Assembly (NCBI GenBank): GCA_965207225.1
Contig: CBDBLV010000003.1
Span: 32,001 to 96,000 of the forward strand
Length of the DNA stretch: 64,000 nucleotides
DNA from: Dehalococcoidia bacterium
GTDB lineage: Bacteria; Chloroflexota; Dehalococcoidia; Plut-88900
Reading direction: 5' to 3'
Shown here piece by piece: positions 1-64,000 of the stretch; the first letter of the stretch is position 1, and each line of letters begins with the position of its first letter. Below the pieces are notes generated by a model. The model did no database searches and was not told the origin of the DNA. It saw only the letters and a program-made list of their open reading frames with translations. Made by a program: the position numbers and the translations under genes.

Positions 1-306
1 GACGAGGAGCACGCCTTCGGCCCGGCTGCCCAGTTGGTGGCGGAATGGCGAGGGCTGCGCACCAGAGGTGAGGCTTCGGGCGGCCGGGTTGACCGGGCGA
101 AGGCTGCGGTGCGCCGGTGGGAGCTGGAGATAGCCATGCTCGGCGACTACGGCCTGACGCTGCCGCCGGAGACCGAACCCCTGGACGCTTCGCGCAGGGA
201 AGACCACCTGCGGTGGCGGAAGGAGGCGCTGGCAGCGGCCTTGGCGAAAGCAAGGCGGCTGCGCTGGCTGCGGCGAGCACTCACCCTGGGTCTGCGATGG
301 GGGTAG
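1..306 (+). CDS. 3' part of an HTH/coiled-coil element protein; paralog of 63234..>64000
   Basis: Frame 1 is open from the window edge (DEEHAFGPAAQLVAEWRGLR...); bases 1-200 closely match 63798-64000 in direct orientation. Confidence 0.75.
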   Translation, partial: DEEHAFGPAAQLVAEWRGLRTRGEASGGRVDRAKAAVRRWELEIAMLGDYGLTLPPETEPLDASRREDHLRWRKEALAAALAKARRLRWLRRALTLGLRWG

Positions 307-506
307 CCGACTGAAGTAGCTCAAGGCGCCCTTCGCCGTCGGCCAGCAGATCGGACAGTCCGCGGCGGACTCGGCTCTTTCCAAGCGATGGACGGAGGTG
401 GTAGAATGCAACCCGTAGAAGAACGCTCTGTTGGAGGAGCCTCGGAGTGGATGCGCCGGTGTCGGTTGGAGATGGCGCAGGCTCCGGGCCGACTGTCGGG
501 TGAGAT

Positions 507-1286
507 ATGACGACGCCAGACACATTCACCAAAACCGCAGAAGTGCAAGGCGGCTTCCGGCTGCCCGACCCCCCGCAGCGGGAACCGGATGAGATGACGC
601 AGTACGACCAGCTCTTCAAGTACGGCTACTCCCATGCCTTGGCAGTGCATCTGGGCAACCCGGAGACCACCTTGGTGGAGGCGGACCGCTGGATAGTCGC
701 CAGGCCGGAGTTCAACAAGGCCCGCGCCCGGCGTCCCGACCTCTTGGTGGCCTTTGGTGTTGATCCCGAGGTGTATCGCCGGAGCAACGGGTACATCGTC
801 TCGGAGCAGGGGAAGCCGCCGGACTTCGTGCTTGAGGTGGCGTCGGAGAGCACCGGAGCAGTGGACGTGGGGGCCAAACGGGTGGACTATGCCCGTTTGG
901 GCATACCCGAGTACTGGCGCTTCGACGAGACGGGAGAGTATCACGGGGCGAGGTTGGCCGGTGACCGGCTGGTTGATGGCCGGTACGAACCCATACCGAT
1001 AGAGACCGTGTCCGATGGAGTCCTCCAAGGATACAGTGCCGTGTTGGGCCTGAATCTGCGATGGTCGGATGGTGAGCTGCTGTTCTACGATCCTACCACG
1101 GGACGTCCCATCGCCAGCCTGGAAGACGAGCGGCAGGCGCGAGCGGCCGCCGAGTCCCGCGCCGACACAGAGCAAGCCCGCGCCGAGGCCGAAAGGGAAG
1201 GTCGTTCCGCCGCCGAGTCCCGCGCCGAGGCCGCCGAAGCCCGTATACGGGAGTTGGAGGAGCGGCTTCGCGGCCAGGGAGGGTAA
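507..1286 (+). CDS. Uma2-family (PD-(D/E)XK) endonuclease with C-terminal coiled coil
   Basis: RPDLLVAF...PPDFVLEVASEST...KRVDYARLGIPEYWRFD motifs; AESRAEAAEAR tail. Confidence 0.9.
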   Translation: MTTPDTFTKTAEVQGGFRLPDPPQREPDEMTQYDQLFKYGYSHALAVHLGNPETTLVEADRWIVARPEFNKARARRPDLLVAFGVDPEVYRRSNGYIVSEQGKPPDFVLEVASESTGAVDVGAKRVDYARLGIPEYWRFDETGEYHGARLAGDRLVDGRYEPIPIETVSDGVLQGYSAVLGLNLRWSDGELLFYDPTTGRPIASLEDERQARAAAESRADTEQARAEAEREGRSAAESRAEAAEARIRELEERLRGQGG

Positions 1287-1415
1287 ACCTCCGGCTGGCC
1301 TGACGATTGAGAAAATACAGTAAAACCAGGGGGGCACAGAGATGACTAAGGACAGGGGGAATATATCACCGTTGAGAGATGCGACCTCACCAGGTCGCAT
1401 CGTAAACGCCTTCTA

Positions 1416-1436
1416 CCCCCCCCCCCCCCCCCCCCC
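1416..1436 (+). repeat. C21 homopolymer upstream of the giant surface-protein gene
   Basis: 21 consecutive C; preceded by the perfect hairpin ATGCGACCT-cacc-AGGTCGCAT (1379-1400). Confidence 0.9.
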
Positions 1437-1459
1437 GCATTTCGTGGGGGTTCTCTCTC

Positions 1460-4400
1460 ATGAGGCGCCCCTGGACGGCGCTTCTTGCCCTCGCGCTGCT
1501 GGCGGCGTTCGTCACGCTGAGCACGGAGCAGGCTGACGCGCAGCAGGCATCGCAGACGCTGACCAGCAACATCGGCCAAGCCCACTCCAACGCCGACTTT
1601 GACTCCATCGCACATGACAACGCCCAGGCGTTCACCACTGGCAGCGCCGCCCGCGGCTACACCCTGACCAGCGTTGATGTGGTCTTTCGGACGATCAGTG
1701 ATGCGTCTCTTGCTTCGAAGCTGGCGGTCACAATCAACGAGGACTCCGGCGGAGAGCCGGGCACGGTGTTGGGCACCCTGACGAACCCCGGCACGATTGC
1801 CACCGGCACGAACAGCTTCACGCACGCAGGTCTGGAGCTTGAGGCAGGCACCGCTTACTGGGTGGTGGTGGGCCCCGGGGGATATACTGGTGCTCTCACT
1901 GGAATCAACTGGATCTCACTTACAGCTTCGGACGCCGAGGACACTGGCGGCGCGGACGGCTGGAGCATCGGAGACGATGGATATCAGAATGCGGGCGGCT
2001 CTTGGCAGATGATTCAGGGAAGTTGGAACCTGCGAATCACCATCAAGGGCTTCGCCACCCCACCGCCTCCGCTGGTTTCGAACTTCGGGCAGGCGAACGG
2101 CGGCACCGGCAACTTCGTCCAGCACGACCACGCGCAGGCGTTCACGACGGGCGCCAACGCCGGCGGGTACACCCTGACGGGCGTCGACTTCTCGTTTCCG
2201 CAAATCAACGACGGCGCGCTGGCGGGGAAGCTGACTGCCGAGATCAGAAGCGACAGCGGCGGAGCGCCGGGCGCGGTGGTCGCCACCCTGACCAAGCCCG
2301 GCACGATCGCCGCGGGCACGAACAGCTTCACGCACTCGGGCGTGGCGCTCGCGGCGAACACCACGTACTGGGCGGTGCTGGACGTCACGCTGGTCCTGGT
2401 GCCCGGCGCCAACACCATCCAGAACACCGCGTCGGACGCCGAGGACGCCGGCGGCGCGGACGGCTGGACCATCGCCGACGACGGCCACTACCGGACCTGG
2501 AACACCTCGGGCGCCTGGACCTCCTTCAGCCAGTCCCGCAAGATCACCATCCACGGCACGGCCGTCGAGACGGTCGAGACGGAGACCTTCGTCGCCAACA
2601 CCGGCCAGGCGGACGCTGGTTCAGTAAATCTGTCCAACGATATCGCTCAGGCCTTCACCACCGGCTCCAACAGCTTCGGCTACAGCCTGCGCAGCGTCGA
2701 CGTGCGATTCAACGCTATCCAAAGCGGCTTCAGCTCTTCGGACCTCACCGCCAGCATCCACGCCGCCTCCGGAGGGTCTCCGGGCAGCTCGCTGGGGACC
2801 CTGACCAACCCCGCCAGCTTCCCCGTCTCCAGTTCGGACCAGACGCTGACCTTCACGAGCACGGGCATCGACCTTGCAGCGAACACCTCGTACTTCCTCG
2901 TGATCGATATGAGCGTTAGTCGGGGTAGCAGCTCTTTGGATTACACGGTTTCGGACAGCGAGGACAGCGGAGGCCTGCCCGGCTGGAGCATCAGCCGCAA
3001 CTATTTGGATAGACCCGTTGCCTCGACAGGCGGATGGGGCAACGCCCCGAATGAGTCACTGCAAATCAGCCTCGACGGCCTCAGCAAGCCGGAGCCGCCG
3101 CGGGTGAGCATCCTTGGCGGCGGCGCCGTCACCGAGGGCGTCAGCGCCAGCTTCACGCTGAGGGCGGTCCCGGCGCCCACGGCGGACCTGCCGGTGAGCG
3201 TGACCGTGGCCACGACCGGCGACTTCGGGTACGGCGCGCTGCCCACCAGCGTCACCATTCCGGCCTCGGGCACCGCGACGCTGGAGATCGCCACCACCAA
3301 CGACGACGTGGACGAAGCCCACGGCTCGGTCACGGTGACGCTGGTGGACGGGTCGGACTACGACCTCGCCACGTCGCTGGGGACGGCGACGGTCCGGGTG
3401 CGGGACGACGACCCGCCGCTGGTGAAGAACACCGGTCAGTCGAGCGGCCTGGTGCAGGGCCTGCACGTGGACCTGGCGCAGGGTTTCGACACCGGCGGCA
3501 ACCCCTCGGGGTACACCCTGACCAGCGTGGACGTGGCCTTCAACCGGTCCACCGAGGACTTCGGCTCCAAGCTGACGGTCACCGTCCACAAAGGTGCCAA
3601 CGGGGCTCCCGGCACGGTCGTGGGGACCCTGACCAATCCCGACTGGGTGAACCGGCAGGCCGGCACGTACAGCTTCACGCACCCGGGCGTCGCGCTCGAG
3701 GCGGACACCCGCTACTGGGTCGTGCTGGACGCAGCCGGACTCACGGAAGGCAACAGCCAGGTGAAGTTCACGCAGAGCAACTCCGAGGACGAGGGCGCCG
3801 CGCCCGGCTGGAGCATCAACAACGACGCTCGCATCCGCGCGCAGGGGGGCGGCAACTGGATCACCCTGGTCGGCGGCTCCACTCTGTCGATGGGAGTCAA
3901 CGGCCGGCTGCTGCCCCACGCGGACGGTTCCTACACCGTGCCCCTGGACTGGCCGCTGAAGCCGCTCGGTCTGGGCGCGGGCGAGACGTTCCGGCTGCTG
4001 TTCATGACCGAAGACCACCGCGACGCCACCGCCGCCGACATCGGCGTCTACGACGCCCACGTGCGGGAGGCGGCCCGCGACGGGCACGCCGCCGTCCGGC
4101 GCTACGCCGACCACTTCCGGGTGGTGGGCTCCACCGCCGCGGTGGACGCCCGGGACCACACCCGGACCAACCCCAACAACGCCGGGCACACGGACGCGGA
4201 GGTCTGGTGGCTGAACGGCGAGCGCGTCGCGGCGAACAACGCCGGCTTCTGGTCCGACACCTGGGAGAACTGGGCGATGGCGGACCGGCGCTTCGAGAGC
4301 GGCGAGAGGAGCACCTCGAACGACTGGCCGTGGACGGGCACCCGCACCGACGGTGCGAAGGAGGCGAACCCTCTGGGCGCCAGCAACGCCCGGCGCGGAC

Positions 4401-7400
4401 GGTTCTCGACCACCGACGCGGACACCGGCCCCATCAGCTACAACACCATCGCCAGCACCCAGGACCACGCGTTCTACGGCATCTCGCCCCTGTTCCGGGT
4501 CGAGCCCACGCCGGTGAACGCGCCGCCCGGCGAGCCGGCGGTGATGAGCAACCTGGGCCAGGCGGACGGCGCGGCGTTGACCGTGACGACTGCCAGTACC
4601 GTACGTGACCGCGCGCAGTCGTTCCGCACCGGCAAGAACGGCGGCCACTACCGCCTCAACAGCGTCGACGTCGAGTTTGCCGAGATCGGCGACTCCGACG
4701 CCGCCCGTGATCTGAGGGTACAGATCTGGGCCGGCTCCGGCGGCTCGCCGGGCAGCACCGCCGCCGACGTCCTGGCCGACCTGGCGCGCCCCTCCATGCC
4801 GGTGGGCAGCGCCGACCGGACCTTCACCTTCACCTACCAGGGCGACGACGGTTCGGGGCTGCGGCTTGAGCCGAACACCACCTACTGGGTGTATGTATAC
4901 GACGCGTCCGTGCAGCCCAACAGCACGTACACCCTTCGCGCCACCGCGTCGAACTCCGAGCGCCTGCAGGGCCTGCGCCTGCCCGAGGGCTGGAGCATCG
5001 GCGACGGCCACAGTTCCTGGTCGCTCTACCCCAACCCCGCCGTCTCCTGGAGCACCCACTCCGAGGCGCTCAAGATCGGCCTGAACCTGGGGGCCGCCGA
5101 CGCCTTCGTGCAGTTCCGCACCTGCGCGGGCACGGTGTCGGGCAACGACTGCGACACGGGCTGGGTGATCGCCAACTACAACAGGCACGACCCGCCGCCG
5201 ACGATCACGCTGACCGAGGGCGGCCCGGCGGTGACCTACCAGTGGCAGGCGGTGGACCCCCACGAGCGCCGGCACTTCTACGTCGCCAGCCAGGTGGCTG
5301 AGCCGCTCAGCCACTTCGGCGGCTACATCGGGCCGGGCAAACCGGACCGGGACCGGCTGATGTGCCACACCGGGAGCCGCAGCCCCTACAACCTGGGCGA
5401 CCCCATCGTCGAAGGGCTTGGCCGGGATGGGATCAACTTCGGCTACGGGAGCACCGCCGGCCCGCTGCTGGACCGCCACGACGGCTGCCCCTTCTCGTCG
5501 CAGTCCGTCTACGAGAGCGACGCCAACAAGTGGCGTCCGGTGAGCCTCGCCGCGGGCCAGGACAGCGACGCCTTCGACCACGGGACGTTCCTGATCCACC
5601 GGCCCCACGCCGTCGGCCACAACTTCTATGAAAATGGCGTGCTGTACCAGGTGGGAGGCTTCGACTACCCCGAGGTGCGGGTGCCGCTCATCATCAGGGA
5701 CGACGACGAGTGGGAGCAGACCCTGGAGTTCTCCATCGACGACGGGACCACCTGGACGTCCATCGAGGACGGCGGGCTCAATCTGGCCTTCCCGGCCTCG
5801 CTGAACACGGGGCGCAAGGCGCACTACTTCTGGGTGCGGACGAAGAACGACCCGCCGGCGGACCAGGACAAGCGCTTCTCCATCAGCGCCGACTTCGCCA
5901 AGCCGCTGTTGCGGAGCGGCACGTCGGAGTACTTCCGGTCCCACCGGGTCTGGTTCACCAGCCCCGCCGCCTCGCACCTGCACACCTTCAGAACTGACTC
6001 TGCCGTCAGCGCCGGCTCGGTCACGGTCGGCCGCACGCCGGTCCAGGTCGACATCCACGTCGGCGCCAACGTGGTCGGCAACGTGACCTTCCAGGTCGAG
6101 GGCTACAAGCTGTACGAGCGCAGCGACAACCAGATCTCGACGGAGACGCCGCCGAAGACGGTGCGCACCGACAGCTTCAGCTTCCACCGCACGCTGGGCT
6201 CCTGCGTGGGCTGCCAGCGGCTGCTGGGCGACCTGCCCGACCCGGTGGTGGAGCGCGTGGGCGATTTGAGCTACGCCAACCTGTCCGACACGGGCATCGA
6301 CCTGAGCTGGCCGCAGGTGGTCGGCGCCGAGGGCTACGAGGTGCGCTACTGGTCCACCACCTCGCCCTTCCCCGGCGTCCCGGCCGACGAGGCCTGGTTC
6401 GGGGCCGAGCCCAACGACCCGGCCTGGAACATCCGCCACCTGGAGCCGGACACCGAGTACCGGGCGGTGGTCTACTACGCCGACCACGGCGCGACGCAGC
6501 TGAGCACCGCCAGCCCGGTGATTCGCTTCACCACCCTTGCGGCGGGCTCGCCGGTGGAGGCGGAGCCCACGTCGGTGATCGTGGAGCGGGTGCCCGAGGT
6601 GTCGATCAGCGCCGCCGGCGGGACGATCACCGAGGGCGAGGACGCGGTCTACACGGTCACCGTGAACCCCGCGCCCGACGCGCCGCTGGACGTCAGGGTG
6701 GGCGTGGCCGGCCCCGGCTCCGTGGTCGCCGCCCAGCACCTGGGCGAGCGCACGGTCAACGTGCCCACCGGCGGCAGCGTCTCGTTCACCATCCCCACCG
6801 TCGACGACACCGGTTGGGGCTCCAACGGGATGCTCGGCGCGACGGTGCAGTTCGGCGAGGGCTACCGGCTGAACAGGTTCAGGAGCTACGCCTCGGTCTA
6901 TATCGCCAACAACGACCTGCCGCCGCCGCCGCCGGTCCAGCTCAAGCGCGTCTCCGACACCACGGCGACCGTCGCCTGGAAGCCGCAGGGGGACGGCGCG
7001 TCCTACCTGGTCGTCTGGCACGAGAGCTTCACGGGCGTCCCGGTCCTGACGGAAGTCACGACCACCGCCACCGAGCACCAGCTCACCGGCCTTAATCCGC
7101 AGTCGCATTACGTGGTCTCCGTCCTTCACGGGACGACCCAGCTGGACAAGATCACCGTGCGGACCCTGGCCGCCGGCGCGACGCCGAAGACCTTCACGGT
7201 GGACTTCGAGACGCCCGCGCCCAACACGTCCGTGCCGCTGATCAGCGTGACCGCCGACGGCAACGTGACCGAGGGCGGGGACGCGACCTTCACGGTCAGC
7301 GCCAACCCGGCCCCGGCTGCGGACCTGGACGTGAGCGTCACGGTGTCGCAGAGCGACGACTCCGGGATATCCATAGAACATCGGACGGTGACCATCCCGA

Positions 7401-9979
7401 CTGCGGGCTACGCCACGCTGACGGTGGCCACCACCAACGACGAGGTGGACGAGCCCGACGGATCGGTCACGGTCACCGTCGACGCCAGCGCCAACCTCGA
7501 ATACCGGGTGTCCTCGTCCCAGGGGACGGCCGTCGTGGTCGTGTCCGACGACGACGGCGGCTACACGGTCAACCAGGGAACGATCGCCAGGGTCAAGGAG
7601 CTGGCGTCGCAGACGCAGCACGGCGCGGCCCACGTGAACCGCTGGAACCGGGTGCTGCTGGCCTTCGGCGAGCACGACGGGACCGGCGTCACCGGCGGCC
7701 CGATGACGGCGGCCGAGGCCCAGGACATGGCCGACAATCACAGCAGCCCCGTCTGGGACCTGGTGGTCGTCGAGCTGACGGCCCTGGAAGCGGCCGCGGC
7801 ACAGACGCCGCCGCCGCCGCCCACGCCCGAGGTGAGTATCACCGCTGGCAGCGGGGTGACCGAGGGCGGCGACGCCACCTTCACGGTGACGGCCAGCCCG
7901 GCCCCGACCGCGAACCTGGACGTGAGCGTCACGGTGTCGCAGAGCGGCGACTACGGCGCGACCACGGGCCAGCGGACGGTGACGATACCCACCTCGGGCA
8001 GCGTCACCCTGACTGTCGCTACCACCGACGATACTACCGACGAAACCGACGGGTCGGTCACCGCAACGGTGAACGCGGGCAGCGGCTACACGGTGTCCTC
8101 GTCCCAGGGCGCGGCCACGGTCGGCGTCGCAGACAACGACGACCCGGTCGTTGAGGAGCAGACGGGCTACACGGTGGACCCGGACGTGATCGCGAAGGTC
8201 AGGGAGCTGGCGTCGCAGACGCAGCATGGCACGGCCCACGTGAACCGCTGGAACCGGGTGCTCGTCGCCTTCGGCGAGCACGACGGCACCGGCGTCACGG
8301 GCGGCCCGATGACGGCGTCCGAGGCGCAGGAGATGGCGAACCGGCACAGCAGCCCGGTGTGGGACGAGGTGGTGACCGAGCTGACGGCCCTGGAGGCGGC
8401 GGCGGCGCAGACGCCGCCGCCGCCGCCCACGCCTGAGGTGAGCGTCACTGCGGGCAGCGGCATCACCGAGGGCGGCAGCGCCACCTTCACGGTGACGGCC
8501 AGCCCGGCCCCGGCGTCCAACCTGGCGGTGAGCGTCACGGTGTCGCAGAGCGGCGACTACGGCGCCACCACGGGCCAGCGCACGGTGACGATACCCACCA
8601 CGGGCAGCGTCACCCTCACCGTCGGCACCACCGACGACGCCGCCGACGAGACCGACGGCTCGGTGACGGCCACGGTGAACGCCGGCAGCGGCTACACCGT
8701 GTCCTCGTCCCAGGGCGCGGCCACGGTGGCGGTGTCCGACAACGACGACGCCCCCACGCCGGTGGTGAGCGTCACCGCGGGCAGCGGCATCACCGAGGGC
8801 GGCGACGCCGTCTTCACGGTGACGGCCAGCCCGGCCCCGGCGTCCAACCTGGACGTGAGCGTCACGGTGTCCCAGAGCGGCGACTACGGCGCGACCACGG
8901 GCCAGCGCACGGTGACCGTCCCCACCACGGGCAGCGTCACCCTCACCGTTGGCACCACCGACGATACTACCGACGAGACCGACGGGTCGGTGACGGCGAC
9001 GGTGAACGCGGGCAGCGGCTACACGGTGTCCTCGTCCCAGGGCGCGGCCACGGTCGGCGTGGCCGACAACGACGCCGCCCCCACGCCGGTGGTGAGCGTC
9101 ACCGCTGGCAGCGGGGTGACCGAGGGCGGGGACGCCGTCTTCACGGTGACGGCCAGCCCGGCGCCTTCGTCCAACCTGGCGGTGAGCGTCACGGTGTCCC
9201 AGAGCGGCGACTACGGCGCGACCACGGGCCGGCGGACGGTGACGATACCCACCACGGGCAGCGTCACCCTCACCGTCGGCACCACCGACGATACTACTGA
9301 CGAGACCGACGGGTCGGTGACGGCCACGGTGAACGCGGGCAGCGGCTACACGGTGTCCTCGTCCCAGGGCGCGGCCACGGTCGGCGTTGCCGACAACGAC
9401 GACGCCCCCACGCCGGTGGTGAGCGTCACCGCTGGCAGCGGGGTGACCGAGGGCGGGGACGCCGTCTTCACGGTGACGGCCAGCCCGGCGCCTTCGTCCA
9501 ACCTGGCGGTGAGCGTCACGGTGTCCCAGAGCGGCGACTACGGCGCGACCACGGGCCGGCGGACGGTGACGATACCCACCACGGGCAGCGTCACCCTCAC
9601 CGTCGGCACCACCGACGATACTACTGACGAGACCGACGGGTCGGTCACCGCGACGGTGAACGCGGGCAGCGGCTACACGGTGTCCTCGTCCCAGGGCGCG
9701 GCCACGGTCGGCGTGGCCGACAACGACGATGCTGCGCCGGAGGTGGAGATAACCGTCACCGTCGAGGCCGCGTCGGCGGTGGAGGGCGACGTGCTGGAGT
9801 TCCGGGTGCGGCTGTCCGAGGCGTCCACCGAGGAGATCAGGATCAGATGGAACACCGCGCCTGCGTACCACCTGCTGGACGACCGGGCGCACATGACCGA
9901 CTATCAGTACACGGAGGGTGAGCTGGTGTTCGCGCCGGGGGTGACGGAGCTGACGGCGGAGGTGTGGCTGGAGTACTGA
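1460..9979 (+). CDS. Giant secreted repetitive surface protein/adhesin (choice-of-anchor-R-like, Calx-beta-like, FN3 and lectin-like domains), probably 3'-truncated
   Basis: 2839 aa; signal peptide; repeated AQAFTTG..YTLTSVDV and VTEGGDATFTVT..DDTTDETDGSVT units; stops within a Calx-beta-like domain at an att arm. Confidence 0.85.
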   Translation: MRRPWTALLALALLAAFVTLSTEQADAQQASQTLTSNIGQAHSNADFDSIAHDNAQAFTTGSAARGYTLTSVDVVFRTISDASLASKLAVTINEDSGGEPGTVLGTLTNPGTIATGTNSFTHAGLELEAGTAYWVVVGPGGYTGALTGINWISLTASDAEDTGGADGWSIGDDGYQNAGGSWQMIQGSWNLRITIKGFATPPPPLVSNFGQANGGTGNFVQHDHAQAFTTGANAGGYTLTGVDFSFPQINDGALAGKLTAEIRSDSGGAPGAVVATLTKPGTIAAGTNSFTHSGVALAANTTYWAVLDVTLVLVPGANTIQNTASDAEDAGGADGWTIADDGHYRTWNTSGAWTSFSQSRKITIHGTAVETVETETFVANTGQADAGSVNLSNDIAQAFTTGSNSFGYSLRSVDVRFNAIQSGFSSSDLTASIHAASGGSPGSSLGTLTNPASFPVSSSDQTLTFTSTGIDLAANTSYFLVIDMSVSRGSSSLDYTVSDSEDSGGLPGWSISRNYLDRPVASTGGWGNAPNESLQISLDGLSKPEPPRVSILGGGAVTEGVSASFTLRAVPAPTADLPVSVTVATTGDFGYGALPTSVTIPASGTATLEIATTNDDVDEAHGSVTVTLVDGSDYDLATSLGTATVRVRDDDPPLVKNTGQSSGLVQGLHVDLAQGFDTGGNPSGYTLTSVDVAFNRSTEDFGSKLTVTVHKGANGAPGTVVGTLTNPDWVNRQAGTYSFTHPGVALEADTRYWVVLDAAGLTEGNSQVKFTQSNSEDEGAAPGWSINNDARIRAQGGGNWITLVGGSTLSMGVNGRLLPHADGSYTVPLDWPLKPLGLGAGETFRLLFMTEDHRDATAADIGVYDAHVREAARDGHAAVRRYADHFRVVGSTAAVDARDHTRTNPNNAGHTDAEVWWLNGERVAANNAGFWSDTWENWAMADRRFESGERSTSNDWPWTGTRTDGAKEANPLGASNARRGRFSTTDADTGPISYNTIASTQDHAFYGISPLFRVEPTPVNAPPGEPAVMSNLGQADGAALTVTTASTVRDRAQSFRTGKNGGHYRLNSVDVEFAEIGDSDAARDLRVQIWAGSGGSPGSTAADVLADLARPSMPVGSADRTFTFTYQGDDGSGLRLEPNTTYWVYVYDASVQPNSTYTLRATASNSERLQGLRLPEGWSIGDGHSSWSLYPNPAVSWSTHSEALKIGLNLGAADAFVQFRTCAGTVSGNDCDTGWVIANYNRHDPPPTITLTEGGPAVTYQWQAVDPHERRHFYVASQVAEPLSHFGGYIGPGKPDRDRLMCHTGSRSPYNLGDPIVEGLGRDGINFGYGSTAGPLLDRHDGCPFSSQSVYESDANKWRPVSLAAGQDSDAFDHGTFLIHRPHAVGHNFYENGVLYQVGGFDYPEVRVPLIIRDDDEWEQTLEFSIDDGTTWTSIEDGGLNLAFPASLNTGRKAHYFWVRTKNDPPADQDKRFSISADFAKPLLRSGTSEYFRSHRVWFTSPAASHLHTFRTDSAVSAGSVTVGRTPVQVDIHVGANVVGNVTFQVEGYKLYERSDNQISTETPPKTVRTDSFSFHRTLGSCVGCQRLLGDLPDPVVERVGDLSYANLSDTGIDLSWPQVVGAEGYEVRYWSTTSPFPGVPADEAWFGAEPNDPAWNIRHLEPDTEYRAVVYYADHGATQLSTASPVIRFTTLAAGSPVEAEPTSVIVERVPEVSISAAGGTITEGEDAVYTVTVNPAPDAPLDVRVGVAGPGSVVAAQHLGERTVNVPTGGSVSFTIPTVDDTGWGSNGMLGATVQFGEGYRLNRFRSYASVYIANNDLPPPPPVQLKRVSDTTATVAWKPQGDGASYLVVWHESFTGVPVLTEVTTTATEHQLTGLNPQSHYVVSVLHGTTQLDKITVRTLAAGATPKTFTVDFETPAPNTSVPLISVTADGNVTEGGDATFTVSANPAPAADLDVSVTVSQSDDSGISIEHRTVTIPTAGYATLTVATTNDEVDEPDGSVTVTVDASANLEYRVSSSQGTAVVVVSDDDGGYTVNQGTIARVKELASQTQHGAAHVNRWNRVLLAFGEHDGTGVTGGPMTAAEAQDMADNHSSPVWDLVVVELTALEAAAAQTPPPPPTPEVSITAGSGVTEGGDATFTVTASPAPTANLDVSVTVSQSGDYGATTGQRTVTIPTSGSVTLTVATTDDTTDETDGSVTATVNAGSGYTVSSSQGAATVGVADNDDPVVEEQTGYTVDPDVIAKVRELASQTQHGTAHVNRWNRVLVAFGEHDGTGVTGGPMTASEAQEMANRHSSPVWDEVVTELTALEAAAAQTPPPPPTPEVSVTAGSGITEGGSATFTVTASPAPASNLAVSVTVSQSGDYGATTGQRTVTIPTTGSVTLTVGTTDDAADETDGSVTATVNAGSGYTVSSSQGAATVAVSDNDDAPTPVVSVTAGSGITEGGDAVFTVTASPAPASNLDVSVTVSQSGDYGATTGQRTVTVPTTGSVTLTVGTTDDTTDETDGSVTATVNAGSGYTVSSSQGAATVGVADNDAAPTPVVSVTAGSGVTEGGDAVFTVTASPAPSSNLAVSVTVSQSGDYGATTGRRTVTIPTTGSVTLTVGTTDDTTDETDGSVTATVNAGSGYTVSSSQGAATVGVADNDDAPTPVVSVTAGSGVTEGGDAVFTVTASPAPSSNLAVSVTVSQSGDYGATTGRRTVTIPTTGSVTLTVGTTDDTTDETDGSVTATVNAGSGYTVSSSQGAATVGVADNDDAAPEVEITVTVEAASAVEGDVLEFRVRLSEASTEEIRIRWNTAPAYHLLDDRAHMTDYQYTEGELVFAPGVTELTAEVWLEY
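7820..9730 (+). repeat. Intragenic near-identical ~330-bp repeats (Calx-beta-like units)
   Basis: At least 5 near-identical copies of GSG(V/I)TEGG..SSSQGAATV(G/A)V(A/S)DND at DNA level. Confidence 0.85.
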
Positions 9980-10023
9980 TAAAATCAAGAACCTTCGCAA
10001 TTTCCTTCAAGCTGGAGGTATAG
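9973..10023 (+). other. att half-site (A' arm) with orphan recombinase 3' tail (LIKSRTFAISFKLEV*)
   Basis: TGATAAAATCAAGAACCTTCGC is identical to 35943-35964; in frame with type-A recombinase if joined at the core. Confidence 0.8.
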
Positions 10024-10051
10024 TCGAGGCTCAGGAATTTGAGGTGGTCAA

Positions 10052-12625
10052 GTGAGATGTATCGTCCTCATTGGACTGATAGCCATTCTTATATTCCTCG
10101 TGGCAGGTTGTGGTGATCGCTACTCTACCCCCTCGCCCAGGGCTACTCAAGAGGCAACGGACACCAGCACCTCGACACCTGCCATCGGCGGCACCAACGC
10201 GTCCCAGTCACCCAGCGACGATATAGAGTTGGCTGGAGAGACCACATGGACCCTCGAATCGTTAGACGGTCAACCAGTCCTCGAAACGTCTGTAATAACG
10301 CTGAAGATTGGTGACAACTGGATTGACGGTATTGATGGATGCAACTCCTACAGCGGGCGATCCGAGGAGCGTACGCCTGTCACCGGTTCAGATGGGGTGT
10401 TCTCAATTCCACCCTTCGGAGTCACTGAGATGTTGTGCCCCGAGCCCGAGGGTGTCATGGACCAGGCCGATGCATATATGGCAGCCCTCGTGCAGGGGGA
10501 GAGGTTCCGCATTACCGATGACCGGCTGGAGATCCTCGACGGCGGCGGAGCGAGAAGACTGACTTTCGTCAGGCGGACGCCGCTGCCCGGGAGTCCCATT
10601 GACCTGAAGGGCACTGCTTGGCGGCTCCTCATCGAGGGTGGTGCGATGGACGGCGTTCGCGCACCGACCCTGGTCTTCTTGGATGATCGATTGGTCACCG
10701 GAGCGACTGCTTGTCGCAGCTACGTAGCGACGCACCAGGCGTCCGAGGGTGCTCTGAGGCTTCCAGGGAAGAGAACGTTAGGGTCCTCGCAATCATGGCA
10801 GTCGTGCGTAGAGCAAGAGCGGACTCTGGAGGTCGAGTTCACCGACTTTCTGACGTGGGCGAGGGAGTATTCGGTTGATGAGGAGGGAGGAGCGAGTCGC
10901 CTCAGAATCTGGAGCATCAAGGGCAAGACCCTGACCTTTGAGCCGCTGCCGCAGGCCGAGGACATATCCGACACGGATTGGTCCCTTACGGCGTTCGTCG
11001 AGCTCATGCTCGACTCCGGGATGTGGCACCACCGGACTGCCGAGGTGATCCAGGGGACCAAGATAACGATAGAGTTCGACGACCACGGCATCAGCGGATT
11101 CATGGGGTGCAACTCTTACGGGGGTCCGGCAATGTTCGAAAACGGATCGGTCACGGTGGATCGACAGTCCTTCTACTCTACGACGAAGCTGTGCGAAGTG
11201 CCGGAGGGTCTGACAGAGCAGGAAAAGCGCTACCTCTCTCTAGTACAGCGGGCCACACGGTATGGCATCTATGGCGACAGTCTGTTCATGCAGACGGATG
11301 ACGACGTGTTCCTGTTGTTCCAGGCCGAGGAGATGGCGGAAACGCCTGTTCCAGCTGCGGCTCCAGATGCACACCAACCCGCGATCCCGACTCCAGCGTC
11401 AGAGTCAAGCCCAGGGACCTTGTCAGCCAGAGAAGTCCTGGACTCAACGACCGCTGCCATGTCGGCACTGGACTCCGGGTATGTCGAGATAGAGGCGACG
11501 ACGAAGCTGTCGGCTGGGGACGGGTCGCAGCAGACCGTAACGATGGAGATAGTAGGTGACTTTCAAGCTCCTGCTCGAAGCCGGGTCAACATAAGCATCG
11601 GCGCCGACGACAACAGCACTGAGTTTGAGATAATCACCATTGAGGACACGACGTACCTGAATCTGCCCGATCTCGACAGGTGGGCTATCAGCACCGGTTC
11701 CATCACTCCTTACAGTGATCTGTTCTCGTTCGGCGCGTTCAGCACGGACTTTGACGCCGGGGTAGTCGCGTCCTTCGACTCGCCGATACGCCAGTTTTTT
11801 GCGGGTGAGAGTGTCCACTCCGTGAGGGGGCCAGTATCGGGGTATGCCCTGGCCGACCTGCTAGGCATCGTCGAAGATACCGATGGCGAAGACGTGGCCG
11901 AACTTGGCCAAGGCGTGGTCGAATTCTGGATTGGAGTCGATGACTTCCTAGTCCGGAAGATGGTGCTCGAGGCCGAACTGCCGGATGAGGAAGGCACCCT
12001 AAGCATGCAGATCATTATGGCGCTGTCTGATTTCGGCAAGCCTGTTGATATCCAGGTGCCCGATCCGGAGACGGGTGCCGACCAGCCGAGCGATCAGACT
12101 GGGGCAACCACGGAGGTTCTGGAGAACGGCTGGACCAGAGTTGACCTGACCCAGCAGGGTTTCGGGTTCGCCATTTCGGTGCCGCCGTCGTGGGAGTTGG
12201 ACACGACGAAAGACGAGGGGTTCAACCCGCGAAGTGCCCGCTGGCTCTTGGGCAAGGACACAACCGGCCCGGAATTCGATGGTATCCACCTGCTGTTCCA
12301 ACTCCAGATCGACCAGCTATTCTCTGCGTACGCCGACTTGGAGGAGTACACGGAAATCTACATAGCAAACACCGCCTTCTTCGCGGACATTGATGAGTCG
12401 GACATCGAGAGCGAGAAGGTCAGTCTGCCAGCAGTAGACGCTTTCGTTCAGAGCTTCTCAAACATCTCACCGACGCGAGGCATCCGGCTGTCACATGCTC
12501 AATACATCCTGGCGTATGGCGAAAACGCCTTCATCATCACCTTCACCTCACCGTCGGAAACCTTCGAGGAAGTGAGGCAGGTCCTTGAGCAGATCGCCGA
12601 GACGATAGAGTTGTACGACCCGTAA
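10052..12625 (+). CDS. Lipoprotein with three META domains plus LppX/LprAFG-like and PsbP-like regions
   Basis: Lipobox LVAGC; repeated W.L...G..GCN.Y.G...T..C META pattern. Confidence 0.75.
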   Translation: MRCIVLIGLIAILIFLVAGCGDRYSTPSPRATQEATDTSTSTPAIGGTNASQSPSDDIELAGETTWTLESLDGQPVLETSVITLKIGDNWIDGIDGCNSYSGRSEERTPVTGSDGVFSIPPFGVTEMLCPEPEGVMDQADAYMAALVQGERFRITDDRLEILDGGGARRLTFVRRTPLPGSPIDLKGTAWRLLIEGGAMDGVRAPTLVFLDDRLVTGATACRSYVATHQASEGALRLPGKRTLGSSQSWQSCVEQERTLEVEFTDFLTWAREYSVDEEGGASRLRIWSIKGKTLTFEPLPQAEDISDTDWSLTAFVELMLDSGMWHHRTAEVIQGTKITIEFDDHGISGFMGCNSYGGPAMFENGSVTVDRQSFYSTTKLCEVPEGLTEQEKRYLSLVQRATRYGIYGDSLFMQTDDDVFLLFQAEEMAETPVPAAAPDAHQPAIPTPASESSPGTLSAREVLDSTTAAMSALDSGYVEIEATTKLSAGDGSQQTVTMEIVGDFQAPARSRVNISIGADDNSTEFEIITIEDTTYLNLPDLDRWAISTGSITPYSDLFSFGAFSTDFDAGVVASFDSPIRQFFAGESVHSVRGPVSGYALADLLGIVEDTDGEDVAELGQGVVEFWIGVDDFLVRKMVLEAELPDEEGTLSMQIIMALSDFGKPVDIQVPDPETGADQPSDQTGATTEVLENGWTRVDLTQQGFGFAISVPPSWELDTTKDEGFNPRSARWLLGKDTTGPEFDGIHLLFQLQIDQLFSAYADLEEYTEIYIANTAFFADIDESDIESEKVSLPAVDAFVQSFSNISPTRGIRLSHAQYILAYGENAFIITFTSPSETFEEVRQVLEQIAETIELYDP

Positions 12626-12631
12626 GGTGAG

Positions 12632-12677
12632 CTACCGTCTAGAACCTTCGGCAATTTCCTTTAAACTGGAGGTATAG
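12632..12677 (+). other. Degenerate att site/recombinase tail remnant
   Basis: CTACCGTC-TAGAACCTTCG(G)CAATTTCCTTTAAACTGGAGGTATAG; encodes RTFAISFKLEV* apart from one extra G. Confidence 0.75.
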
Positions 12678-12710
12678 CCCATAGGCAATCGCTGATGGGC
12701 ACACGATGAG

Positions 12711-14150
12711 ATGAGACGTTGTGTGGCGCTCCTCCTATGCTCGCTGCCTGCGGCAGGAATCCGCTGGGCCGTGCTAATCGTCTCGTTGGCGGCTCTCGTG
12801 ATTTCGTTGTCGGCATGTAGCGACGAGTCGCCGATTCCCACCAACACCTCCACGCCAACCGTGACAGTCCCACCGACCTATAACCCCGGGCCTGCCCCGA
12901 CCTCGACTCCCACGCCGATCCCAACGGCCACGGCCACTCCTTCACCGACGCCTGTACCCATCGACACTCCCACACCCGCGCCTACGCCTACTCCCACGTC
13001 CACCCCAACGGCCACGGCTACTCCCACGCCAATCCCAACGGCCACGGCCACTCCTTCACCAACGCCAACCTCCACGCCCACACCTGTACCCACGCCAACG
13101 CCTCCTTCAAACACTAGGTTCTGGGAGCCGCTACGTCCAGCCTCTACTGAGTTCAACAGTTACCGGTCCCTCCAACATCCGCAGACGAGAGTCGGAGACC
13201 TCGTAGAGTTGCACCCGGTACAGTCCGAACACACCTCCACAATCAACCTTCCCTACGCCGGAGAGGTAGGACTGACCGTCCTCCGCGAAGGTCAGGAGCA
13301 TCCTGACACGACCGGCCTGATTGAAGCATCACTCCACAGGATTGAGGAGTTCATGGGATGGCCGTTCCCTGACGACCACGTCATCTACCACATGCACCAG
13401 CCACAGGACGGGGTCACCTCCTCGTACTTCTACGGCACTCACGTGCAAATCACCCTCGACTATCTGGGAGAGAAAGGACTGCACTACCCGCGCATCATCC
13501 AATGGAGCCGCGAGCCACTCATGCAGAGGGCAAACGGAGACCGGTATCGCAGCACCGGCTACACCACCAGCCCCATAACCGTGGTCGAGGCGGACGGTAC
13601 CACCTACACCAGGGGAGAACCCCGCCACATAGATGGGCAAAGCGCAGCATTAGGCAGAGCATTCTCAGGACTAGCCGTCCTCGCCCACGAAGCAGTCCAC
13701 TACTACTTCACGGGCGCGGGAGGTAACAGCGACAGTTACGCACCGTGGGTGGTGGAGGGGCCACCCGTATTCCTCACGTACCTCATCATCAAGCATCTCA
13801 ACCCGGAACTGCCGTTCCCCGACCTCAACACTTTCTACACCGCACATGATTTCAGCCTCTGCGAGGAAGATACGCTGGCAGAAACAGAGCGCATGGAAGA
13901 GTCATTTGAACGCTCAGATTGCATGTATCTGCTCGGCGGGCAACTCTTCGAGGACCTGCACAACCACATGGACGAGACCAACTTCCGCATGGGACTCAGG
14001 AGACTGTTCCTCCACACACGGGTCAACACCCCCGTGTGCGACAACGACCGAACCTCCATCTGCCACGTCAGAGAAGCCTTCTCCATGTATGCTTCGCCGG
14101 AGAAACGCCCCACCGTACAAGCTATCATCGAGCGGTGGTACGGTAACTAG
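12711..14150 (+). CDS. Lipoprotein with PT-rich linker and HExxH metallopeptidase-like domain
   Basis: LSAC lipobox; PT repeats; LAHEAVH followed by VEG. Confidence 0.7.
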
Positions 14151-14211
14151 AGGCCAACAGACTCGATAAGGTCAAGAATCCTTCACCTTGTGCTTCAAGT
14201 TGGAGCTGTAG
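14151..14211 (+). other. Degenerate att site plus recombinase tail
   Basis: AGGCCAACAGACTCGATAAGGTCAAGAATCC resembles AGGCCCACCAGACTTGATAAAATCAAGAACC; followed by FTLCFKLEL*. Confidence 0.75.
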
Positions 14212-14222
14212 GAGGAAGCAAC

Positions 14223-14630
14223 GTGACCAGCAACGACATGGAGCTTGCCAGCCAGGGCCGCCGTCTCGCCGGATTCGTCTTGGACTGCTTCCTCGTTGTA
14301 CTCACGCTTGGCGTCGGCTGGGTCGTCTGGGATTTGATCGTGGCCCGGACTGGGCAGAGCCCTGCAAAGCGTCTATTGGGCACCCGCGTAATCCGCGATG
14401 ATGGAGCAGTAGCGGATCTGGGCTGGATGCTGATCAGGGACTTGGTAGTTCGAGGTGTCGCCTTCGGTGCGGTCTATGGAGTGCTGATGGCCGTGCTGGG
14501 TGAGGGAGTGGGCGGTGCCATCAACACCTTGGTGTTCACTCTGGCAACTCTGTGGTGTGTGTGGGATGCCAAGCGCCAATGCGTTTGGGACAAGATCGTG
14601 CGGACGCGGGTGGTTAGCTCCCGTGGCTGA
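14223..14630 (+). CDS. RDD family membrane protein
   Basis: RRLAGFVLD...GQSPAKRLLG.RV...WDKIVRTRVV; GTG start after a GGAGG RBS. Confidence 0.85.
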   Translation: MTSNDMELASQGRRLAGFVLDCFLVVLTLGVGWVVWDLIVARTGQSPAKRLLGTRVIRDDGAVADLGWMLIRDLVVRGVAFGAVYGVLMAVLGEGVGGAINTLVFTLATLWCVWDAKRQCVWDKIVRTRVVSSRG

Positions 14631-14640
14631 GAGGGAGTTT

Positions 14641-15600
14641 GTGCTGCGCCTGTCGCAATTTTGTCTGATTCTCGTCGTGCTTCTCTTGGGGGGTTGCGTC
14701 ACTGACATAAACCCCTCTCTAACCGTAGTCCCGACCTCCACACCTGCTCCAACCTCTTCGCCGATACCGGAATCCGCAGTTACTGACACCCCGGTCATCA
14801 TTCCCACGGCCACTTCCGCACCCACAGTCACAGTCACGCCCAAGAGTGCCCGCGATTTGCCAACGCTGACGCCCACGCCCGCACTCACCCCTGATTCCTC
14901 AATATCTCCAAGCCCCCTTGCCTCAGATGTATGGCGTGGGCTTGTGGTCGCCCCGGAGGCCCGATGCTCGCCTTACGATCCTGACGACTACCCTTATTCG
15001 CAGTCTGTCGAGCGACACATCGTCGCCGGCATGGGCGGCATCGTCTACGGCCCATACACGGGGGTATGGTTCGATAGCACGTCCGAGACTGACATTGAGC
15101 ATATCGTCGCTCGCTCCGAGGCACACGACAGCGGGCTGTGCGCGGCGGATGCCGAAACCAGACGACGGTTTGCTTCCGACCTGATCAACCTCACACTGGC
15201 CAGTCCCTCGGTGAATCGCCACCAGAAAAGTGGCAGGGACGCCGCTGAATGGATCCCCGACCTGAATCAGTGCTGGTTCGCTAATCGCGTCGTCGAGGTT
15301 CGACAGAAGTATGACCTGACCATCGACGAACGCGAAAGTGACGCACTGGAGAACATCTTGTCGGGTTGCACGTCCACTGAGATGATTGTGCGAGAAGCTT
15401 CCCAGGCCCCGACGCCGACTCCCGTTGCTGTGCAAGGAGACGGGGCAGCCAACAACGCCCTTGAGATGTACGACGACAATGGGAACGGTCGCATAACCTG
15501 CGCAGAGGCGCGCAACCACGGCATTGCTCCCGTGCACCGTGGGCATCCCGCATATGAGTACATGAACGACGCCGACAACGACGGCGTGGTCTGCGAGTGA
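14641..15600 (+). CDS. Lipoprotein with HNH/DUF1524-type nuclease and C-terminal excalibur-like Ca-binding domain
   Basis: LGGC lipobox; DIEHIV...NL...VN..KS; CAEAR..G...Y...DADNDGVVCE. Confidence 0.8.
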   Translation: MLRLSQFCLILVVLLLGGCVTDINPSLTVVPTSTPAPTSSPIPESAVTDTPVIIPTATSAPTVTVTPKSARDLPTLTPTPALTPDSSISPSPLASDVWRGLVVAPEARCSPYDPDDYPYSQSVERHIVAGMGGIVYGPYTGVWFDSTSETDIEHIVARSEAHDSGLCAADAETRRRFASDLINLTLASPSVNRHQKSGRDAAEWIPDLNQCWFANRVVEVRQKYDLTIDERESDALENILSGCTSTEMIVREASQAPTPTPVAVQGDGAANNALEMYDDNGNGRITCAEARNHGIAPVHRGHPAYEYMNDADNDGVVCE

Positions 15601-15680
15601 CGAGGCGTCTCTCGGTCCAATAGTGGCAAGGCCAAGGGGGTGAAGGAGTGCCCAGAACGGCCTGAGCGAGACTGGGCGAG

Positions 15681-15725
15681 CGAAATCTCAGAGTATTCAT
15701 CTTGTGCTTCAAGCTGGAGCTGTAG
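15681..15725 (+). other. Recombinase tail remnant (RVFILCFKLEL*)
   Basis: CTTGTGCTTCAAGCTGGAGCTGTAG is nearly identical to 14187-14211. Confidence 0.7.
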
Positions 15726-15868
15726 TCCCGGCCACCTTCCTAGTCCCCCGCATGTGGGCACCAAGGCCACTTTTACTCCGTGAAATTGCAACACGGGCCA
15801 GTCATTGCTATAGTGGAATCTGGAGAGGGCCAGATTGTTACTTGCCTTCTCGTAGCATCCACAGGGAA

Positions 15869-16327
15869 ATGTCGGTGGCCAAGAGAGCAAGGTTCGATGG
15901 TGACGCCTTCTATGCTGCCCTTGACGGGGAGAGGCAAGCACGCCAGTACACCTGGAAGCGAGTGGCAGAAGAGAGCGGAGTCAGTGCGTCCACCCTCACG
16001 CGTTTCTCTCAGGGCAAGCGTCCTGATGTAGATGGCCTTGCCTCGCTTTCAGCATGGTCTGGCTTGGATGTTGACAGGTTCTTCAGAGGTGGTGATGCCA
16101 AGAAGGAGCCAGAGCCGCTGGCGTTGATTTCGTCCTGTCTCCGTTCCGATCCTCGGTTGAACGTGGACTCCGCCATAGCAATTGACCAGATGGTGAAAGC
16201 GGCCTATAGAAGTATGAGCGGCCCAGATGAAGAAACGGAGGACTCATTCACGCCTGAGACAGCGACTACCATGAGCGAGGAAGTCACCGAGGCGCTCAAT
16301 GAAGGCACAGACAGGAGATTGCCTTGA
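15869..16327 (+). CDS. XRE-type HTH regulator upstream of the RM operon
   Basis: WKRVAEESGVSASTLTRFSQGKRPDVD; stop overlaps the MTase start. Confidence 0.75.
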   Translation: MSVAKRARFDGDAFYAALDGERQARQYTWKRVAEESGVSASTLTRFSQGKRPDVDGLASLSAWSGLDVDRFFRGGDAKKEPEPLALISSCLRSDPRLNVDSAIAIDQMVKAAYRSMSGPDEETEDSFTPETATTMSEEVTEALNEGTDRRLP

Positions 16328-17694
16328 ACAAGGTGGACCTAAGCCCCGGTTACGAACTTCAGATTGAGGATAACGGTGGCCGACTTGGCACGATGCGTGC
16401 AGCATTGCGAGCGGACTTGGATTTCCACGGCGCCAACGGCAGCTACGGGTCTCATGCCTGGCACCCCTTTCCCGCAAAGTTTCCGCCGCAGTTGCCGGAG
16501 TTCATGATTCGCCAACTCTCGGACCCGGGCGACCTAGTTTTCGATCCTATGCTCGGCTCTGGGACGACACTCGTTGAAGCTCTCCGCCTCGGACGTCGAG
16601 CGGTTGGTTGCGACATCGACCCCTTGGCGCGACTGATTGCGGAAACTAAGTTGACTCCCATAGACCCCATCGCCGCCCTCCATGAGGGCAACAGGATATT
16701 GGCTGAGGCAATTGACGACTACCACACTTCCCGCCCGAGGCTGCAAAGAGACCTTGAGTTACGATTCGACGCTAAGACTGCGCAGTTCATCGACTACTGG
16801 TTCCTTCCCCAGCAACAGCTTGAACTCCTTGCTCTGGTGCAGCGTATTGATGCTTTGCCGGAAGGAGGTACGCGAGATTTCCTCAAGGTGGCATTCTCTT
16901 CGACCATTATTGCCAAGTCTGGTGGAGTCTCGTTGGCCCGCGACCTAGCCCACACGCGTCCCCACCGAGATACAGAGAAGACGCCCACGTCGGCCTTCGT
17001 GGAGTTCGGCAAGCGTCTAGAACGCAATGTCGCAGCCTTCAGAAGGGACGAATCGATCGACGCCGCCATGCCGTTCTGTCTCAATGGCGCTAGTGAACGA
17101 GAATCCTCTCTCTCAGCGTCCATCCACACAGCGAGTGCCGCAGACACTGGTTTGCCCGACACAAGCATCGACTTGATTGTGACGTCCCCGCCCTATGCCA
17201 ACAATGCAATCGACTATATGCGCGCTCACAAGTTCTCGCTGGTGTGGTTCGGCTGGAAGATCGCCGACCTGAGCCGGCTTCGCGCTCGATACGTGGGCCA
17301 CGATGCCTTATCCGGCCTGCGCAGCGATGCGCTGCCTAACCAGTGCGAAGAGACCTTGGACAGACTGGCAGACCTCGACGACAGGAAAGCACTGGTGTTG
17401 CGTCGCTATTTCCAGGAGATGAAGACGGTCATCGCCGAGATGGAACGGGTCCTGAAGGAAGGCAGGCCAGCTGTGATAGTCGTCGGCTCGTCAACGCTTC
17501 GGGGCTTGGACGTGGAGACACACAAGGGGCTCGCCGCAATCGGCGAAGATGTGGGCCTTGTCCTAGCCGGGATTGGCACCCGTCTCTTGGATCGTGACAA
17601 GCGCATGATGCCAGCACGATGGGGTAGCCGACGACATTCCCAGATCGAAGAGCGCATGCATAAGGAGTACGTGATCGGACTGGTGAAGCCGTAA
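16324..17694 (+). CDS. Amino (N4-C/N6-A) DNA methyltransferase
   Basis: HPFPAKF, DPMLGSGTT (motif I) and later TSPPY (motif IV). Confidence 0.9.
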   Translation: MNKVDLSPGYELQIEDNGGRLGTMRAALRADLDFHGANGSYGSHAWHPFPAKFPPQLPEFMIRQLSDPGDLVFDPMLGSGTTLVEALRLGRRAVGCDIDPLARLIAETKLTPIDPIAALHEGNRILAEAIDDYHTSRPRLQRDLELRFDAKTAQFIDYWFLPQQQLELLALVQRIDALPEGGTRDFLKVAFSSTIIAKSGGVSLARDLAHTRPHRDTEKTPTSAFVEFGKRLERNVAAFRRDESIDAAMPFCLNGASERESSLSASIHTASAADTGLPDTSIDLIVTSPPYANNAIDYMRAHKFSLVWFGWKIADLSRLRARYVGHDALSGLRSDALPNQCEETLDRLADLDDRKALVLRRYFQEMKTVIAEMERVLKEGRPAVIVVGSSTLRGLDVETHKGLAAIGEDVGLVLAGIGTRLLDRDKRMMPARWGSRRHSQIEERMHKEYVIGLVKP

Positions 17695-18530
17695 TGCCTG
17701 GCAGGATCGAAGCTCTTCGGCGGGCCTACCACCGCGAGATTGCCAATAGAGTCCTGCGGCAGAATCCGTCCGGCGTGCCGAATAACGCCGATAGCGGTAG
17801 TGCTTCAAGTGTGCGGATTGCCAAGGGCATTGTTCAGCATATTGGGCTTCCTCTGGGGTCCGACAAGCTGGCGGGACAGACGGCGGGACATCGCTTCGAA
17901 GAGGCCACAAAGAACTTCCTGCGTGAAGCATTTGGGTTGCTTTCTCATCTACGGCCTGGGGAGTGGGAATTCTCACTGGGCGGGAACATCCGCGACTACG
18001 AGCAATACTTACACTTATCAGACGTGCGACGGATGGTCGAGCAGCATGAGGAACTGCGGATTATCTTCGGTGACTATATTGTGACGCCTGACATCGTTGT
18101 CTGCCGGGAGCCGGTTTCAGACTCCACGATCAACGAGAAGGAAGCTCTGCTCAATGACGACACCGTGGCAAGCTACACGCCACTGCGTCGCGCCAACTCA
18201 CAGGCGAGTATCCTCCACGCGAGCGTGTCCTGCAAATGGACGATTCGCAGTGACCGGTCCCAAAACGCACGCACCGAAGGCTTGAACCTCGTGCGCAACC
18301 GTAAGGGTAAGACGCCGCACATAGTCGTCGTCATAGGAGAACCTCTTCCCGGAAGAATAGCATCGCTGGCCTACGGCACAGGCGACATTGACTGTGTCTA
18401 CCATTTTGCGCTTAGGGAATTGAAGACCGCGGTAGCAGGCAACGATTCGGATGCTGAACTGCTTGACACATTGGTCTCCGGCAGACGACTACGTGACATT
18501 AGTGACCTGCCGTTTGACTTGGCGACCTGA
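17694..18530 (+). CDS. NgoMIV-family type II restriction endonuclease
   Basis: PDIVV...LHASVSCKWTIRSDRSQN...G.GDIDCVYH. Confidence 0.85.
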   Translation: MPGRIEALRRAYHREIANRVLRQNPSGVPNNADSGSASSVRIAKGIVQHIGLPLGSDKLAGQTAGHRFEEATKNFLREAFGLLSHLRPGEWEFSLGGNIRDYEQYLHLSDVRRMVEQHEELRIIFGDYIVTPDIVVCREPVSDSTINEKEALLNDDTVASYTPLRRANSQASILHASVSCKWTIRSDRSQNARTEGLNLVRNRKGKTPHIVVVIGEPLPGRIASLAYGTGDIDCVYHFALRELKTAVAGNDSDAELLDTLVSGRRLRDISDLPFDLAT

Positions 18531-18533
18531 GGG

Positions 18534-20426
18534 ATGAGATGGATGTCGCCAAATGAAGCCTGTGGGCTGAAGCAAATCCCTCTGGCTCTAGCTTTGATTA
18601 TGGCGCTGTTTGTCCTGATCTCGTGCGACGATGATTCTATTCCATCCCCACAGCAGGACGCAAACGTCCCAGCCCCAGTCGCAGTGTTCCCATCCGAGTC
18701 AGATATTGAAACAGCCGCAGATGACAAGACAAGCTGGGATGCCTTCACTTCCATTAGCGCAGGAAGCACCCATAGCTGTGGAGTCAGGAACGACGGTAAC
18801 GTCATCTGCTGGGGAGACAGCGTCGGAGGGCAGGCCTCACCACCAACAGGCACGTTCACCTCGGTCAGCTCTGGATCGGCGCATACCTGCGGGCTCAGGG
18901 CAGACGGCTCCGTCGTCTGCTGGGGTGATGATTGGGAGGGTCGAGCCTCCCCGCCCGAGGGTGTCTTCATTTCAGTCAGCGTCGGACGACGTCACAGCTG
19001 TGGCGTGCGGGACGACAACTCCGTCGCTTGCTGGGGCTATGATGCACATGGCCGGTCTACTCCGCCTGAAGGCCACTTTATTGCAGTCAGCGCCGGGGAG
19101 AATCATACCTGTGCAGTGCGTGACAAAGGCACACTAGCCTGTTGGGGTTATGACAGCCATGTCCAGACTTCCCCGGGAGACAGTTTCATCTCTGTCAGTG
19201 TAGGGCGGCTCCACACTTGCGGGCTGAGAGAAGACGGCTCTTTCGTCTGCTGGGGTGGTGATCTTGATGGCCATGTCTCCCCGCCGGAATATCACTTCAC
19301 CTCGGTCAGTGTCGGGTCGTACCAAATCTGCGGCCTGAAGGATGACGCTTTCGTTACGTGCTGGGGTGATGATCCCTATGATCAGGCCCCCTTCGCTCAG
19401 ACTCCCACGCCGGAGGGTTCATTCATCTCGGTGAGCAGCGGGGGAAACCATACCTGCGGAGTTCGGGAGGATGCCTCTGTCACTTGCTGGGGCTATGACC
19501 GGTATGGTCAGGCTTCACCTCCCGCAGGCAGTTTTGCTTCCGTAGATGCAGGGGAATACCAAGTTTGCGCAGTTAGATACGACAAGTCTCTGGCCTGCTG
19601 GCGCGGAACTGAAATCGACATGCCAGCAGGCATCTTCGCATCAGTCAGTGCTGGAGGGCACCAAGTCCCGCGCCGTTGGAATCCTCCTGCCTGCACGCAA
19701 GAACCCTGTCCCACTCTGGTACCCCCGCCACCTTTTGAATCCCTCAGGCACACCTGCGGGGTGCGCGACGATGGTTCTATCGTCTGCTGGGGCAATGACG
19801 AATATGGCCAAGCCTCCCCGCCCGAGGACACGTTCATCTCTGTCAGTGCCGGGGGAAATCACACCTGCGGAGTGCGAGTCAACGGTTCGGTGGCCTGCTG
19901 GGGAAACGATACTCATAGACAAGCCAGCCCCCCATCAATGGCCTTCATTTCGGTTAGTTCCGGAGGAGGACATGGCCACGTTGGGCAGGCAGACCTAGTT
20001 GAAGCCGCCCACACCTGTGGGCTGAGGACAGACAGAGCCGTCGTCTGCTGGGGTGATGACCGGTATGGTCAAGCCTCCCCGCCCGAGGGCACATTTACGT
20101 CGGTCAGTGCGGGAGGCCACCACACCTGTGGGCTGAGGGACGATGGCTCCGTCGTCTGCTGGGGTGATGACTGGCATGGTCAGACTTCCCCACCGGAGGG
20201 CACATTCACATCCCTCAGTGCAGGAGGCCACCACACCTGTGGCGTGCGGGATGACGGTTCGATAGCCTGTTGGGGCAATGATTACGATGGCCGAGCCTCT
20301 CCGCCCCACGGCTCTTTTGTTTGGCTGGACTGCGGAGTGGGGCACTCCTGCGGGATAAGGGACAACGGTTCCATCATTTGCTGGGGAAGATTTGCAATGG
20401 TGGTACCCGCGGCATCTGGGCACTAG
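18534..20426 (+). CDS. RCC1-repeat lipoprotein
   Basis: Many SVSAG..HTCG.R.DGSV.CWG repeats; LISC lipobox. Confidence 0.9.
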   Translation: MRWMSPNEACGLKQIPLALALIMALFVLISCDDDSIPSPQQDANVPAPVAVFPSESDIETAADDKTSWDAFTSISAGSTHSCGVRNDGNVICWGDSVGGQASPPTGTFTSVSSGSAHTCGLRADGSVVCWGDDWEGRASPPEGVFISVSVGRRHSCGVRDDNSVACWGYDAHGRSTPPEGHFIAVSAGENHTCAVRDKGTLACWGYDSHVQTSPGDSFISVSVGRLHTCGLREDGSFVCWGGDLDGHVSPPEYHFTSVSVGSYQICGLKDDAFVTCWGDDPYDQAPFAQTPTPEGSFISVSSGGNHTCGVREDASVTCWGYDRYGQASPPAGSFASVDAGEYQVCAVRYDKSLACWRGTEIDMPAGIFASVSAGGHQVPRRWNPPACTQEPCPTLVPPPPFESLRHTCGVRDDGSIVCWGNDEYGQASPPEDTFISVSAGGNHTCGVRVNGSVACWGNDTHRQASPPSMAFISVSSGGGHGHVGQADLVEAAHTCGLRTDRAVVCWGDDRYGQASPPEGTFTSVSAGGHHTCGLRDDGSVVCWGDDWHGQTSPPEGTFTSLSAGGHHTCGVRDDGSIACWGNDYDGRASPPHGSFVWLDCGVGHSCGIRDNGSIICWGRFAMVVPAASGH

Positions 20427-20570
20427 CGACTGCTTGGCGATCTATTCGCTCGGCTTGCTGGTCGCACGACCTTAAGAGTAGTCCAAGAGAACTGGGCCTG
20501 CCGGATTCCGCCCACAGCCACTGACACGCAGCAGTTGCCCATCGAAGCGCTTCCTCGCTACAGTCAAACC

Positions 20571-22301
20571 ATGTCCTTGTCCGACCACCAGCTGCTCGAC
20601 GCACTTGCCCGGCTGCCCTTCGTCGAATCGACGGAACTGGCGCTCCTCCTGGGCGAGCCCCACGCGACCGTCCATCGCAGATTGTCCGAGCTGCTGACCG
20701 ACGGCGTCGTGGGGAAGGCCACCCACGGCACCGTCCACCTGCCGTCGAGCGGGAGATACTTCATCGCCGCCGACGGCATCGGCGAGACCGCCGACCTCCT
20801 GAGCTACGACACGCCCTCGGACTTCGTGCGGGCCTATCCCATGAGCAGGGAGTGGCTGAACCTGCTCCTGCGCCGCATGGACGCGGTGGCCGCAGTCTAC
20901 CGCCTGGCCGCCACCATGTCCCCCGGCTCGGATTCACATCAGACCCGCGTGGAGTTCCACCGCAAGGGGCGGTTCGACGCCGTGATCACCCTCCACGACG
21001 GCCGCAGCTTTGGCGTGGTGCGTCAGGGTCTCGCCCTGCGGCGGCGGTCCCTCTACGACCGGCTGAAGGCCATAGCGCAGTACAACCACAGCCGACGCCC
21101 CGACGTGATTCTCATCCTGGTGCCCAGCGTGTGGGAGCGGAGGCAGACGGGGAGCTTCTGCGAACGGGTCGATCTGACGGACTTCTTCATCGCCGTGGAG
21201 TCCAGGACCGCCCTGGAAAGACGGAACCGCCGCGTCTGGCAGGAGACGACGGGGTGGGTCGGGAACGTCTTCCACACGTTGGAAGATGTCATCTCCCGGG
21301 GCAGGACAGGCAGAAGACGACGCCCCCTCACCGCGTCGCCGGAGCGGAAGCGAGCTTCCCTGCCTCAACCTGAGCGGATGGTGCAGACCGCCCCGGCCTT
21401 CGGCCCCAGCCCCTCGGAGAAGCGGACGCTGGACCTGATCACCGACCACCCCATGATCCCCCGCGAGCACCTGGCCCTCTGGCTCGGCGTCTCCGATGGA
21501 AGACTCAGCCAGATGATGCGCAGCCTGGTGAAGACCTGGGGCCTCGTGGAGCGTCACGGCAAACGCGGAGAAGTTCGCTACACGCTGTCCGACGAGGGGA
21601 TACGCTACGTCACCCACCGGGACCGGGCGGAGCTGCCCACCACGCGGGGCATCTGGAGCACGGAGCTCACCACTGACAAAGAGGAACGCCCACGACACGT
21701 GGGGCACCGCATCGAGACGTGGGCGCGGCAGACGAAACACGCCGACGGCATCACCTGGTTCCTGTCGAAGCTGAAAGCCGAAACCCGTTCCGACCCCGAC
21801 AGCGCGCTGGTGTGGGTGGTTCCCACGGCCAGGTCGGACCGGGCCTACAACTGGGGCCGCTCCGCCATCGCCCCCGACGCCGTGGGGCATCTTCTCGCCG
21901 GTGGCCATCCCGTGCCCTTCTACCTTGAGCACGAGCTTAGAGCCCGTCACCCCAGGGGAGTGATCGCCCGCCTGGACCCCTACGAAGACTACTACTGGTC
22001 GAATGAGCAGAAAGAGGACCTGCCGCCGTACCCGGTCACGCTGTTCGTCGTGGACACCGAGGAGGTGGAGGAGACCTACGTGAGCACCGCAGGCCGGATG
22101 CACCGGATGTCGCTGCCCATCCTGGCGTCCTGCACGCCCGTGCTGTCACGCCGGGGGATACTGGGGGAGTCCTGGCGTCCCTTGTGGGAGCCGTCCTCCC
22201 CCCGACTGGCGTTGTCAGGGCTGAGCGTCTACCAGTGGGACGGTCTCTACCACCGGATGCGGCAGAGTCCTGTAGAGGCATCCTATAGAAGGGGGCGATA
22301 A
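20571..22301 (+). CDS. wHTH plus replication-relaxation-like (PD-(D/E)XK) protein, intact copy
   Basis: Two wHTH segments; C-terminal H...IAPDA...FYLEHE...Y..YY pattern like Replic_Relax; three paralogs in the window. Confidence 0.65.
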   Translation: MSLSDHQLLDALARLPFVESTELALLLGEPHATVHRRLSELLTDGVVGKATHGTVHLPSSGRYFIAADGIGETADLLSYDTPSDFVRAYPMSREWLNLLLRRMDAVAAVYRLAATMSPGSDSHQTRVEFHRKGRFDAVITLHDGRSFGVVRQGLALRRRSLYDRLKAIAQYNHSRRPDVILILVPSVWERRQTGSFCERVDLTDFFIAVESRTALERRNRRVWQETTGWVGNVFHTLEDVISRGRTGRRRRPLTASPERKRASLPQPERMVQTAPAFGPSPSEKRTLDLITDHPMIPREHLALWLGVSDGRLSQMMRSLVKTWGLVERHGKRGEVRYTLSDEGIRYVTHRDRAELPTTRGIWSTELTTDKEERPRHVGHRIETWARQTKHADGITWFLSKLKAETRSDPDSALVWVVPTARSDRAYNWGRSAIAPDAVGHLLAGGHPVPFYLEHELRARHPRGVIARLDPYEDYYWSNEQKEDLPPYPVTLFVVDTEEVEETYVSTAGRMHRMSLPILASCTPVLSRRGILGESWRPLWEPSSPRLALSGLSVYQWDGLYHRMRQSPVEASYRRGR

Positions 22302-22860
22302 CGTGATACATAGATAGCACCGATGCGTCGCTATCTGCCCTCCCTGCTGTCTGGGGGCCGTAAAAGTGGACATTTTGTCCAGTAGGCGGGGTCTGGAGGG
22401 GGCCGAAGACCGGTCATTTGCCCCTGATTCAGCTACGAAACGGCCTTTCGGACCCCTCGACCGGTCAACGACTGAAAATGCAAGTCTCGGAGAAGCTATG
22501 CTAAAATACGTCACCGCTCAAAACACGCCCGAATTGCACTTTTACCACCTCGACCGGTCAGCCGTTGGAGGGGGATTTAGCTACGGATGCCCCTGTCCGT
22601 GGAGTCTGAGGCATCGATTGGGACATGATCTGGAACTCCAGTGGCGTCCCCGGCCCACGTTGGCCCACCGGAAATTGCAGGAATTGAGGTGGGGGTGTGC
22701 GACGCGAAACGGGGTGGTGGGCAGGAACGGACATTTCGGGCCACGCAGGTTTGGATTTATGCAACGATCGGGGAGATTGGCTAAAAATTGTGACCGGTCG
22801 GTGTCAAGGGCTGGTTCCGCCGAAAATTGCAGAAGCGGCCCATCCCAATAGAGGACGAAA
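22302..22860. promoter_or_regulatory. Conserved non-coding cis region with four GACCGGTC palindromes (candidate ori/oriT)
   Basis: GACCGGTC at 22408, 22459, 22552, 22792; homologous to 31699-32245 and 47776-48305. Confidence 0.6.
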
Positions 22861-23328
22861 ATGACATCTCGGAAGTCGAAGATGAAATCGGGGGCCGGAG
22901 ACGTTAAGCCCGACCAGAAGTGGGTCGTGGAGTACCTCGTCCAGCGCGAAGGGCAGCGCAAGACGGCGGCCCTCCTGGGGGTGAACCGGAAGACGGTGGC
23001 CCTGGCCCTGAGCAAAGAGCGCTTGACGGGCAGGATGACCCTGGCCGTCAAGCGGTTCATGGCCAGCTTGGACGATCCCGATGGGGAGAGGGCGAGTCCC
23101 TTGGACAGGCTGGAGGCGAGGATACAGGTGGCGCTCGAAGTGGCGCACGAGCTGGCGGCGCTGGTGGAGAGCTTGACCCAGCGCGTCGAGGCCCTGGAGG
23201 CGGCGCGGCAGGAAGATGATGCCGGGGGCCGGGCGTCGGATGCGCCCGACGCCGGGGGCCGTGGTCTGCGCCTGTTGGACCGGTGGCGGAGACGGAGAGC
23301 GCAGGACGAGGACGAGAGCGATGGCTGA
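22861..23328 (+). CDS. HTH plus coiled-coil element protein
   Basis: GQRKTAALLGVNRKTV; three paralogs. Confidence 0.75.
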   Translation: MTSRKSKMKSGAGDVKPDQKWVVEYLVQREGQRKTAALLGVNRKTVALALSKERLTGRMTLAVKRFMASLDDPDGERASPLDRLEARIQVALEVAHELAALVESLTQRVEALEAARQEDDAGGRASDAPDAGGRGLRLLDRWRRRRAQDEDESDG

Positions 23329-23764
23329 GCGGGTGCGCTGGGTGGCGAAGGCGGAGGCGGCGCGGGAGATGGAAGTCTCCATCTCGACCCTTGACCGGAT
23401 GATCCGGCGGGCAGAGGTCGAGGTGCGCAGGGAAGGCCGCCGGGTTTACGTGCGGATCGAGGGGCCGGAGCGCGTGGACGACGAGGAACTGCTGCGCCGG
23501 GCTCTTGGCCGGGAGGACAAGCTTCAACGGAGGCTGGTGGATTTGGACCGGCGGGCACTGGCGTTGGAGCGGGAGCGGGACGAGGCGGTGCACGCCGCGT
23601 CCACCGACAGGCAGGCCCTTGAGGAGGTTGAGGAGGCGTATCAGAAGGAACGGGCCGGGCACGAGAAGACGAAGGAAGGACTCATCGCGGCCCGCGTGAC
23701 CGCCTTGGTGCTGTTAGCGCTGCTGATTGGCAGCGTTCTTCTGTGGTGGCTCGTGCTGAGATAG
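23321..23764 (+). CDS. Excisionase-like HTH, coiled coil and C-terminal transmembrane helix
   Basis: KAEAAREMEVSISTLDRMIRR; hydrophobic C-terminus; three paralogs. Confidence 0.7.
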   Translation: MAERVRWVAKAEAAREMEVSISTLDRMIRRAEVEVRREGRRVYVRIEGPERVDDEELLRRALGREDKLQRRLVDLDRRALALERERDEAVHAASTDRQALEEVEEAYQKERAGHEKTKEGLIAARVTALVLLALLIGSVLLWWLVLR

Positions 23765-23959
23765 AGACAGCGTCGCAGGCGCATCAATGCAGGGAGAACT
23801 GGCAGTGGGATTAACGTTGACTGTGACGCTTCGAGGTTGCCTCACCCGCGAGCTAAGTAATATGATTCAGATAGGTATCACCGAGTAAGCAGCGTGCGTT
23901 TGGCAAGCAAGGAACCGAATTGACAGAGGCGAGTTTGCACTGCGGGATCAGGTGTAGTT

Positions 23960-24445
23960 ATGGCCAATCCGCGGCACCCTGATAAGTTGATCTACCTCCA
24001 CGTGGCAAAAGGGAAGATATTGCCTCGGGTGGTCCCGCTTGTTGTGCTCATCGTCGTGTTCTTGGCCTCAGCCTGTGGATTGACTAACCAGGAAACCGCT
24101 CCAACACGCAAACATCTCACAGCCGAACAGTTCTACAATTCGTTGAAGAGTGAGCTCAAGAGCAATCCGACCCGGTTGAAGTCGTTGGTGGGTCAAGAGC
24201 TACGTCCCTTCGAGGGTGAAATAACCAATATCGAAGGAGCAAGCATCCAGTTTCACGTCGATAAACGCTTCCTCAGGAGGGACCACTACATAACATGCAC
24301 TTTTCGTTCGAGCACTGATGTAGTACCTCTCAACAACGGAGAATATGTAGCGGTACAGGGGGTACTAGAAGAAGCGTTTCCCAATTCCTTCATGGCCGAA
24401 GCTGGGGCAGTGAAACTCAGGAACTGTCGACAGGTCGATAGGTAA
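23960..24445 (+). CDS. Putative OB-fold lipoprotein
   Basis: ASAC lipobox; G..V.VQG...L.NC ending. Confidence 0.55.
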   Translation: MANPRHPDKLIYLHVAKGKILPRVVPLVVLIVVFLASACGLTNQETAPTRKHLTAEQFYNSLKSELKSNPTRLKSLVGQELRPFEGEITNIEGASIQFHVDKRFLRRDHYITCTFRSSTDVVPLNNGEYVAVQGVLEEAFPNSFMAEAGAVKLRNCRQVDR

Positions 24446-25127
24446 ATGGCCTGCAAATCCCCACCCTTCCCGTCACAGTAGAACCCCGTATCAGTCTCGC
24501 ATAAGTTTGTGGCCGGGACCAATGGTGATCGGGGAGTTTGGCGGTGTCTTGTGTCCCCCATTGGGAGGTGATCTGTGCATCTCCTCGAACTATGCCGTCG
24601 AGTACATGTCCGACGAGGTTGTTGTAGAGAAGCCATCATTCAAGGTAACGAGGAATACAGATGAGTGAAGATAAGGGTGAGCGTGTCGTAACACAAAAGG
24701 AGATCATGGGAAGCCTTGTGGCTGTCAGATCAGTGCTGGAGCGCGCGCTGAATCTGTTGACGCGCGAGCAGTTGCAGTTCATGCATGAGGTTGAAGCGGG
24801 CACTTACGTGCACTGTGGGGTGACCGGAGGCCTGATGACTTCACCTCCGGCATCTTAGAAGAGTATGACCGCCTCACGTTCAGGCTTCGTCATAAAGTGC
24901 ACCTCCTTGATACTGGCCAAAGGGAATCGCGGCGCAGTGATGCGATAGACCGGCAATCCTTCCGCCGTAAGTGTGAGATGCTGGCAGTGCCTCCTCTCTT
25001 GACCTTGCCAATTCGAGATGCCCGAAGTGTGGAAGTTACGAATTCCTTGAACTTATCTAGCGTCACGATGCCCCCGACGCTCACCTAAGTTGGGGGGAAT
25101 TGATACAGCGCCCGGAGTAGACTCTAC

Positions 25128-25178
25128 TTGACAATCGCCTCTCAATTCGGTCATGATACGAGTATGACGTGGTCATAC
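25128..25178 (+). promoter_or_regulatory. Sigma70-like promoter with palindromic operator
   Basis: TTGACA-N18-CATGAT followed by GTATGAC-gtg-GTCATAC. Confidence 0.6.
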
Positions 25179-25196
25179 AATAGGAGGTAGGAGAGA

Positions 25197-25394
25197 GTGC
25201 CCACGACCCGGAAGGCCATCACCTTCTCCATGCCTCCGGAGATGGCCGAGCAGGTGCAGCAGATGGTGAAGGAAGAGGGCCGCACCATGAGTGAGTTCCT
25301 CCGCGATGCCATCCGCCTATACATGGAGGAGCGGGAGTGGCTGCGGCAGGAGCGCCGCCAACGGGCGAATGCCCGCAGGAGCGACCAGGAATGA
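25197..25394 (+). CDS. CopG/ribbon-helix-helix regulator
   Basis: ITFSMPPEMAEQV...RTMSEFLRDAIRLY. Confidence 0.85.
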   Translation: MPTTRKAITFSMPPEMAEQVQQMVKEEGRTMSEFLRDAIRLYMEEREWLRQERRQRANARRSDQE

Positions 25395-25408
25395 GTAAGG
25401 AGGACGAC

Positions 25409-27073
25409 ATGACGAAGAAGCACCTACAGCCGCTGACACCGGCGGCGCTCTACGCCAGGGTGTCCAGCGACCGGCAGGACGTGGACCTGTCCGTGTCCGC
25501 CCAGCTAAGGGCGCTCAAGGAGTACGCGAAGGCCAACGGCTACTCCGTGGCCCGCGAGTACGTGGACGAGGCCGAGAGCGGCCGCGTCGCCGACCGGCCC
25601 CAGTTCCGAGAGATGATCGAGGAAGGCAGCAAGGCCAAGGCTCCTTTTGACGTGATTCTCGTCTGGAAGTTTTCGAGGTTCACCCGCAAGCGGGAGCACG
25701 CCGTGGCCTTCAAGTCCCAGCTCAGACGCAAGGGCATCCGCGTGGTGTCCATCACCGAACAGGCCGAGGACAACGCCACCGGCAGGCTGCTTGAGGGCAT
25801 CATCGAGAGCGTCGATGAATACTACAGCGAGAATCTTGCCCAGGAGGTCGTCCGGGGCATGAGAGAAGCCGCGTCGAGGGGCTTCTTCCTCGCCTCCAAC
25901 GCCCCCTTCGGCTACAGGAAGATCAAGGTGCAGGACGGTCCCAAGGAGCGCCCCTCGCTTGAGGTAGACCCGGCCACGGCTCCTGTAGTGAAGGAGATAT
26001 TCGAGAAGTCCCTGCGGGGCAGCGGCCTCAAGGAGCTGTGCAAGGAGCTGAACGACCGGGGCATCACCAACAGGGGGAAGCGCTGGTACAAGGGCGGTCT
26101 CCACTACGTACTGAGAAACGAGGCGTACACCGGCACCGCCGTCTGGGGCAAGACGAACAAGGGTGGCGAGGCACCGGACCCGGTGAGGGTTGAGGGAGCG
26201 TGGCCCGCCCTGGTTTCGAGGGAGCTGTTCGAGGACGTGCAACAGGCGATGAGCGAGCGTGCCCCGAAGGTGCAGAGGCCCGGTAGAGTGGGGAGCAAGT
26301 ATCTCCTGAGCGGGCTGCTCAAGTGCGGGGTGTGCGGCAGGCCCTACTCGGCCCAGGGAGCCAAGAGCGGCCAGTTCGCCTACTACATCTGCGGCACCCT
26401 GTTCAGGGAGGGAGCGGGGACGTGCAGCGCCGGCTACCTGAACGCCCCGAAGCTGGAGACCTTCGTGGTGGAGAAGATCAGGGAACGGATACTGAACGAG
26501 GAGACCATCGTGGCCCTGGTGCAGCTTGTGGCCGAGGAGACCGACGCCATGGCCGGAGAGCTGTCCGGCAGGCTGGAGGTCGTCGAGGCAGAGCTAGGGG
26601 ACGTGAGGAAGCGGCTTGAGAAGCTCTACGAGGCCATCGAGACCAGCGAGCTGACCGTTGAGGTCTTGTCGCCCCGCATCATGTCCCTGAGGCATCGTGA
26701 GGAGCAGTTGGAGGCTGCGAGAGAGGACGCCGAGACCCAGCTTGAGCAGAGGCGAGTGGAGCTGCCCGACACCGAGGAGATAGCCCGGTACGTGGCGGAC
26801 TTCCGGGACTTCCTGAAGGAGGGGACGATCCCGGAGAAGAAGGCGCTCATCCGCAATTTCGTGGAGGGCATCGAGGTGGCGGGAAACGATGCGACGCTGA
26901 CGTACACGGTCCCCATGCCGAGCGATGGGGTGACCAGGGAGTCGGCCTCGGTTCTTGATTTCGTCAAGTCCAGCCCACCAGACTTGACGGTAGACAGAAC
27001 CGGGGAGTGGAGAGCCACCTCCTCGGCGTCCCTTCCGCCTATCGGAGCATCCTCCGGCATAGGGATGGAGTAG
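25409..27073 (+). CDS. Large serine recombinase, type A
   Basis: YARVSS catalytic motif; recombinase domain; CGVCG..C..C zinc ribbon; AGGAGG RBS. Confidence 0.95.
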   Translation: MTKKHLQPLTPAALYARVSSDRQDVDLSVSAQLRALKEYAKANGYSVAREYVDEAESGRVADRPQFREMIEEGSKAKAPFDVILVWKFSRFTRKREHAVAFKSQLRRKGIRVVSITEQAEDNATGRLLEGIIESVDEYYSENLAQEVVRGMREAASRGFFLASNAPFGYRKIKVQDGPKERPSLEVDPATAPVVKEIFEKSLRGSGLKELCKELNDRGITNRGKRWYKGGLHYVLRNEAYTGTAVWGKTNKGGEAPDPVRVEGAWPALVSRELFEDVQQAMSERAPKVQRPGRVGSKYLLSGLLKCGVCGRPYSAQGAKSGQFAYYICGTLFREGAGTCSAGYLNAPKLETFVVEKIRERILNEETIVALVQLVAEETDAMAGELSGRLEVVEAELGDVRKRLEKLYEAIETSELTVEVLSPRIMSLRHREEQLEAAREDAETQLEQRRVELPDTEEIARYVADFRDFLKEGTIPEKKALIRNFVEGIEVAGNDATLTYTVPMPSDGVTRESASVLDFVKSSPPDLTVDRTGEWRATSSASLPPIGASSGIGME

Positions 27074-28557
27074 CGCAGCAAAGCATTGCCGGGCATGACC
27101 ACGATCTCCTTGACGAAGGACTCAATGAAGGCCCTGCGCTCCGTCAGTTCGCTCTTGTTGAGGAAGAGGCTCATGTCCTGGGCGTAGGCCGTGATGGTAT
27201 CCACGTCGTCCAGGACCTCCCTGCGCTGCGAGAGCATAGCCCTGGCCTCCTGCGCCGACATCTCCAGCTTCTCCTGCCGCTCCCGGTGGTCTCTGATGCG
27301 GGGCTTGAAGTCCTCGATGTCCAGGTCGGTGGTCTCCGCCAGGTCGTAGAGCCGTCCCAGCCTGCGCTTCACGTCATCAAGCTCCGACTCGATGGTCTCC
27401 AGCTTCTGCCGCTGCTCCCTGGCGATGCCGTCCATCTCCTCGTCTACCAGCTTCACCAGCTCCCGGATGTTGGAGTCGGTGAGCACATTCTGACGTATCT
27501 TCCCGACCACCATCTCCTCGAAGCGCCGTGCGTTGAGCCTGGGGGTCTCGCAGGCGTGCCTGCCTCGCTTCATGATGGACTGGCAGACGTAGTAGGCGTA
27601 CTTCCCGCTCTTGGCGTCCTGGCCGGAGAGCGCCCCGTCGCACGTCCTGCACCGGACCAGCCCGCTGAGCAGGTAGGTGCTTCCCACACGGCGCGGGTGC
27701 GCCTTCCTGGGGGCACGGGAGCGCATGCGCCTGTTCACTCTCTTGAACTGCGCTTTGGATATGATGCCGGGGAACGCTTTGTCCACCCTGACCGGCTCGT
27801 CCTTGCCCTTCCCGCCGACGCCCCAGAGAAGGGTTCCCGTGTAGGCTTCGTTGCGGAGGATGATGTGGACGCCGTTCTTGGACCAGAGCCTGCCGGTGGG
27901 GTTGGCGACGCCCTCGGCGTTGAGGGTCTGGGTGATGTCCAGGATGCCTCTGCCCGACTCGGCCATATTGAAGATGCGCTGCACCACGGGAGCGGTTGCG
28001 GGATCGGGCTCCAGGGTGGGGCGCTTCTTGGCCCCGTCCTGCACCATGCGCTTGCTGTAGCCGTAGGGCACCCGGCTGGCGACCCAGAAGCCGCGTGAGG
28101 CGGCCTCCCGCATCCCCCGCCGAACTTCTTCCGCCAAATTTTCGCTGTAGAACTCATCGACGCTCTCGATGATGGCCTCCATGAGCCTGCCGGTGGCGGA
28201 GTCGTCGGCGTGCTCGGTGATGGAGACGACGCGGACGCCCTTCCGTCTCAGCATGGACTTGAAGGCGACGGCGTGCTCCCGCTTGCGGGTGAAGCGACTG
28301 AATTTCCAGACCAGAATCTCGGCAAAAGGTGCCTCGGGCTTGCTGGCCTCGTCCAGCATCTTGCGGAACTCCGGGCGGTCGGCGATACGGCCGCTCTCAG
28401 CCTCGTCGATGTACTCCCTAGCCACGAAGTAGCTGTTCTTGTCGGCGTAGTCCCTGAGCGCCCTCAGCTGGGCCGCAACGGACAGGTCCACGTCCTGGCG
28501 GTCGCTGGACACCCTGGCGTACAGGGCCACCGGCGTGTTGTTATTCGTCTGTTTCAT
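26626..28557 (-). CDS. Large serine recombinase, type B
   Basis: YARVSS; CRTC..C..C zinc ribbon; the last ~115 aa read antisense into recombinase A. Confidence 0.95.
   Translation of the reverse strand: MKQTNNNTPVALYARVSSDRQDVDLSVAAQLRALRDYADKNSYFVAREYIDEAESGRIADRPEFRKMLDEASKPEAPFAEILVWKFSRFTRKREHAVAFKSMLRRKGVRVVSITEHADDSATGRLMEAIIESVDEFYSENLAEEVRRGMREAASRGFWVASRVPYGYSKRMVQDGAKKRPTLEPDPATAPVVQRIFNMAESGRGILDITQTLNAEGVANPTGRLWSKNGVHIILRNEAYTGTLLWGVGGKGKDEPVRVDKAFPGIISKAQFKRVNRRMRSRAPRKAHPRRVGSTYLLSGLVRCRTCDGALSGQDAKSGKYAYYVCQSIMKRGRHACETPRLNARRFEEMVVGKIRQNVLTDSNIRELVKLVDEEMDGIAREQRQKLETIESELDDVKRRLGRLYDLAETTDLDIEDFKPRIRDHRERQEKLEMSAQEARAMLSQRREVLDDVDTITAYAQDMSLFLNKSELTERRAFIESFVKEIVVMPGNALLRYSIPMPEDAPIGGRDAEEVALHSPVLSTVKSGGLDLTKSRTEADSLVTPSLGMGTVYVSVASFPATSMPSTKLRMSAFFSGIVPSFRKSRKSATYRAISSVSGSSTRLCSSWVSASSLAASNCSSRCLRDMMRGDKTSTVSSLVSMAS
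26950..27001. other. Head-to-head hybrid att site (A arm, core, B arm)
   Basis: GGTTCTTGATTTCGTCAAGTC-CAGCCCACCA-GACTTGACGGTAGACAGAACC. Confidence 0.85.
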
Positions 28558-28687
28558 GGGTGCGTTCCTCCTCCCAGACTACATACGGAGTCTTACTCAG
28601 TATCATGATGTATCCGGTCATTCATTGTCAAGGATCAGGAGTTTTGGAGGAGTTCCTTAGACGTAGAGCCAACTGATACTGACCTGC

Positions 28688-29971
28688 CTACCGGATCTTG
28701 CCAATCTCGTACTCCACGGCACTCAGTGACCCCCGCGCAGACTCCAGTTGTCGGGTAGATAGAAAGGCCCTTTGCTTCGCTTCGCTCCAAGTGCGCCTCC
28801 CCTTCTCAGAATAGAACAGAGCAACATTGTCGAGGCTTGCCACAAGCCTTTGGAAAGCCAGGTCGACGTCGCTGCATTCATACGGAGCAAGCGGCATGTT
28901 CGAAAACTCTTCTTCAATCTGGCTAATTCTAGTGCGTGATGCCTCGGTCCTCGACAAGAACACATCCTCCGAGACGATACCGTCTGTTAGCATGGCACTT
29001 TGTCCCTCTATCGCTGTAAGCAGCCCAGATATCTCGCATTTGAGCGAGAGGGCACTAGTGAGATACTCTGCCTTTGTCGCAGTGTTCTTAGCAACGTGTC
29101 GAGCCAGTTCTGTGTGCATTGAGTGCCAAGCAACGTATATGTGGTCTCCGATGTTTTCGCCGCACAAGTCTAACGGCCGATCTCGCTCGGGCAGATCAGG
29201 GTCAACCCAAAGACTGCGACAAACGGGGTTGCCTGTAGCGTAATCGTCGGCACTAGCATAGAGTGAAGTCCAGACGACCTTTGCCTCTGAGTCTCCCCAA
29301 CGGCCCTGGGTAAGGTGGTTCCGGTGGTATGTCCTCTTGGCACCGTCGTTCGTAAGCTGACGAACAATCGAAGCAACCTCAATTTTGTTCAAGGCTCCAT
29401 TCACAACCACTTTGAAGGAGCACCTCTTTGCCCCTTCGTGACTTACGTCCTTTTCTTCGAAGATGGTATACCGACTCACAGAAACGACCGGGGTCAAGAA
29501 GTCAACCAAAGTGGGTGCTGACGCAGAGTCAATCTTCTGGGACATCGGTATCAGGAGCTTGTAGCCTTTTCCTGTCGATATAGCTGTCTGTGAGTTTACA
29601 ACCTGCCAATAGATCTGACGATTGTCCACATCGCAAAGACACACTAGCACTGGCAGACAGTGATCAATCCAATAGTCAACGTGAGCACGGTCAGCTCTGA
29701 AAACGTAGGAATCGTCCTGTCGTTCGGTGAAGTAGCTCGGGCCGGACTTTAGTTGGATTCCTAGTAACCTGCCTGTAGCGTACTCAGCCTCAATTAATTC
29801 GGCATGAGCATCTATGCCATAGTCCGGAGCAGGTTGGGTTCTGAAGGCAAAACTGATGGCAACGAACTTGTCCATCGCCAATGCCACACCACGCTCCTCC
29901 ATTTGATGTGACTTGGGAGATTTCAAATCATCACCGCCCTTAGGAAAGCCTCTCCTATTGTCATCCAGCAT
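28688..29971 (-). CDS. DUF4365-type PD-(D/E)XK domain protein (possible defence)
   Basis: DYGIDAHAEL...IQLKSG...YW....PV; lower GC than flanks. Confidence 0.75.
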   Translation of the reverse strand: MLDDNRRGFPKGGDDLKSPKSHQMEERGVALAMDKFVAISFAFRTQPAPDYGIDAHAELIEAEYATGRLLGIQLKSGPSYFTERQDDSYVFRADRAHVDYWIDHCLPVLVCLCDVDNRQIYWQVVNSQTAISTGKGYKLLIPMSQKIDSASAPTLVDFLTPVVSVSRYTIFEEKDVSHEGAKRCSFKVVVNGALNKIEVASIVRQLTNDGAKRTYHRNHLTQGRWGDSEAKVVWTSLYASADDYATGNPVCRSLWVDPDLPERDRPLDLCGENIGDHIYVAWHSMHTELARHVAKNTATKAEYLTSALSLKCEISGLLTAIEGQSAMLTDGIVSEDVFLSRTEASRTRISQIEEEFSNMPLAPYECSDVDLAFQRLVASLDNVALFYSEKGRRTWSEAKQRAFLSTRQLESARGSLSAVEYEIGKIR

Positions 29972-30079
29972 ATCATCTGGTGGTATTGAAACGAACCTTG
30001 TACCATAGCTCGCTCCCCTAGACGCAGCCTACTCCTCAGACTTTACGAACTGCACTGCTAGGTGCCCGTAAGGGCGCGG

Positions 30080-30484
30080 TCACCCCTCCAGCGCCGACAG
30101 GAACCGGGGAGCGTTGAGGATTCTCACGCCCCGGTGTTCTCCAAGAGGCAGCAGATGCCGCCGGTCTCCGGTCACCAGGTAGTCTGCGGACGCCTCCACC
30201 GCGCACTCCAGGATGCGGTTGTCGGCGTGGCCTTCCCCGATGACCTCCGGCAGCCTGCGCGGGTAGATGACAGTGGCGGCTTTGCTCAACGTCCTGAGGG
30301 CCTCGGACGCGCGCTCCTCGTCCCAGTCGAACTTGCGTCGCAGTACCCCTGCGGCCTCCTCCAGGATGAAGGAGGACAGGTAGAGATCGAACCGTCCCCT
30401 GACGGCCAGTTCGAGCACCAGCCGCTCGTTGCCGGGGAAGTTCAGGCCCGAAACGATGACGTTGGTGTCGAGGACGACCCTCAT
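30080..30484 (-). CDS. PIN-domain toxin
   Basis: VVLDTNVIVS...DNRILECAV..ADYLVTGD. Confidence 0.9.
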   Translation of the reverse strand: MRVVLDTNVIVSGLNFPGNERLVLELAVRGRFDLYLSSFILEEAAGVLRRKFDWDEERASEALRTLSKAATVIYPRRLPEVIGEGHADNRILECAVEASADYLVTGDRRHLLPLGEHRGVRILNAPRFLSALEG

Positions 30485-30738
30485 GCACGGCCCGAGCCGA
30501 CCTCGGCCCGGTACTCTTCGACCAGATCGGCCACGTCCTCAGGGCCGATGCCCTTCTCCCTGGCCCGCTCCTCTCCGTACTGGAGAAGCTGCCGCCATTC
30601 CAACTCCTCGATGTAGCGCAGCAGCGCCTCTCGAAGGAACTCGCTCCTGGACTGCCCCTGCTGCTTCATCACAGCGTCCACCCGGTCCGCCATCTCCGGC
30701 GGCAGCGAGAAGGTGATAGTCTTGGTCGTTCGCGACAT
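30481..30738 (-). CDS. RHH antitoxin/regulator
   Basis: ITFSLPPEMA..SRSEFLREAL; overlaps the PIN start. Confidence 0.85.
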   Translation of the reverse strand: MSRTTKTITFSLPPEMADRVDAVMKQQGQSRSEFLREALLRYIEELEWRQLLQYGEERAREKGIGPEDVADLVEEYRAEVGSGRA

Positions 30739-30833
30739 GTGCGCTCCTTGTTAGTGAGTCTTACCACAATAATGCAACGACGGCTCAGCTCATGTCAATG
30801 TCAGATGGCCTGTAGAATAGCGTCTGCCCGCTC

Positions 30834-31268
30834 CTACGTGAACAGCTGCCATGTGAGCAGGCCGACGACCGCGAGCAGCACCACCACGGCCAGACCGAGC
30901 CTGACGGCCAACCGCCTCATACTTCTGCGGGCAGCCCGCTCGTTCTCGTACTCTTCCTCCATCTCCTCAAGCGCCTGCCGGTCGGCGGATGCGGCGTACA
31001 CCGCCTCGTGACGCTCCCGCTCCAACCCCTGCGCCCGCCGGTCCAGCTCCAACAGCCTCCGCCCAAGCTTCCCCTCCCGTGCGAGAGCCCGGCGCAGCAG
31101 CTCCTCGTCGCTCACCCGCTCCTGCCCCTCCATCCGCACGTAGACCCTCCGGCCATCCCTGCGCACCTCGACCTCTCCCCGCCGTATCATCCGGTCCAGG
31201 GTCGAGATGGAGACCTCCATCTCCCGCGCCGCCTCCGCCTTCGCCATCCAGCGCACCCGCTCAGTCAT
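30834..31268 (-). CDS. Excisionase-like HTH with TM helix (copy 2)
   Basis: Paralog of 23321..23764. Confidence 0.7.
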   Translation of the reverse strand: MTERVRWMAKAEAAREMEVSISTLDRMIRRGEVEVRRDGRRVYVRMEGQERVSDEELLRRALAREGKLGRRLLELDRRAQGLERERHEAVYAASADRQALEEMEEEYENERAARRSMRRLAVRLGLAVVVLLAVVGLLTWQLFT

Positions 31269-31698
31269 TGCTCTTGTCCTCGCACTGCGGCCTGCGCCGC
31301 CACCACCGGCTGAACAGGCGCAGCCCACCGCCCTCGGCGGCGTCCTGCTTCCGCGCCGCCTCCAGGGCCTCCACGCGCTCCGTCAGGTCATCCACGAGAT
31401 CCCTGAGATCATCCACAGCTTTGACCGTCCGCCGCATCCGCTCCTCCAGCCTGTCCAGGGGCGTCGTCCTCTCCGCATCTGGATCGTCCAGGCCGGCCAT
31501 GAACCGTTGCACGGCCAGGGCCATCTTCCCCGTCAAGCGCTCTTTGCTCAGCGCCAACGCCACCGTCTTCCGGTTCACCCCCAGGAGGGCCGCCGTCCTG
31601 CGCTGTCCCTCCCGCTGGACGAGGTACTCCACGACCCACTTCTGGTCGGGCTTGCCGTCTCCGGCCCTCGTTTTCATCTTCGACTTCCGAGAGGTCAT
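31261..31698 (-). CDS. HTH plus coiled-coil protein (copy 2)
   Basis: Paralog of 22861..23328. Confidence 0.75.
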   Translation of the reverse strand: MTSRKSKMKTRAGDGKPDQKWVVEYLVQREGQRRTAALLGVNRKTVALALSKERLTGKMALAVQRFMAGLDDPDAERTTPLDRLEERMRRTVKAVDDLRDLVDDLTERVEALEAARKQDAAEGGGLRLFSRWWRRRPQCEDKSND

Positions 31699-32245
31699 TT
31701 TCGTCCTCTACAGGGGTGGGCCGCATTTGCAATTCTCTGCGGAACCAGCCCTTGACAGCGACCGGTCACCATTTTCGGCCAAACCCCCGAAATGTTGCAT
31801 AAATCCAAACCTGCGTGGCCCGAAATGTCCGTTCCTACCCACCACCCCATTTCGCGTCATGCACCCCCACCTCAATTCCTGCAATATCCGGTGGGCCACC
31901 CTGGGCCGCGGACGCCGCCGAAGCGCCGATTTTGCTCCTCATAGACGCTTTAGACCCGCATCCGTACCTACATCCCCCATGATCGGCTGACCGGTCAGGG
32001 TGGTAAAAGTGCAATTCCGGCGTCTCCGGAGAGCGCCCTAACTTTAGCACAGCTTCTCCCCAACTTGCATTTTTTACCGTTGACCGGTCGAGGACGTTGC
32101 AGCCCCTTTTGTAGCTGAATTAGGGGAATATGACCGGTCTTGGGTATTTCAGGAGCCCGGCGGATGTACAGCTTGTACCGTTTTGCGGCTCCCAGACGGC
32201 AGGGAGGGCAGATAGCGTTGCATCGACGCTATCTATGTGCCACGG
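31699..32245. promoter_or_regulatory. Conserved cis region (copy 2, inverted)
   Basis: GACCGGTC at 31760, 31989, 32082, 32132. Confidence 0.6.
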
Positions 32246-33975
32246 TCATCGCCCCCTTCTATAGGATGCCTCTACAGGACTCTGCCGCATCCGGTGGTAG
32301 AGACTGTCCCACTGGTAGGCGCTCAGCCCTGACAGCGCCAGTCGGGGGGAGGACGGCTCCCACAAGGGACGCCAGGACGCCCCCAGTATCCCCCTGGGTG
32401 ACAGGACGGGGATGCAGGACACCAGGACGGGCAGCGACATCCGGTGCATCCGGGCGGCGGTATTCACGTAGGTCTCCTCCACTTCCTCGGTGTCTACCAC
32501 GAACAGCGTGACGGGGTACGGGGGCAGGTCATCTTTGTGCTCATTCGACCAGTAGTAGTCTTCGTAGGGCTCCAGGCGGGCGATCACTCCCCTAGGGTGG
32601 CGGGCGCGAAGCTCGTGCTCGAGGTAGAAGGGCACGGGATGGCCCCCGGCGAGAAGGTGCCCAACGGCGTCGGGGGCGATGGCCGACTGTCCCCAGTTGT
32701 AGGCCCGGTCGGACCTGGCGGTGGGGACAAGCCATACAAGCTCACTGTCGGGATCGGAACGGGTCTCAGATGCAAGCTGCGAGAGGAACCAAGTGATGCC
32801 GTCCGTGTGCCTCGTCTGCCTCGCCCACGTCTCGATGCGGTGGCCTACGTGCCGGGGGCGGCCCTCTTTGTCGGTGGTGCGCTCCGTGCTCCAGATGCCC
32901 CTCGTGGTGGGCAGCTCGGCCCGGTCCCGGTGGGTGACGTAGCGTATGCCCTCGTCGGACAGGGTGTAGCGCACCTCGCCCCGTTTGCCGTGACGTTCCA
33001 CCAGTCCCCAGGTCTTCACAAGGCTGCGCATCATCTGGCTGACGCGTCCCTCGGAGACGCCGAGCCAGGTGGCCAGGTGCTCGCGGGGGATCATCGGGTG
33101 GTCGGTGATCAGGTCCAGCGTCCGCTTCTCCGAAGGGCTGAGGCCGAAGGCGGGTGACCCCCCCACCAGGCGCTCAGGTTGAGGGAGTGAAGCTCGCTTC
33201 CGCTCCGGCGACGCCGTGAGGGATGTTCGTCTTCTCCCCGGCTTGCCCCGGGAGATTACCCGCTCCAGCGTCAGGTACGAACGCCCGGACAGCCCCGTCG
33301 TCTCCTGCCAGACGCGGCGGTTCCGTCTTTCCAGGGCGGTCCTGGACTCCACGGCGATGAAGAAGTCCGTCAGATCGACCCGTTCGCAGAAGCTCCCCGT
33401 CTGCCTCCGCTCCCACACGCTGGGCACCAGGATGAGAATCACGTCGGGGCGGCGGCTGGAGTCGTAGTGCGACAAGGCTCGCAGCCGGTCGTGGAGGGAG
33501 CGCCTGAGCAGGGCCAGGCCCTGGCGGACGATACCTAAGTCTCGCCCATCGTGGAGGGTGATGACGGCGTCGAAGCGGCCCTTGCGGTGAAACTCCACGC
33601 GGGATCGGAGCCCGTCCGTGCCGGGGGACATGGTGGCGGCGAGGCGGTAGACGGAGGCCACCGCGTCCATCCTGCGGATGAGCAGCGTGAGCCACTCCCT
33701 GGACATGGGTAGGCCCGCACGAAGTCCGAGGGCGTGTCGTAGTCCACGAAGTCGGCGGTCTCCCTGATGCCCTGCGGCGTCAGGCAGTATCTTGCGCTCG
33801 ACGGCAGATGCACGGTGCCGTGGGTGGCCTTCCCCACGATGCCGTCGGACAGCAGCTCGGACAGATAGCGGTGGACGGTTGCGTGGGGCTCGCCTAGGAT
33901 GAGCGCCAGATCCGTCGATTCGATGAACGGCATCCGGCTGAGGGCGTCGAGCAACCGTCGGTCTGACAAAGACAT
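32246..33975 (-). pseudogene. Replication-relaxation-like protein (copy 2) with a 1-bp frameshift
   Basis: TACCCATG here versus TATCCCATG/TACCCCATG in paralogs at ~33708; the N-terminus MSLSDRRLL is in another frame. Confidence 0.75.
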
Positions 33976-34224
33976 GCGTTGAGCGTAACGAGGAAGCGCA
34001 TCGGTGGGCAACCGATACGTGTCAGCGGCGGTGTGGCGACTCTGGCGGGCATTCCACTTAACATCAACGAGGTTTTTCTTCTTCCGACAGGTGGTGGACC
34101 CGGGTACTTTGCAAAACGTTGGTGCAAGGGGTTTTGTAGTAGGACACAGGGCTCTGTGCGGTTGCTGCCAAGTAGTCTCACTGCTATAGTGAGGCTGCCT
34201 TAGTCCTCGTGCCGGAGAAAGGGA

Positions 34225-35100
34225 ATGGAATTCGTAGACAGAATTGTGGAAGGAAATTGCCAGCAGGCCCTTAGGGACGTGCCTGACAATTCGGTTGATC
34301 TTATATTCACTTCGCCGCCTTACGCTGACCAGAGGAAAAGCACCTACGGCGGAATAAAGCCTGACGATTACGTGGAATGGTTTCTTCCCAAGGCTGACCA
34401 ATTCTACCGCGTCCTGAAGCCGTCCGGTACGTTCATCCTCAACATCAAAGAGCGCGTCGTCAATGGAGAGCGTCACACCTACGTGATGGAGTTGGTGCTT
34501 GAGATGCGTAGGCGAGGTTGGCTATGGACTGAAGAGTTCATCTGGCATAAGAAGAACTCATACCCCGGCAAATGGCCCAATCGGTTCAGGGACAACTGGG
34601 AACGCCTTATACAATTCAACAAGCGAAAAGACTTCAACATGTACCAGGAAGAGGTGATGATACCCGTAGGAACCTGGGCAGAGCATCGCCTCTCAAATCT
34701 CAGTGATACAGACCAGATCAGAGACGAATCCAAGGTGGGCAGCGGGTTTGGCAAGAACGTATCCAATTGGCTTGGTCGAGACAAGGTGTATCCCAATAAC
34801 GTCCTCCACATGGCCACTGAGTCTTCAAACAAGAACCACAGTGCCGTCTTTCCCGTTGCGTTGCCCACCTGGTTCATCAAGCTTTTCACCCAACCCGAGG
34901 ACCTAGTGCTGGACCCTTTCCTCGGTTCCGGAAGCACGGCGGTGGCCGCTCTCAACTTGGGCAGACACTTCCTCGGCATCGAAATCAACAGCGAGTACGC
35001 GGAGTTGGCCAGGGAACGGGTGCTAAGGGCGGGGGACGCCATACCCTCGGTCAACGGGGCTGAGATGGCGGATGAGGCAATGCAGGGGGTCGCTGGATGA
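34225..35100 (+). CDS. Beta-class N4/N6 DNA methyltransferase
   Basis: TSPPY precedes DPFLGSGST. Confidence 0.9.
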   Translation: MEFVDRIVEGNCQQALRDVPDNSVDLIFTSPPYADQRKSTYGGIKPDDYVEWFLPKADQFYRVLKPSGTFILNIKERVVNGERHTYVMELVLEMRRRGWLWTEEFIWHKKNSYPGKWPNRFRDNWERLIQFNKRKDFNMYQEEVMIPVGTWAEHRLSNLSDTDQIRDESKVGSGFGKNVSNWLGRDKVYPNNVLHMATESSNKNHSAVFPVALPTWFIKLFTQPEDLVLDPFLGSGSTAVAALNLGRHFLGIEINSEYAELARERVLRAGDAIPSVNGAEMADEAMQGVAG

Positions 35101-35858
35101 AATCGCTGGATTTCGACGTTGTGCGGCGGTACGTCAACGAACACATCGGCGTCTTCCATCAGGGGCGACTCGACACCTTGAACAAGCTGGATCTGAAGCG
35201 AGCGCTCCAGAAGAACCCCTATCTGTTCAGGGCCAAAAATGTCTTGACCGCATCGGAGATGATCAACGGCATCATGGATGCGTTCCTGTCCTCCTCCGAA
35301 GAAGAGCGCTTCGGCACATTCCTTGAGGGGCTTGCCGTATTTGTAGCTGAACAGACAACTGGGGGACACAAGTCGGCAGCGTCCGGCATCGACTTGGAGT
35401 TTAGCAACCAAGGCGTCCACTACCTGGTCTCAGTGAAGTCCGGCCCCAATTGGGGTAACGCAGCCCAACAGAATCAATTGGAGCGCGAGTTGAGGGACGG
35501 TGTGGCGAGGCTGCAACAGCGAAGGCCCGGGGCAAATGTACAATCCGTCCTGGGCATATGTTACGGCCGCGTTCGTACGCGATATCTCCGTGGCTACTTG
35601 AAACTAGTTGGACAGAATTTCTGGTATTTCATCAGCGAGAATAAGGACTTGTATACGGAGATCATCGAGCCAATCGGATACCGTGCTAAGGAACACAACG
35701 AGGAATACGAGCGCAGCAAGGCTCAAGTGACCAATCGTTTGACCGCAGCCTTTATCGGGGATTACTGCTATCCCTCCGGCGAAATTGATTGGCCTAAGCT
35801 AGTTTATGCGGCCTGCGGCAACTACGACTTGGATAGATTCTTCGGTCGTTCGAGATAG
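35097..35858 (+). CDS. Type II restriction endonuclease (PmeII-like)
   Basis: KNPYLF...GIDLEF...VKSGPNWGN; overlaps the MTase stop. Confidence 0.75.
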   Translation: MKSLDFDVVRRYVNEHIGVFHQGRLDTLNKLDLKRALQKNPYLFRAKNVLTASEMINGIMDAFLSSSEEERFGTFLEGLAVFVAEQTTGGHKSAASGIDLEFSNQGVHYLVSVKSGPNWGNAAQQNQLERELRDGVARLQQRRPGANVQSVLGICYGRVRTRYLRGYLKLVGQNFWYFISENKDLYTEIIEPIGYRAKEHNEEYERSKAQVTNRLTAAFIGDYCYPSGEIDWPKLVYAACGNYDLDRFFGRSR

Positions 35859-35880
35859 CTGAACACACCCTCGTGAGCAT

Positions 35881-35989
35881 CTAGAGTCCCATCCACAATT
35901 CGAAGATAGTTCTGCCTACCGTCAACTCAGGCCCACCAGACTTGATAAAATCAAGAACCTTCGCGTTGAAGCTCGTGTTGGACCTGTAG
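35881..35989. other. Tail-to-tail hybrid att site (35908-35959) with both orphan recombinase 3' ends
   Basis: AGTTCTGCCTACCGTCAACTC-AGGCCCACCA-GACTTGATAAAATCAAGAACC; + strand DLIKSRTFALKLVLDL*, - strand ELTVGRTIFELWMGL*. Confidence 0.85.
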
Positions 35990-36055
35990 GCTGAGCCTTG
36001 TCCTGTTCCCGTTGAGAGAGGGCCCCCCAAGGAGAGGTGAGGAAAGGCTGGACGT

Positions 36056-38464
36056 TCACATCTCGTCCCGTCCCTCGGTTTCACTCGCCGGCATGCGGTA
36101 GCCTACACGCGGCTCGGTGAAGATGTACTTCGGGACGTTGGCGTCGTCGCCCAGCCTGCGACGCAGGTTTCTCATCGTGGCGCGCAGCAACTGGACAGCG
36201 CGGGTGTATGTTGCTCCCCAGACCTTTTCCAGGATCTGGTCATGAGTCAAAACTCGCCCGGCGCTGATCGAAAGCTCGAAGAGCAGCTTGTACTCGGTCG
36301 GAGACAACTGCGCCCGATGGCCGGCTACAGTCACGGCTCGGTCTGCGTAGTCGATAACCAACTCTCCCAGACGATAGGGCTGACGCCGCGTCGCCTTGCC
36401 AGTTGACCGCCGCTTCCGTAATGAAGCTTCGACTCTCGCAGTTAATTCGGTCGCGGAGAAAGGCTTGACGATATAGTCGTCGGCACCCATTTTGAGAGCC
36501 TTCACAACATTCTCTTCCTGATCGTTCGCGGACAGAAAGATGACCGGCACGTCGGACAACTCGCGGACGCGACGCATCAGTTCGAGCCCGCTGGTCCCCG
36601 GAACCATCAGGTCCATCAAGACCAGGTGAGGATGCTCCAACTCCAGGATATGCATCATCTCATCCGGGTTCCCCGTCCCGAAAGTCGTGTGTCCATGGTC
36701 ATTGAGTATGGTTCGAAGAAGCCGCAAGACTTGAGGCTCGTCGTCCACAGCAAGAATCTTCGTTCCATCATGCGGCGTGATGACTTGAACGTCATTCGCT
36801 GACTTCTGAACGGCGGCCATGGGAATCGTAAAGGTGATCCTGGTCCCCTGTCCCTCTCCACCGCTTTCGGCCAGGATGCGACCTCCATGCGCCTCTACAA
36901 TACCCTTGCAGATCGCGAGCCCCAGGCCCTCTCCCGCGACCCGCTGCTCGCGACCATCGCCCTCAATCCGAGAGAACTTCTTGAACAGATTGGGCAACTC
37001 GTCGGCAGGTATTCCTCTGCCTCCGTCTGTTACGGAGAACGCGACATAAACGTCTTCCCGCGATGCACTCACCCTGATCGTTGTTGAATCTCCTGAGTAC
37101 TTGGATGCGTTGGACAGTAGGTTGTTCAGCACTTGACCGATACGCTGGCTATCCGCCGCGATCTGCGGAAGATCGGGCGGGAGTTCGACTTCGATGGGAT
37201 TCCGTCGCCCTTGGCGAACAAACGCCATTCTCGCCTCGTCGACAATCTCCTCCACATCCGTAGGTTCGAGAGTTACTGACAATGCCCCCGCTTCTATCTG
37301 CGTCATGTCGAGAAGGTTGTTGACGAGGTCGCTCAGATGGTCGGACTGCCCATCTATCATTCGGAAGTACTGGAGCATTTCGGAAATGGTGGGGGGACTG
37401 GATCTAGCCAACACGATGCCAGTACAGCCTTTGATTGTGGTCAGCGGTGTTCGCAACTCATGGCTCACCATGGCGAGGAACTCGCGGCGCAGACGTTCGA
37501 CCTCCTCCACCGGAGTCATATCTTGTACTACGGCAACAGCGGAGACAATCTCCCCGTCATCCGAGTAGATCGGCGTGGCGTTGACGAGAGTGGTCACCTT
37601 ACGCCCATCGGGGAGATCGAACTGGATTTCTTCGGCCCGCACTACTTCGCCGCGGTCCAGCGCCCGGGCCAGGGGGCGCTCGTGGCCTTCGTATTTCTCG
37701 CCATCCGACCGGCGGTAAATCGCCACCTCGTGATAGCGCACGAGTGTGGAGCCGGGCTCCGGCGAGACACCCAGGATGCGTTCTGCCTCTCTGTTGACCG
37801 ACGCGAAGGTCCTTGTCTTGGCATCGACTACCAGGACTCCCACCGGCGAGGAATCCACTAACGCAGCCAACCGACGCCTCTCGGTCTCAACCTGGTCCCT
37901 GGTTTGCAGCTCTTGCTCGTACTTGAGAGCGTTGACTATTGAGATGGCGGCCTGTGACGCGAACATCACGAGGATATCTTCGTCTTCTTCAGAGAACTCC
38001 TTCCCACCTTCCTTCTCGGTAAGGTAGATGTTTCCGACAGGCTCGTCATGGTGGCGGATCGGCACCCCGAGGAAGGACTTCATCGGCGGGTGATTCTCAG
38101 GGAAGCCGGCCGAGCGGGAGTGCTGGCTGAGATCTGCGAGTCGTAACGGCTCTTGTATTTCGTTCAGGTATCCGAGGAGACCCAACCCTTGCGGTGGATC
38201 TCCCAGCCGACTGCGTTCTTCGGGAGTGATGCCAGAGGTGATGAACTCTCGAATTCGTCCAGCGCTGTCGAACACCCCTACCGCGCCATAACGGGCGTTG
38301 GTTAATGAGCAAGCGCCGTCAACGATTTCCTGAAGCACGGCGTCGAAGTCCAGAACCTCGGTGATGCGGCGACCGACCTCGCTCACCCTGGTGAAGCGAG
38401 CACGAAGGGTCTCGATCTCCAGCCTGAGGGCATCGTGCTTCTTCGCGGAACCATCTCGGTTCAT
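36056..38464 (-). CDS. Hybrid sensor: GAF-PAS-histidine kinase-receiver-OmpR/KdpE wHTH
   Basis: SHELRTPL; NLLSNA.KY; GLGL; DDE..D..KPF; C-terminal TEPRVGYR. Confidence 0.9.
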   Translation of the reverse strand: MNRDGSAKKHDALRLEIETLRARFTRVSEVGRRITEVLDFDAVLQEIVDGACSLTNARYGAVGVFDSAGRIREFITSGITPEERSRLGDPPQGLGLLGYLNEIQEPLRLADLSQHSRSAGFPENHPPMKSFLGVPIRHHDEPVGNIYLTEKEGGKEFSEEDEDILVMFASQAAISIVNALKYEQELQTRDQVETERRRLAALVDSSPVGVLVVDAKTRTFASVNREAERILGVSPEPGSTLVRYHEVAIYRRSDGEKYEGHERPLARALDRGEVVRAEEIQFDLPDGRKVTTLVNATPIYSDDGEIVSAVAVVQDMTPVEEVERLRREFLAMVSHELRTPLTTIKGCTGIVLARSSPPTISEMLQYFRMIDGQSDHLSDLVNNLLDMTQIEAGALSVTLEPTDVEEIVDEARMAFVRQGRRNPIEVELPPDLPQIAADSQRIGQVLNNLLSNASKYSGDSTTIRVSASREDVYVAFSVTDGGRGIPADELPNLFKKFSRIEGDGREQRVAGEGLGLAICKGIVEAHGGRILAESGGEGQGTRITFTIPMAAVQKSANDVQVITPHDGTKILAVDDEPQVLRLLRTILNDHGHTTFGTGNPDEMMHILELEHPHLVLMDLMVPGTSGLELMRRVRELSDVPVIFLSANDQEENVVKALKMGADDYIVKPFSATELTARVEASLRKRRSTGKATRRQPYRLGELVIDYADRAVTVAGHRAQLSPTEYKLLFELSISAGRVLTHDQILEKVWGATYTRAVQLLRATMRNLRRRLGDDANVPKYIFTEPRVGYRMPASETEGRDEM

Positions 38465-38559
38465 GTTGCCACCCGCCAGACAATCTTGAGCAACGAGGGG
38501 ATAAGAATACCGCCCATTGTACCGCAGACGTTGTCAAGGTCTGCTGACCGTCAGAAATC

Positions 38560-38610
38560 TTTGATGGTTCTTTGATGGAAACGGGGCTGTTTTTGATGGG
38601 CATTTGATAC
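38560..38610 (+). promoter_or_regulatory. Four TTTGAT(GG) direct repeats, candidate OmpR-family operator
   Basis: Copies at 38560, 38571, 38592, 38603 (spacing 11/21/11). Confidence 0.65.
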
Positions 38611-38655
38611 GAGCCGCCTATGGTGGCCGGTATCACTATCTGTAGGAGGTGTGAG

Positions 38656-39480
38656 ATGAAAAACGGAATGCTCAAACTTGCTGGATGGGTCACGGCTTTC
38701 GCGTTAATTGCGGTCGCCGCGTGGGCCTCGCCCACAGCAACTGCACAAACGCCTCCGGAGGCGCAGAGTACGAATTCCGGAGCGTATTTCCTCGGAGGAG
38801 ATGGTCAGGAACGTTCATTATCTGTAGGTGATGTGGTTACACAGACACAGCGCCTTGCTGACGGCACATGCGGATCCCACGACTTTACCGTTGGGGGACG
38901 TGGGTACGTAAAGTCCATAAGTGTGGTATTTGACCAAAGCCGCTGCGCCATGGTCGTCGCTGAGATTGTCTCGGACCCTACGACCCAGGCACAGGAACCC
39001 TTTATTCAGGCCAAGTCCGAAGTGACCAGTCGTTCGACACAATCGTCGTCTGAGGCGAAGTGGCGCGTTCGAGCTGTAGGTGAGTGGCGTGGCTTTGCCA
39101 ACGAAGAATTAACACAGGCCACGGCAACAATAAAATTTAAGACATCGAGCCTCACCGGTGGCGGCCCACTTTTTGATAGATACATTGCTCCTCCTGACTG
39201 TTGGGGTAACTACAACCCGCCGACTTTCAACTGGACTGAGGACTCCTGCACGAGTCTCGGCTCCGCCTCAGACCCAGGATTGGTGTCATCAACAATTTCC
39301 GGAAAATTCCATCACGCTGTTTTTAGGTGGATGCATCATGAAATCAGATCGACGGCCAAAGCTCGTGGATGGGTATCCATACCTGCCGCGTTCGATTGGG
39401 ACTGTCGGTCAATAGGCCATGTGTCGTGGCCCTCCACCTTCCATTGCGAGAGATTGTGGAATCTTCTCAGTTGGCCATAA
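38656..39480 (+). CDS. Secreted hypothetical protein
   Basis: AGGAGGT RBS; signal peptide; several Cys residues. Confidence 0.65.
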   Translation: MKNGMLKLAGWVTAFALIAVAAWASPTATAQTPPEAQSTNSGAYFLGGDGQERSLSVGDVVTQTQRLADGTCGSHDFTVGGRGYVKSISVVFDQSRCAMVVAEIVSDPTTQAQEPFIQAKSEVTSRSTQSSSEAKWRVRAVGEWRGFANEELTQATATIKFKTSSLTGGGPLFDRYIAPPDCWGNYNPPTFNWTEDSCTSLGSASDPGLVSSTISGKFHHAVFRWMHHEIRSTAKARGWVSIPAAFDWDCRSIGHVSWPSTFHCERLWNLLSWP

Positions 39481-40145
39481 GTCCTGTGGCTAACGGATAT
39501 GCGCCGAATCATCCAGCCAAGCCGGGCAGTGTCTCGCCAACGTCTATGCCCGGCTCCCGGCAAGTCTGGCCGATCTAGAGGAGTGATTCTGCGAAACATC
39601 AGTTAAACAACTGATCGTGACTTCCGGATCTCTTGGTTCCATCAACAATGCACTTAAAGAGAACACTTTCACATTTGGCGGATAAGGCTACACGGCTCCC
39701 TTTATTTGTCAATGCAATATTGGCGGATGAAATATGGAGGAATCGTGAATTTCAAGCGTTTCTACTGCTCATGCTTCTCTTATTGGTCGTGTTACTGAGT
39801 TTGATCGGGGGATGTTTACCCATCCCGTTTCCGCGGGATGATGTCATTATCGGGTGACTTCACAATCAGTTGTTTCGATTACGCCCACAGCCACTCTGGC
39901 CGGTTCGGTCGAATCCACATCGGCAAGCTCTCACTGGTCTTCGTCCTTTGCGCGCTCTGGCTTTTCCCGCTCAATGTCAAAATTGACAATGTGAACGCGC
40001 CTGACTTGTACTCAAGCTCCCCTTCAACCAGCTTCCGTTGCGTGCTCATGCCTGCGATGCAAAGGCAACAGAAAACTGAGACACTCGTGGACAGTGGGCC
40101 TGGACTCATCCCCAAACACTTAATTGCCTGAGGACCGCGAAACGT

Positions 40146-43112
40146 GTGTCGTTGTTCAATCTCACCCTGCCTCAAGCTAAGGGAGCACCCGCGCCAACCA
40201 ACAACCTCACGCCGGTGCCTTCGCCAACACCAACACCCGCGCCGACCGACACCCCCACGCCTGTCCCTTCGGCTATGCCAACGCCGTCGCCACCCAGCCC
40301 AATAGCGGGTTTGGAGCGCGGCGCGTGGCTGGAAGAGAACAGGCCGGCATTGGCCAACCAGGTCAAGGCGCTGTCCTGGGTCTCAGACGGCGTTGACGAT
40401 ACGGAGCGCGAGGCTGCTGAAGTCTTGATTGCTATGGCCTTATGGCATCGCGACGTGTTTTACAACCTGACGAGCAAGCGATGGGTCCAGAACCACATCA
40501 CCACACACGAAGCTGCCACCATTGACGAGGTTTACTCAATTGCCAATTACGCCCCTGCACTAGCAATCGCTATGCTGGAGAAATCCTGGGTGAAGGATGA
40601 CATCACCAGGGATGAAGCCGTGGTAATTGACCGTCTGGAAAGCATCGTAAGAGCCGAGGACGAGTCCCTGCAACAGCAGGTAATTCGCAAGGTCTTCGAA
40701 ATTCTGGACATGCCATTCCTAGGGCCAATCGACAATTGTTAGAAACTGGTTTCAAATCGCTGTAAGAGGCGAAACAGGGAAACCGCCAGCGTGTGAGCCA
40801 TACCTAGAAACGGAGGCTTACATGAATCGGTACGAGCTAAGCGCAACGCAGTGGCGCGAGATCAAGGGGTTCCTTCCGGGGCGACCCGGTTCAGTAGGCG
40901 TGACCGCAAAGGACAACCGCAGCTTCGTCAACCGCGTCCTTTGGGTGCTGCGCAGCGGTGCTCACTGGAAGGACCGGCCGCCGAGGTACGGGAACTGGAA
41001 GAGCGCACATAAGCGGTTTACGCGCTGGGCAAGAGACGGCATCTGGGAGCGTATCTTCAAGGTGCTGCTGGCAGACCCAAAGAACGCCTGGGTCATGATC
41101 GATTCCACCATCGTCCGTGCCCATCAGCAGGCGATCTGCGGAAAAGGGGGGCCAAGAACCAGGCTCTGGGGCGTTCCAGAGGAGGACTGAGCACCAAGAT
41201 TCATATGTTGACTGACGCCGTAGGCCAGCCTATGCGCTTCATCCTGACCGGAGGGCAGGTGGCAGACTCCCCAAAGGGCATACCGTTGTTGACCGGTATT
41301 GACGCCACCCATGTGATCGCCGACAAGGGATATGACAGCGACAAAATCCTGGCCTATATCCAGGCTCAAGGAGCGGCTGCGGTCATACCGTCAACGTCAA
41401 ACCGTAAGACCCAAAGAGAGTACAGCCGGGAACTGTACCGGGAGCGTAACCTGATCGAACGAGCGTTCAACAGGCTCGAGCAGTGGCGCAGGATCGCAAC
41501 ACGCTATGACCGCAGAAGCCTTGACTTCCTCGCAGCGCTACATCTGACTGCAGCCGTCACATGGAGCACATGATTGTCGATTGGCCCTAGACACCGTTGA
41601 AAGTGCCGACGCTTCGGCGGTACGCTCACTGTAAAGTCTTGAGGACGCAGGGTCGGCTGAGTTTCTGGAGCTTATGAACCACCCCACACTCAGTGACGGC
41701 ATTGACGATGAAGAGGCAAGAATTGTTGTCTTGCTGGGCAGCACCAACAGGAATATGCCGGAACGTGTGCCTGCCCTGCTGGACGGGACCAGCGTTTCCA
41801 AGAGGAACGCATCATCAACCTGCCTCACTCTGGTGAAGTGTTGCTGGCAATCATCCGGTTCCACGACCACACCGGGCCCAACATGGATTACCTGGAGCAC
41901 GCGGTGCTGCACCATGAAGGTTCCATGGGCGAGCCGCTGCCTACCAACTACGTGGCATGGTACTTTGTGGACTACATTTCCGGCGGATGGCACGAGGGCA
42001 CTCACATAGCGTCGAATCCGGAGCGCGACCCCGCCCACGGCGAGTATTGCCGCGCGCCGAGGCACGCGGCCCATGAAACAGGCCACTACTACTGGACGGA
42101 TTCTCAGGCATGGATTAGCGAAGGTGCAGCGGATATGCTCGTCATACTCTCCGAGAATGCACGCGCCGGGCGACCACTGGTTCACAACCGGGAGCAATGC
42201 ACGTTGTTCAACACCATCAGTGAGGTTGCCGATGCAGAAAAAGGCAGCGACGCGTATGACTGCTCCTACCGGTTGGGACAGCGACTGTTCCTTGACCTGT
42301 ACCATGTCTTCGGTGAAGCAGCTTTCCGGCAGGCATTCCGTAGCCTCTACTTGAAACGATTACGTGATGACCCCACCGACGATTGCGAAGGCACCCAGCT
42401 GGGCATTTGCCACGTGGAATCGACCTTCAAGTCTGGTGTGTCGGACGAGGTCGTTGCAAAGGTTGACAAGGTCATCGGCCACTGGTTCTATGGAAGAACG
42501 GGTACCCACGAAGGGGACCGGGCGGTCTTGGGGGCGTTGTACCGCGAGATGGGAGGGAGCAGCTGGACCAACAACGCCAACTGGCTGAGCGACGCCCACA
42601 TCGGGGAGTGGCATGGCGTTGCTACTGATGCCGACGGCCGTGTTATTGAACTGAATCTCGAAGACAACCCATTGTCGGGTCAGATCCCGCCCGGATTGGG
42701 CAATCTTGCCAACTTGAGGGAACTGCTGCTCGGTTACAACCACTTGCGTGGGCCGATGCCGCCGGAATTGGGCAGCCTCACCCAATTGACCCGATTGGAA
42801 TTGGACCACAACGATCTGACCGGGGCGATACCGTCCTCCCTGGGCAGCCTCACCCAATTGACCCGGTTGGAATTGAACGACAACGGTCTGACAGGAGATA
42901 TACCTTCCTCCTTTGGAAACCTCACTCACCTAACCCGATTGGAACTCGATGGCAATAGTTTGTCTGGAAATATACGCACTTCTCTGAGCAACCTAACGGC
43001 GTTAAGGTTCCTGAGGGTGGCCTTCGGAAACCGTTTTTCAGGTTGCATACCTTTGATGTTGAACACCGTAGCGGACAACGACCTTGCGAACTTGGGTTTG
43101 ACAGATTGCTGA
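40146..43112 (+). pseudogene. Surface protein with HExxH and LRR domains, disrupted by IS5, a stop codon and a frameshift
   Basis: ILDMPFL|IS|DTVESADA frame continues across the IS; TAA ~41632; AHETGH and LxGxIPxxLGxL LRRs in 41838..43112. Confidence 0.75.
40723..41586 (+). mobile_element. IS5-family insertion sequence; transposase split over 40822..41190 and ~41150..41573
   Basis: Perfect IR GGCCAATCGACAAT/ATTGTCGATTGGCC flanked by CTAG on both sides; AAAAGGGGGG frameshift motif; IDST, ADKGYD and RIATRYD motifs. Confidence 0.9.
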
Positions 43113-43666
43113 ATTAGCAGCCTATCGTGGATTGACTTGAAGCCTGTCGGGACAATACCGCAGGAAAAAATAACAAAGTACGTCACGTCGAGACTCTAAT
43201 CATCAGGGGAGGTTGAGGGCGAGTTGGCTAGTAGGCTCCTGGGGACGGGCTTCGACGCTGAAACCTGCCAAGCTCTATCGTTTATGCCTTACGCTCTTCG
43301 CAAGCCTAGACCTGATTCTCATACGGAGAAGTTTCGTACTAAGAGCACTACAACGCATACAGCTAGTACACCACTAGACAAGTACGCAATCCAATCGTCG
43401 TCGGCGTGTAGCCAGCTCCACTGAAACCCAAGTGCCCTCTCGCAGTAGTGTAAGCACGCCTTCAGGACCAGAGCAGTGATCGCGATGCCAAGCAAGCCGA
43501 CGCACAGCCGGTCCAATGCGTCCATCAGCGTACACCTTGTTCGCTCACGATGCCTCTATCCGTGATGAGAAAGCTAAATGGGTCGATGGCCTGACTTGGG
43601 TAACTCATTGATGGTGTGTTCGATGTCAGCTTGGGCTTGTCCTCGACGATTTTGTATTCGTATTTG

Positions 43667-44131
43667 TCATCGTCCGGCCCCAATTGGTCTCGACCCCCGT
43701 TGCCAATTCTCTTGGCTCTCTTGCACTTGAACATTCTCACCGAGTTCCTCAGAGATGCGCTTCACCCCGGACTCGATCTCGCACGCCCAAATGACCCGCC
43801 ACTTCCATCCAAGACTATCCAGAGCAGAGCGTGCCTGAGCATCCCTTTTCGCATTTCTTTCGATCTTCGTCGTCCAGTAATCCGTGTTGCTCTTGGGCAT
43901 CCTTGATCTCTTGCATCCATGCCAGTGCCAGAAGCACCCATGGACAAACAACGCGACTCGATGGCGAGGGAAGACCAAGTCAGGACAGCCGGGGAGATCA
44001 GCACGGTGGAGTCGAAAGCGATGTCCCGCCCTATGAAGAGCCTTTCTCACTTCCATCTCGGGTCTAGTGTCCCGTGACTTCACCTTGGCCATAATCGCGC
44101 TTCGCTCGCGGCTGTCTATCTGATCGGCCAA
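43667..44131 (-). CDS. vsr: Very short patch repair endonuclease
   Basis: RS.IMAKV.SRDT.PE...PDLV...FVHGCFWH.H. Confidence 0.92.
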   Translation of the reverse strand: MADQIDSRERSAIMAKVKSRDTRPEMEVRKALHRAGHRFRLHRADLPGCPDLVFPRHRVALFVHGCFWHWHGCKRSRMPKSNTDYWTTKIERNAKRDAQARSALDSLGWKWRVIWACEIESGVKRISEELGENVQVQESQENWQRGSRPIGAGR

Positions 44132-44143
44132 GAGTTAAGCCCC

Positions 44144-45100
44144 TTAGAGATTCTCGGGTACCCTTATCAGCAAAGACCTGTCGGCTTCCACGGCCTCCAC
44201 ACGTCTGTTGTACTGCTCCAACAATGTCTTGAAGCCTTCGGCCAATCCTCCTTTGCCGAATCCTCCTAGTTCTTCAAGATTCTGACCAACGAACGACTCG
44301 ATAGCGAGAATCCCTACCCTATCTTGTACCTCAATAGCCTCTGCCATCTGGCGAGCCGCTTGAAGCCTCGTATCGAGCACCAGGAGCATGGGCCGATAGC
44401 CATTCCGGATATTCTCCTCGCATTTGTTCAAGACCGGCGGCATCGGCGCAACCGTTACGTGAAAGGCTGTGTCGCCCACCACAAAATCCTCTGGCCGCCC
44501 GAGTTGCCTGTCAGCGGTCGTGTAAGAGAAATTCTCTATCTCCAAATCAGGGTATCGAACCGCGAGCTTGGCCCCAACCAAGTGCTGGGCGACTGCGCCT
44601 CCCTTAGAGCCCGCAGCTGCCAAAATATCGGCTACAATCTGCGGCGATGGCTTATTCAGATTTACCTCAACCTCAATTGCTTGCTGGTCAAGATAGTCCT
44701 TCACCCGCCCCACCAGCCAAGCTTGTAGAGAATCGATGACCTGCCCGCGGTCTGACTCGGAGAGATCAACCAACGCCGCCGTCTCATTCAGTGCCGCCGC
44801 AATGCCTTCAGCAGCAGGAACCGTAGCCCTTGTGGTTCTTCCTCCCTCGCTGGTGAACCGTCTATCCTCGCCGTGCCTGCTAAGTATCAACTGGATGAGG
44901 GAACCACTTGTTCGCACTTGATTCCCAGGCGTTATGTAATTGCTCCTACTCAGCGGGTAAGCGCCTCTCATCCGTTCCAAGACAGCCAGACCGGCGCATA
45001 TAACGTAGGTGTTTGGTTCTACACCAGGAGATGGCCTGTGACCGTCGAACCACGACCTAAGTGTGACAAGTGCCTCACTGTAAGCTCGTTGGCCAGTCAT
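44144..45100 (-). CDS. DUF4928-like putative restriction endonuclease
   Basis: GAVAQHLVGAKL..R.P...AD.Q..R..DF..GD..FHVTVAP; lies between the C5 MTase and vsr. Confidence 0.65.
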   Translation of the reverse strand: MTGQRAYSEALVTLRSWFDGHRPSPGVEPNTYVICAGLAVLERMRGAYPLSRSNYITPGNQVRTSGSLIQLILSRHGEDRRFTSEGGRTTRATVPAAEGIAAALNETAALVDLSESDRGQVIDSLQAWLVGRVKDYLDQQAIEVEVNLNKPSPQIVADILAAAGSKGGAVAQHLVGAKLAVRYPDLEIENFSYTTADRQLGRPEDFVVGDTAFHVTVAPMPPVLNKCEENIRNGYRPMLLVLDTRLQAARQMAEAIEVQDRVGILAIESFVGQNLEELGGFGKGGLAEGFKTLLEQYNRRVEAVEADRSLLIRVPENL

Positions 45101-46208
45101 GGCGACACCGACGTCCGTCTGCGAGCGACGGCCTCAACAGTCTCTCGACTGGACAACCCGGCGCGGCTCCGAGACCCGTTATCCTTGGAGTGCTCATCAG
45201 CAGGTAAGTCCCGGCACAATCTCGCCAGATGGACAAGTAGCCGATTAGAGAGCCAACGAACCACCGGGACCGCCACGCCGTCGCCAATTGCCCTATAGGC
45301 GTCGTTGTACTTTGACGGAAGCCAGAAGGAATCTGGCACTCCCATAAGGCGCGCAGCCTCCCTTGGTGACAGTAGCCGAGACCTAATGCGGCCGTTGTCC
45401 AACACAAGGACGATCTGACGGCTTGAGCCACCCTGTGGTGTTCTCAGGCATCCCGCGACGCCGTCGAACCTTGCTTCAGCTCTTTGAACTCCCTCCCGTA
45501 TCCTCTTGTAAACGAAGCCTACCGATTGACCATTCTCAATGGCACTTTCCGTCTTCTTCCGATTCACGTCTGTCATCATAGCCAACAGACGCTCCGTCTC
45601 ATCAGGCTCATGCCATGCCACGCTTGTAGGAGTCTCTTCAACCATGTCCTCGACGGCAGGAATAGAGCAGGTGGGCTCCGGCAGATTCCACCAACGCCAT
45701 GATTCTGTGAGCGCCTCCGGCAACTGCTCATAGGCAGACCTAACGGACTTGGGGAACCATGGAACAGTCTCGTCGGCCTCTTCATTCACCAATAGGGAAC
45801 AATCAACGCGGGAGTCTATGGCGACTACGAATACTCTTGGTCGGGACTGAGGAAGGAATTGGCGAGCGTCGATCACAAGAGGACCGAACTGCATGCCCAG
45901 CGTTGCCAGGGACTCACAGAGAATCGGAAAGTCGTCCCCGTAGAGCATCCCGACGACGTTTTCGATGACTATGAGGGGCGGTCGCTGCCCCCGGTCAAGT
46001 GAATCACGCATCAGCCTCCAGAACTCCCAATAGGTCCCACTGCGCTCTGCCTTCATGCCCCTTCTAGAGCCCGCTAGCGATAAGTCTTGGCAAGGAAAGG
46101 ACGCCCAAGCCATGTCAGTGTCAACGGGTAGTGAGTCAGTGGCTACGCTTGCTACGTCGCCCAGCACAAACTCTCCAGCGCCGAATTCGGCCTCATATAC
46201 TTCCTGCT
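45097..46208 (-). pseudogene. dcm: C5 cytosine methyltransferase lacking its N-terminus
   Basis: FPCQDLS, ENV and QSRPR present; motif I FxGxG absent; abuts the truncated copy-3 gene. Confidence 0.8.
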
Positions 46209-47775
46209 GCCCTCGAGCGGGAGATACTTCATCACCGCCAACGGCATCCAGGAGGCCGCCGACTTCCTGGGTTTCGACACGCCCTCGGAGTTCGTGCGGG
46301 CTTACCCCATGTCCAGGGAGTGGCTGACGCTGCTCCTGCGCAGGATGGACGCGGTGGTCGCCGTCTACCGCCTGGCCGCCGCCATGTCGCCCGGCACGGA
46401 TTCACATCAGACCCGCGTGGAGTTTCACCGCAAGGGCCGGTTCGACGCCACCATCACGCTCCACGACGGGCGAGACTTCGGCGTGGTGCGTCAGGGTCTC
46501 GGCCTGCGCAGGCGCTCCCTCCACGACCGGCTGCGTGCCCTAGCCCACTACGACGCCGGCCGCCGCCCGGACATCGTGCTCATCCTGGTTCCTAGTGTCT
46601 GGGAGCGGCGGCGGACGGGGAGGTTCTGCGAGGGGGTGTACCTGACGGACTTCTTCATCGCCGTGGAGTCCCGGTGGGCACTGGAACGGCGGGACCGCCG
46701 GGTCTGGCAGGAGACCACGGGGCTGTCCGGGCATTCGTACCTGACGCTGGAGCGGGTGATCTCCCGGGGCACGCCGGGCAGGAGACGACGACCCCTCACG
46801 GCGTCGCCGGAGCGGAAGCGAGCTTCCCTGCCCGACCCCGAACGCATGGTGGGGGATTCGCCCGCCTTCGGCCTCAGCCCCTCGGAGAAGCGGACGCTGG
46901 ACCTGATCACCGACCACCCCATGATCCCCCGGGAGCACCTGGCGACCTGGCTGGGCGTCTCCGAGGGAAGGGTCAGCCAGATGATGCACGGCCTGGTGAA
47001 GACCTGGGGCCTCATCGAACGTCACGGCAAACGGGGTGACGTGCGCTACACCCTGTCCGACGAGGGAATACGCTACGTGACCTACCGGGACCGGGCGGAA
47101 CTGCCCACCACGCGGGGCATCTGGAGCACGGAGCTGACTGCTGACAAAGATGGTCGCACCCGTCACGTGGGCCACCGCATCGAGACGTGGGCGCGGCAGA
47201 GGAAGCACGCCGACAGCATCACGTGGTTCCTGTCGAAGCTCCAGGCCGAGACCCGTACCGACCCCGACAGCGCGCTGGTGTGGGTTGTCCCCACGGCCCG
47301 GTCCGACCGGGCCTACAACTGGGGCCGCTCCGCCATCGCCCCCGACGCCGTGGGGCAGCTTCTCGCCGGGGGCCATCCCGTGCCGTTCTACCTTGAGCAC
47401 GAGCTGCGCGCCCGTCACCCCAGGGGAGTGATCGCCCGCTTGGAGCCCTACGAAGACTACTACTGGTCGCATGAGCACAAAGAGGACCTGCCGCCGTACC
47501 TGATCACCCTGTTCGTCGTGGACACCGAGGAGGTCGAGGACACTTACGTGAGCACCGCCGCCGGAATGAACTGCATGTCGCTACCCATCCTGGCGTCCTG
47601 CACGCCCGTGCTGTCACGCAGGGGGATACTGGGGGAGTCCTGGCGGCCCCTGTGGGCGCCGTCCTCCCCCCGGCTGAGGCTGTCCCAGCTGAGTGCTTAC
47701 GTCTACGACCCGCTGTACCACCGCATGCGTGCCAGTGATCCTGTAGAGGCATCCAATAGGGGGAGGCATAGATAG
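46207..47775 (+). pseudogene. Replication-relaxation-like protein (copy 3), 5'-truncated
   Basis: Begins at LPSSGRYF, which is internal in copy 1. Confidence 0.75.
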
Positions 47776-48305
47776 CGTTGTATCGACGCTATCTGCCCTC
47801 CCTGCGGTCTGGGGGCCGCAAAACGGTACAAGTTGTACCTCCGGCAGGGTCTCAAAATACGCCAGACCGGTCATATTCCTCTGTTTCAGCTACGAAAGGG
47901 GCTGCACAGACCTCGACCGGTCAACGGCCAAAAGTACAAGTTGGGGAGAAGTTGTGCTAAAGTTGGGGAGCACGCCGGAGACACCAAAGTTGCACTTTTA
48001 CCACCCTGACCGGTCAGCATTTTGAGCGGGATGTAGGTAGGGACGCGGCTGTGAAGCGTCTTTGAGGAGCAAAATCGGCGCATTGGCGGCGTCTGCGGCC
48101 CATGCTGGCCCACCGGAAATTGCAGGAATTGAGGTGGGGGTGCATGACGCGAAAAGGGGTGATGGGCAGGAGCGGACATTTCGGGCCAGCCACGTTCGGA
48201 TTCATGCAACATTTCGGGGGTTGGGCCGAAAATGGTGACCGGTCGCTGTCAAGGACCGGTTCCACCGAAAATTGCAGAAGCGGCCCACCCCGATAGAAGG
48301 CGAAT
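47776..48305. promoter_or_regulatory. Conserved cis region (copy 3)
   Basis: GACCGGTC at 47865, 47915, 48008, 48237. Confidence 0.6.
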
Positions 48306-48743
48306 ATGACATCTCGGAAGTTGACGGAGAAATCGAGGGCCGGAGACGGCAAGCCCGACCAGAAGTGGGTCGTGGAGTACCTCGTACAGCGGGAGGGTCA
48401 GCGCAGGACGGCGGCCCTCCTGGGGGTGAACCGGAAGACGGTGGCGCTGGCGCTGGGCCGTGAGCGGCTGACGGGGAGGATGGCCCTGGCCGTGCAGCGG
48501 TTCATGGCCGGCCTGGACGATCCCGACGGGGAACTGGCGACGCCCCTGGACAGGCTGGAGGCGAGGATGCGGCGTGTGATCAAGGCCGTGGATGATCTCA
48601 GGGAGCTGGTGGAGGACCTGACGGAGCGCGTGGAGGCCCTAGAGGCGGTGCAGCAGGAGCCCGATACCGAGGGCCGGGGGCTGGGCCTGTTCGACTGGTG
48701 GCGGCGGCGCAGGCCGCAGGGTGAGAACGGGAGACATGGCTGA
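48306..48743 (+). CDS. HTH plus coiled-coil protein (copy 3)
   Basis: Paralog of 22861..23328. Confidence 0.75.
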   Translation: MTSRKLTEKSRAGDGKPDQKWVVEYLVQREGQRRTAALLGVNRKTVALALGRERLTGRMALAVQRFMAGLDDPDGELATPLDRLEARMRRVIKAVDDLRELVEDLTERVEALEAVQQEPDTEGRGLGLFDWWRRRRPQGENGRHG

Positions 48744-49170
48744 GCGGGTGCGCTGGATTACGAAGGCGGAGGCGGCGCGGGAGATGGAGGTCTCCATTTC
48801 GACGCTGGACCGGATGATACGGCGTGGAGAGGTCGAGGTGCGCAGGGAGGGCCGGAGGGTCTACGTGGAGATGGAGGGGCCGGAGCGGGTGAGCGACGAG
48901 GAGCTGCTGCGTCGGGCTATTGGGCGGGAGGACAGGCTTCAACGGAGGCTGGTGAAGCTGGACCAACGGGCGCAGGCGTTGGAGCGGGAGCGCGACGAGG
49001 CGGTGCACGCCGCAGCCGCCGACCGGCAGGCGCTAGAGGAGATGGAGGAGCGGTACGAGAAGGAGCGTGACGCCCGCAGAAGGATGAGACGGCTGGCCAT
49101 CAGGCTCGGCTTGGCCGTGGTCGTGTTGCTAGCCGTCGTGGGCCTGCTCGTGTGGCGGCTGGTCGCATAG
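48736..49170 (+). CDS. Excisionase-like HTH with TM helix (copy 3)
   Basis: Paralog of 23321..23764. Confidence 0.7.
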   Translation: MAERVRWITKAEAAREMEVSISTLDRMIRRGEVEVRREGRRVYVEMEGPERVSDEELLRRAIGREDRLQRRLVKLDQRAQALERERDEAVHAAAADRQALEEMEERYEKERDARRRMRRLAIRLGLAVVVLLAVVGLLVWRLVA

Positions 49171-49180
49171 GGTATAGCGC

Positions 49181-51859
49181 ATGGCCGGAGATGACATCGG
49201 ACACCAGATACGCATCGCCGCCGAGAGCACTTGGCTCTACAGCCTATTCGCTGTTGGGCCGACGCGTGTGTCGCTGACCGACGAAACGCTCACCTTCGAG
49301 GGACGCCTGGGTGGAGCATCCAACGAGGTGCCCGTCGGAGCCATCGACTCAATCACGGTCTCACCATCGTTGTTGTGGCATCGGCTGACCATACAGTTGG
49401 GAGATGGGACCGAGCGGTCAGTTGGAGGACTTGACGAGAGCAAAGCTGCACGGGTCCGGGACGCGGTGTTGGCGAGCACCGTCGAGGTCGCCAAGGCTTT
49501 GAGCCCTGAATTGAAGCGGCTCGATGAGCAGGTTCGGCAACACTTCGCCGCCGACCGCTACGCCCGATACAGCGACTGCCGGAAGCTTCACGAGTCTCTA
49601 GCGCCGGTTCTACGGCAATGCAAGGCACTCACCCGTGGACGCCTGAACCAAGAAGCGTCAGAGACGGCGGAGCGGCTTTCGCCCCTAGAATCGGTTGCGG
49701 GGTTCGAGGCGGCAAGAAGGCGTGCGAACAGCCTGTTCATTTCCAACGCCAAGCCCTCCGTACAGCAAGCCGCATCCGAGACGCTGGGTAACCCTCTCAC
49801 GGATGAACAGGCCGAAGCCGTCGCCACCGACGAGGACGCGACCCTTGTGCTGGCGGGCGCGGGAACGGGCAAGACCGCGGTCATCGTCGGCAAGGTCGCC
49901 CATGTCGTCCGCAACCTGGGAGTCTCCCCGAACGAGGTGCTGGTCCTGGCATTCAACCGCAAGGCGGCCGATGAGATACGGGGACGGCTCAAGGGCGACC
50001 TCTCCGCAGCGCACGTCCACACCTTCCACAGCTTCGGTCGCCGCGTCATAGCCGAGTCCGAGTCCGCTCCCACCATATCGAAGCTGGCCGAGGACGAACT
50101 GGCGCTGAGGCGCGCAGTTGACAACATCATCGGCGAGCTACTCAACGACCTGGAGCAGTCGAGGGCTGTGATCGACTTCATCGTCTACCACCACGCGCCC
50201 TACAGATCGGCCTTCGAGTTCGACACCCTTGACCAGTACGAGGAGTACGTCCGCGAAGTCGAGTTGCGGACCCTGAGCGGGGATCTGGTCAAGAGTTTCG
50301 AGGAACTGTCCATCGCGAACTACCTGACGGAACACGGCGTCGAGTTCCGGTACGAAGACCGGTACGAGACAGCGACGGCGACGAACCAACGCAGGCAGTA
50401 CCAGCCGGATTTCTTCCTGCCCGGCCACGACATCTACATCGAGCACTTCGCACTCAACGAACATGGACGCCCTCCCCCCGGCTGGAGAGGGTACGTGGAG
50501 GGCGTCGAGTGGAAGAGGAACATCCACCGTCAACACGGCTCGACGCTGGTGGAGACCTACAGCTGGCAACACCGGCGGGGCATCCTGCTTGAGACGCTGC
50601 GCAAGCGCCTCGAAGAGGCAGGGGTTAGCTTCGAGCAGGTCCCTCGCCAAACCCTGGTGCGGCAACTCGGCCAGGAGCAGACCTCGTCGCTGGCGGGGCT
50701 GCTGGCGACCTTCCTGAATCACGTAAAGACCGGCGGCCTCTCGCCCGAGACGCTTCGCGCCCGCGCTCGCGAGAGCGGGGGCCGTTGGCGCAATGAGAGC
50801 TTCCTTGCCGTTTTCGAGCAGGTGCGCAACCGCTACCAGAAGCTGCTCTCGGACCAAGGGGAGCTGGACTTCCACGACCTCATCAACGTCGCTGCAGGGC
50901 ATATCCGTGAGGGCCGATGGAAGTCCGGATACCGGTATGTGCTGGTGGATGAGTTCCAGGACATATCCGCAGGTAGGATGGCGCTCATCCAGGCCCTCCG
51001 TGGCCATGGCGTAGCTTACTTCCTAGTGGGAGACGACTGGCAGTCGATCTACAGGTTCGCGGGAAGCGACGTCGGTCTACTGCGGAGTTGCGGCGAATTG
51101 CTCGGCTATGTGGAGCAGCGGACACTGAGCCGCACATTCCGGTTCGCCGACGGCATTCTTGGCCCTTCGACCGAGTTCGTGAAACGGAACACGGAGCAGA
51201 CTCAGAGACCTCTGCTGTCCGCCAGCGGAGCGGAGGACGAGGGTGTCACCGTCGTCGCCGACGCCAGTCCCGCAGGCGGGGTGGCGCGGGCGTTGCAGGA
51301 CATCGAGACAAGGGTGCAAGAACAGCCGCGCAGCGTCCTGGTGCTGGGACGCTACCGACAGGGCCGCGAGGTGGTCCAGTCGATTCGGCGGAGCAGGTCG
51401 CTGCGAGTGGAGTTCAGCACAGTTCACGGAGCAAAGGGACGCGAGGCCGACTACGTGATCGTGCTCGACCTCAACGACGGGCGCTATGGGTTTCCCTCGA
51501 AGGTGGAGGACGATCCGCTGCTGGAGCTCGTGCTGCCCCGGTCTCAGGGGGGAGCATACCCGTTTGCGGAGGAGCGGCGTCTCTTCTACGTCGCGATGAC
51601 CCGGGCGCGGATCGGCGCCTACCTGGTGGCCGACCCTGTGCGGCCATCCCAGTTTGTGACGGAGGTGTTGAGGGAGTCCCACGAGTTGCGGCAGATCGGC
51701 GAACTGGCGACGAAGTGTCCGCGTTGCGGCAGGGGCGTGCTCCAGATGATAGAAGGCAGGCGTGGCCGATTCTGGGGCTGCACTGGGTACCAGTCCACGC
51801 CGCCATGCCGATACACCAAGGACATTGAGGGAGAAACCGCCCATAGAGGGCGGGAATAA
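49181..51859 (+). CDS. UvrD-family (helicase IV-like) helicase with nuclease-like insert and topoisomerase-type Zn finger
   Basis: AGAGTGKT; DEFQD; GDDWQSIY.F; EERRLFYVAMTRA; YQPDF..IEHF; CPRC..FWGC..YP.C-like. Confidence 0.9.
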   Translation: MAGDDIGHQIRIAAESTWLYSLFAVGPTRVSLTDETLTFEGRLGGASNEVPVGAIDSITVSPSLLWHRLTIQLGDGTERSVGGLDESKAARVRDAVLASTVEVAKALSPELKRLDEQVRQHFAADRYARYSDCRKLHESLAPVLRQCKALTRGRLNQEASETAERLSPLESVAGFEAARRRANSLFISNAKPSVQQAASETLGNPLTDEQAEAVATDEDATLVLAGAGTGKTAVIVGKVAHVVRNLGVSPNEVLVLAFNRKAADEIRGRLKGDLSAAHVHTFHSFGRRVIAESESAPTISKLAEDELALRRAVDNIIGELLNDLEQSRAVIDFIVYHHAPYRSAFEFDTLDQYEEYVREVELRTLSGDLVKSFEELSIANYLTEHGVEFRYEDRYETATATNQRRQYQPDFFLPGHDIYIEHFALNEHGRPPPGWRGYVEGVEWKRNIHRQHGSTLVETYSWQHRRGILLETLRKRLEEAGVSFEQVPRQTLVRQLGQEQTSSLAGLLATFLNHVKTGGLSPETLRARARESGGRWRNESFLAVFEQVRNRYQKLLSDQGELDFHDLINVAAGHIREGRWKSGYRYVLVDEFQDISAGRMALIQALRGHGVAYFLVGDDWQSIYRFAGSDVGLLRSCGELLGYVEQRTLSRTFRFADGILGPSTEFVKRNTEQTQRPLLSASGAEDEGVTVVADASPAGGVARALQDIETRVQEQPRSVLVLGRYRQGREVVQSIRRSRSLRVEFSTVHGAKGREADYVIVLDLNDGRYGFPSKVEDDPLLELVLPRSQGGAYPFAEERRLFYVAMTRARIGAYLVADPVRPSQFVTEVLRESHELRQIGELATKCPRCGRGVLQMIEGRRGRFWGCTGYQSTPPCRYTKDIEGETAHRGRE

Positions 51860-52036
51860 CGGGACTGAGAGAAGCCGCCGCCCGACACTTCGACTCTCCC
51901 TCGTCGTCCTGACCGTTCGATTTGCAGCCCTCAAGCGATGCAGGAGTGTCCGATGCCCCTTGCGCCAAGGTATCCTATGGCCTACAATTTGGGAGGTGGG
52001 CGAACTCCACCAGACCGATGACCACGGAGGGTTGAG

Positions 52037-52885
52037 ATGAAGAGAAAGCTCTTGAGCCTATCGGCCCTGTTCGCAGTGATAGTCACCGCGACGCTGGCTG
52101 TGGCCTGCACTGACGATTCGTCCGACTTCGAGGAAGCGGTGATGGAAGAGTTGACCGCCATTAGCGCGACGACGGACCAGCTATCCCAATCGTTGGAACA
52201 GGCGCAGTCTGCGGCTGCTGATTCTGACGGAGGCATACTGGTGACCGGGGAAGGCCGTCTCAGCGTGGAGCCGGACCTGGCGGTGCTCAACATTGGTATT
52301 GAGGCGCAGTCAGAGACGGTCTCTCAGGCGAGAACCGATGCGGCTCAGGCAATGTCGAGGGTTGTGGCAGCCGTCAAGGCGCGGGGGCTGTCCGACGCAG
52401 ACATTCAGACCATGTCGTTCAACATCAGACCGGAGTACCGGTATGAGGAGATCGAACGAGACGGCAGCTACGTGAGTGAGCGGAAGCTCGTCGGCTATGT
52501 CGTCGGCAACTTCGCCTTGATCAAGGTGCGCGACATGGACGCCGTCGGTCCGATCATCGACGACGTGGCGGAGGCCGGGGGCGACCTTGCCAGGATCAAC
52601 GGAATCAGCTTCACCGTGGAGGACCCGAAGCCCTTCATGGAGGAACTCCGGAGGGAGGCATTCGAGGAGGCGAAAGCCAAGGCGGAGCAGCTTGCGGGCC
52701 TAGCAGGCGTGACGCTCGGCCAAGCCCTGTCGATAAGCGAGTCCGCCGCGGCGGACGGCTTGCCTGGCTCCGATCTTGACTTCCTGCGCCAGATAGCTGC
52801 CTACGACTACGAGAGCAGCCCCATCAGCGGCGGGGAGACGGAGCTTCGCCTGACGGTCAGAGTCCGGTTTGCCCTGGAGCCGTAG
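52037..52885 (+). CDS. SIMPL (DUF541) lipoprotein
   Basis: VTGEG..SVEPDLA...A..KA..LA..AGV.LG. Confidence 0.85.
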   Translation: MKRKLLSLSALFAVIVTATLAVACTDDSSDFEEAVMEELTAISATTDQLSQSLEQAQSAAADSDGGILVTGEGRLSVEPDLAVLNIGIEAQSETVSQARTDAAQAMSRVVAAVKARGLSDADIQTMSFNIRPEYRYEEIERDGSYVSERKLVGYVVGNFALIKVRDMDAVGPIIDDVAEAGGDLARINGISFTVEDPKPFMEELRREAFEEAKAKAEQLAGLAGVTLGQALSISESAAADGLPGSDLDFLRQIAAYDYESSPISGGETELRLTVRVRFALEP

Positions 52886-53224
52886 ATGAACGCAGTGGAA
52901 GCAAGGACGGCGGCAATGACGAGGACGAAGACCAAACGATGGACCCCATCGGAGCATCTGGAGACCGCAGAGGAGATGGCAGCCTACCTGAACGCCGCCT
53001 TCGAAGAGGACGACGTGCGGCTGATCCTGGCAACGCTGGGGGACATCGCCCGCGCCCGGAGGATGGCGGTGGTGGCGCAGGAGACGGGGCTGGGCAGGGA
53101 GAGCCTCTACAAGTCGCTGTCCGCCGACGGCAACCCGGAGTTCGTCACCATCTTGAAGGTGATGCGCGCCGTGGGACTCAGACTTCAGGCCGCAGTGGTG
53201 CCTGGAGCGAACGACGCCGCCTGA
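52886..53224 (+). CDS. Addiction-module antidote (HTH), without an adjacent toxin
   Basis: LGDIARA..M..VA..TGLGRESLYKSLS..GNP. Confidence 0.85.
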   Translation: MNAVEARTAAMTRTKTKRWTPSEHLETAEEMAAYLNAAFEEDDVRLILATLGDIARARRMAVVAQETGLGRESLYKSLSADGNPEFVTILKVMRAVGLRLQAAVVPGANDAA

Positions 53225-53283
53225 GAGCGTCGCAGTGACGGACGACACGACTGAGGGAACAGACGATTCCAGAGGAGGACGAC

Positions 53284-54948
53284 ATGACGAAGAAGCACCT
53301 ACAGCCCCTGACGCCGGCGGCGCTCTACGCCAGGGTGTCCAGCGACCGCCAGGACGTGGACCTGTCCGTGTCCGCCCAGCTTCGGGCGCTCAAGGAGTAC
53401 GCCAGGGCCAACGGCTACTCCGTGGCCCGGGAGTACATCGACGAGGCCGAGAGCGGGCGAGTCGCCGACCGGCCCCAGTTCCGGGAGATGATCGACGAGG
53501 GCTCCAAGCCCCAGGCGCCTTTTGCGGTGATTTTAGTCTGGAAGTTTTCGAGATTCACCCGCAAGCGGGAGCACGCCGTGGCCTTCAAGTCCCAGCTGCG
53601 GCGCAAGGGCATCCGGGTGGTGTCCATCACCGAGCAGGCCGAGGACAACGCCACCGGCAGGCTGCTGGAGGGCATCATCGAGAGCGTCGATGAATACTAC
53701 AGCGAGAATTTGGCGCAGGAGGTCGTCCGGGGCATGAGGGAGGCTGCGTCGCGGGGTTTCTTCCTCGGCTCGAAGGCACCCTTCGGCTACAAGAAGATCA
53801 AGGTGCAGGACGGCCCCAAGGAGCGCCCCTCGCTGGAGGTGGACCCGGCCACGGCTCCTGTAGTGAAGGAGATATTCGAGAAGTCTCTAAACGGTCACGG
53901 ACTCAAGGAGCTTTGCAAGGAACTGAACGACCGGGGCGTCACCAACCGGGGCAAGCGCTGGTACAAGGGCGGTCTCCACTACGTGCTGCGGAACGAGGCG
54001 TACACCGGAACAGCGGTGTGGGGACTCAAGGGCAAGGGAGAGAAGACCCAGGACCCGGTGAGGGTTGAGGGAGCGTGGCCCGCGCTGGTGTCGAGGGAGT
54101 TGTTCGACGAGGTTCAGCAAGCCATGAGCGAGCGCGCCCCGAAGGTGCAGAGGCCCGCGAGGGTGGGAAGCCCCTATCTGCTGAGCGGCCTGCTCAAGTG
54201 CGGGGTGTGCGGCAGGCCCTACTCGGCCCAGGGAGCCAAGAGCGGCCAGTTCGCCTACTACATCTGCGGGACGCTGTTCCGGGAGGGAGCGGGGACGTGC
54301 AGTGCCCGCTACCTGAACGCTTCCAGGGTGGAGGAGTTCGTGGTGGAGAAGATCAGGGAGCGCATCCTCACCGAGGAGACCATCGTGGAGCTGGTGCAGC
54401 TTGTGGCGGAGGAGATCGACGCGATGGCCGGTGAGCTTGCAGGGAGGCTGGAGTCTGTGGAGGCGGAGTTGTCCGACGTGCAGAGGCGTCTTGGGAAGCT
54501 CTACGAGGCCATCGAGACGAGCGACCTGACGCTGGAGGTGCTGTCGCCCCGCATCATGTCCCTGCGGCACCGCGAGGAGCAATTGGAGGCTGCGCGTGAG
54601 GACGCCGAGACCCAGCTGGAACAGCGGAGAGTGGAATTGCCCGACACCGAGGAAATCGCGCGGTACGTGGCGGACTTCCGGGACTTCCTGAAGCAGGGGA
54701 CGATACCGGAGCGCAAGGCGCTCATCCGCAACTTCGTGGAGGGCATCGAGGTGGAGGGAAACGAGGCGACGCTGACGTACACGGTCCCCATGCCGAGCGA
54801 CGGCGTGACCAGGGAATCGGCCTCGGTTCTTGATTTCGTCCAGTTCAGCCCACCAGACTTGACGGTAGACAGAACCGGAGCGTGCAAAGCCACCTCCTCG
54901 GCGTCCCTTCCCCCTATGGGAGCATCCTCCGGCATGGGTATGGAGTAG
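53284..54948 (+). CDS. Large serine recombinase, type A (copy 2)
   Basis: Close paralog of 25409..27073. Confidence 0.95.
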   Translation: MTKKHLQPLTPAALYARVSSDRQDVDLSVSAQLRALKEYARANGYSVAREYIDEAESGRVADRPQFREMIDEGSKPQAPFAVILVWKFSRFTRKREHAVAFKSQLRRKGIRVVSITEQAEDNATGRLLEGIIESVDEYYSENLAQEVVRGMREAASRGFFLGSKAPFGYKKIKVQDGPKERPSLEVDPATAPVVKEIFEKSLNGHGLKELCKELNDRGVTNRGKRWYKGGLHYVLRNEAYTGTAVWGLKGKGEKTQDPVRVEGAWPALVSRELFDEVQQAMSERAPKVQRPARVGSPYLLSGLLKCGVCGRPYSAQGAKSGQFAYYICGTLFREGAGTCSARYLNASRVEEFVVEKIRERILTEETIVELVQLVAEEIDAMAGELAGRLESVEAELSDVQRRLGKLYEAIETSDLTLEVLSPRIMSLRHREEQLEAAREDAETQLEQRRVELPDTEEIARYVADFRDFLKQGTIPERKALIRNFVEGIEVEGNEATLTYTVPMPSDGVTRESASVLDFVQFSPPDLTVDRTGACKATSSASLPPMGASSGMGME

Positions 54949-56432
54949 CGTAGCAGCGCGTTCCCCGGCATCACGACGATCTCCTTCACGAAGGACTCGA
55001 TGAAGGCCCTCCGCTCGGTCAGCTCGCTCTCGTTGAGGAACACGCTCAGGTCCTGGGCATAGGCCGTGATGGTCTCCACGTCGTCCAGCACCTCCCTGCG
55101 CTGGGAGAGAATGGCCCTGGCCTCAACAGCCGACGCCTCCAGCTTCTCCTGCCGCTCCCTGTGGTCTCTGATGCGGGGCTTGAAGTCCTCGATGTCCAGA
55201 TCGGTAGTCTCCGCTAGGTCGTAGAGCCGCCCCAGCCTGCGCTTCACGTCCTCAAGCTCAGACTCGATGGTCTGAAGCTTCTGCCGCTGCTCCTTTGCGA
55301 TGCCGTCCATCTCCTCGTCCACCAGCTTCACCAACTCCCGGATGTTGGAGTCGGTGAGCACATTCTGACGTATCTTCCCCACCACCATCTCCTCGAAGCG
55401 CCGTGCGTTGAGCCTGGGAGTCTCGCAGGCGTGCCTGCCCCGTTTCATGATCGACTGGCAGACGTAGTAGGCATACTTCCCGCTCTTGGCGTCCTGGCCG
55501 CTGAGCGCCCCGTCGCACGCCTTACACTTGACCATCCCGCTGAGCAGGTAGGTGCTTCCCACCCTGCGGGGGTGAGTCTTCCTGGGAGCGCGGGAGCGCA
55601 TGCGCCTGTTCACCCTCTTGAACTGGGCCTTGGAGATGATTCCGGGAAACGCCTTGTCCACCCTCACCGGCTCATCCTTGCCCTTTCCGCCGACGCCCCA
55701 GAGGAGGGTTCCGGCGTAGGCTTCGTTGCGGAGGATGATGTGGACGCCGTTCTTGGACCAGAGCCTGCCCGTGGGATTGGCGATGCCCTCTGTGTTGAGG
55801 GTCTGGGCGATGTCCAGGATGCCCCTGCCCGACTCGGCCATGGAGAAGATGCGCTGGACCACGGGAGCGGTGGCGGGATCGGGCTCCAGGGTTGGGCGCT
55901 TCTTGGCCCCGTCCTGTACCATGCGCTTGGCGTAGCCGTAGGGCACGCGGCTGGCGACCCAAAAGCCTCTGGAGGCCGCTTCCCGCATCCCCCGCCGAAC
56001 TTCCTCGGCAAGATTTTCCGAGTAAAACTCGTCCACCGACTCGATGATGGCCTCCATGAGCCTGCCGGTGGCGGAGTCGTCTGCGTGCTCGGTGATGGAG
56101 ACGACGCGGACGCCCTTGCGCCTGAGCATGGACTTGAAGGCGACGGCGTGCTCACGCTTGCGGGTGAACCTGCTAAATTTCCAAACAAGAATCTCCGCAA
56201 ACGGGGCCTCCGGCTTGCTGGCCTCGTCCAGCATCTTGCGGAACTGGGGCCGGTCGGCGATGCGTCCGCTCTCGGCCTCGTCGATGTACTCCCGTGCGAC
56301 GGTGTAGCCGTTCTTGTCGGCGTAGTCGCGCAATGCCCGCAGCTGGGCGGCCACGGACAGGTCCACGTCCTGGCGGTCGCTGGAGACCCTGGCGTACAGG
56401 GCGACGGGTATCAGGTCGGTCCGTTCACTCAT
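54501..56432 (-). CDS. Large serine recombinase, type B (copy 2)
   Basis: Close paralog of 26626..28557; AAGGAGG RBS. Confidence 0.95.
   Translation of the reverse strand: MSERTDLIPVALYARVSSDRQDVDLSVAAQLRALRDYADKNGYTVAREYIDEAESGRIADRPQFRKMLDEASKPEAPFAEILVWKFSRFTRKREHAVAFKSMLRRKGVRVVSITEHADDSATGRLMEAIIESVDEFYSENLAEEVRRGMREAASRGFWVASRVPYGYAKRMVQDGAKKRPTLEPDPATAPVVQRIFSMAESGRGILDIAQTLNTEGIANPTGRLWSKNGVHIILRNEAYAGTLLWGVGGKGKDEPVRVDKAFPGIISKAQFKRVNRRMRSRAPRKTHPRRVGSTYLLSGMVKCKACDGALSGQDAKSGKYAYYVCQSIMKRGRHACETPRLNARRFEEMVVGKIRQNVLTDSNIRELVKLVDEEMDGIAKEQRQKLQTIESELEDVKRRLGRLYDLAETTDLDIEDFKPRIRDHRERQEKLEASAVEARAILSQRREVLDDVETITAYAQDLSVFLNESELTERRAFIESFVKEIVVMPGNALLRYSIPMPEDAPIGGRDAEEVALHAPVLSTVKSGGLNWTKSRTEADSLVTPSLGMGTVYVSVASFPSTSMPSTKLRMSALRSGIVPCFRKSRKSATYRAISSVSGNSTLRCSSWVSASSRAASNCSSRCRRDMMRGDSTSSVRSLVSMAS
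54825..54876. other. Head-to-head hybrid att site
   Basis: GGTTCTTGATTTCGTCCAGTT-CAGCCCACCA-GACTTGACGGTAGACAGAACC. Confidence 0.85.
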
Positions 56433-56486
56433 TGGTTCCTCCTTCGTATCGGCCATACTGTTCGGCGTCGTGCGAGTAGAGGCTTC

Positions 56487-57605
56487 TCACCGCGCTGGAT
56501 TCGCCCCCCAGCACTCCGTCAGGCCCTGTTCGGCGTCAATGGACGGCACCCCGGCGACCGGCTCCGCACTCACCAACGCCACGCCCGTATCGTGGAAGCC
56601 GAGGTCGGTTGCGGGCTGCGGCTTCTGTCCGGTCTTGGCGAACTCGACCACGGCCTCAACGCCCTGCATTGCCATCCGAACCGGAAACTGCATGGCGGTG
56701 GCTCCAAGCTCTCCGCTGGCGACCCTGTTCACTCCGGAACAGGCCCCGTCGATGGTGACGATCAGCACCTCGCGCTCCAGCCCCATGGAACGGAGCGCCG
56801 TGTATGCTCCCGCCGCCGCGGGCTCGTTGATGGCGTACACCAGGCGGATCGACGGGTCCATGCGCATCAGTCGCTCCATCGCGCTGCGTCCACCTGCTTC
56901 CGCGCCCATGGTGGCAGCGCTGCCGGCGATGCGCGGGTCGTCCTCGTCGTACTTCACCCCCGGGTCCTTGATGTCGATGCCGAAGCCGTGGAGGAAGCCC
57001 TGGTTGCGCATCACGTCGACGGTGACCGGCGTCTCGTAACCGTCCAGCGTCGCGATCCGCGTCCGGGCCGCCAGCGGCCCCAGCTTCTCCCGCGCCCAGA
57101 TGCCGACTAGTTCACCGGCCCGGAAGTTGTCGGTGGCGAAGGTGGCGTCAACCGTGTCCGGCAGGTCGAAGGGTGTGTCGAGGGCGATCACCAGCACGCC
57201 CTCCGCACGCGCTTGCGCGACCGACGGGGCGAGGGCCAGCGGGTCCGACGGGGTGATGAGGATGCCCTTCGCGCCCGCCGCGACCAGTTCCTCGATGGCC
57301 GCTATCTGCGCCTGTGCATCCCCGTCGTAGGCGCCGCTGTAGGTGCGCAGTTCGACGCCGAGCTCCCCGGCGCGCTCAAGCGCCACCTCGGCCATGGTGA
57401 CGAAGAAGGGGTTGCCCTCGGTCTTGGTAATCATCCCCACGACCACGAGGTCGGCCTCGGTGGAAGCAGGTTCCTGAGCGCAACCGATGAAAATCACGAC
57501 GATAAGGCAGAACGACATGGCGACGAAGGACGGCACCCTGGCAGACATGGCAACAGGCGTGCGGCCATTCGTCCGATTCATAGGTACGTTCTGCTCTCGT
57601 TTCAT
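56487..57605 (-). CDS. Sugar ABC transporter substrate-binding lipoprotein (fructose/ribose-type), orphan
   Basis: ITKTEGNPFF...VIALDT...ATDNF.AG...INEPAA.GA. Confidence 0.85.
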   Translation of the reverse strand: MKREQNVPMNRTNGRTPVAMSARVPSFVAMSFCLIVVIFIGCAQEPASTEADLVVVGMITKTEGNPFFVTMAEVALERAGELGVELRTYSGAYDGDAQAQIAAIEELVAAGAKGILITPSDPLALAPSVAQARAEGVLVIALDTPFDLPDTVDATFATDNFRAGELVGIWAREKLGPLAARTRIATLDGYETPVTVDVMRNQGFLHGFGIDIKDPGVKYDEDDPRIAGSAATMGAEAGGRSAMERLMRMDPSIRLVYAINEPAAAGAYTALRSMGLEREVLIVTIDGACSGVNRVASGELGATAMQFPVRMAMQGVEAVVEFAKTGQKPQPATDLGFHDTGVALVSAEPVAGVPSIDAEQGLTECWGANPAR

Positions 57606-57607
57606 CC

Positions 57608-57832
57608 CTATTCGTCCCGGGCTGAGCGCCGCCGCTGCATTCGTTCCTTGATACGCCACTCCCGTTCCTCCATGTACAGGCGGATGGCCTCCCGGAGCAC
57701 CTCGCTCAGGGTGCGGCTCTCGTCCTTCACCACCTGTCGCACCTGTTGGGCCATCTCTGGGGGCAGGGAGAAGGTGATGGTGTCGGTGTTCCTCGGCTTG
57801 ACGGGCAACGTGCGCTCCCCATTTTTGTCCAT
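57608..57832 (-). CDS. RHH regulator (third paralog)
   Basis: ITFSLPPEMAQQV...SEVLREAIRLY; true start may be TTG at 57808. Confidence 0.8.
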   Translation of the reverse strand: MDKNGERTLPVKPRNTDTITFSLPPEMAQQVRQVVKDESRTLSEVLREAIRLYMEEREWRIKERMQRRRSARDE

Positions 57833-59006
57833 TGATATAGTGTAGCGTCTTACTCTCTATCATCCCCCATCGGCAACCCCGCCGTCAAGGGAGAGATGGC
57901 AGGAACCGGGCCGGGAGACCCTGACCCTGCGATTTTGCTGCGACAGTGTTGCACCATTGCAGCGAGCAATCTGCCAGCGTGGGCAAGGTCCGTCTCAGGT
58001 CGTCTGGAGCCGTCAAATGACTCCCCGGATGCCGGATGTGATGTGCTACCCGTGTACAAGGATTTGTGTCAGTTCCCAAAAGGGAAGTCGGGGCTGTTCT
58101 GAAGCTGAATCAGGCCGAAACGGAGGGTGTTGCTAAACGAGAGCGAGCACTTCGATATAAGGGCAGGTTCACCCGATTCGGGCAAGACTTCCCAAAAGGG
58201 AACTGAGGGCATTGGGTGCCTAGAGCGTCTCTTCAGCTACATAGGAGCCACAACGCAGCGAGCGATCCGGCGGGGCCGGTTAAGGCGGCCGATACGCCTT
58301 CTGAAGCTGCCCGGAGCTCCTTCGGGGGCCGGTTTTGATGTCGTGGGGGTGTACAGGGATTGGCGTCAGTTGCAGAAATGCAAGTCGGGGGCGCTTCCAA
58401 GCTGAAATCGGGCGAAAGGGAGGGGAGGTTGGCAAGTGAGCAAGCAATGTTTGGTCGGGGCGTGTTCCACGGCGTTGGGTGAGAGTTGCAGAAATGCAAG
58501 TCGGCAAGATGGCCACATCGGAGCCGCATCGCAGCAAGCGATGCCGAGGCCCTCTGGGACGGCGACAGTACGATGGTTGACACGTCACGCGGCCGAGAGC
58601 GCCCTCCAGGCCGAGAAGGAGATGGGCGGCGCTCCCGCCGGTTCTGCAACGAATTGTACTTTTGGGAGCTGTTGGGGGCTGACACGGTAAGTAGTGGGAA
58701 TGGCCTTTTGTCCCCTATAGGAAGTCCTGGGAACGGCTCGGTGGGACAAGTTGCGGCATGTTGCGCAGTCTGCGGCGTCCGTGTGTGAGACGTAGTGGCC
58801 GGGCGGCTGTAGGCAGGGACCGTAGCTGGGAGGCGAGGGTGACGGGGTGTGTGACGCGGCGGCGAAAAGGGCCTGATGGGTCGGTTCTGCAACGGACTGT
58901 ACTTCTGAGGGCGGTAGCGAGATTGGTGACCGGTCATGTGGGCAAGTTGTCCCAGCAAGGCTGCTGGGACGACCCCTATTGGAAGGGTTCGGAACGGAAA
59001 GGGCGG

Positions 59007-61046
59007 TCATTGCGCAGGCTGATGCATCACGGAAATCGGCCTTCTGTGGAGGGAATATGGCGGGGGCAGTATCCATGAATCCCCCAGGACGCCGTGCTCG
59101 GCAAGGTCCACAGTGTTCGATGTGACGATGGGCGCGTCGTCCTCTGCGTCGGCGACGTCGAGGAAGGCTGACTCAGTAGCGGGGGACTCGAAGACGAAGA
59201 GCACGTGAGGCAGGTGTCCCCCGTGGTCTCGCTTCGCCCAGCCACTACGGAAGTAGCGCCGGTAGGACCTCAGGCGTTTGGGGATGCGCTTTGGTGTTGT
59301 GGCTCTCCGCTCGAACTCCAGAAGGAACGGACGCCACTCGCCCTTGTACTCCAGGGTGAAGGAGGCGTCGGGGTGGATGGCGTAGGTGGTCTGGTCGTGG
59401 CGGTAGCCGATGCTGGAGCGGTGGGTGGGCAGCAGGTCGAACAGGTCGTAGTCCGGGGAATTAGCGACCTCGGCTGAGAGGGCTGAAGCGAAGCGGACGA
59501 CGCCGGCGTGGTGGCGCAGCTGGGCGGCCAGGGCGCGCAGGGCTGTCCCGACGTAGACGGAGGGCTTCCTGAGGGTGAGTTCAGGGCTCCAGCGGTCGAG
59601 GGTGAGGCCGACGGCGGCCCGGTCCCGGCGGGCCAGATGCGTCAACCCCTCGTCGGTGAGCATGAGCAGGGAGCCGTCCTCCCGCACTAGGCCGTGCTCA
59701 CGGAGGGAGCGGAGCACCTGGTTGACCCGGCGCAGGGTGACGCCGCCCATCAGTCCCGCAAGCTGCTCACGGGTGCATAGGGGCCATGCCGACAGCAGGT
59801 TCAGGGCGTCCTTCCCGGCGCGGGTGAGTTGCGCCGAGAGAGATGACGTGAGTTGCTCGCCAGGCTCCGGCATGGCGGCCTTCACACGGGAGGAGTAGAG
59901 GTCTTCGAGCTCGGGCCTCGGGTTGTCGCGGAAGAATGAATGAGACTTGTCCAGCAGCCGATCCATCCAGGCCATGATGCTTCTCAGGGACGCGCCGGGG
60001 TCGATAGGCACGGGCGGGTCGATGTCCCGTCCGTCTCCGCACTGTTGCCAGACGGCGCCGGTGTGGGCAACGGCCAGGAGCTCCCCTTCCGTCGCCGCGA
60101 AGGTCCTGCGGTGCTCCGATGGGTCTCCCAGTGAGCGTATGGCCCTGCGGGTGGCCTGGTCGGCATGGGTCAGGACCAGGGTGGCGAAGGGCCTCTCCCG
60201 GCTGGGGAGGCGCTCGACGCTTCTAAGGCGGTAGCGCAGGTTGGAGGTGGGCAGGGTCGCTCCCTGGCGGATGATGCCGATGGAGCGTCCACCGGACATG
60301 GTGATCAGCATGTCGTAGGGGCCGCTGCGGTAGTGGTCCACGCGCACGGGCTTCTCATGCGGGTCAGCATCGGCGATCATGGCGGCGACGCGGTAGTGCA
60401 CGGCCACGGCGTCCATACGCTCGGCCAGCAGCCGGACCCACTGCCTGGACACCGGGTACTCGCTGAGGAAGTGGTCCGTGCCGTGCTCGATCCGCCCTCC
60501 GGCGACGATCCCCTGCTTCGTGGGGAAGTAACGGCGCTGGGGCCGGGAGCCGAGAATGCCCAGGTGGTGCGGCACGGAGGCCGCCAGGCCCCGACTGGCG
60601 AGCTTGCCTAGGCGTTCTCTCATAGTGGAGGCTGGGACTCTGCCGAAGCGGGAGAGTTCGTCCACGGTGGCCAGGGGTGTGGCGCAGACCAGCCGGAGAG
60701 CGTCCTCAAGGGCCTCGGACAGGCGCTTGGAACCGGTCGCCGGGCCGCCGTCCTTCAGCCGCCGTCTGGCTCGCGCTTGGAGTATCAGCCGCTCCTCGGC
60801 GTCCTCCACCGCCTCTGGTCTGTCGCCCACTTGCTCCAGCACCGCGCTGGGGATAGCGCGCCCGGCGTGGCCCCGGTCGAGGAAGCGCCACAGGGTGTGA
60901 CGGGACACGCCGAGGGTCTCGGCCGCCTTGGGCCTCCCGTGCAGCACGGCGTAGGTGCGCACGTAGTCCCGGACCGCCTCATCGAGGTCCGCTCCACCCT
61001 GCGCCGCGCCGTTCGATGCTTGTGTTCGTGTATCCGTGGCTGCCAC
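59007..61046 (-). CDS. HTH plus replication-relaxation-like protein, divergent subtype
   Basis: Shares YP.SR.W..LL..RMDAVA..YR and PDA...LE.E with the 20571 family; extra N-terminal HTH. Confidence 0.65.
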   Translation of the reverse strand: MAATDTRTQASNGAAQGGADLDEAVRDYVRTYAVLHGRPKAAETLGVSRHTLWRFLDRGHAGRAIPSAVLEQVGDRPEAVEDAEERLILQARARRRLKDGGPATGSKRLSEALEDALRLVCATPLATVDELSRFGRVPASTMRERLGKLASRGLAASVPHHLGILGSRPQRRYFPTKQGIVAGGRIEHGTDHFLSEYPVSRQWVRLLAERMDAVAVHYRVAAMIADADPHEKPVRVDHYRSGPYDMLITMSGGRSIGIIRQGATLPTSNLRYRLRSVERLPSRERPFATLVLTHADQATRRAIRSLGDPSEHRRTFAATEGELLAVAHTGAVWQQCGDGRDIDPPVPIDPGASLRSIMAWMDRLLDKSHSFFRDNPRPELEDLYSSRVKAAMPEPGEQLTSSLSAQLTRAGKDALNLLSAWPLCTREQLAGLMGGVTLRRVNQVLRSLREHGLVREDGSLLMLTDEGLTHLARRDRAAVGLTLDRWSPELTLRKPSVYVGTALRALAAQLRHHAGVVRFASALSAEVANSPDYDLFDLLPTHRSSIGYRHDQTTYAIHPDASFTLEYKGEWRPFLLEFERRATTPKRIPKRLRSYRRYFRSGWAKRDHGGHLPHVLFVFESPATESAFLDVADAEDDAPIVTSNTVDLAEHGVLGDSWILPPPYSLHRRPISVMHQPAQ

Positions 61047-61245
61047 TTGGTTCTCCGCTTGTCAGCAAGTCCCAACGTCCCATCTTGAACGGCAAATTGT
61101 TCGCATGTAACGCCTTGCAAGCCGTTGTATTGGCGTGGGATTTGTGGTAGAGGCGGGGCCGTGATCACGATGCCCTGAGCCGCCGCCAGGATGACGCAGC
61201 CTTGAGGATGCGGCATTGAGGATGCGGGGCTTGCTTGATGGCGGT

Positions 61246-61485
61246 TCATCCGCCGGCGTCTCTGCCGGACGGCAGGTCTGTCCGCTCGTCCGCTGCCTTG
61301 GGTATCTCACCCCGCAGATGGGCGCGGACGATCATCCGGGCCAGGATGCGCAGCCCGTGTTGGAGCTGAGCTCGCTGCTCGGCGGTGTAGGGCTCCCTCG
61401 GCCCGTCGATGGAGGGATCGGAAGCGTCTCCTCCGCTCCTCTTCCTTTGCCCGTTCCTTGTATCTTCTCTATTGCCGTCTCTCAT
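61246..61485 (-). CDS. Small element protein (GLRILARMIVRAHL)
   Basis: 79-aa ORF upstream of the relaxase-like gene; degenerate similar motif near 62445-62490. Confidence 0.5.
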   Translation of the reverse strand: MRDGNREDTRNGQRKRSGGDASDPSIDGPREPYTAEQRAQLQHGLRILARMIVRAHLRGEIPKAADERTDLPSGRDAGG

Positions 61486-63233
61486 GGGTCACAGTCGCAG
61501 CGGCGGTTCGTCGGGCCGCTGGCCTCTCGTCTACAGGTGTCCTGGGTGGCCGCCGGGCACAGACGGACCGGCTGGTGGGCTACCGCCCGGTCTTTACGTC
61601 AGTGTGGGCGACCGGAATGGCGAGCGTTATCCCCTGGAAGGGACTACATCGGTGTAGTGGCTTCCAGGGGACAACACGGATGTATCCAGTGACGGTGAGT
61701 CGCAATGGGCCGAGCTCCCCTCCGGGCTGAGGCCGGGGAGGCCGAGGCGTCACAGGGGTTGTCGGTCTCCCTGTCCAACTCAGCGCCAAGATGTTCACCT
61801 CCTGCGGTTTGCTGTGGTTCACCGGACCGCCGGCATCTCAAGAGAGTGTGAACGACCGGGACGCCGAAAAAGACCTCACGCATGGTGGCGCCACGGAAGG
61901 TCTCCAATCAGGGAGCCGTTTCTTGCAGTGGCAGGGGTGTACAGGAAATGGAGTTTGGTGACGAAGTGACCTGAGTCGTGATTTCGTAGCTGAATCAGGG
62001 GTAAATCGGCCCCTATGGGACGTAACCGGCGAGCAATCTGTTGAAAGGCCCCAGTTCGGTCTCTAATGACAAAAGAGGGCTTGAGGCGGGGGTGTCTGCA
62101 CCGGAGAAAATCGACGGTCCGATCACAACAGCCGCCAAAAATCCCGCTTGAGGCGGGGGTGCGTGACGTCGGGACAGCGCCGGACGGGACCGGGTGCGGT
62201 TCCCGGCGGGATGAGCCGCCCAGGTGCCTGGAGCTTCGGTGTCAGCGCCAACTCGTTTACCTCCCTGCGGACTGCTGCTGACCGTTGGACCGCAGCGCCT
62301 GCAAAAGAGTGTGAACAACGGACGGGCGATCCGGAACCTCCCACGGGGCGGTGCGGAAATGCACCTGCCCGTATGCGGGTGCGAACATGCACCGCCTCCC
62401 GAGGGCTTGCGAAGCCCGCGACACCTCCCGCCACAGGAAGGGCGAATGGACATGCGGGTCAGGATGCGCAGCGTCTCTCGCCGCTTGACGGTGTGGGCCG
62501 CCGTCGCTCCATTCGAGGGCGTGGCAACCCACTTTGATGGCTTCCTTCTATCGACCCCTTTCATCCCGCTCCTCTTGGCAGGTATTGGCGGGATTGCAGA
62601 CTGGCCTTTCCGCCCTTGACGCCGGTTCTGTGGCGTCCTTAGGCGAGTTTGCGGATATGGGAGAACGAGCGGTATCCCTCGGAGGGGACTACGTCAATGC
62701 AAATGGGTTGCTGGCCCCCTGATGCGTCAGCTTCCTATCGGTGACGACACTGCGAGGGGCTTCCTTGAAGTCAGGGGGGCAGTACGCAGAAACAGACTCG
62801 CTGCAAGTTGCAGATTCGCGCTGTTTCAAAGCTGAGATGGAGAGGCACGTCTCCCTACCGGGCCAAATCACAGAACACTTTGTGTCAGGGGCCGGTTGCA
62901 GGAAATAGCAACTTGCATGAGGGTGCGGAATGGACGGAATTGAGCGAGGGATCGTGGCCGCTATCGGCCCGCCAACGGTTTCAGGCTGGCCGAGTGCCGA
63001 TGGGCTGACCTGTCAGACTACAATCGCTCAGAGGCGGCTATCGCAGTGCGAGGGCTGTAAGGAGATTAGGAGCACATTGTAGAATACAATCTCGGTGATA
63101 TTCGTAGCTGTTTGAAGGGGAATACGGGATGCCTGAAGGCAATCCGGCGAGCAGTTTTACTGCGGGTCAGTGCTAAGTCTGTTGTACTGATTGTATTGTA
63201 GTCTGTTGTAGTTTCTGAGGTAAGGAGGAGCCA

Positions 63234-64000
63234 ATGGTTGGCCATGAAGAACCCAGCGGAGCCGGGTCGAAGGGTGCCAGCGACGGCAAGAGCATCCCTC
63301 TATCGGATGCCCCCCTAACGGACGATCCCCTACTGGACCTGCTGGACGCTATGATGAATGACCGGGGCAAGGTGGCTGCTGCGGAGGCCCTGGGGGTGAA
63401 CTACCGCACTATGGTGACCTGCCACGAGTCTCGTCACGTATCGCGGCGGATGCGGAAGGCGTTGGCGGAGTTCAGGGACAAGCACGGTGACGGCGGGGAT
63501 GAGCAGGACGATGACGCCGGTGACATTGCGGAGAGCATAGCTGCGCTGGAAGAACGGCTGGCGGCGTTGGAGGAAGCGCACGGCGACCTGGTGGAGACCG
63601 TCGAAGCCCAGGCGAGACAACTGACGGACTTGGAGCGCAATGCTGGAGGGTCGCAGGACGGGGCGGTGGAAGAGAAACGGGAGCGGAGCAAGCCTGGTCC
63701 GGTCGGTGATGGCGATGGTCAGCGCAGGGAGTGGCGGCCTCCACGACGGGAGCACGGCCTTCCCGACGCCGGAGTGGTCACGTTGGAGGAACAGCCGGAC
63801 GAAGGGCACGCCTTCGGGCCGGCTGCCCCGTTGGTGGCGGAATGGCGAGGGCTGAGGAGTGTCGGTGAGGCGTCGGGCGGTCGGGTTGAACGGGCGAAGG
63901 CTGCGGTGCGACGGTGGGAGCTGGAGATAGCCATGCTCAGCGACTACGGCCTGACGCTGCCGCCGGAGACCGAACCCCTGGACGCTTCGCGCAGGGAGGA
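63234..64000 (+). CDS. HTH/coiled-coil element protein (partial)
   Basis: AAGGAGG RBS; GKVAAAEALGVNYRT; stays in frame into the segment matching 1..200. Confidence 0.75.
   Translation, partial: MVGHEEPSGAGSKGASDGKSIPLSDAPLTDDPLLDLLDAMMNDRGKVAAAEALGVNYRTMVTCHESRHVSRRMRKALAEFRDKHGDGGDEQDDDAGDIAESIAALEERLAALEEAHGDLVETVEAQARQLTDLERNAGGSQDGAVEEKRERSKPGPVGDGDGQRREWRPPRREHGLPDAGVVTLEEQPDEGHAFGPAAPLVAEWRGLRSVGEASGGRVERAKAAVRRWELEIAMLSDYGLTLPPETEPLDASRRE

Follow-up and report, generated by a model that had tools for sequence, protein, structure and literature searches.

Convergent serine recombinase genes in a Dehalococcoidia genome as probable junctions of tandem elements in a tRNA-targeted array

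Serine integrases of the phage type (Bxb1, phiC31, A118) act on imperfectly palindromic att sites of about 50 bp, which become hybrid attL and attR sites after integration, and each of them targets one unique attB, usually inside a protein gene. A survey of thousands of large serine recombinases (LSRs) likewise has protein genes as targets by definition, and the word "tRNA" does not occur in its main text (PMC10083194). Cargo-bearing integrative elements at tRNA genes, with tandem junctions, are described for Prochlorococcus, where 910 of 937 of these Tycheposons use tyrosine recombinases and the LSR-bearing ones are a minority (bioRxiv 10.1101/2020.12.28.424599). The ssrA-specific genomic islands of Dehalococcoides, with their serine integrase DsiB, lie in tandem behind a small stable-RNA gene, and accretion has been proposed for them (McMurdie et al. 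2011, PMC3146451). DsiB is a CcrB-like LSR of ~540 aa, encoded on the reverse strand next to attL; the LSR ORF contains the att site at its 3' end and is terminated by a stop codon of the neighbouring island or RNA gene (PMC3146451). In SCCmec, the ccrA and ccrB genes have the same orientation within a single element, and the function of both is required (summary in PMC3146451).

Here, we analyze two LSR genes, A and B, of a Dehalococcoidia bacterium that converge with an ORF overlap of 448 nt. This arrangement occurs twice in the 64-kb window, by which we mean the whole stretch of DNA studied (part of contig C3). We will show that such a pair is probably the junction of two tandemly integrated elements, with one LSR each, in a tRNA-targeted array, and that the two LSRs, being the end genes of different adjacent elements, need not function together. 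A mechanism that is attractive but not required, the two-integrase heterotetramer, is thereby replaced with a documented one, namely element accretion at a tRNA site.

The closest precedent is the tandem ssrA islands as their source describes them, the likeness to the DsiB islands being drawn from the layout and not from the DsiB sequence. The two cases share the bacterial class, the tandem arrays behind an RNA gene, an LSR ORF that overlaps the att site and a stop codon in the neighbour. The ssrA islands, however, use a single tmRNA gene, whereas the targets here are many tRNA genes, seven kinds of which stand beside LSR genes. There are also at least four arm/enzyme specificity types here, the A type has its gene at the distal end, which gives rise to the convergent overlapping pairs, and a Replic_Relax module is found instead of the ParB/Mom backbone. 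No DsiA-like small second serine recombinase was seen among the window ORFs scanned, which cover the small ORFs in part; the neighbouring ORFs among them carry other domains. Like CcrA/CcrB, A and B are two LSR paralogues, but their genes are convergent, split by an element junction, and each is also found alone. With the Tycheposons, as described, the present elements have in common the integration at tRNA genes, the cargo and the tandem junctions, but they use LSRs rather than mostly tyrosine recombinases. The domain order, the size of the att sites and the hybrid ends are those of Bxb1, phiC31 and A118, in contrast to the many tRNA targets. The analysis thus extends the ssrA-island pattern of Dehalococcoides to a widespread family in the Dehalococcoidia.

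Table 1. Features of the window (window coordinates; E_A1, E_B1, E_A2 and E_B2 are the elements)
Feature	Position	Strand	Description
Backbone module M of E_A1	20496-23764	+	Replic_Relax protein at 20535-22301 and two small ORFs
LSR gene A1	25409-27073	+	ORF of 554 aa
A1, conserved part	25409-26980	+	residues 1-524, end ..VLDFVKSSPP; right-end gene of E_A1
A1, read-through tail	26981-27073	+	30 codons, specified by the b' arm of the neighbour and by the B1 3' end in antisense
LSR gene B1	26626-28557	-	ORF of 643 aa
B1, read-through tail	26626-26973	-	115 codons plus stop, antisense to the A1 coiled-coil region; serine-rich shadow frame
B1, conserved part	26974-28557	-	residues 1-528, end ..VLSTVKSGG; left-end gene of E_B1
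Site 1	26950-27001	+	a-arm 26950-26970, 10-nt core CAGCCCACCA 26971-26980, b' arm 26981-27001
Element E_B1 (~9.0 kb)	26976-35933	-	B1 gene at left end, far-end b arm at the other
DUF4365 gene of E_B1	28688-29971		
PIN/RHH toxin-antitoxin pair of E_B1	30080-30738		
Backbone module M of E_B1	30833-34050	-	
Methylase and EcoO109I-type endonuclease of E_B1	34225-35858		
Site 3	35908-35959	+	b far arm 35908-35928, core AGGCCCACCA 35929-35938, a' arm 35939-35959; intergenic
Element E_A2 (~18.9 kb)	35934-54850	+	ends in A2
Cargo of E_A2			histidine kinase/response regulator, LRR protein, DUF4928 and C5 methylase, UvrD-like helicase, SIMPL, antidote protein
Backbone module M of E_A2	46202-49171	+	
LSR gene A2	53284-54948	+	tail from 54856
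LSR gene B2	54501-56432	-	tail below 54849; left-end gene of E_B2; longest ORF start 56456
Site 2	54825-54876	+	a-arm, core, b' arm; junction E_A2/E_B2
Fourth Replic_Relax gene	59007-61046	-	

Resolvase, Recombinase and Zn_ribbon_recom domains are present in all four LSR ORFs, the domain scan being shown for A1 and B1. In these two, the catalytic resolvase domain PF00239 is recognized with E-values of 1.7e-33 and 4.9e-32, respectively, and PF07508 (Recombinase) and PF13408 (zinc ribbon), both C-terminal to it, exceed their cut-offs. The motif YARVSSDRQ is invariant across the LSRs aligned, and the nucleophile serine of A1 and B1 presumably lies within it. The best-scoring curated model is CcrB, despite scores far under the NCBIfam family cut-off (171.9 and 135.7 bits vs 900), and the CcrA model gives 85.6 and 93.5 bits against a cut-off of 700. 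Matches of these LSRs in the PDB are mainly limited to the catalytic domains. Only the four LSR genes match the A query at E<=1e-20 in the window; the genome contains 34 LSR matches at E<=1e-60, which include seven convergent A/B pairs.

A preliminary description of this DNA had noted the convergent pair twice and had ascribed to A and B near-identical catalytic domains and divergent DNA-binding halves. Both observations hold: the ORF pairs lie at 25409-28557 and 53284-56432, each with a 448-nt overlap, the motifs quoted are present, and the identities, taken per alignment column range domain by domain, are 80-84% in the catalytic domain vs 37-49% in the rest. In detail, the A1/B1 and A2/B2 values are 119/149 (79.9%) and 125/149 (83.9%) for the catalytic domain, 49.2% and 48.5% for the Recombinase domain, 46.3% and 49.3% for the zinc ribbon, 42.6% and 48.1% for the coiled coil, and 37.1% and 40.0% for the last 35 columns. 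Copies of the same type agree at 88-96% (A1/A2) and 92-98% (B1/B2) per domain. It is important to point out that all six LSR types aligned from this genome have a near-invariant catalytic domain, so that the A-B pair is not singled out by this conservation.

We now turn our attention to the overlap. Both ORFs lack a stop codon ahead of the crossover, and each therefore runs on into its neighbour until a chance stop, which results in the 448 nt shared. The read-through uses the antisense frame in which the third codon positions coincide, GC3 there being 0.8-0.97, and the codon-position GC tracks the frame of A up to ~26900, that is, in the region of the B1 tail. The variability of the tails is seen directly. 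B1 is 94% identical to a solitary B gene at tRNA-Lys up to ..VKSGG and unrelated beyond, and in the solitary A copies the homology ends at residue ~525-535. Beyond CCACCA the sequences of the solitary copies are unrelated, the A tail differs, and the tails of B-like genes vary with the neighbour. In other genomes, 28 of the best 80 of 386 related loci match A to residue 552 or further, i.e. they read through into a convergent LSR. For annotation, this means that these integrase ORFs end in 30-115 codons of neighbour read-through, which do not belong to the enzyme.

The strand switch of coding coincides exactly with a 52-bp att-like site, site 1. As claimed in the preliminary description, its arms have type-specific middles, TGATTT in the a-arm (+ strand) and GTCTAC in the b' arm (- strand), and the same is found again at 54825-54876. 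Site 1 is a hybrid junction between the right end of E_A1 and the left end of E_B1, and site 3 is the reciprocal one, between the right end of E_B1 and the left end of E_A2. The arm swap can be read off directly: the core of site 3 is oriented as in sites 1 and 2 (8/10 bases identical direct, 3/10 reversed) and the arms are exchanged, a constant core with swapped arms being what reciprocal hybrid sites show. The 28-nt inner palindrome pattern has three occurrences vs 0.04 expected. The sites are thus short and imperfectly palindromic, share a common core and are hybrids after integration according to the empty-site comparisons below, as is characteristic of a serine integrase.

Genome-wide, 25 a-arm and 24 b-arm matches were found at <=3 mismatches, and none for reversed control patterns; the counts that follow, in this and in other genomes, were tallied by eye from result tables. 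The 13 b' arms adjoining B genes abut an a-arm (7), a tRNA 3' end (5) or are unclear (1), and the 13 a arms adjoining A genes abut b' (7), a degenerate b' (1) or unrelated unique sequence (5). None of the 12 far-end a' arms of this genome abuts a tRNA; seven abut b, three abut c and two are unclear. Reconstructed A elements have a-type arms (TGATTT middle) at both ends, and both ends of the B elements carry b-type arms (GYCTAY middle), so that the earlier suggestion that each enzyme type goes with its own arms is retained by inference from the element ends. Two more LSR types, C and D, each have arms of their own. Identical b arms were found at tRNA-Ala, Lys and Val.

The partners had also been proposed to sit on separate elements, and a-core-b' is indeed a junction between two. 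The DNA of module M in E_A1 is 83-88% identical to the copies in E_B1 and E_A2. The far-end b arm of E_B2 lies outside the window at C3:106863 (window coordinate 74863), and the array containing the window spans at least C3:11.5k to 106.9k. The left end of E_A1 was found neither in the window nor in C3:12001-32000, there being no a' arm between C3:24.9k and 58.9k; a match at 16124 was rejected for this end, as it is a lone half-match within an ORF. An anchoring tRNA of this array was not found in C3:1-32000, in C3:96001-108000 or in the window itself. With their cargo of restriction-modification systems, toxin-antitoxin pairs and helicases, such arrays would act as defence-gene islands.

That the two types can occur separately is evident from solitary copies and empty sites, both of which are observed directly. 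ARAGORN places tRNA-Ile, Lys, Val(GAC), Ala, Met, Val(TAC) and Gln directly beside seven of the ten B-like loci scanned, and B-type genes 94% identical to B1 are present at tRNA 3' ends in the absence of A. A serine integrase for which many different tRNA genes can be the attB, as these seven kinds beside B-like genes indicate, is of interest in itself. In two congeners without LSR matches, G006 and G007, tRNA-Lys(CTT) is directly joined to its flank, which is an empty site. In the present genome, 95,006 bp separate this flank from tRNA-Lys and its b' arm, and the flank follows a solitary A gene; the intervening 95-kb array (contig C2) has a B gene at the tRNA end and the A gene distal. A congener, G004, has one A element of 25.9 kb with a single LSR match and a-type arms at both ends, in the order tRNA-Val(TAC) and a' arm, element, a-arm and native flank. 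A second empty site is provided by G007, where tRNA-Val(TAC) is directly joined to the flank of this element (90% identity).

Among 12 genomes of the order, four have B-like LSRs and no A, and four have A. All of the latter have B-like LSRs as well, so that B could still help in trans. The right partner of A in other genomes is b', c', d' or a unique flank. The obligatory co-operation of A and B in one synapse, as originally envisaged, finds no support in view of the solitary B genes at tRNAs, the solitary A element of G004, the B-only genomes and the varied partners of A, and an obligate A/B heterotetramer is therefore unsupported. The best 80 of the 386 confirmed loci are nearly all from Dehalococcoidia or other Chloroflexota assemblies, several with sponge-derived labels, and the runs holding the sequence are mostly labelled as sponge metagenomes.

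In the mechanism that we propose, the elements would fall into four or more specificity types (A, B, C, D), each combining a divergent DNA-binding half with matching arms that flank its own attP, with attP_A being a-core-a' and attP_B b-core-b'. The core GCCCACCA, common to all types, would correspond to the tRNA gene 3' end including CCA, and integration would take place at the 3' ends of tRNA genes. Every attP appears to mimic the tRNA end in its left arm (GGTTC ... GCCCACCA), and because of this each insertion would leave a new target-like site, at which further elements accumulate. In A elements, the recombinase gene would be located at the tRNA-distal end, and in those of types B, C and D at the tRNA-proximal end; wherever an A element is directly followed by a B element, the genes thus face each other across the hybrid a-core-b'. 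A homotetramer of each enzyme would act on the attP of that type and a tRNA-like attB. We infer the order of insertions, and also the crossover dinucleotide, which would be the central CC of the core.

A more tentative extension, which we regard as possible but would not presume, is that these enzymes are one serine-integrase family for tRNA 3' ends (T-arm plus CCA), split into stacking orthogonal types that each target the ends of other types and not their own. Own hybrid ends would be unusable due to the built-in directionality of serine integrases, and with other-type ends being usable, arrays would grow almost only by type alternation, which could lead to arrays of ~95 kb and, for a genome of 4 Mb, to over 30 integrase genes. 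In a bolder version, resident and incoming enzymes would form mixed tetramers via their near-identical catalytic domains, and this would drive the bias of A next to B. Enzyme and arm types that co-vary in this way could be used as orthogonal integrases.

Concerning this bias, the arm-type right partners of a are b-like in 12 of 20 cases, and those of b are a'-like in 14 of 18. A has B as its most frequent neighbour and vice versa, a bias that would also fit a specific A-B interaction. No a-core-a' junction was found in this genome at <=3 mismatches or among the 30 listed in 401 genomes, and the window's genome contains no b-core-b' pattern. A strict rule of heterotypic junctions only was rejected, as one b-core-b'-like junction occurs in G002.

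An alternative to be considered here is a facultative mixed synapse, in which the resident enzyme on its own arm, e.g. B on b-core-flank, joins an incoming attP_A bound by A. Without being obligatory, this would bias the insertion of A beside B and the reverse. The strong mutual bias, the missing a-core-a' junctions and the a' arms that never stand directly at a tRNA in this genome are in line with it, and the similarity of the catalytic domains makes a mixed tetramer possible. However, these domains are equally conserved in all six types, c' and d' arms also follow A, and A and B each occur alone at tRNA sites. The bias is, moreover, also expected if each enzyme accepts the arm of the other type, and not its own, as a tRNA-like attB half-site. 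We consider the mixed synapse unlikely.

Another option is that an A and a B element move as one circle, with the hybrid a-core-b', on which the two genes converge, as its attachment site; this would be bound by one A and one B subunit. Excision of the whole C2 array, with B at the tRNA end and A distal, would create a-core-b', and the 28 loci with read-through into a convergent LSR would fit too. Serial insertion yields identical layouts, however, the right partners of A vary, different cargo flanks the A1/B1 and A2/B2 pairs, and single A and single B elements exist, which makes such a composite unit quite improbable.

Even less credible is an obligate two-recombinase system like CcrA/CcrB, in which each enzyme binds its own arms and activity requires an A2B2 tetramer. 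The type-specific arms and the divergent DNA-binding halves with conserved catalytic domains would suit it, but B is solitary at five tRNA junctions in this genome, the solitary A element comes with an empty-site control, B-like LSRs occur without A in the four genomes mentioned, the genes are convergent on different elements and not in one operon, and the CcrB score (171.9 bits) is far below the cut-off. Finally, a DNA inversion switch, with the sites as inversion sites and the inverted M modules marking the invertible segment, can practically be dismissed despite the inverted repeats of 0.3-1.4 kb flanking the pair, since the cores of sites 1-3 all have the same orientation, such that recombination would delete and not invert, and the M modules are inverted as backbones of elements that lie in opposite orientations.

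Returning to tandem integration, we also searched for free forms of the elements. The attP_A pattern has no occurrence in metagenome and viral contigs and attP_B none in viral contigs; since a-arm junctions of any kind are represented by one contig (a-b') in the metagenome collection, these absences carry no weight either way. In the contigs of four public runs mapped to 22000-41999, which are short, no excision joint or circle was found. These contigs end at 35917 and resume at 35935, around the core of site 3. In one of the runs (X19), the depth is 3286-11651 in the LSR bins vs 22-37 in the lowest cargo bins.

The convergent recombinase pair of the preliminary description is indeed present twice in the window, as A1/B1 and A2/B2, and a Pfam scan of A1 and B1 finds the resolvase, recombinase and zinc-ribbon domains of large serine recombinases (LSRs) in both. 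The near-identity of the catalytic domains and the divergence of the remainder are also borne out. Over alignment column ranges, the catalytic domains of A and B share 79.9% identity in pair 1 and 83.9% in pair 2. Elsewhere the two values are lower: 49.2/48.5% (recombinase domain), 46.3/49.3% (zinc ribbon), 42.6/48.1% (coiled coil) and 37.1/40.0% (final 35 columns). Between copies, the identity per domain is 88-96% for A1/A2 and 92-98% for B1/B2. Catalytic conservation is not, however, a mark of the A-B pair. The domain is almost invariant, and ILVWKFSRFTRKREHAVAFKS fully so, in all six LSRs aligned from this genome (A, B, a solitary B and three further types), while their C-terminal halves and tails vary. 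The trait that first drew attention is thus a property of the whole family.

Recombinase genes, exchanged-arm site and elements in the window
Feature	Position	Strand	Remark
LSR gene A1	25409-27073	+	converges with B1
LSR gene B1	26626-28557	-	converges with A1
LSR gene A2	53284-54948		converges with B2
LSR gene B2	54501-56432		converges with A2
Site 3	35908-35959		intergenic; arms exchanged, b-core-a'
Element E_B1	26976-35933		B1 at left end
Element E_A2	35934-54850		A2 at right end

In each pair the ORFs overlap by 448 nt, and codon-position GC places the switch of the real coding strand at ~26900-27080. The third codon position is common to both overlapping frames and has a GC content of 0.8-0.97 there, so that the antisense frame is kept open by composition. 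A 52-bp site lies at the switch between A1 and B1, and the same site is found between A2 and B2. It consists of a left arm, a (GGTTCT-TGATTT-CGTCAAGTC), a 10-nt core, CAGCCCACCA, and a right arm, b', the reverse complement of GGTTCT-GTCTAC-CGTCAAGTC (b); primes denote the same types to the right of the core. At site 3 the core is oriented as in the other sites (8/10 bases identical direct, 3/10 reversed). The inner palindrome pattern has 3 occurrences, compared with an expectation of 0.04. Arms exchanged around an unchanging core are what reciprocal hybrid sites show after recombination of a-core-a' with b-core-b', or after serial insertions at one target.

The sites divide the window into units, each with a 3.3-kb backbone module that encodes a Replic_Relax protein and is 83-88% identical at the DNA level between A and B elements. 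The unusual aspect is the opposite of the one first noticed: the DNA-binding halves and the arm middles are far more diverged than this backbone. The left end (a' arm) of E_A1, the element carrying A1, was not found in 10000-25400 of the window or in C3:12001-32000 of the same contig, and its junction with the preceding B element seems to be lost or degenerate. The GC content falls from 0.71 to 0.59 at ~10000 of the window. The tRNA anchoring the array was not found in the window, C3:1-32000 or C3:96001-108000. Positions 1-203 and 63798-64000 of the window match at 92% over 203 nt, probably because two B-type elements of the array have similar content.

We now turn to the whole assembly (4.03 Mb, 5 contigs; the window is C3:32001-96000), which has 34 LSR matches to the A protein at E<=1e-60, among them ~13 A-type copies (87-100% identity) and ~17 B-like ones (51-58%), with 7 convergent A/B pairs. 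The homology of solitary A copies ends at residue 525-535, the position of the core. At <=3 mismatches there are 25 matches to the a arm, 24 to the b arm and 0 to reversed control patterns, and 24 further sites were aligned with the three of the window. The b' arms beside B genes (n=13) adjoin an a arm in 7 cases and a tRNA 3' end (..GGTTCGARTCC......CCCACCA) in 5, with 1 unclear; the a arms beside A genes (n=13) adjoin b' in 7, a degenerate b' in 1 and unrelated unique sequence in 5. Far-end a' arms (n=12) adjoin far-end b in 7 cases and a third arm type, c, in 3, with 2 unclear, and after a far-end b arm comes a' in 7 cases, c' in 1, d', a fourth type, in 1 and unique sequence in 3. Same-type junctions, a-a' and b-b', number 0 and 0 in this genome.

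Of 10 B-like loci scanned with ARAGORN, 7 have a tRNA immediately adjoining: Ile, Lys, Val(GAC), Ala, Met, Val(TAC) and Gln. Exact 21-nt b arms occur at tRNA-Ala, tRNA-Lys and tRNA-Val(GAC), so several tRNA genes are used by one enzyme type. As far as ..VKSGG, the B gene at tRNA-Lys shares 94% identity with B1; beyond that point it is unrelated and reads antisense of the tRNA.

Insertion at tRNA ends is supported by two empty-site comparisons. On another contig, C2, a solitary A gene is followed by a 1.5-kb flank that has orthologues in 8/8 genomes of the same genus. In two of these without LSR matches, G006 and G007, tRNA-Lys(CTT) lies directly upstream of this flank; here, 95,006 bp containing seven LSR genes or fragments separate tRNA-Lys and its b' arm from the a arm and the flank. 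The second case is a 25.9-kb A element of G004 with a single LSR match inside, bounded by tRNA-Val(TAC) with an a' arm and by an a arm with flank; in G007, tRNA-Val(TAC) is directly followed by that flank (90% identity). A elements thus have a-type arms at both ends, and a tRNA site can be held by A without an adjoining B element.

The convergent pair marks a junction within an array of LSR elements built by accretion. In the mechanism that we propose, both arms of an attP would be of the element's own type, and the core would be identical to the tRNA 3' end. An element would integrate at tRNA ends, which the left attP arm would imitate, so that the distal junction would again resemble the target; as the tRNA half would be retained at the proximal junction too, other types could insert alongside. 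The gene lies at the distal end in A elements and at the proximal end in B, C and D, and an A element with B next after it therefore has convergent genes across a-core-b'. Since the ORFs have no stop before the crossover, their ends are set by the neighbour. Same-type junctions would be nearly absent if an enzyme could not use hybrid sites holding its own arm. Hybrid sites are refractory under serine integrase directionality, and we infer that this rule applies to these elements. Assembly repeat collapse or homologous recombination could also have removed same-type tandems.

Mixed A/B tetramers acting at hybrid sites would fit the strong preference of A and B for each other as neighbours, and also the count of 0 a' arms directly at a tRNA in this genome, but we consider them unlikely. 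The A/B heterotetramer as originally put forward, likened loosely to SCCmec CcrA/CcrB, is unsupported, as an A element stands alone at tRNA-Val(TAC) and B genes stand at tRNA ends without A. A composite A+B unit is less likely than the mixed tetramers. An obligate A/B pair is highly improbable: among the 12 genomes of the order, 4 have B-like LSRs without A. The 4 with A all have B-like LSRs too.

No circular form or excision joint was seen in short contigs of 4 public runs over 22000-41999. The attP_A pattern likewise had 0 hits in metagenome and viral contigs, and attP_B 0 in viral contigs, although the metagenome set has just 1 contig with any a-arm junction. In run X19, contig depth sums to 3286-11651 over the LSR genes (25335-28669), while the lowest cargo bins reach 22-37; the community of this run has highly repeated LSR sequences.

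In other genomes there are 386 confirmed related loci, the best 80 of which come nearly all from Dehalococcoidia or other Chloroflexota assemblies, several with sponge-derived labels. In 28 of these 80 the match to A extends at least to residue 552, i.e. into a convergent LSR. In the 14 of them that were aligned, the a arm and core are kept, the right arm is b-like (9), d'-like (3) or c'-like (2), and the antisense of an LSR C-terminus follows in each. The a arm with core is present in 17/401 genomes of the class; of the 30 a-arm junctions listed, 12 have a b-like right partner, 4 have c', 3 have d', 1 has another arm-like sequence, 10 have unique sequence and 0 have a'. Of the 28 b-arm junctions listed (151 genomes), 14 continue into an a'-like arm, 10 into unique sequence, 2 into d', 1 into c' and 1 into b'. 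The b-core-b'-like junction of G002 (C1:1595632) is an exception to type alternation. A truncated b-a' remnant is seen at G007:C1:177399, in a genome without LSR matches at E<=1e-60. The 34 LSR matches here compare with 0-11 in 11 relatives of the order, three same-genus genomes having 0, which indicates a recent burst of elements. At G005:C1:158258-161391, two non-A LSR types (55% and 54% identity to A, with each match reaching residue 552) form a convergent overlapping pair, and the gene may thus be at the distal end in another type besides A.

The closest precedent is the ssrA-specific islands of Dehalococcoides, which, as outlined in PMC3146451, lie in tandem behind the tmRNA gene, with a CcrB-like LSR that adjoins attL, an ORF that overlaps attL and a stop only in the neighbouring island or ssrA. 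Relative to that outline, the targets here are many tRNA genes, there are several enzyme and arm types, the A type has the opposite layout, which is the source of convergent pairs, the backbone differs, and a DsiA-like partner is not apparent among the window ORFs scanned. CcrB is the best curated model match of the present LSRs, yet with a score far below the cut-off. In a large LSR survey targets are defined as protein genes, and tRNA is absent from its main text (PMC10083194). The literature searched gave no description of tRNA-end-targeting LSR arrays in Chloroflexota.

The cargo of the elements is largely defence-type. Three elements each have a different methylase gene (16324-18530, 34225-35858 and 44144-46167; two N6/N4, one C5), with an EcoO109I-type enzyme and DUF4928 as known or candidate endonuclease partners, and further cargo includes a PIN/RHH pair, an antidote protein, DUF4365 and a UvrD-like helicase. 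Small RHH-type genes related to one another (..ITFS.PPEMA..) occur at three places, 25197-25394 (+), 57608-57832 (-) and 30481-30738 (-); one of them immediately precedes A1, and one forms a pair with a PIN gene. At 1460-9979 (+), an ORF of 2839 aa (GC3 0.93), which has the look of a giant repetitive surface protein, contains internal repeats, namely a 300-nt unit present seven times, four of them in tandem at 327-nt spacing (8426-9706), and repeats of ~510 nt at 1602-4677. Immediately left of the backbone module of E_A1, 18534-20426 (+) encodes a 630-aa protein that resembles a beta-propeller and is made up of repeats of ~37 aa (period 111 nt; motif ..HTCG(V/L)R.DGS..CWG..).

Follow-up and report, generated by a model that had tools for sequence, protein, structure and literature searches.

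In canonical phage large serine recombinases (LSRs) attP lies beside the integrase gene and not within it, and where attP is intragenic integration alters (Mx8) or splits (SSV) the integrase; Mx8 IntP/IntX and the SSV-type integrases are tyrosine recombinases. Both the Mx8 and the SSV integrase genes extend across attP (PMC4383910). The closest precedent we found is DsiB, an LSR of about 540 aa encoded at the edge of the Dehalococcoides ssrA-specific islands, where the 3' end of the gene always overlaps attL (PMC3146451) and the stop codon of dsiB falls outside the island, even when this means overlapping an adjacent island or ssrA (McMurdie et al. 2011, PMC3146451). According to McMurdie et al. 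the gene is possibly fully functional only on the circle, or beside an adjacent island that supplies its 3' fragment (PMC3146451). The DsiB integration module is described as six genes, including a small recombinase, DsiA, and RecF-like, ParB-like and Mom-like ones (PMC3146451).

The islands reported here resemble those of DsiB, as far as these are described (PMC3146451), in that the integrase gene overlaps the att site at the island end with its stop outside the island, and in that mobilizable islands stand in tandem on a common RNA-gene target, a likeness of described design. They differ in target, which for DsiB is the T-loop of a single tmRNA gene (ssrA) and here is the acceptor end with CCA of many tRNAs as well as island sites. 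Moreover, the available portion of the DsiB description (PMC3146451) mentions neither a division into two polarity classes nor fused genes that converge, orphan tails in pairs or a conserved tail peptide. A parallel with Mx8, drawn in a preliminary description of this DNA, stands for the shared intragenic attP but not for the enzyme, as the proteins here carry serine recombinase Pfam domains, show no tyrosine recombinase membership and are thus of unrelated family and chemistry. Because Mx8 Int is a tyrosine recombinase, that parallel is an analogy of design only and, judged by what is described of both, the close precedent is DsiB rather than Mx8. In domain set and fold the enzymes are like the LI/A118, Bxb1, PhiC31 and SPbeta LSRs, and they share with canonical LSRs element sites of about 50 bp that are pseudo-palindromic and have a polarity-setting central dinucleotide (PMC3783163).

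Spacer, joints and stacked islands

The spacer S in our window (the whole stretch of 64,000 nucleotides that was analysed) is made of two 16-codon tails that lie back to back and flank a 52-bp att-type site centred on CC at 35933/35934 (Table 1). Its + strand reads GGC CCA CCA GAC TTG ATA AAA TCA AGA ACC TTC GCG TTG AAG CTC GTG TTG GAC CTG TAG, which from CCA CCA onwards (35936-35989) translates as PP-DLIKSRTFALKLVLDL-stop. Each tail is in frame with an LSR gene across the common core GCCCACCA, and the codons CCA CCA, which both have in common and which read TGG TGG on the opposite strand, keep the two in frame. The LSR genes fall into a PP type (A genes) and a GG type (B genes). When we re-read the sequence, the earlier account of two back-to-back orphan tails, each in a recombinase frame, proved correct in coordinates, frames and peptides alike, and so did its assignment of the a' tail (RTFxLxFxLxL-stop) to the PP-type gene A and of the b' tail (RT[IV]FELWxGxL-stop) to the GG-type gene B. 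We read the spacer, with a probability of roughly 0.85, as a hybrid attachment site where two LSR islands abut in a stack.

Table 1. Spacer S, its neighbouring joints and the islands of the window (positions of the whole stretch; C3 coordinates are those of the contig).
Feature	Position	Strand	Remarks
Remnant a' half-site and tail	9973..10023	+	VLIKSRTFAISFKLEV-stop; fused directly to the end of a 2839-aa ORF
Decayed S-type site	14150..14211	+	Frameshifted a' tail (...FTLCFKLEL-stop), tail 14160-14211
Island E_A1	15690..26975	+	~11.3 kb; decayed a' tail 15690-15725, A1
Replic_Relax gene, E_A1	20535..22301		
LSR gene A1 (PP type)	25337..27073	+	Conserved to ...VLDFVKSSPP, then 30 read-through codons DLTVDRTG...; likely start ATG at 25409 (comparison with A2)
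LSR gene B1 (GG type)	26626..28557	-	...VLSTVKSGG, then ~115 read-through codons antisense to A1
Overlap A1/B1	26626..27073		448 bp, convergent
Junction J1	26950..27001		A1 half-site H1 + core CAGCCCACCA + reverse complement of B1 half-site H2; centre 26975/26976
Island E_B1	26976..35933	-	8.96 kb; circularisation would join B1 to the b' tail
DUF4365 protein, E_B1	28688..29971		
Replic_Relax gene, E_B1	32246..33706		
N6/N4 methylase, E_B1	34225..35100		
EcoO109I-type endonuclease, E_B1	35097..35858		
Junction S (spacer)	35881..35989		E_B1 on left, E_A2 on right; b' (-) and a' (+) tails
Orphan b' tail	35881..35931	-	PELTVGRTIFELWMGL-stop
ORF across spacer	35881..36084	-	C-terminal end ...KVLDFIKSGGPELTVGRTIFELWMGL-stop
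att-type site in spacer	35908..35959		52 bp
Orphan a' tail	35939..35989	+	DLIKSRTFALKLVLDL-stop
Island E_A2	35934..54850	+	18.9 kb; circularisation would join A2 to the a' tail
GAF-PAS histidine kinase/response regulator, E_A2	36056..38464		
Vsr + DUF4928 + C5 methylase, E_A2	43667..46167		
Replic_Relax gene, E_A2	46294..47775		
UvrD-type helicase, E_A2	49181..51859		
LSR gene A2 (PP type)	53284..54948	+	91% identical to A1
LSR gene B2 (GG type)	54501..56456	-	93% identical to B1
Overlap A2/B2	54501..54948		448 bp, convergent
Junction J2	54825..54876		J1-type joint, A2 with B2; centre 54850/54851
Far end of E_B2	C3:106863-106893		b' tail + B-type chromosomal half; window ~74863, beyond the window

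All four LSR genes encode Resolvase, Recombinase and Zn_ribbon_recom domains (PF00239, PF07508 and PF13408; E 1e-11 to 1e-33). A2 is conserved to ...VLDFVQFSPP and then runs on as DLTVDRTG... for 30 codons; B1 and B2 are both conserved to ...VLSTVKSGG, and their read-through begins LDLTKSRTE... and is antisense to A for about 115 codons. At J1 both genes continue into the antisense of each other, and the two 448-bp antisense overlaps reported earlier are there at the positions given in Table 1. The site at 35909-35959 recurs in inverted orientation at J1 (26950-27000) and J2 (54825-54875), with 78% and 75% identity over 51 nt. A scan of 26300-36300 returned 3 terminator-like sites (6.5 expected), none of them at J1 or S, and no promoter or terminator pattern marking the joints; RNA folds of the sites merely mirror the palindromes (z = -3.5, -1.8, -1.4). 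The proposal that the att core is part of the recombinase reading frames, with recombination exchanging C-termini, is borne out by the joints, the frames and the tails found genome-wide. Since the LSR genes cross their own attachment site, the last 16 residues of the enzyme are swapped at every insertion.

From left to right the window holds remnants (9973, 14150, 15690), E_A1, J1, E_B1, S, E_A2, J2 and E_B2, and from its gene content appears to be a stack of at least four LSR-driven, putatively mobilizable islands, all of which carry a relaxase-like gene (Replic_Relax) and candidate restriction-modification or defence cargo. By Pfam each island has a single LSR gene and a single Replic_Relax (PF13814) gene, and among the 35 longer island ORFs scanned a further gene with a Resolvase domain was not seen; on the long ORFs Pfam likewise showed no mating-pore genes in the four islands. 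The cargo of E_A1, an island whose left boundary is based on a decayed tail, comprises a methylase, an NgoMIV-type endonuclease and an RCC1-repeat protein beside Replic_Relax. E_B1 combines B1, a DUF4365 protein and Replic_Relax with a restriction-modification pair (N6/N4 methylase, EcoO109I-type endonuclease), while E_A2 holds a GAF-PAS histidine kinase/response regulator, an LRR protein, Vsr, DUF4928 and a C5 methylase, then Replic_Relax, a UvrD-type helicase and SIMPL ahead of A2. Further to the left three more a' tails (9973-10023, 14160-14211, 15690-15725) are decayed, the second by a frameshift, and G+C falls from about 0.70 to 0.59 at the first of them. Such arrays on one target with decayed remnants are like the tandem accretion of integrative mobilizable elements described at tRNA genes (PMC4383910).

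Site anatomy, joint types and tRNA targets

Every site is a near-palindrome with two 21-bp arms around an asymmetric 10-bp centre, xxGCCCACCA. One arm, H1 (GGTTCTTGATTTCGTCAAGTC), is the end of A genes and the other, H2 (GGTTCTGyCTACCGTCAAsTC), the end of B genes; J1 and J2 are composed of H1, centre and the reverse complement of H2, and S of H2, centre and the reverse complement of H1. If joined, the left of J and the right of S would give a near-perfect H1 palindrome, which is an A gene with its a' tail, and the left of S with the right of J would restore a B gene with its b' tail, its site being an H2 palindrome. These palindromes are the expected circle-form sites of E_A2 (35934-54850) and E_B1 (26976-35933), respectively. 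The crossover dinucleotide (CC in GCC/CACCA) lies about 17 codons upstream of the LSR stop.

The asymmetric centre sets polarity, the sense strand being GCCCACCA in A genes (PP type) and TGGTGGGC in B genes (GG type). A genes point away from the tail end of their own island and B genes the opposite way. Because core polarity fixes orientation, A followed by B gives J, where both genes lack tails and read through each other, and B followed by A gives S with its back-to-back orphan tails. At PP-PP or GG-GG joints the neighbour's tail completes the gene, and at joints of island and chromosome the gene runs into a tRNA or other DNA.

The distance between an outer GAAC motif and the centre is 22 nt for 59 element-borne halves and 16 nt for 8 chromosomal ones, namely all 5 tRNA halves plus 3 others, with 13 halves showing neither. 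From this inward shift of 6 bp we take element halves to be P-type and tRNA halves to be B-type; in LI integrase the zinc-ribbon motif is 5 bp further inward in attB than in attP (PMC3783163), so the outer motif is nearer the centre in the chromosomal half in both systems. Canonical LSRs recombine only attP x attB when no directionality factor is present (PMC3783163), and attL x attR when there is one. Here, unlike in these, 19 of the 40 sites in the genome are hybrids that join one element half to another (P/P). Judged from these products, pairings other than attP x attB must have occurred, and recombination in this family would not be restricted to attP x attB.

For the genome-wide survey (5 contigs, 4.03 Mb) we located LSR genes by tblastn and tRNA/tmRNA genes by ARAGORN. 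The family accounts for 33 of the 37 tblastn loci (13 A-type, 20 B-type or B-like). Sites of the spacer and J types recur at 40 places, among which are 7 J, 6 b'/a' S and 3 c'/a' S joints, and there are 13 a'-type and 15 b'-type tails with the patterns DL[IT]KSRTF-x-L-x-[FLI]-x-L-x-[LV]-stop for a' and ..T[IV][GD]RT[IV]FE[LM].[LM]G..-stop for b'. Without exception in this genome, an a' tail comes after the core in GCCCACCA (PP) polarity and a b' tail after TGGTGGGCC, and a third type, c' (..LRTFRWE[VI]PI-stop), is in GG polarity. For 10 of 13 A genes an a' tail lies upstream on the same strand at 10.9-20.6 kb, for 1 at 51 kb and for 2 none is at plausible distance; for the 13 B genes the b' tail is at 8.9-20.0 kb in 6 cases and at 27-29 kb in 2, for 1 the nearest tail belongs to another island and 4 have none. 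By this count 3/13 A and 7/13 B genes have no tail at plausible distance, some of them beside deletions or contig ends. The A copy at C5:1069858 ends in a b-type tail in PP polarity; this and the 33/120 A homologues that do the same call for the extra assumption of PP-type neighbour islands with b-type tails.

Five B-type genes meet intact tRNA genes convergently (Ile-gat, Ala-tgc, Lys-ctt, Val-gac, Met-cat) and read the tRNA antisense, as in GG-RYWTRTSDL... or GG-AEGIRTPDPLLAKQVLSQLSY, and two B-like genes converge likewise on Val-tac and Gln-ttg tRNA genes. The B gene that adjoins tRNA-Ala(tgc) is 4 kb from the end of contig C1, and this tRNA might be the anchor of the C3 stack. Altogether 7 of 50 tRNA/tmRNA genes (ARAGORN) are occupied, all remaining intact; this departs from the Islander paper of 2014, where serine-family integrases are stated not to be known to target tRNA genes (PMC4383910). 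The tmRNA gene (C1:198772-199125) is followed by unrelated DNA and is not a target. The core copies the tRNA 3' end (positions 71-72, discriminator and encoded CCA), and at the tRNA-Ala joint a tRNA-specific T in AGCTCC/ACCA places the crossover within CC-ACCA. Stacks anchored in this way occur on C5; one, about 78 kb long (1.912-1.990 Mb), has the order tRNA-Met, B, gamma-type, A, B, A and a second the order tRNA-Val, B, A.

Conservation of the tail peptide

All 13 intact a' tails in the genome differ in DNA and have all 16 codons and the stop (TAG or TAA). At codons 8, 10, 12, 14 and 16 the second base is invariably T, giving F, L/I, F/L/I, L and L/V, while first and third bases vary (0.4-1.3 bits); the codons in between are free (A/E/Q/R/S/T, then A/C/K/R/S/T, then K/R/V, then A/D/E), and the 30 nt past the stop are unrelated between copies (1.74 bits per site). 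The b' and c' tails keep stop and motif across copies as well, and the last residue is aliphatic in every tail type. To judge from these sequences, selection on the a' tail appears to act on an amphipathic, strand-like peptide rather than on DNA. As orphan tails are joined to no gene when integrated, such selection must act at circularisation or at a tandem joint.

In the AlphaFold2 model of P0095, a naturally occurring A homologue that bears an a' tail (77-row alignment), mean pLDDT is 88.1, and residues 482-506 and 511-516, that is the last 35 residues 482-516 except 507-510, are below pLDDT 50. The model has long helices at 340-424 with a coiled-coil insertion in the zinc-ribbon domain, as in solved LSRs, and its Foldseek matches at E 5e-17 to 7e-12 are SPbeta-type integrase 9y66/9dxd, Bxb1 9iu2, PhiC31 and 4kis, LI integrase chains being included. 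For a b'-tailed protein of GG type encoded in this genome (C5:379072-380709; 80 rows) the mean pLDDT was 82.6, with 519-545 below 50. In neither of these two monomer models was the tail docked onto the folded enzyme, which stops about 40 residues short of the C-terminus. These models suggest that the tail lies outside the folded catalytic or DNA-binding core.

Conservation of the tails in homologues had been named as a check, and the outcome is positive both for the 13 a' tails of the genome and for the best 120 relatives each of A2 (86-91% identical) and B2. A VLDFxxxxPP core followed by a variable tail occurs in 118/120 of the A2 relatives. In these the continuation is antisense of a B-type gene in 40, a b-type tail in PP polarity in 33, an a' tail in 8 (exactly 16 residues in 5) and something else in 37; the other 2 of the 120 are cut at the core. 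By residue spacing 77/120 are joined to a P-type half and 21/120 to a B-type half, and in 73/120 the right-hand partner is an H2-type (B-family) half. The B2 relatives continue as antisense A (33), antisense-tRNA-like (31), b' tail (4) or other sequence (44), with no GG core found in 8; inspected by eye, the last two classes include a further 5 antisense-A tails and 6 c' tails (RTFRWEVLI-stop). By spacing, 46 B2 relatives sit at a P-type and 40 at a B-type half, and one of the relatives, P0381, is named as coming from a Chloroflexi metagenome-assembled genome.

More widely, 3607 proteins matched at E <= 1e-30 among 1.84 billion cluster representatives. Among the best 150 of these, 78 have at least 480 residues and about 25 of the 78 end antisense-tRNA-like by eye, for example ...WTRTNNPAINSRMLHH, which suggests that the design reaches relatives at 31-56% identity. 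A match at E <= 1e-50 was present in 13/41 related genomes (source genome included), 5/8 other genomes of the same genus being among the 13, and two relatives (G008, G011) have convergent LSR pairs at adjoining coordinates. A metagenome scan gave 13 loci of relatives, one 42-kb contig being an A gene with b-type tail; an obvious circular element was not seen among these loci. A search of the open-access literature found no paper on a conserved LSR tail peptide across attP or on P/P joints in such LSRs.

An excised circle or an empty site was not seen when Logan contigs of four runs were compared with 25000-37500; these contigs stop at 35917 and resume at 35935, at the att core, and the J1-S joint is absent among those listed. 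A clean unoccupied site was not obtained with the right chromosomal flank of E_B2, which matched 13/13 genomes scored, mostly by a repeat. The congener G001 has the joint between b' tail and chromosomal half, with LSR and tRNA absent within 40 kb upstream, and the left flank of that joint matches C2:101.9-111.9 kb, a different contig here.

Origin and possible role of the swapped tails

Fused convergent genes might be chimeric joins of repeated recombinase genes made during assembly, as the family has many copies and contigs from short reads are interrupted at the core. We consider this most improbable, however, because a genome of just 5 contigs holds 7 J joints with different flanks and with genes 78-95% identical, and because read-through tails are also present in 40/120 and 33/120 independent public homologues, and convergent pairs in G008 and G011. 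Taking the joints as genuine hybrid attachment sites between islands, one may ask how they came about. J and S could stem directly from attP x attP, with a circular B island entering the unbroken site within an A gene already in place, or vice versa. Indeed, when E_B1 is excised in silico (J1 x S), A1 is intact and has an a' tail, and when E_A2 is excised (S x J2), B2 is intact and has a b' tail, and the 73/120 A relatives joined rightward to an H2-type half suggest a preference for B-family sites, which A-type islands may have. The same order would nonetheless arise if newcomers used the joint beside the target (P/P x B/P), and tRNA-anchored stacks do exist on C5, so that we lean slightly against the direct route. 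The preliminary view of two genes inserted into each other needs amending, as the joints represent one case of a general junction grammar, in island stacks that are mostly found at tRNA 3' ends, and successive insertions at one site are equally possible. Both routes require pairing other than attP x attB, the one to which canonical LSRs are confined (PMC3783163).

As to the tail itself, an integrated, linear island carries the body of its LSR gene at one end and the last 16 codons at the other, and the gene obtains a native-type tail only on the excised circle or via a stack neighbour in the same orientation. If the 16 residues are translated and under selection, as we infer, the tail would serve the enzyme when this is expressed from a circle or a tandem joint, where it might affect stability, partner contact or integration efficiency. 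One way to see this is a switch set by recombination state, with native-tail and read-through enzymes differing in activity, directionality or half-life, and with antisense transcription at J silencing both genes. The conserved a' peptide with its fixed stop and alternate hydrophobic positions, its recurrence in homologues and the aliphatic end of all tail types would agree with this, as would the convergent genes at J with no terminator-like site between them (scan of 26300-36300), and the same possibility was raised for dsiB by McMurdie et al. (PMC3146451). But both tail types are undocked in the AlphaFold2 monomers, and integrated copies with arbitrary tails keep intact ORFs of 540-650 codons, all 14 genes at the 7 J joints included, which fits enzymes that work tail-less or have arrived recently; we think such a switch unlikely. 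A fuller version, where the tail senses state (through a need in integration, a degron or a partner contact), head-on J joints disarm both islands and the LSRs routinely pair element sites outside attP x attB, would be quite unlikely as a whole. Alternatively, the tail may be a functionless, neutral by-product of an attP that overlaps a dispensable, disordered C-terminal extension. In favour of this, almost the whole of the terminal 27-35 residues has a pLDDT <50 against about 90 for the body, Pfam domains and matches to solved LSRs end upstream of the core, and most public copies are non-native (the a' tail is absent in 110/120 A relatives and 108/120 B relatives are not classed b'). We nevertheless doubt it, for in 13/13 a' tails, diverged as they are, the length, the stop and the hydrophobic periodicity persist amid randomised neighbouring DNA, and the b' and c' tails, unlike neutral sequence, also keep stop and motif.

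The design of an intragenic att site with swapping of tails is real and common in this lineage, and already in print for the Dehalococcoides islands. Our finding is hence a clear and well-populated example of a known design and introduces no new principle, its two notable points being a circle-only tail that is conserved and site pairings outside the canonical rule. LSRs are prized as genome-engineering tools because their directionality rule is simple, and here an abundant natural LSR family departs from the textbook by having attP inside its own gene, by targeting many tRNA 3' ends and by leaving products in which two element halves are paired. A function of the tail, if true, would give the integrase a built-in sense of whether its element is free or integrated, as was proposed for DsiB. 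The stacks, finally, illustrate the build-up of cargo for defence and restriction-modification in genomes of uncultured, Chloroflexi-type bacteria.

Island stacking and double att cores

Five stacked islands occupy ~78 kb elsewhere in the same genome, beyond the window (contig C5, 1.912-1.990 Mb), anchored at a tRNA-Met gene and ordered as tRNA, B, an island with a gamma-type large serine recombinase (LSR), A, B and A, where A and B denote the PP-type and GG-type recombinase genes. All junction types are present in this stack, and the gamma-type gene is completed by the b' tail (the last 16 codons native to B) of its neighbour. The read-through tails of two homologues of the A gene of island E_A2, P0077 and P0088, contain a second ...GPP-N[YL]TKSRTF... 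~33 residues past the first core; this is a second att core with the a' tail (the A equivalent of b') close behind, and therefore only a very short remnant lies between the two sites.

Island contents and the left of the window

Restriction and defence genes dominate the cargo, and a ~3.3-kb module comprising a gene for the relaxase-like Replic_Relax protein and small ORFs recurs in three window copies, one per island, at 82-92% identity (see table). The repeat-rich ORF at the left of the window has a G+C content of ~0.70 versus 0.59 past its end, and takes its stop codon from a truncated a' half-site (GAGTAC/TGATAAAATCAAGAACC). Apparently it was joined to the island remnant through a deletion, and therefore may be cargo of the island on the left, whose B gene lies at C3:24870-26427. 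The window begins and ends with 203-base direct repeats (1-203, 63798-64000) that are 92% identical and probably represent another repeated island segment.

Features of the window
Feature	Position	Remark
Repeat-rich ORF, 2839 aa	1460-10023	one fn3 match
GmrSD-C/Excalibur protein	14500-15600	
Methylase and NgoMIV-type enzyme	16324-18530	
Replic_Relax module copy	20496-23764	
Replic_Relax module copy	30833-34050	inverted
Methylase and EcoO109I-type enzyme	34225-35858	
Vsr, DUF4928 and C5 methylase	43667-46167	
Replic_Relax module copy	46202-49171	
Fourth Replic_Relax gene	59007-61046	in E_B2

The chromosomal flank of E_B2 in a congener

Comparing locus L032 of the same-genus genome G001 (C1:2760-2772 kb) with C2:101.9-111.9 kb and C3:106.8-107.2 kb of the present genome showed that in G001 the chromosomal flank of island E_B2 lies 1.2 kb from DNA that the present genome has on a different contig. 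G001 carries the same joint between b' tail and chromosomal half, with no LSR within 40 kb, which is either an old fossil joint, genus-wide, or a sign of att-mediated rearrangement.
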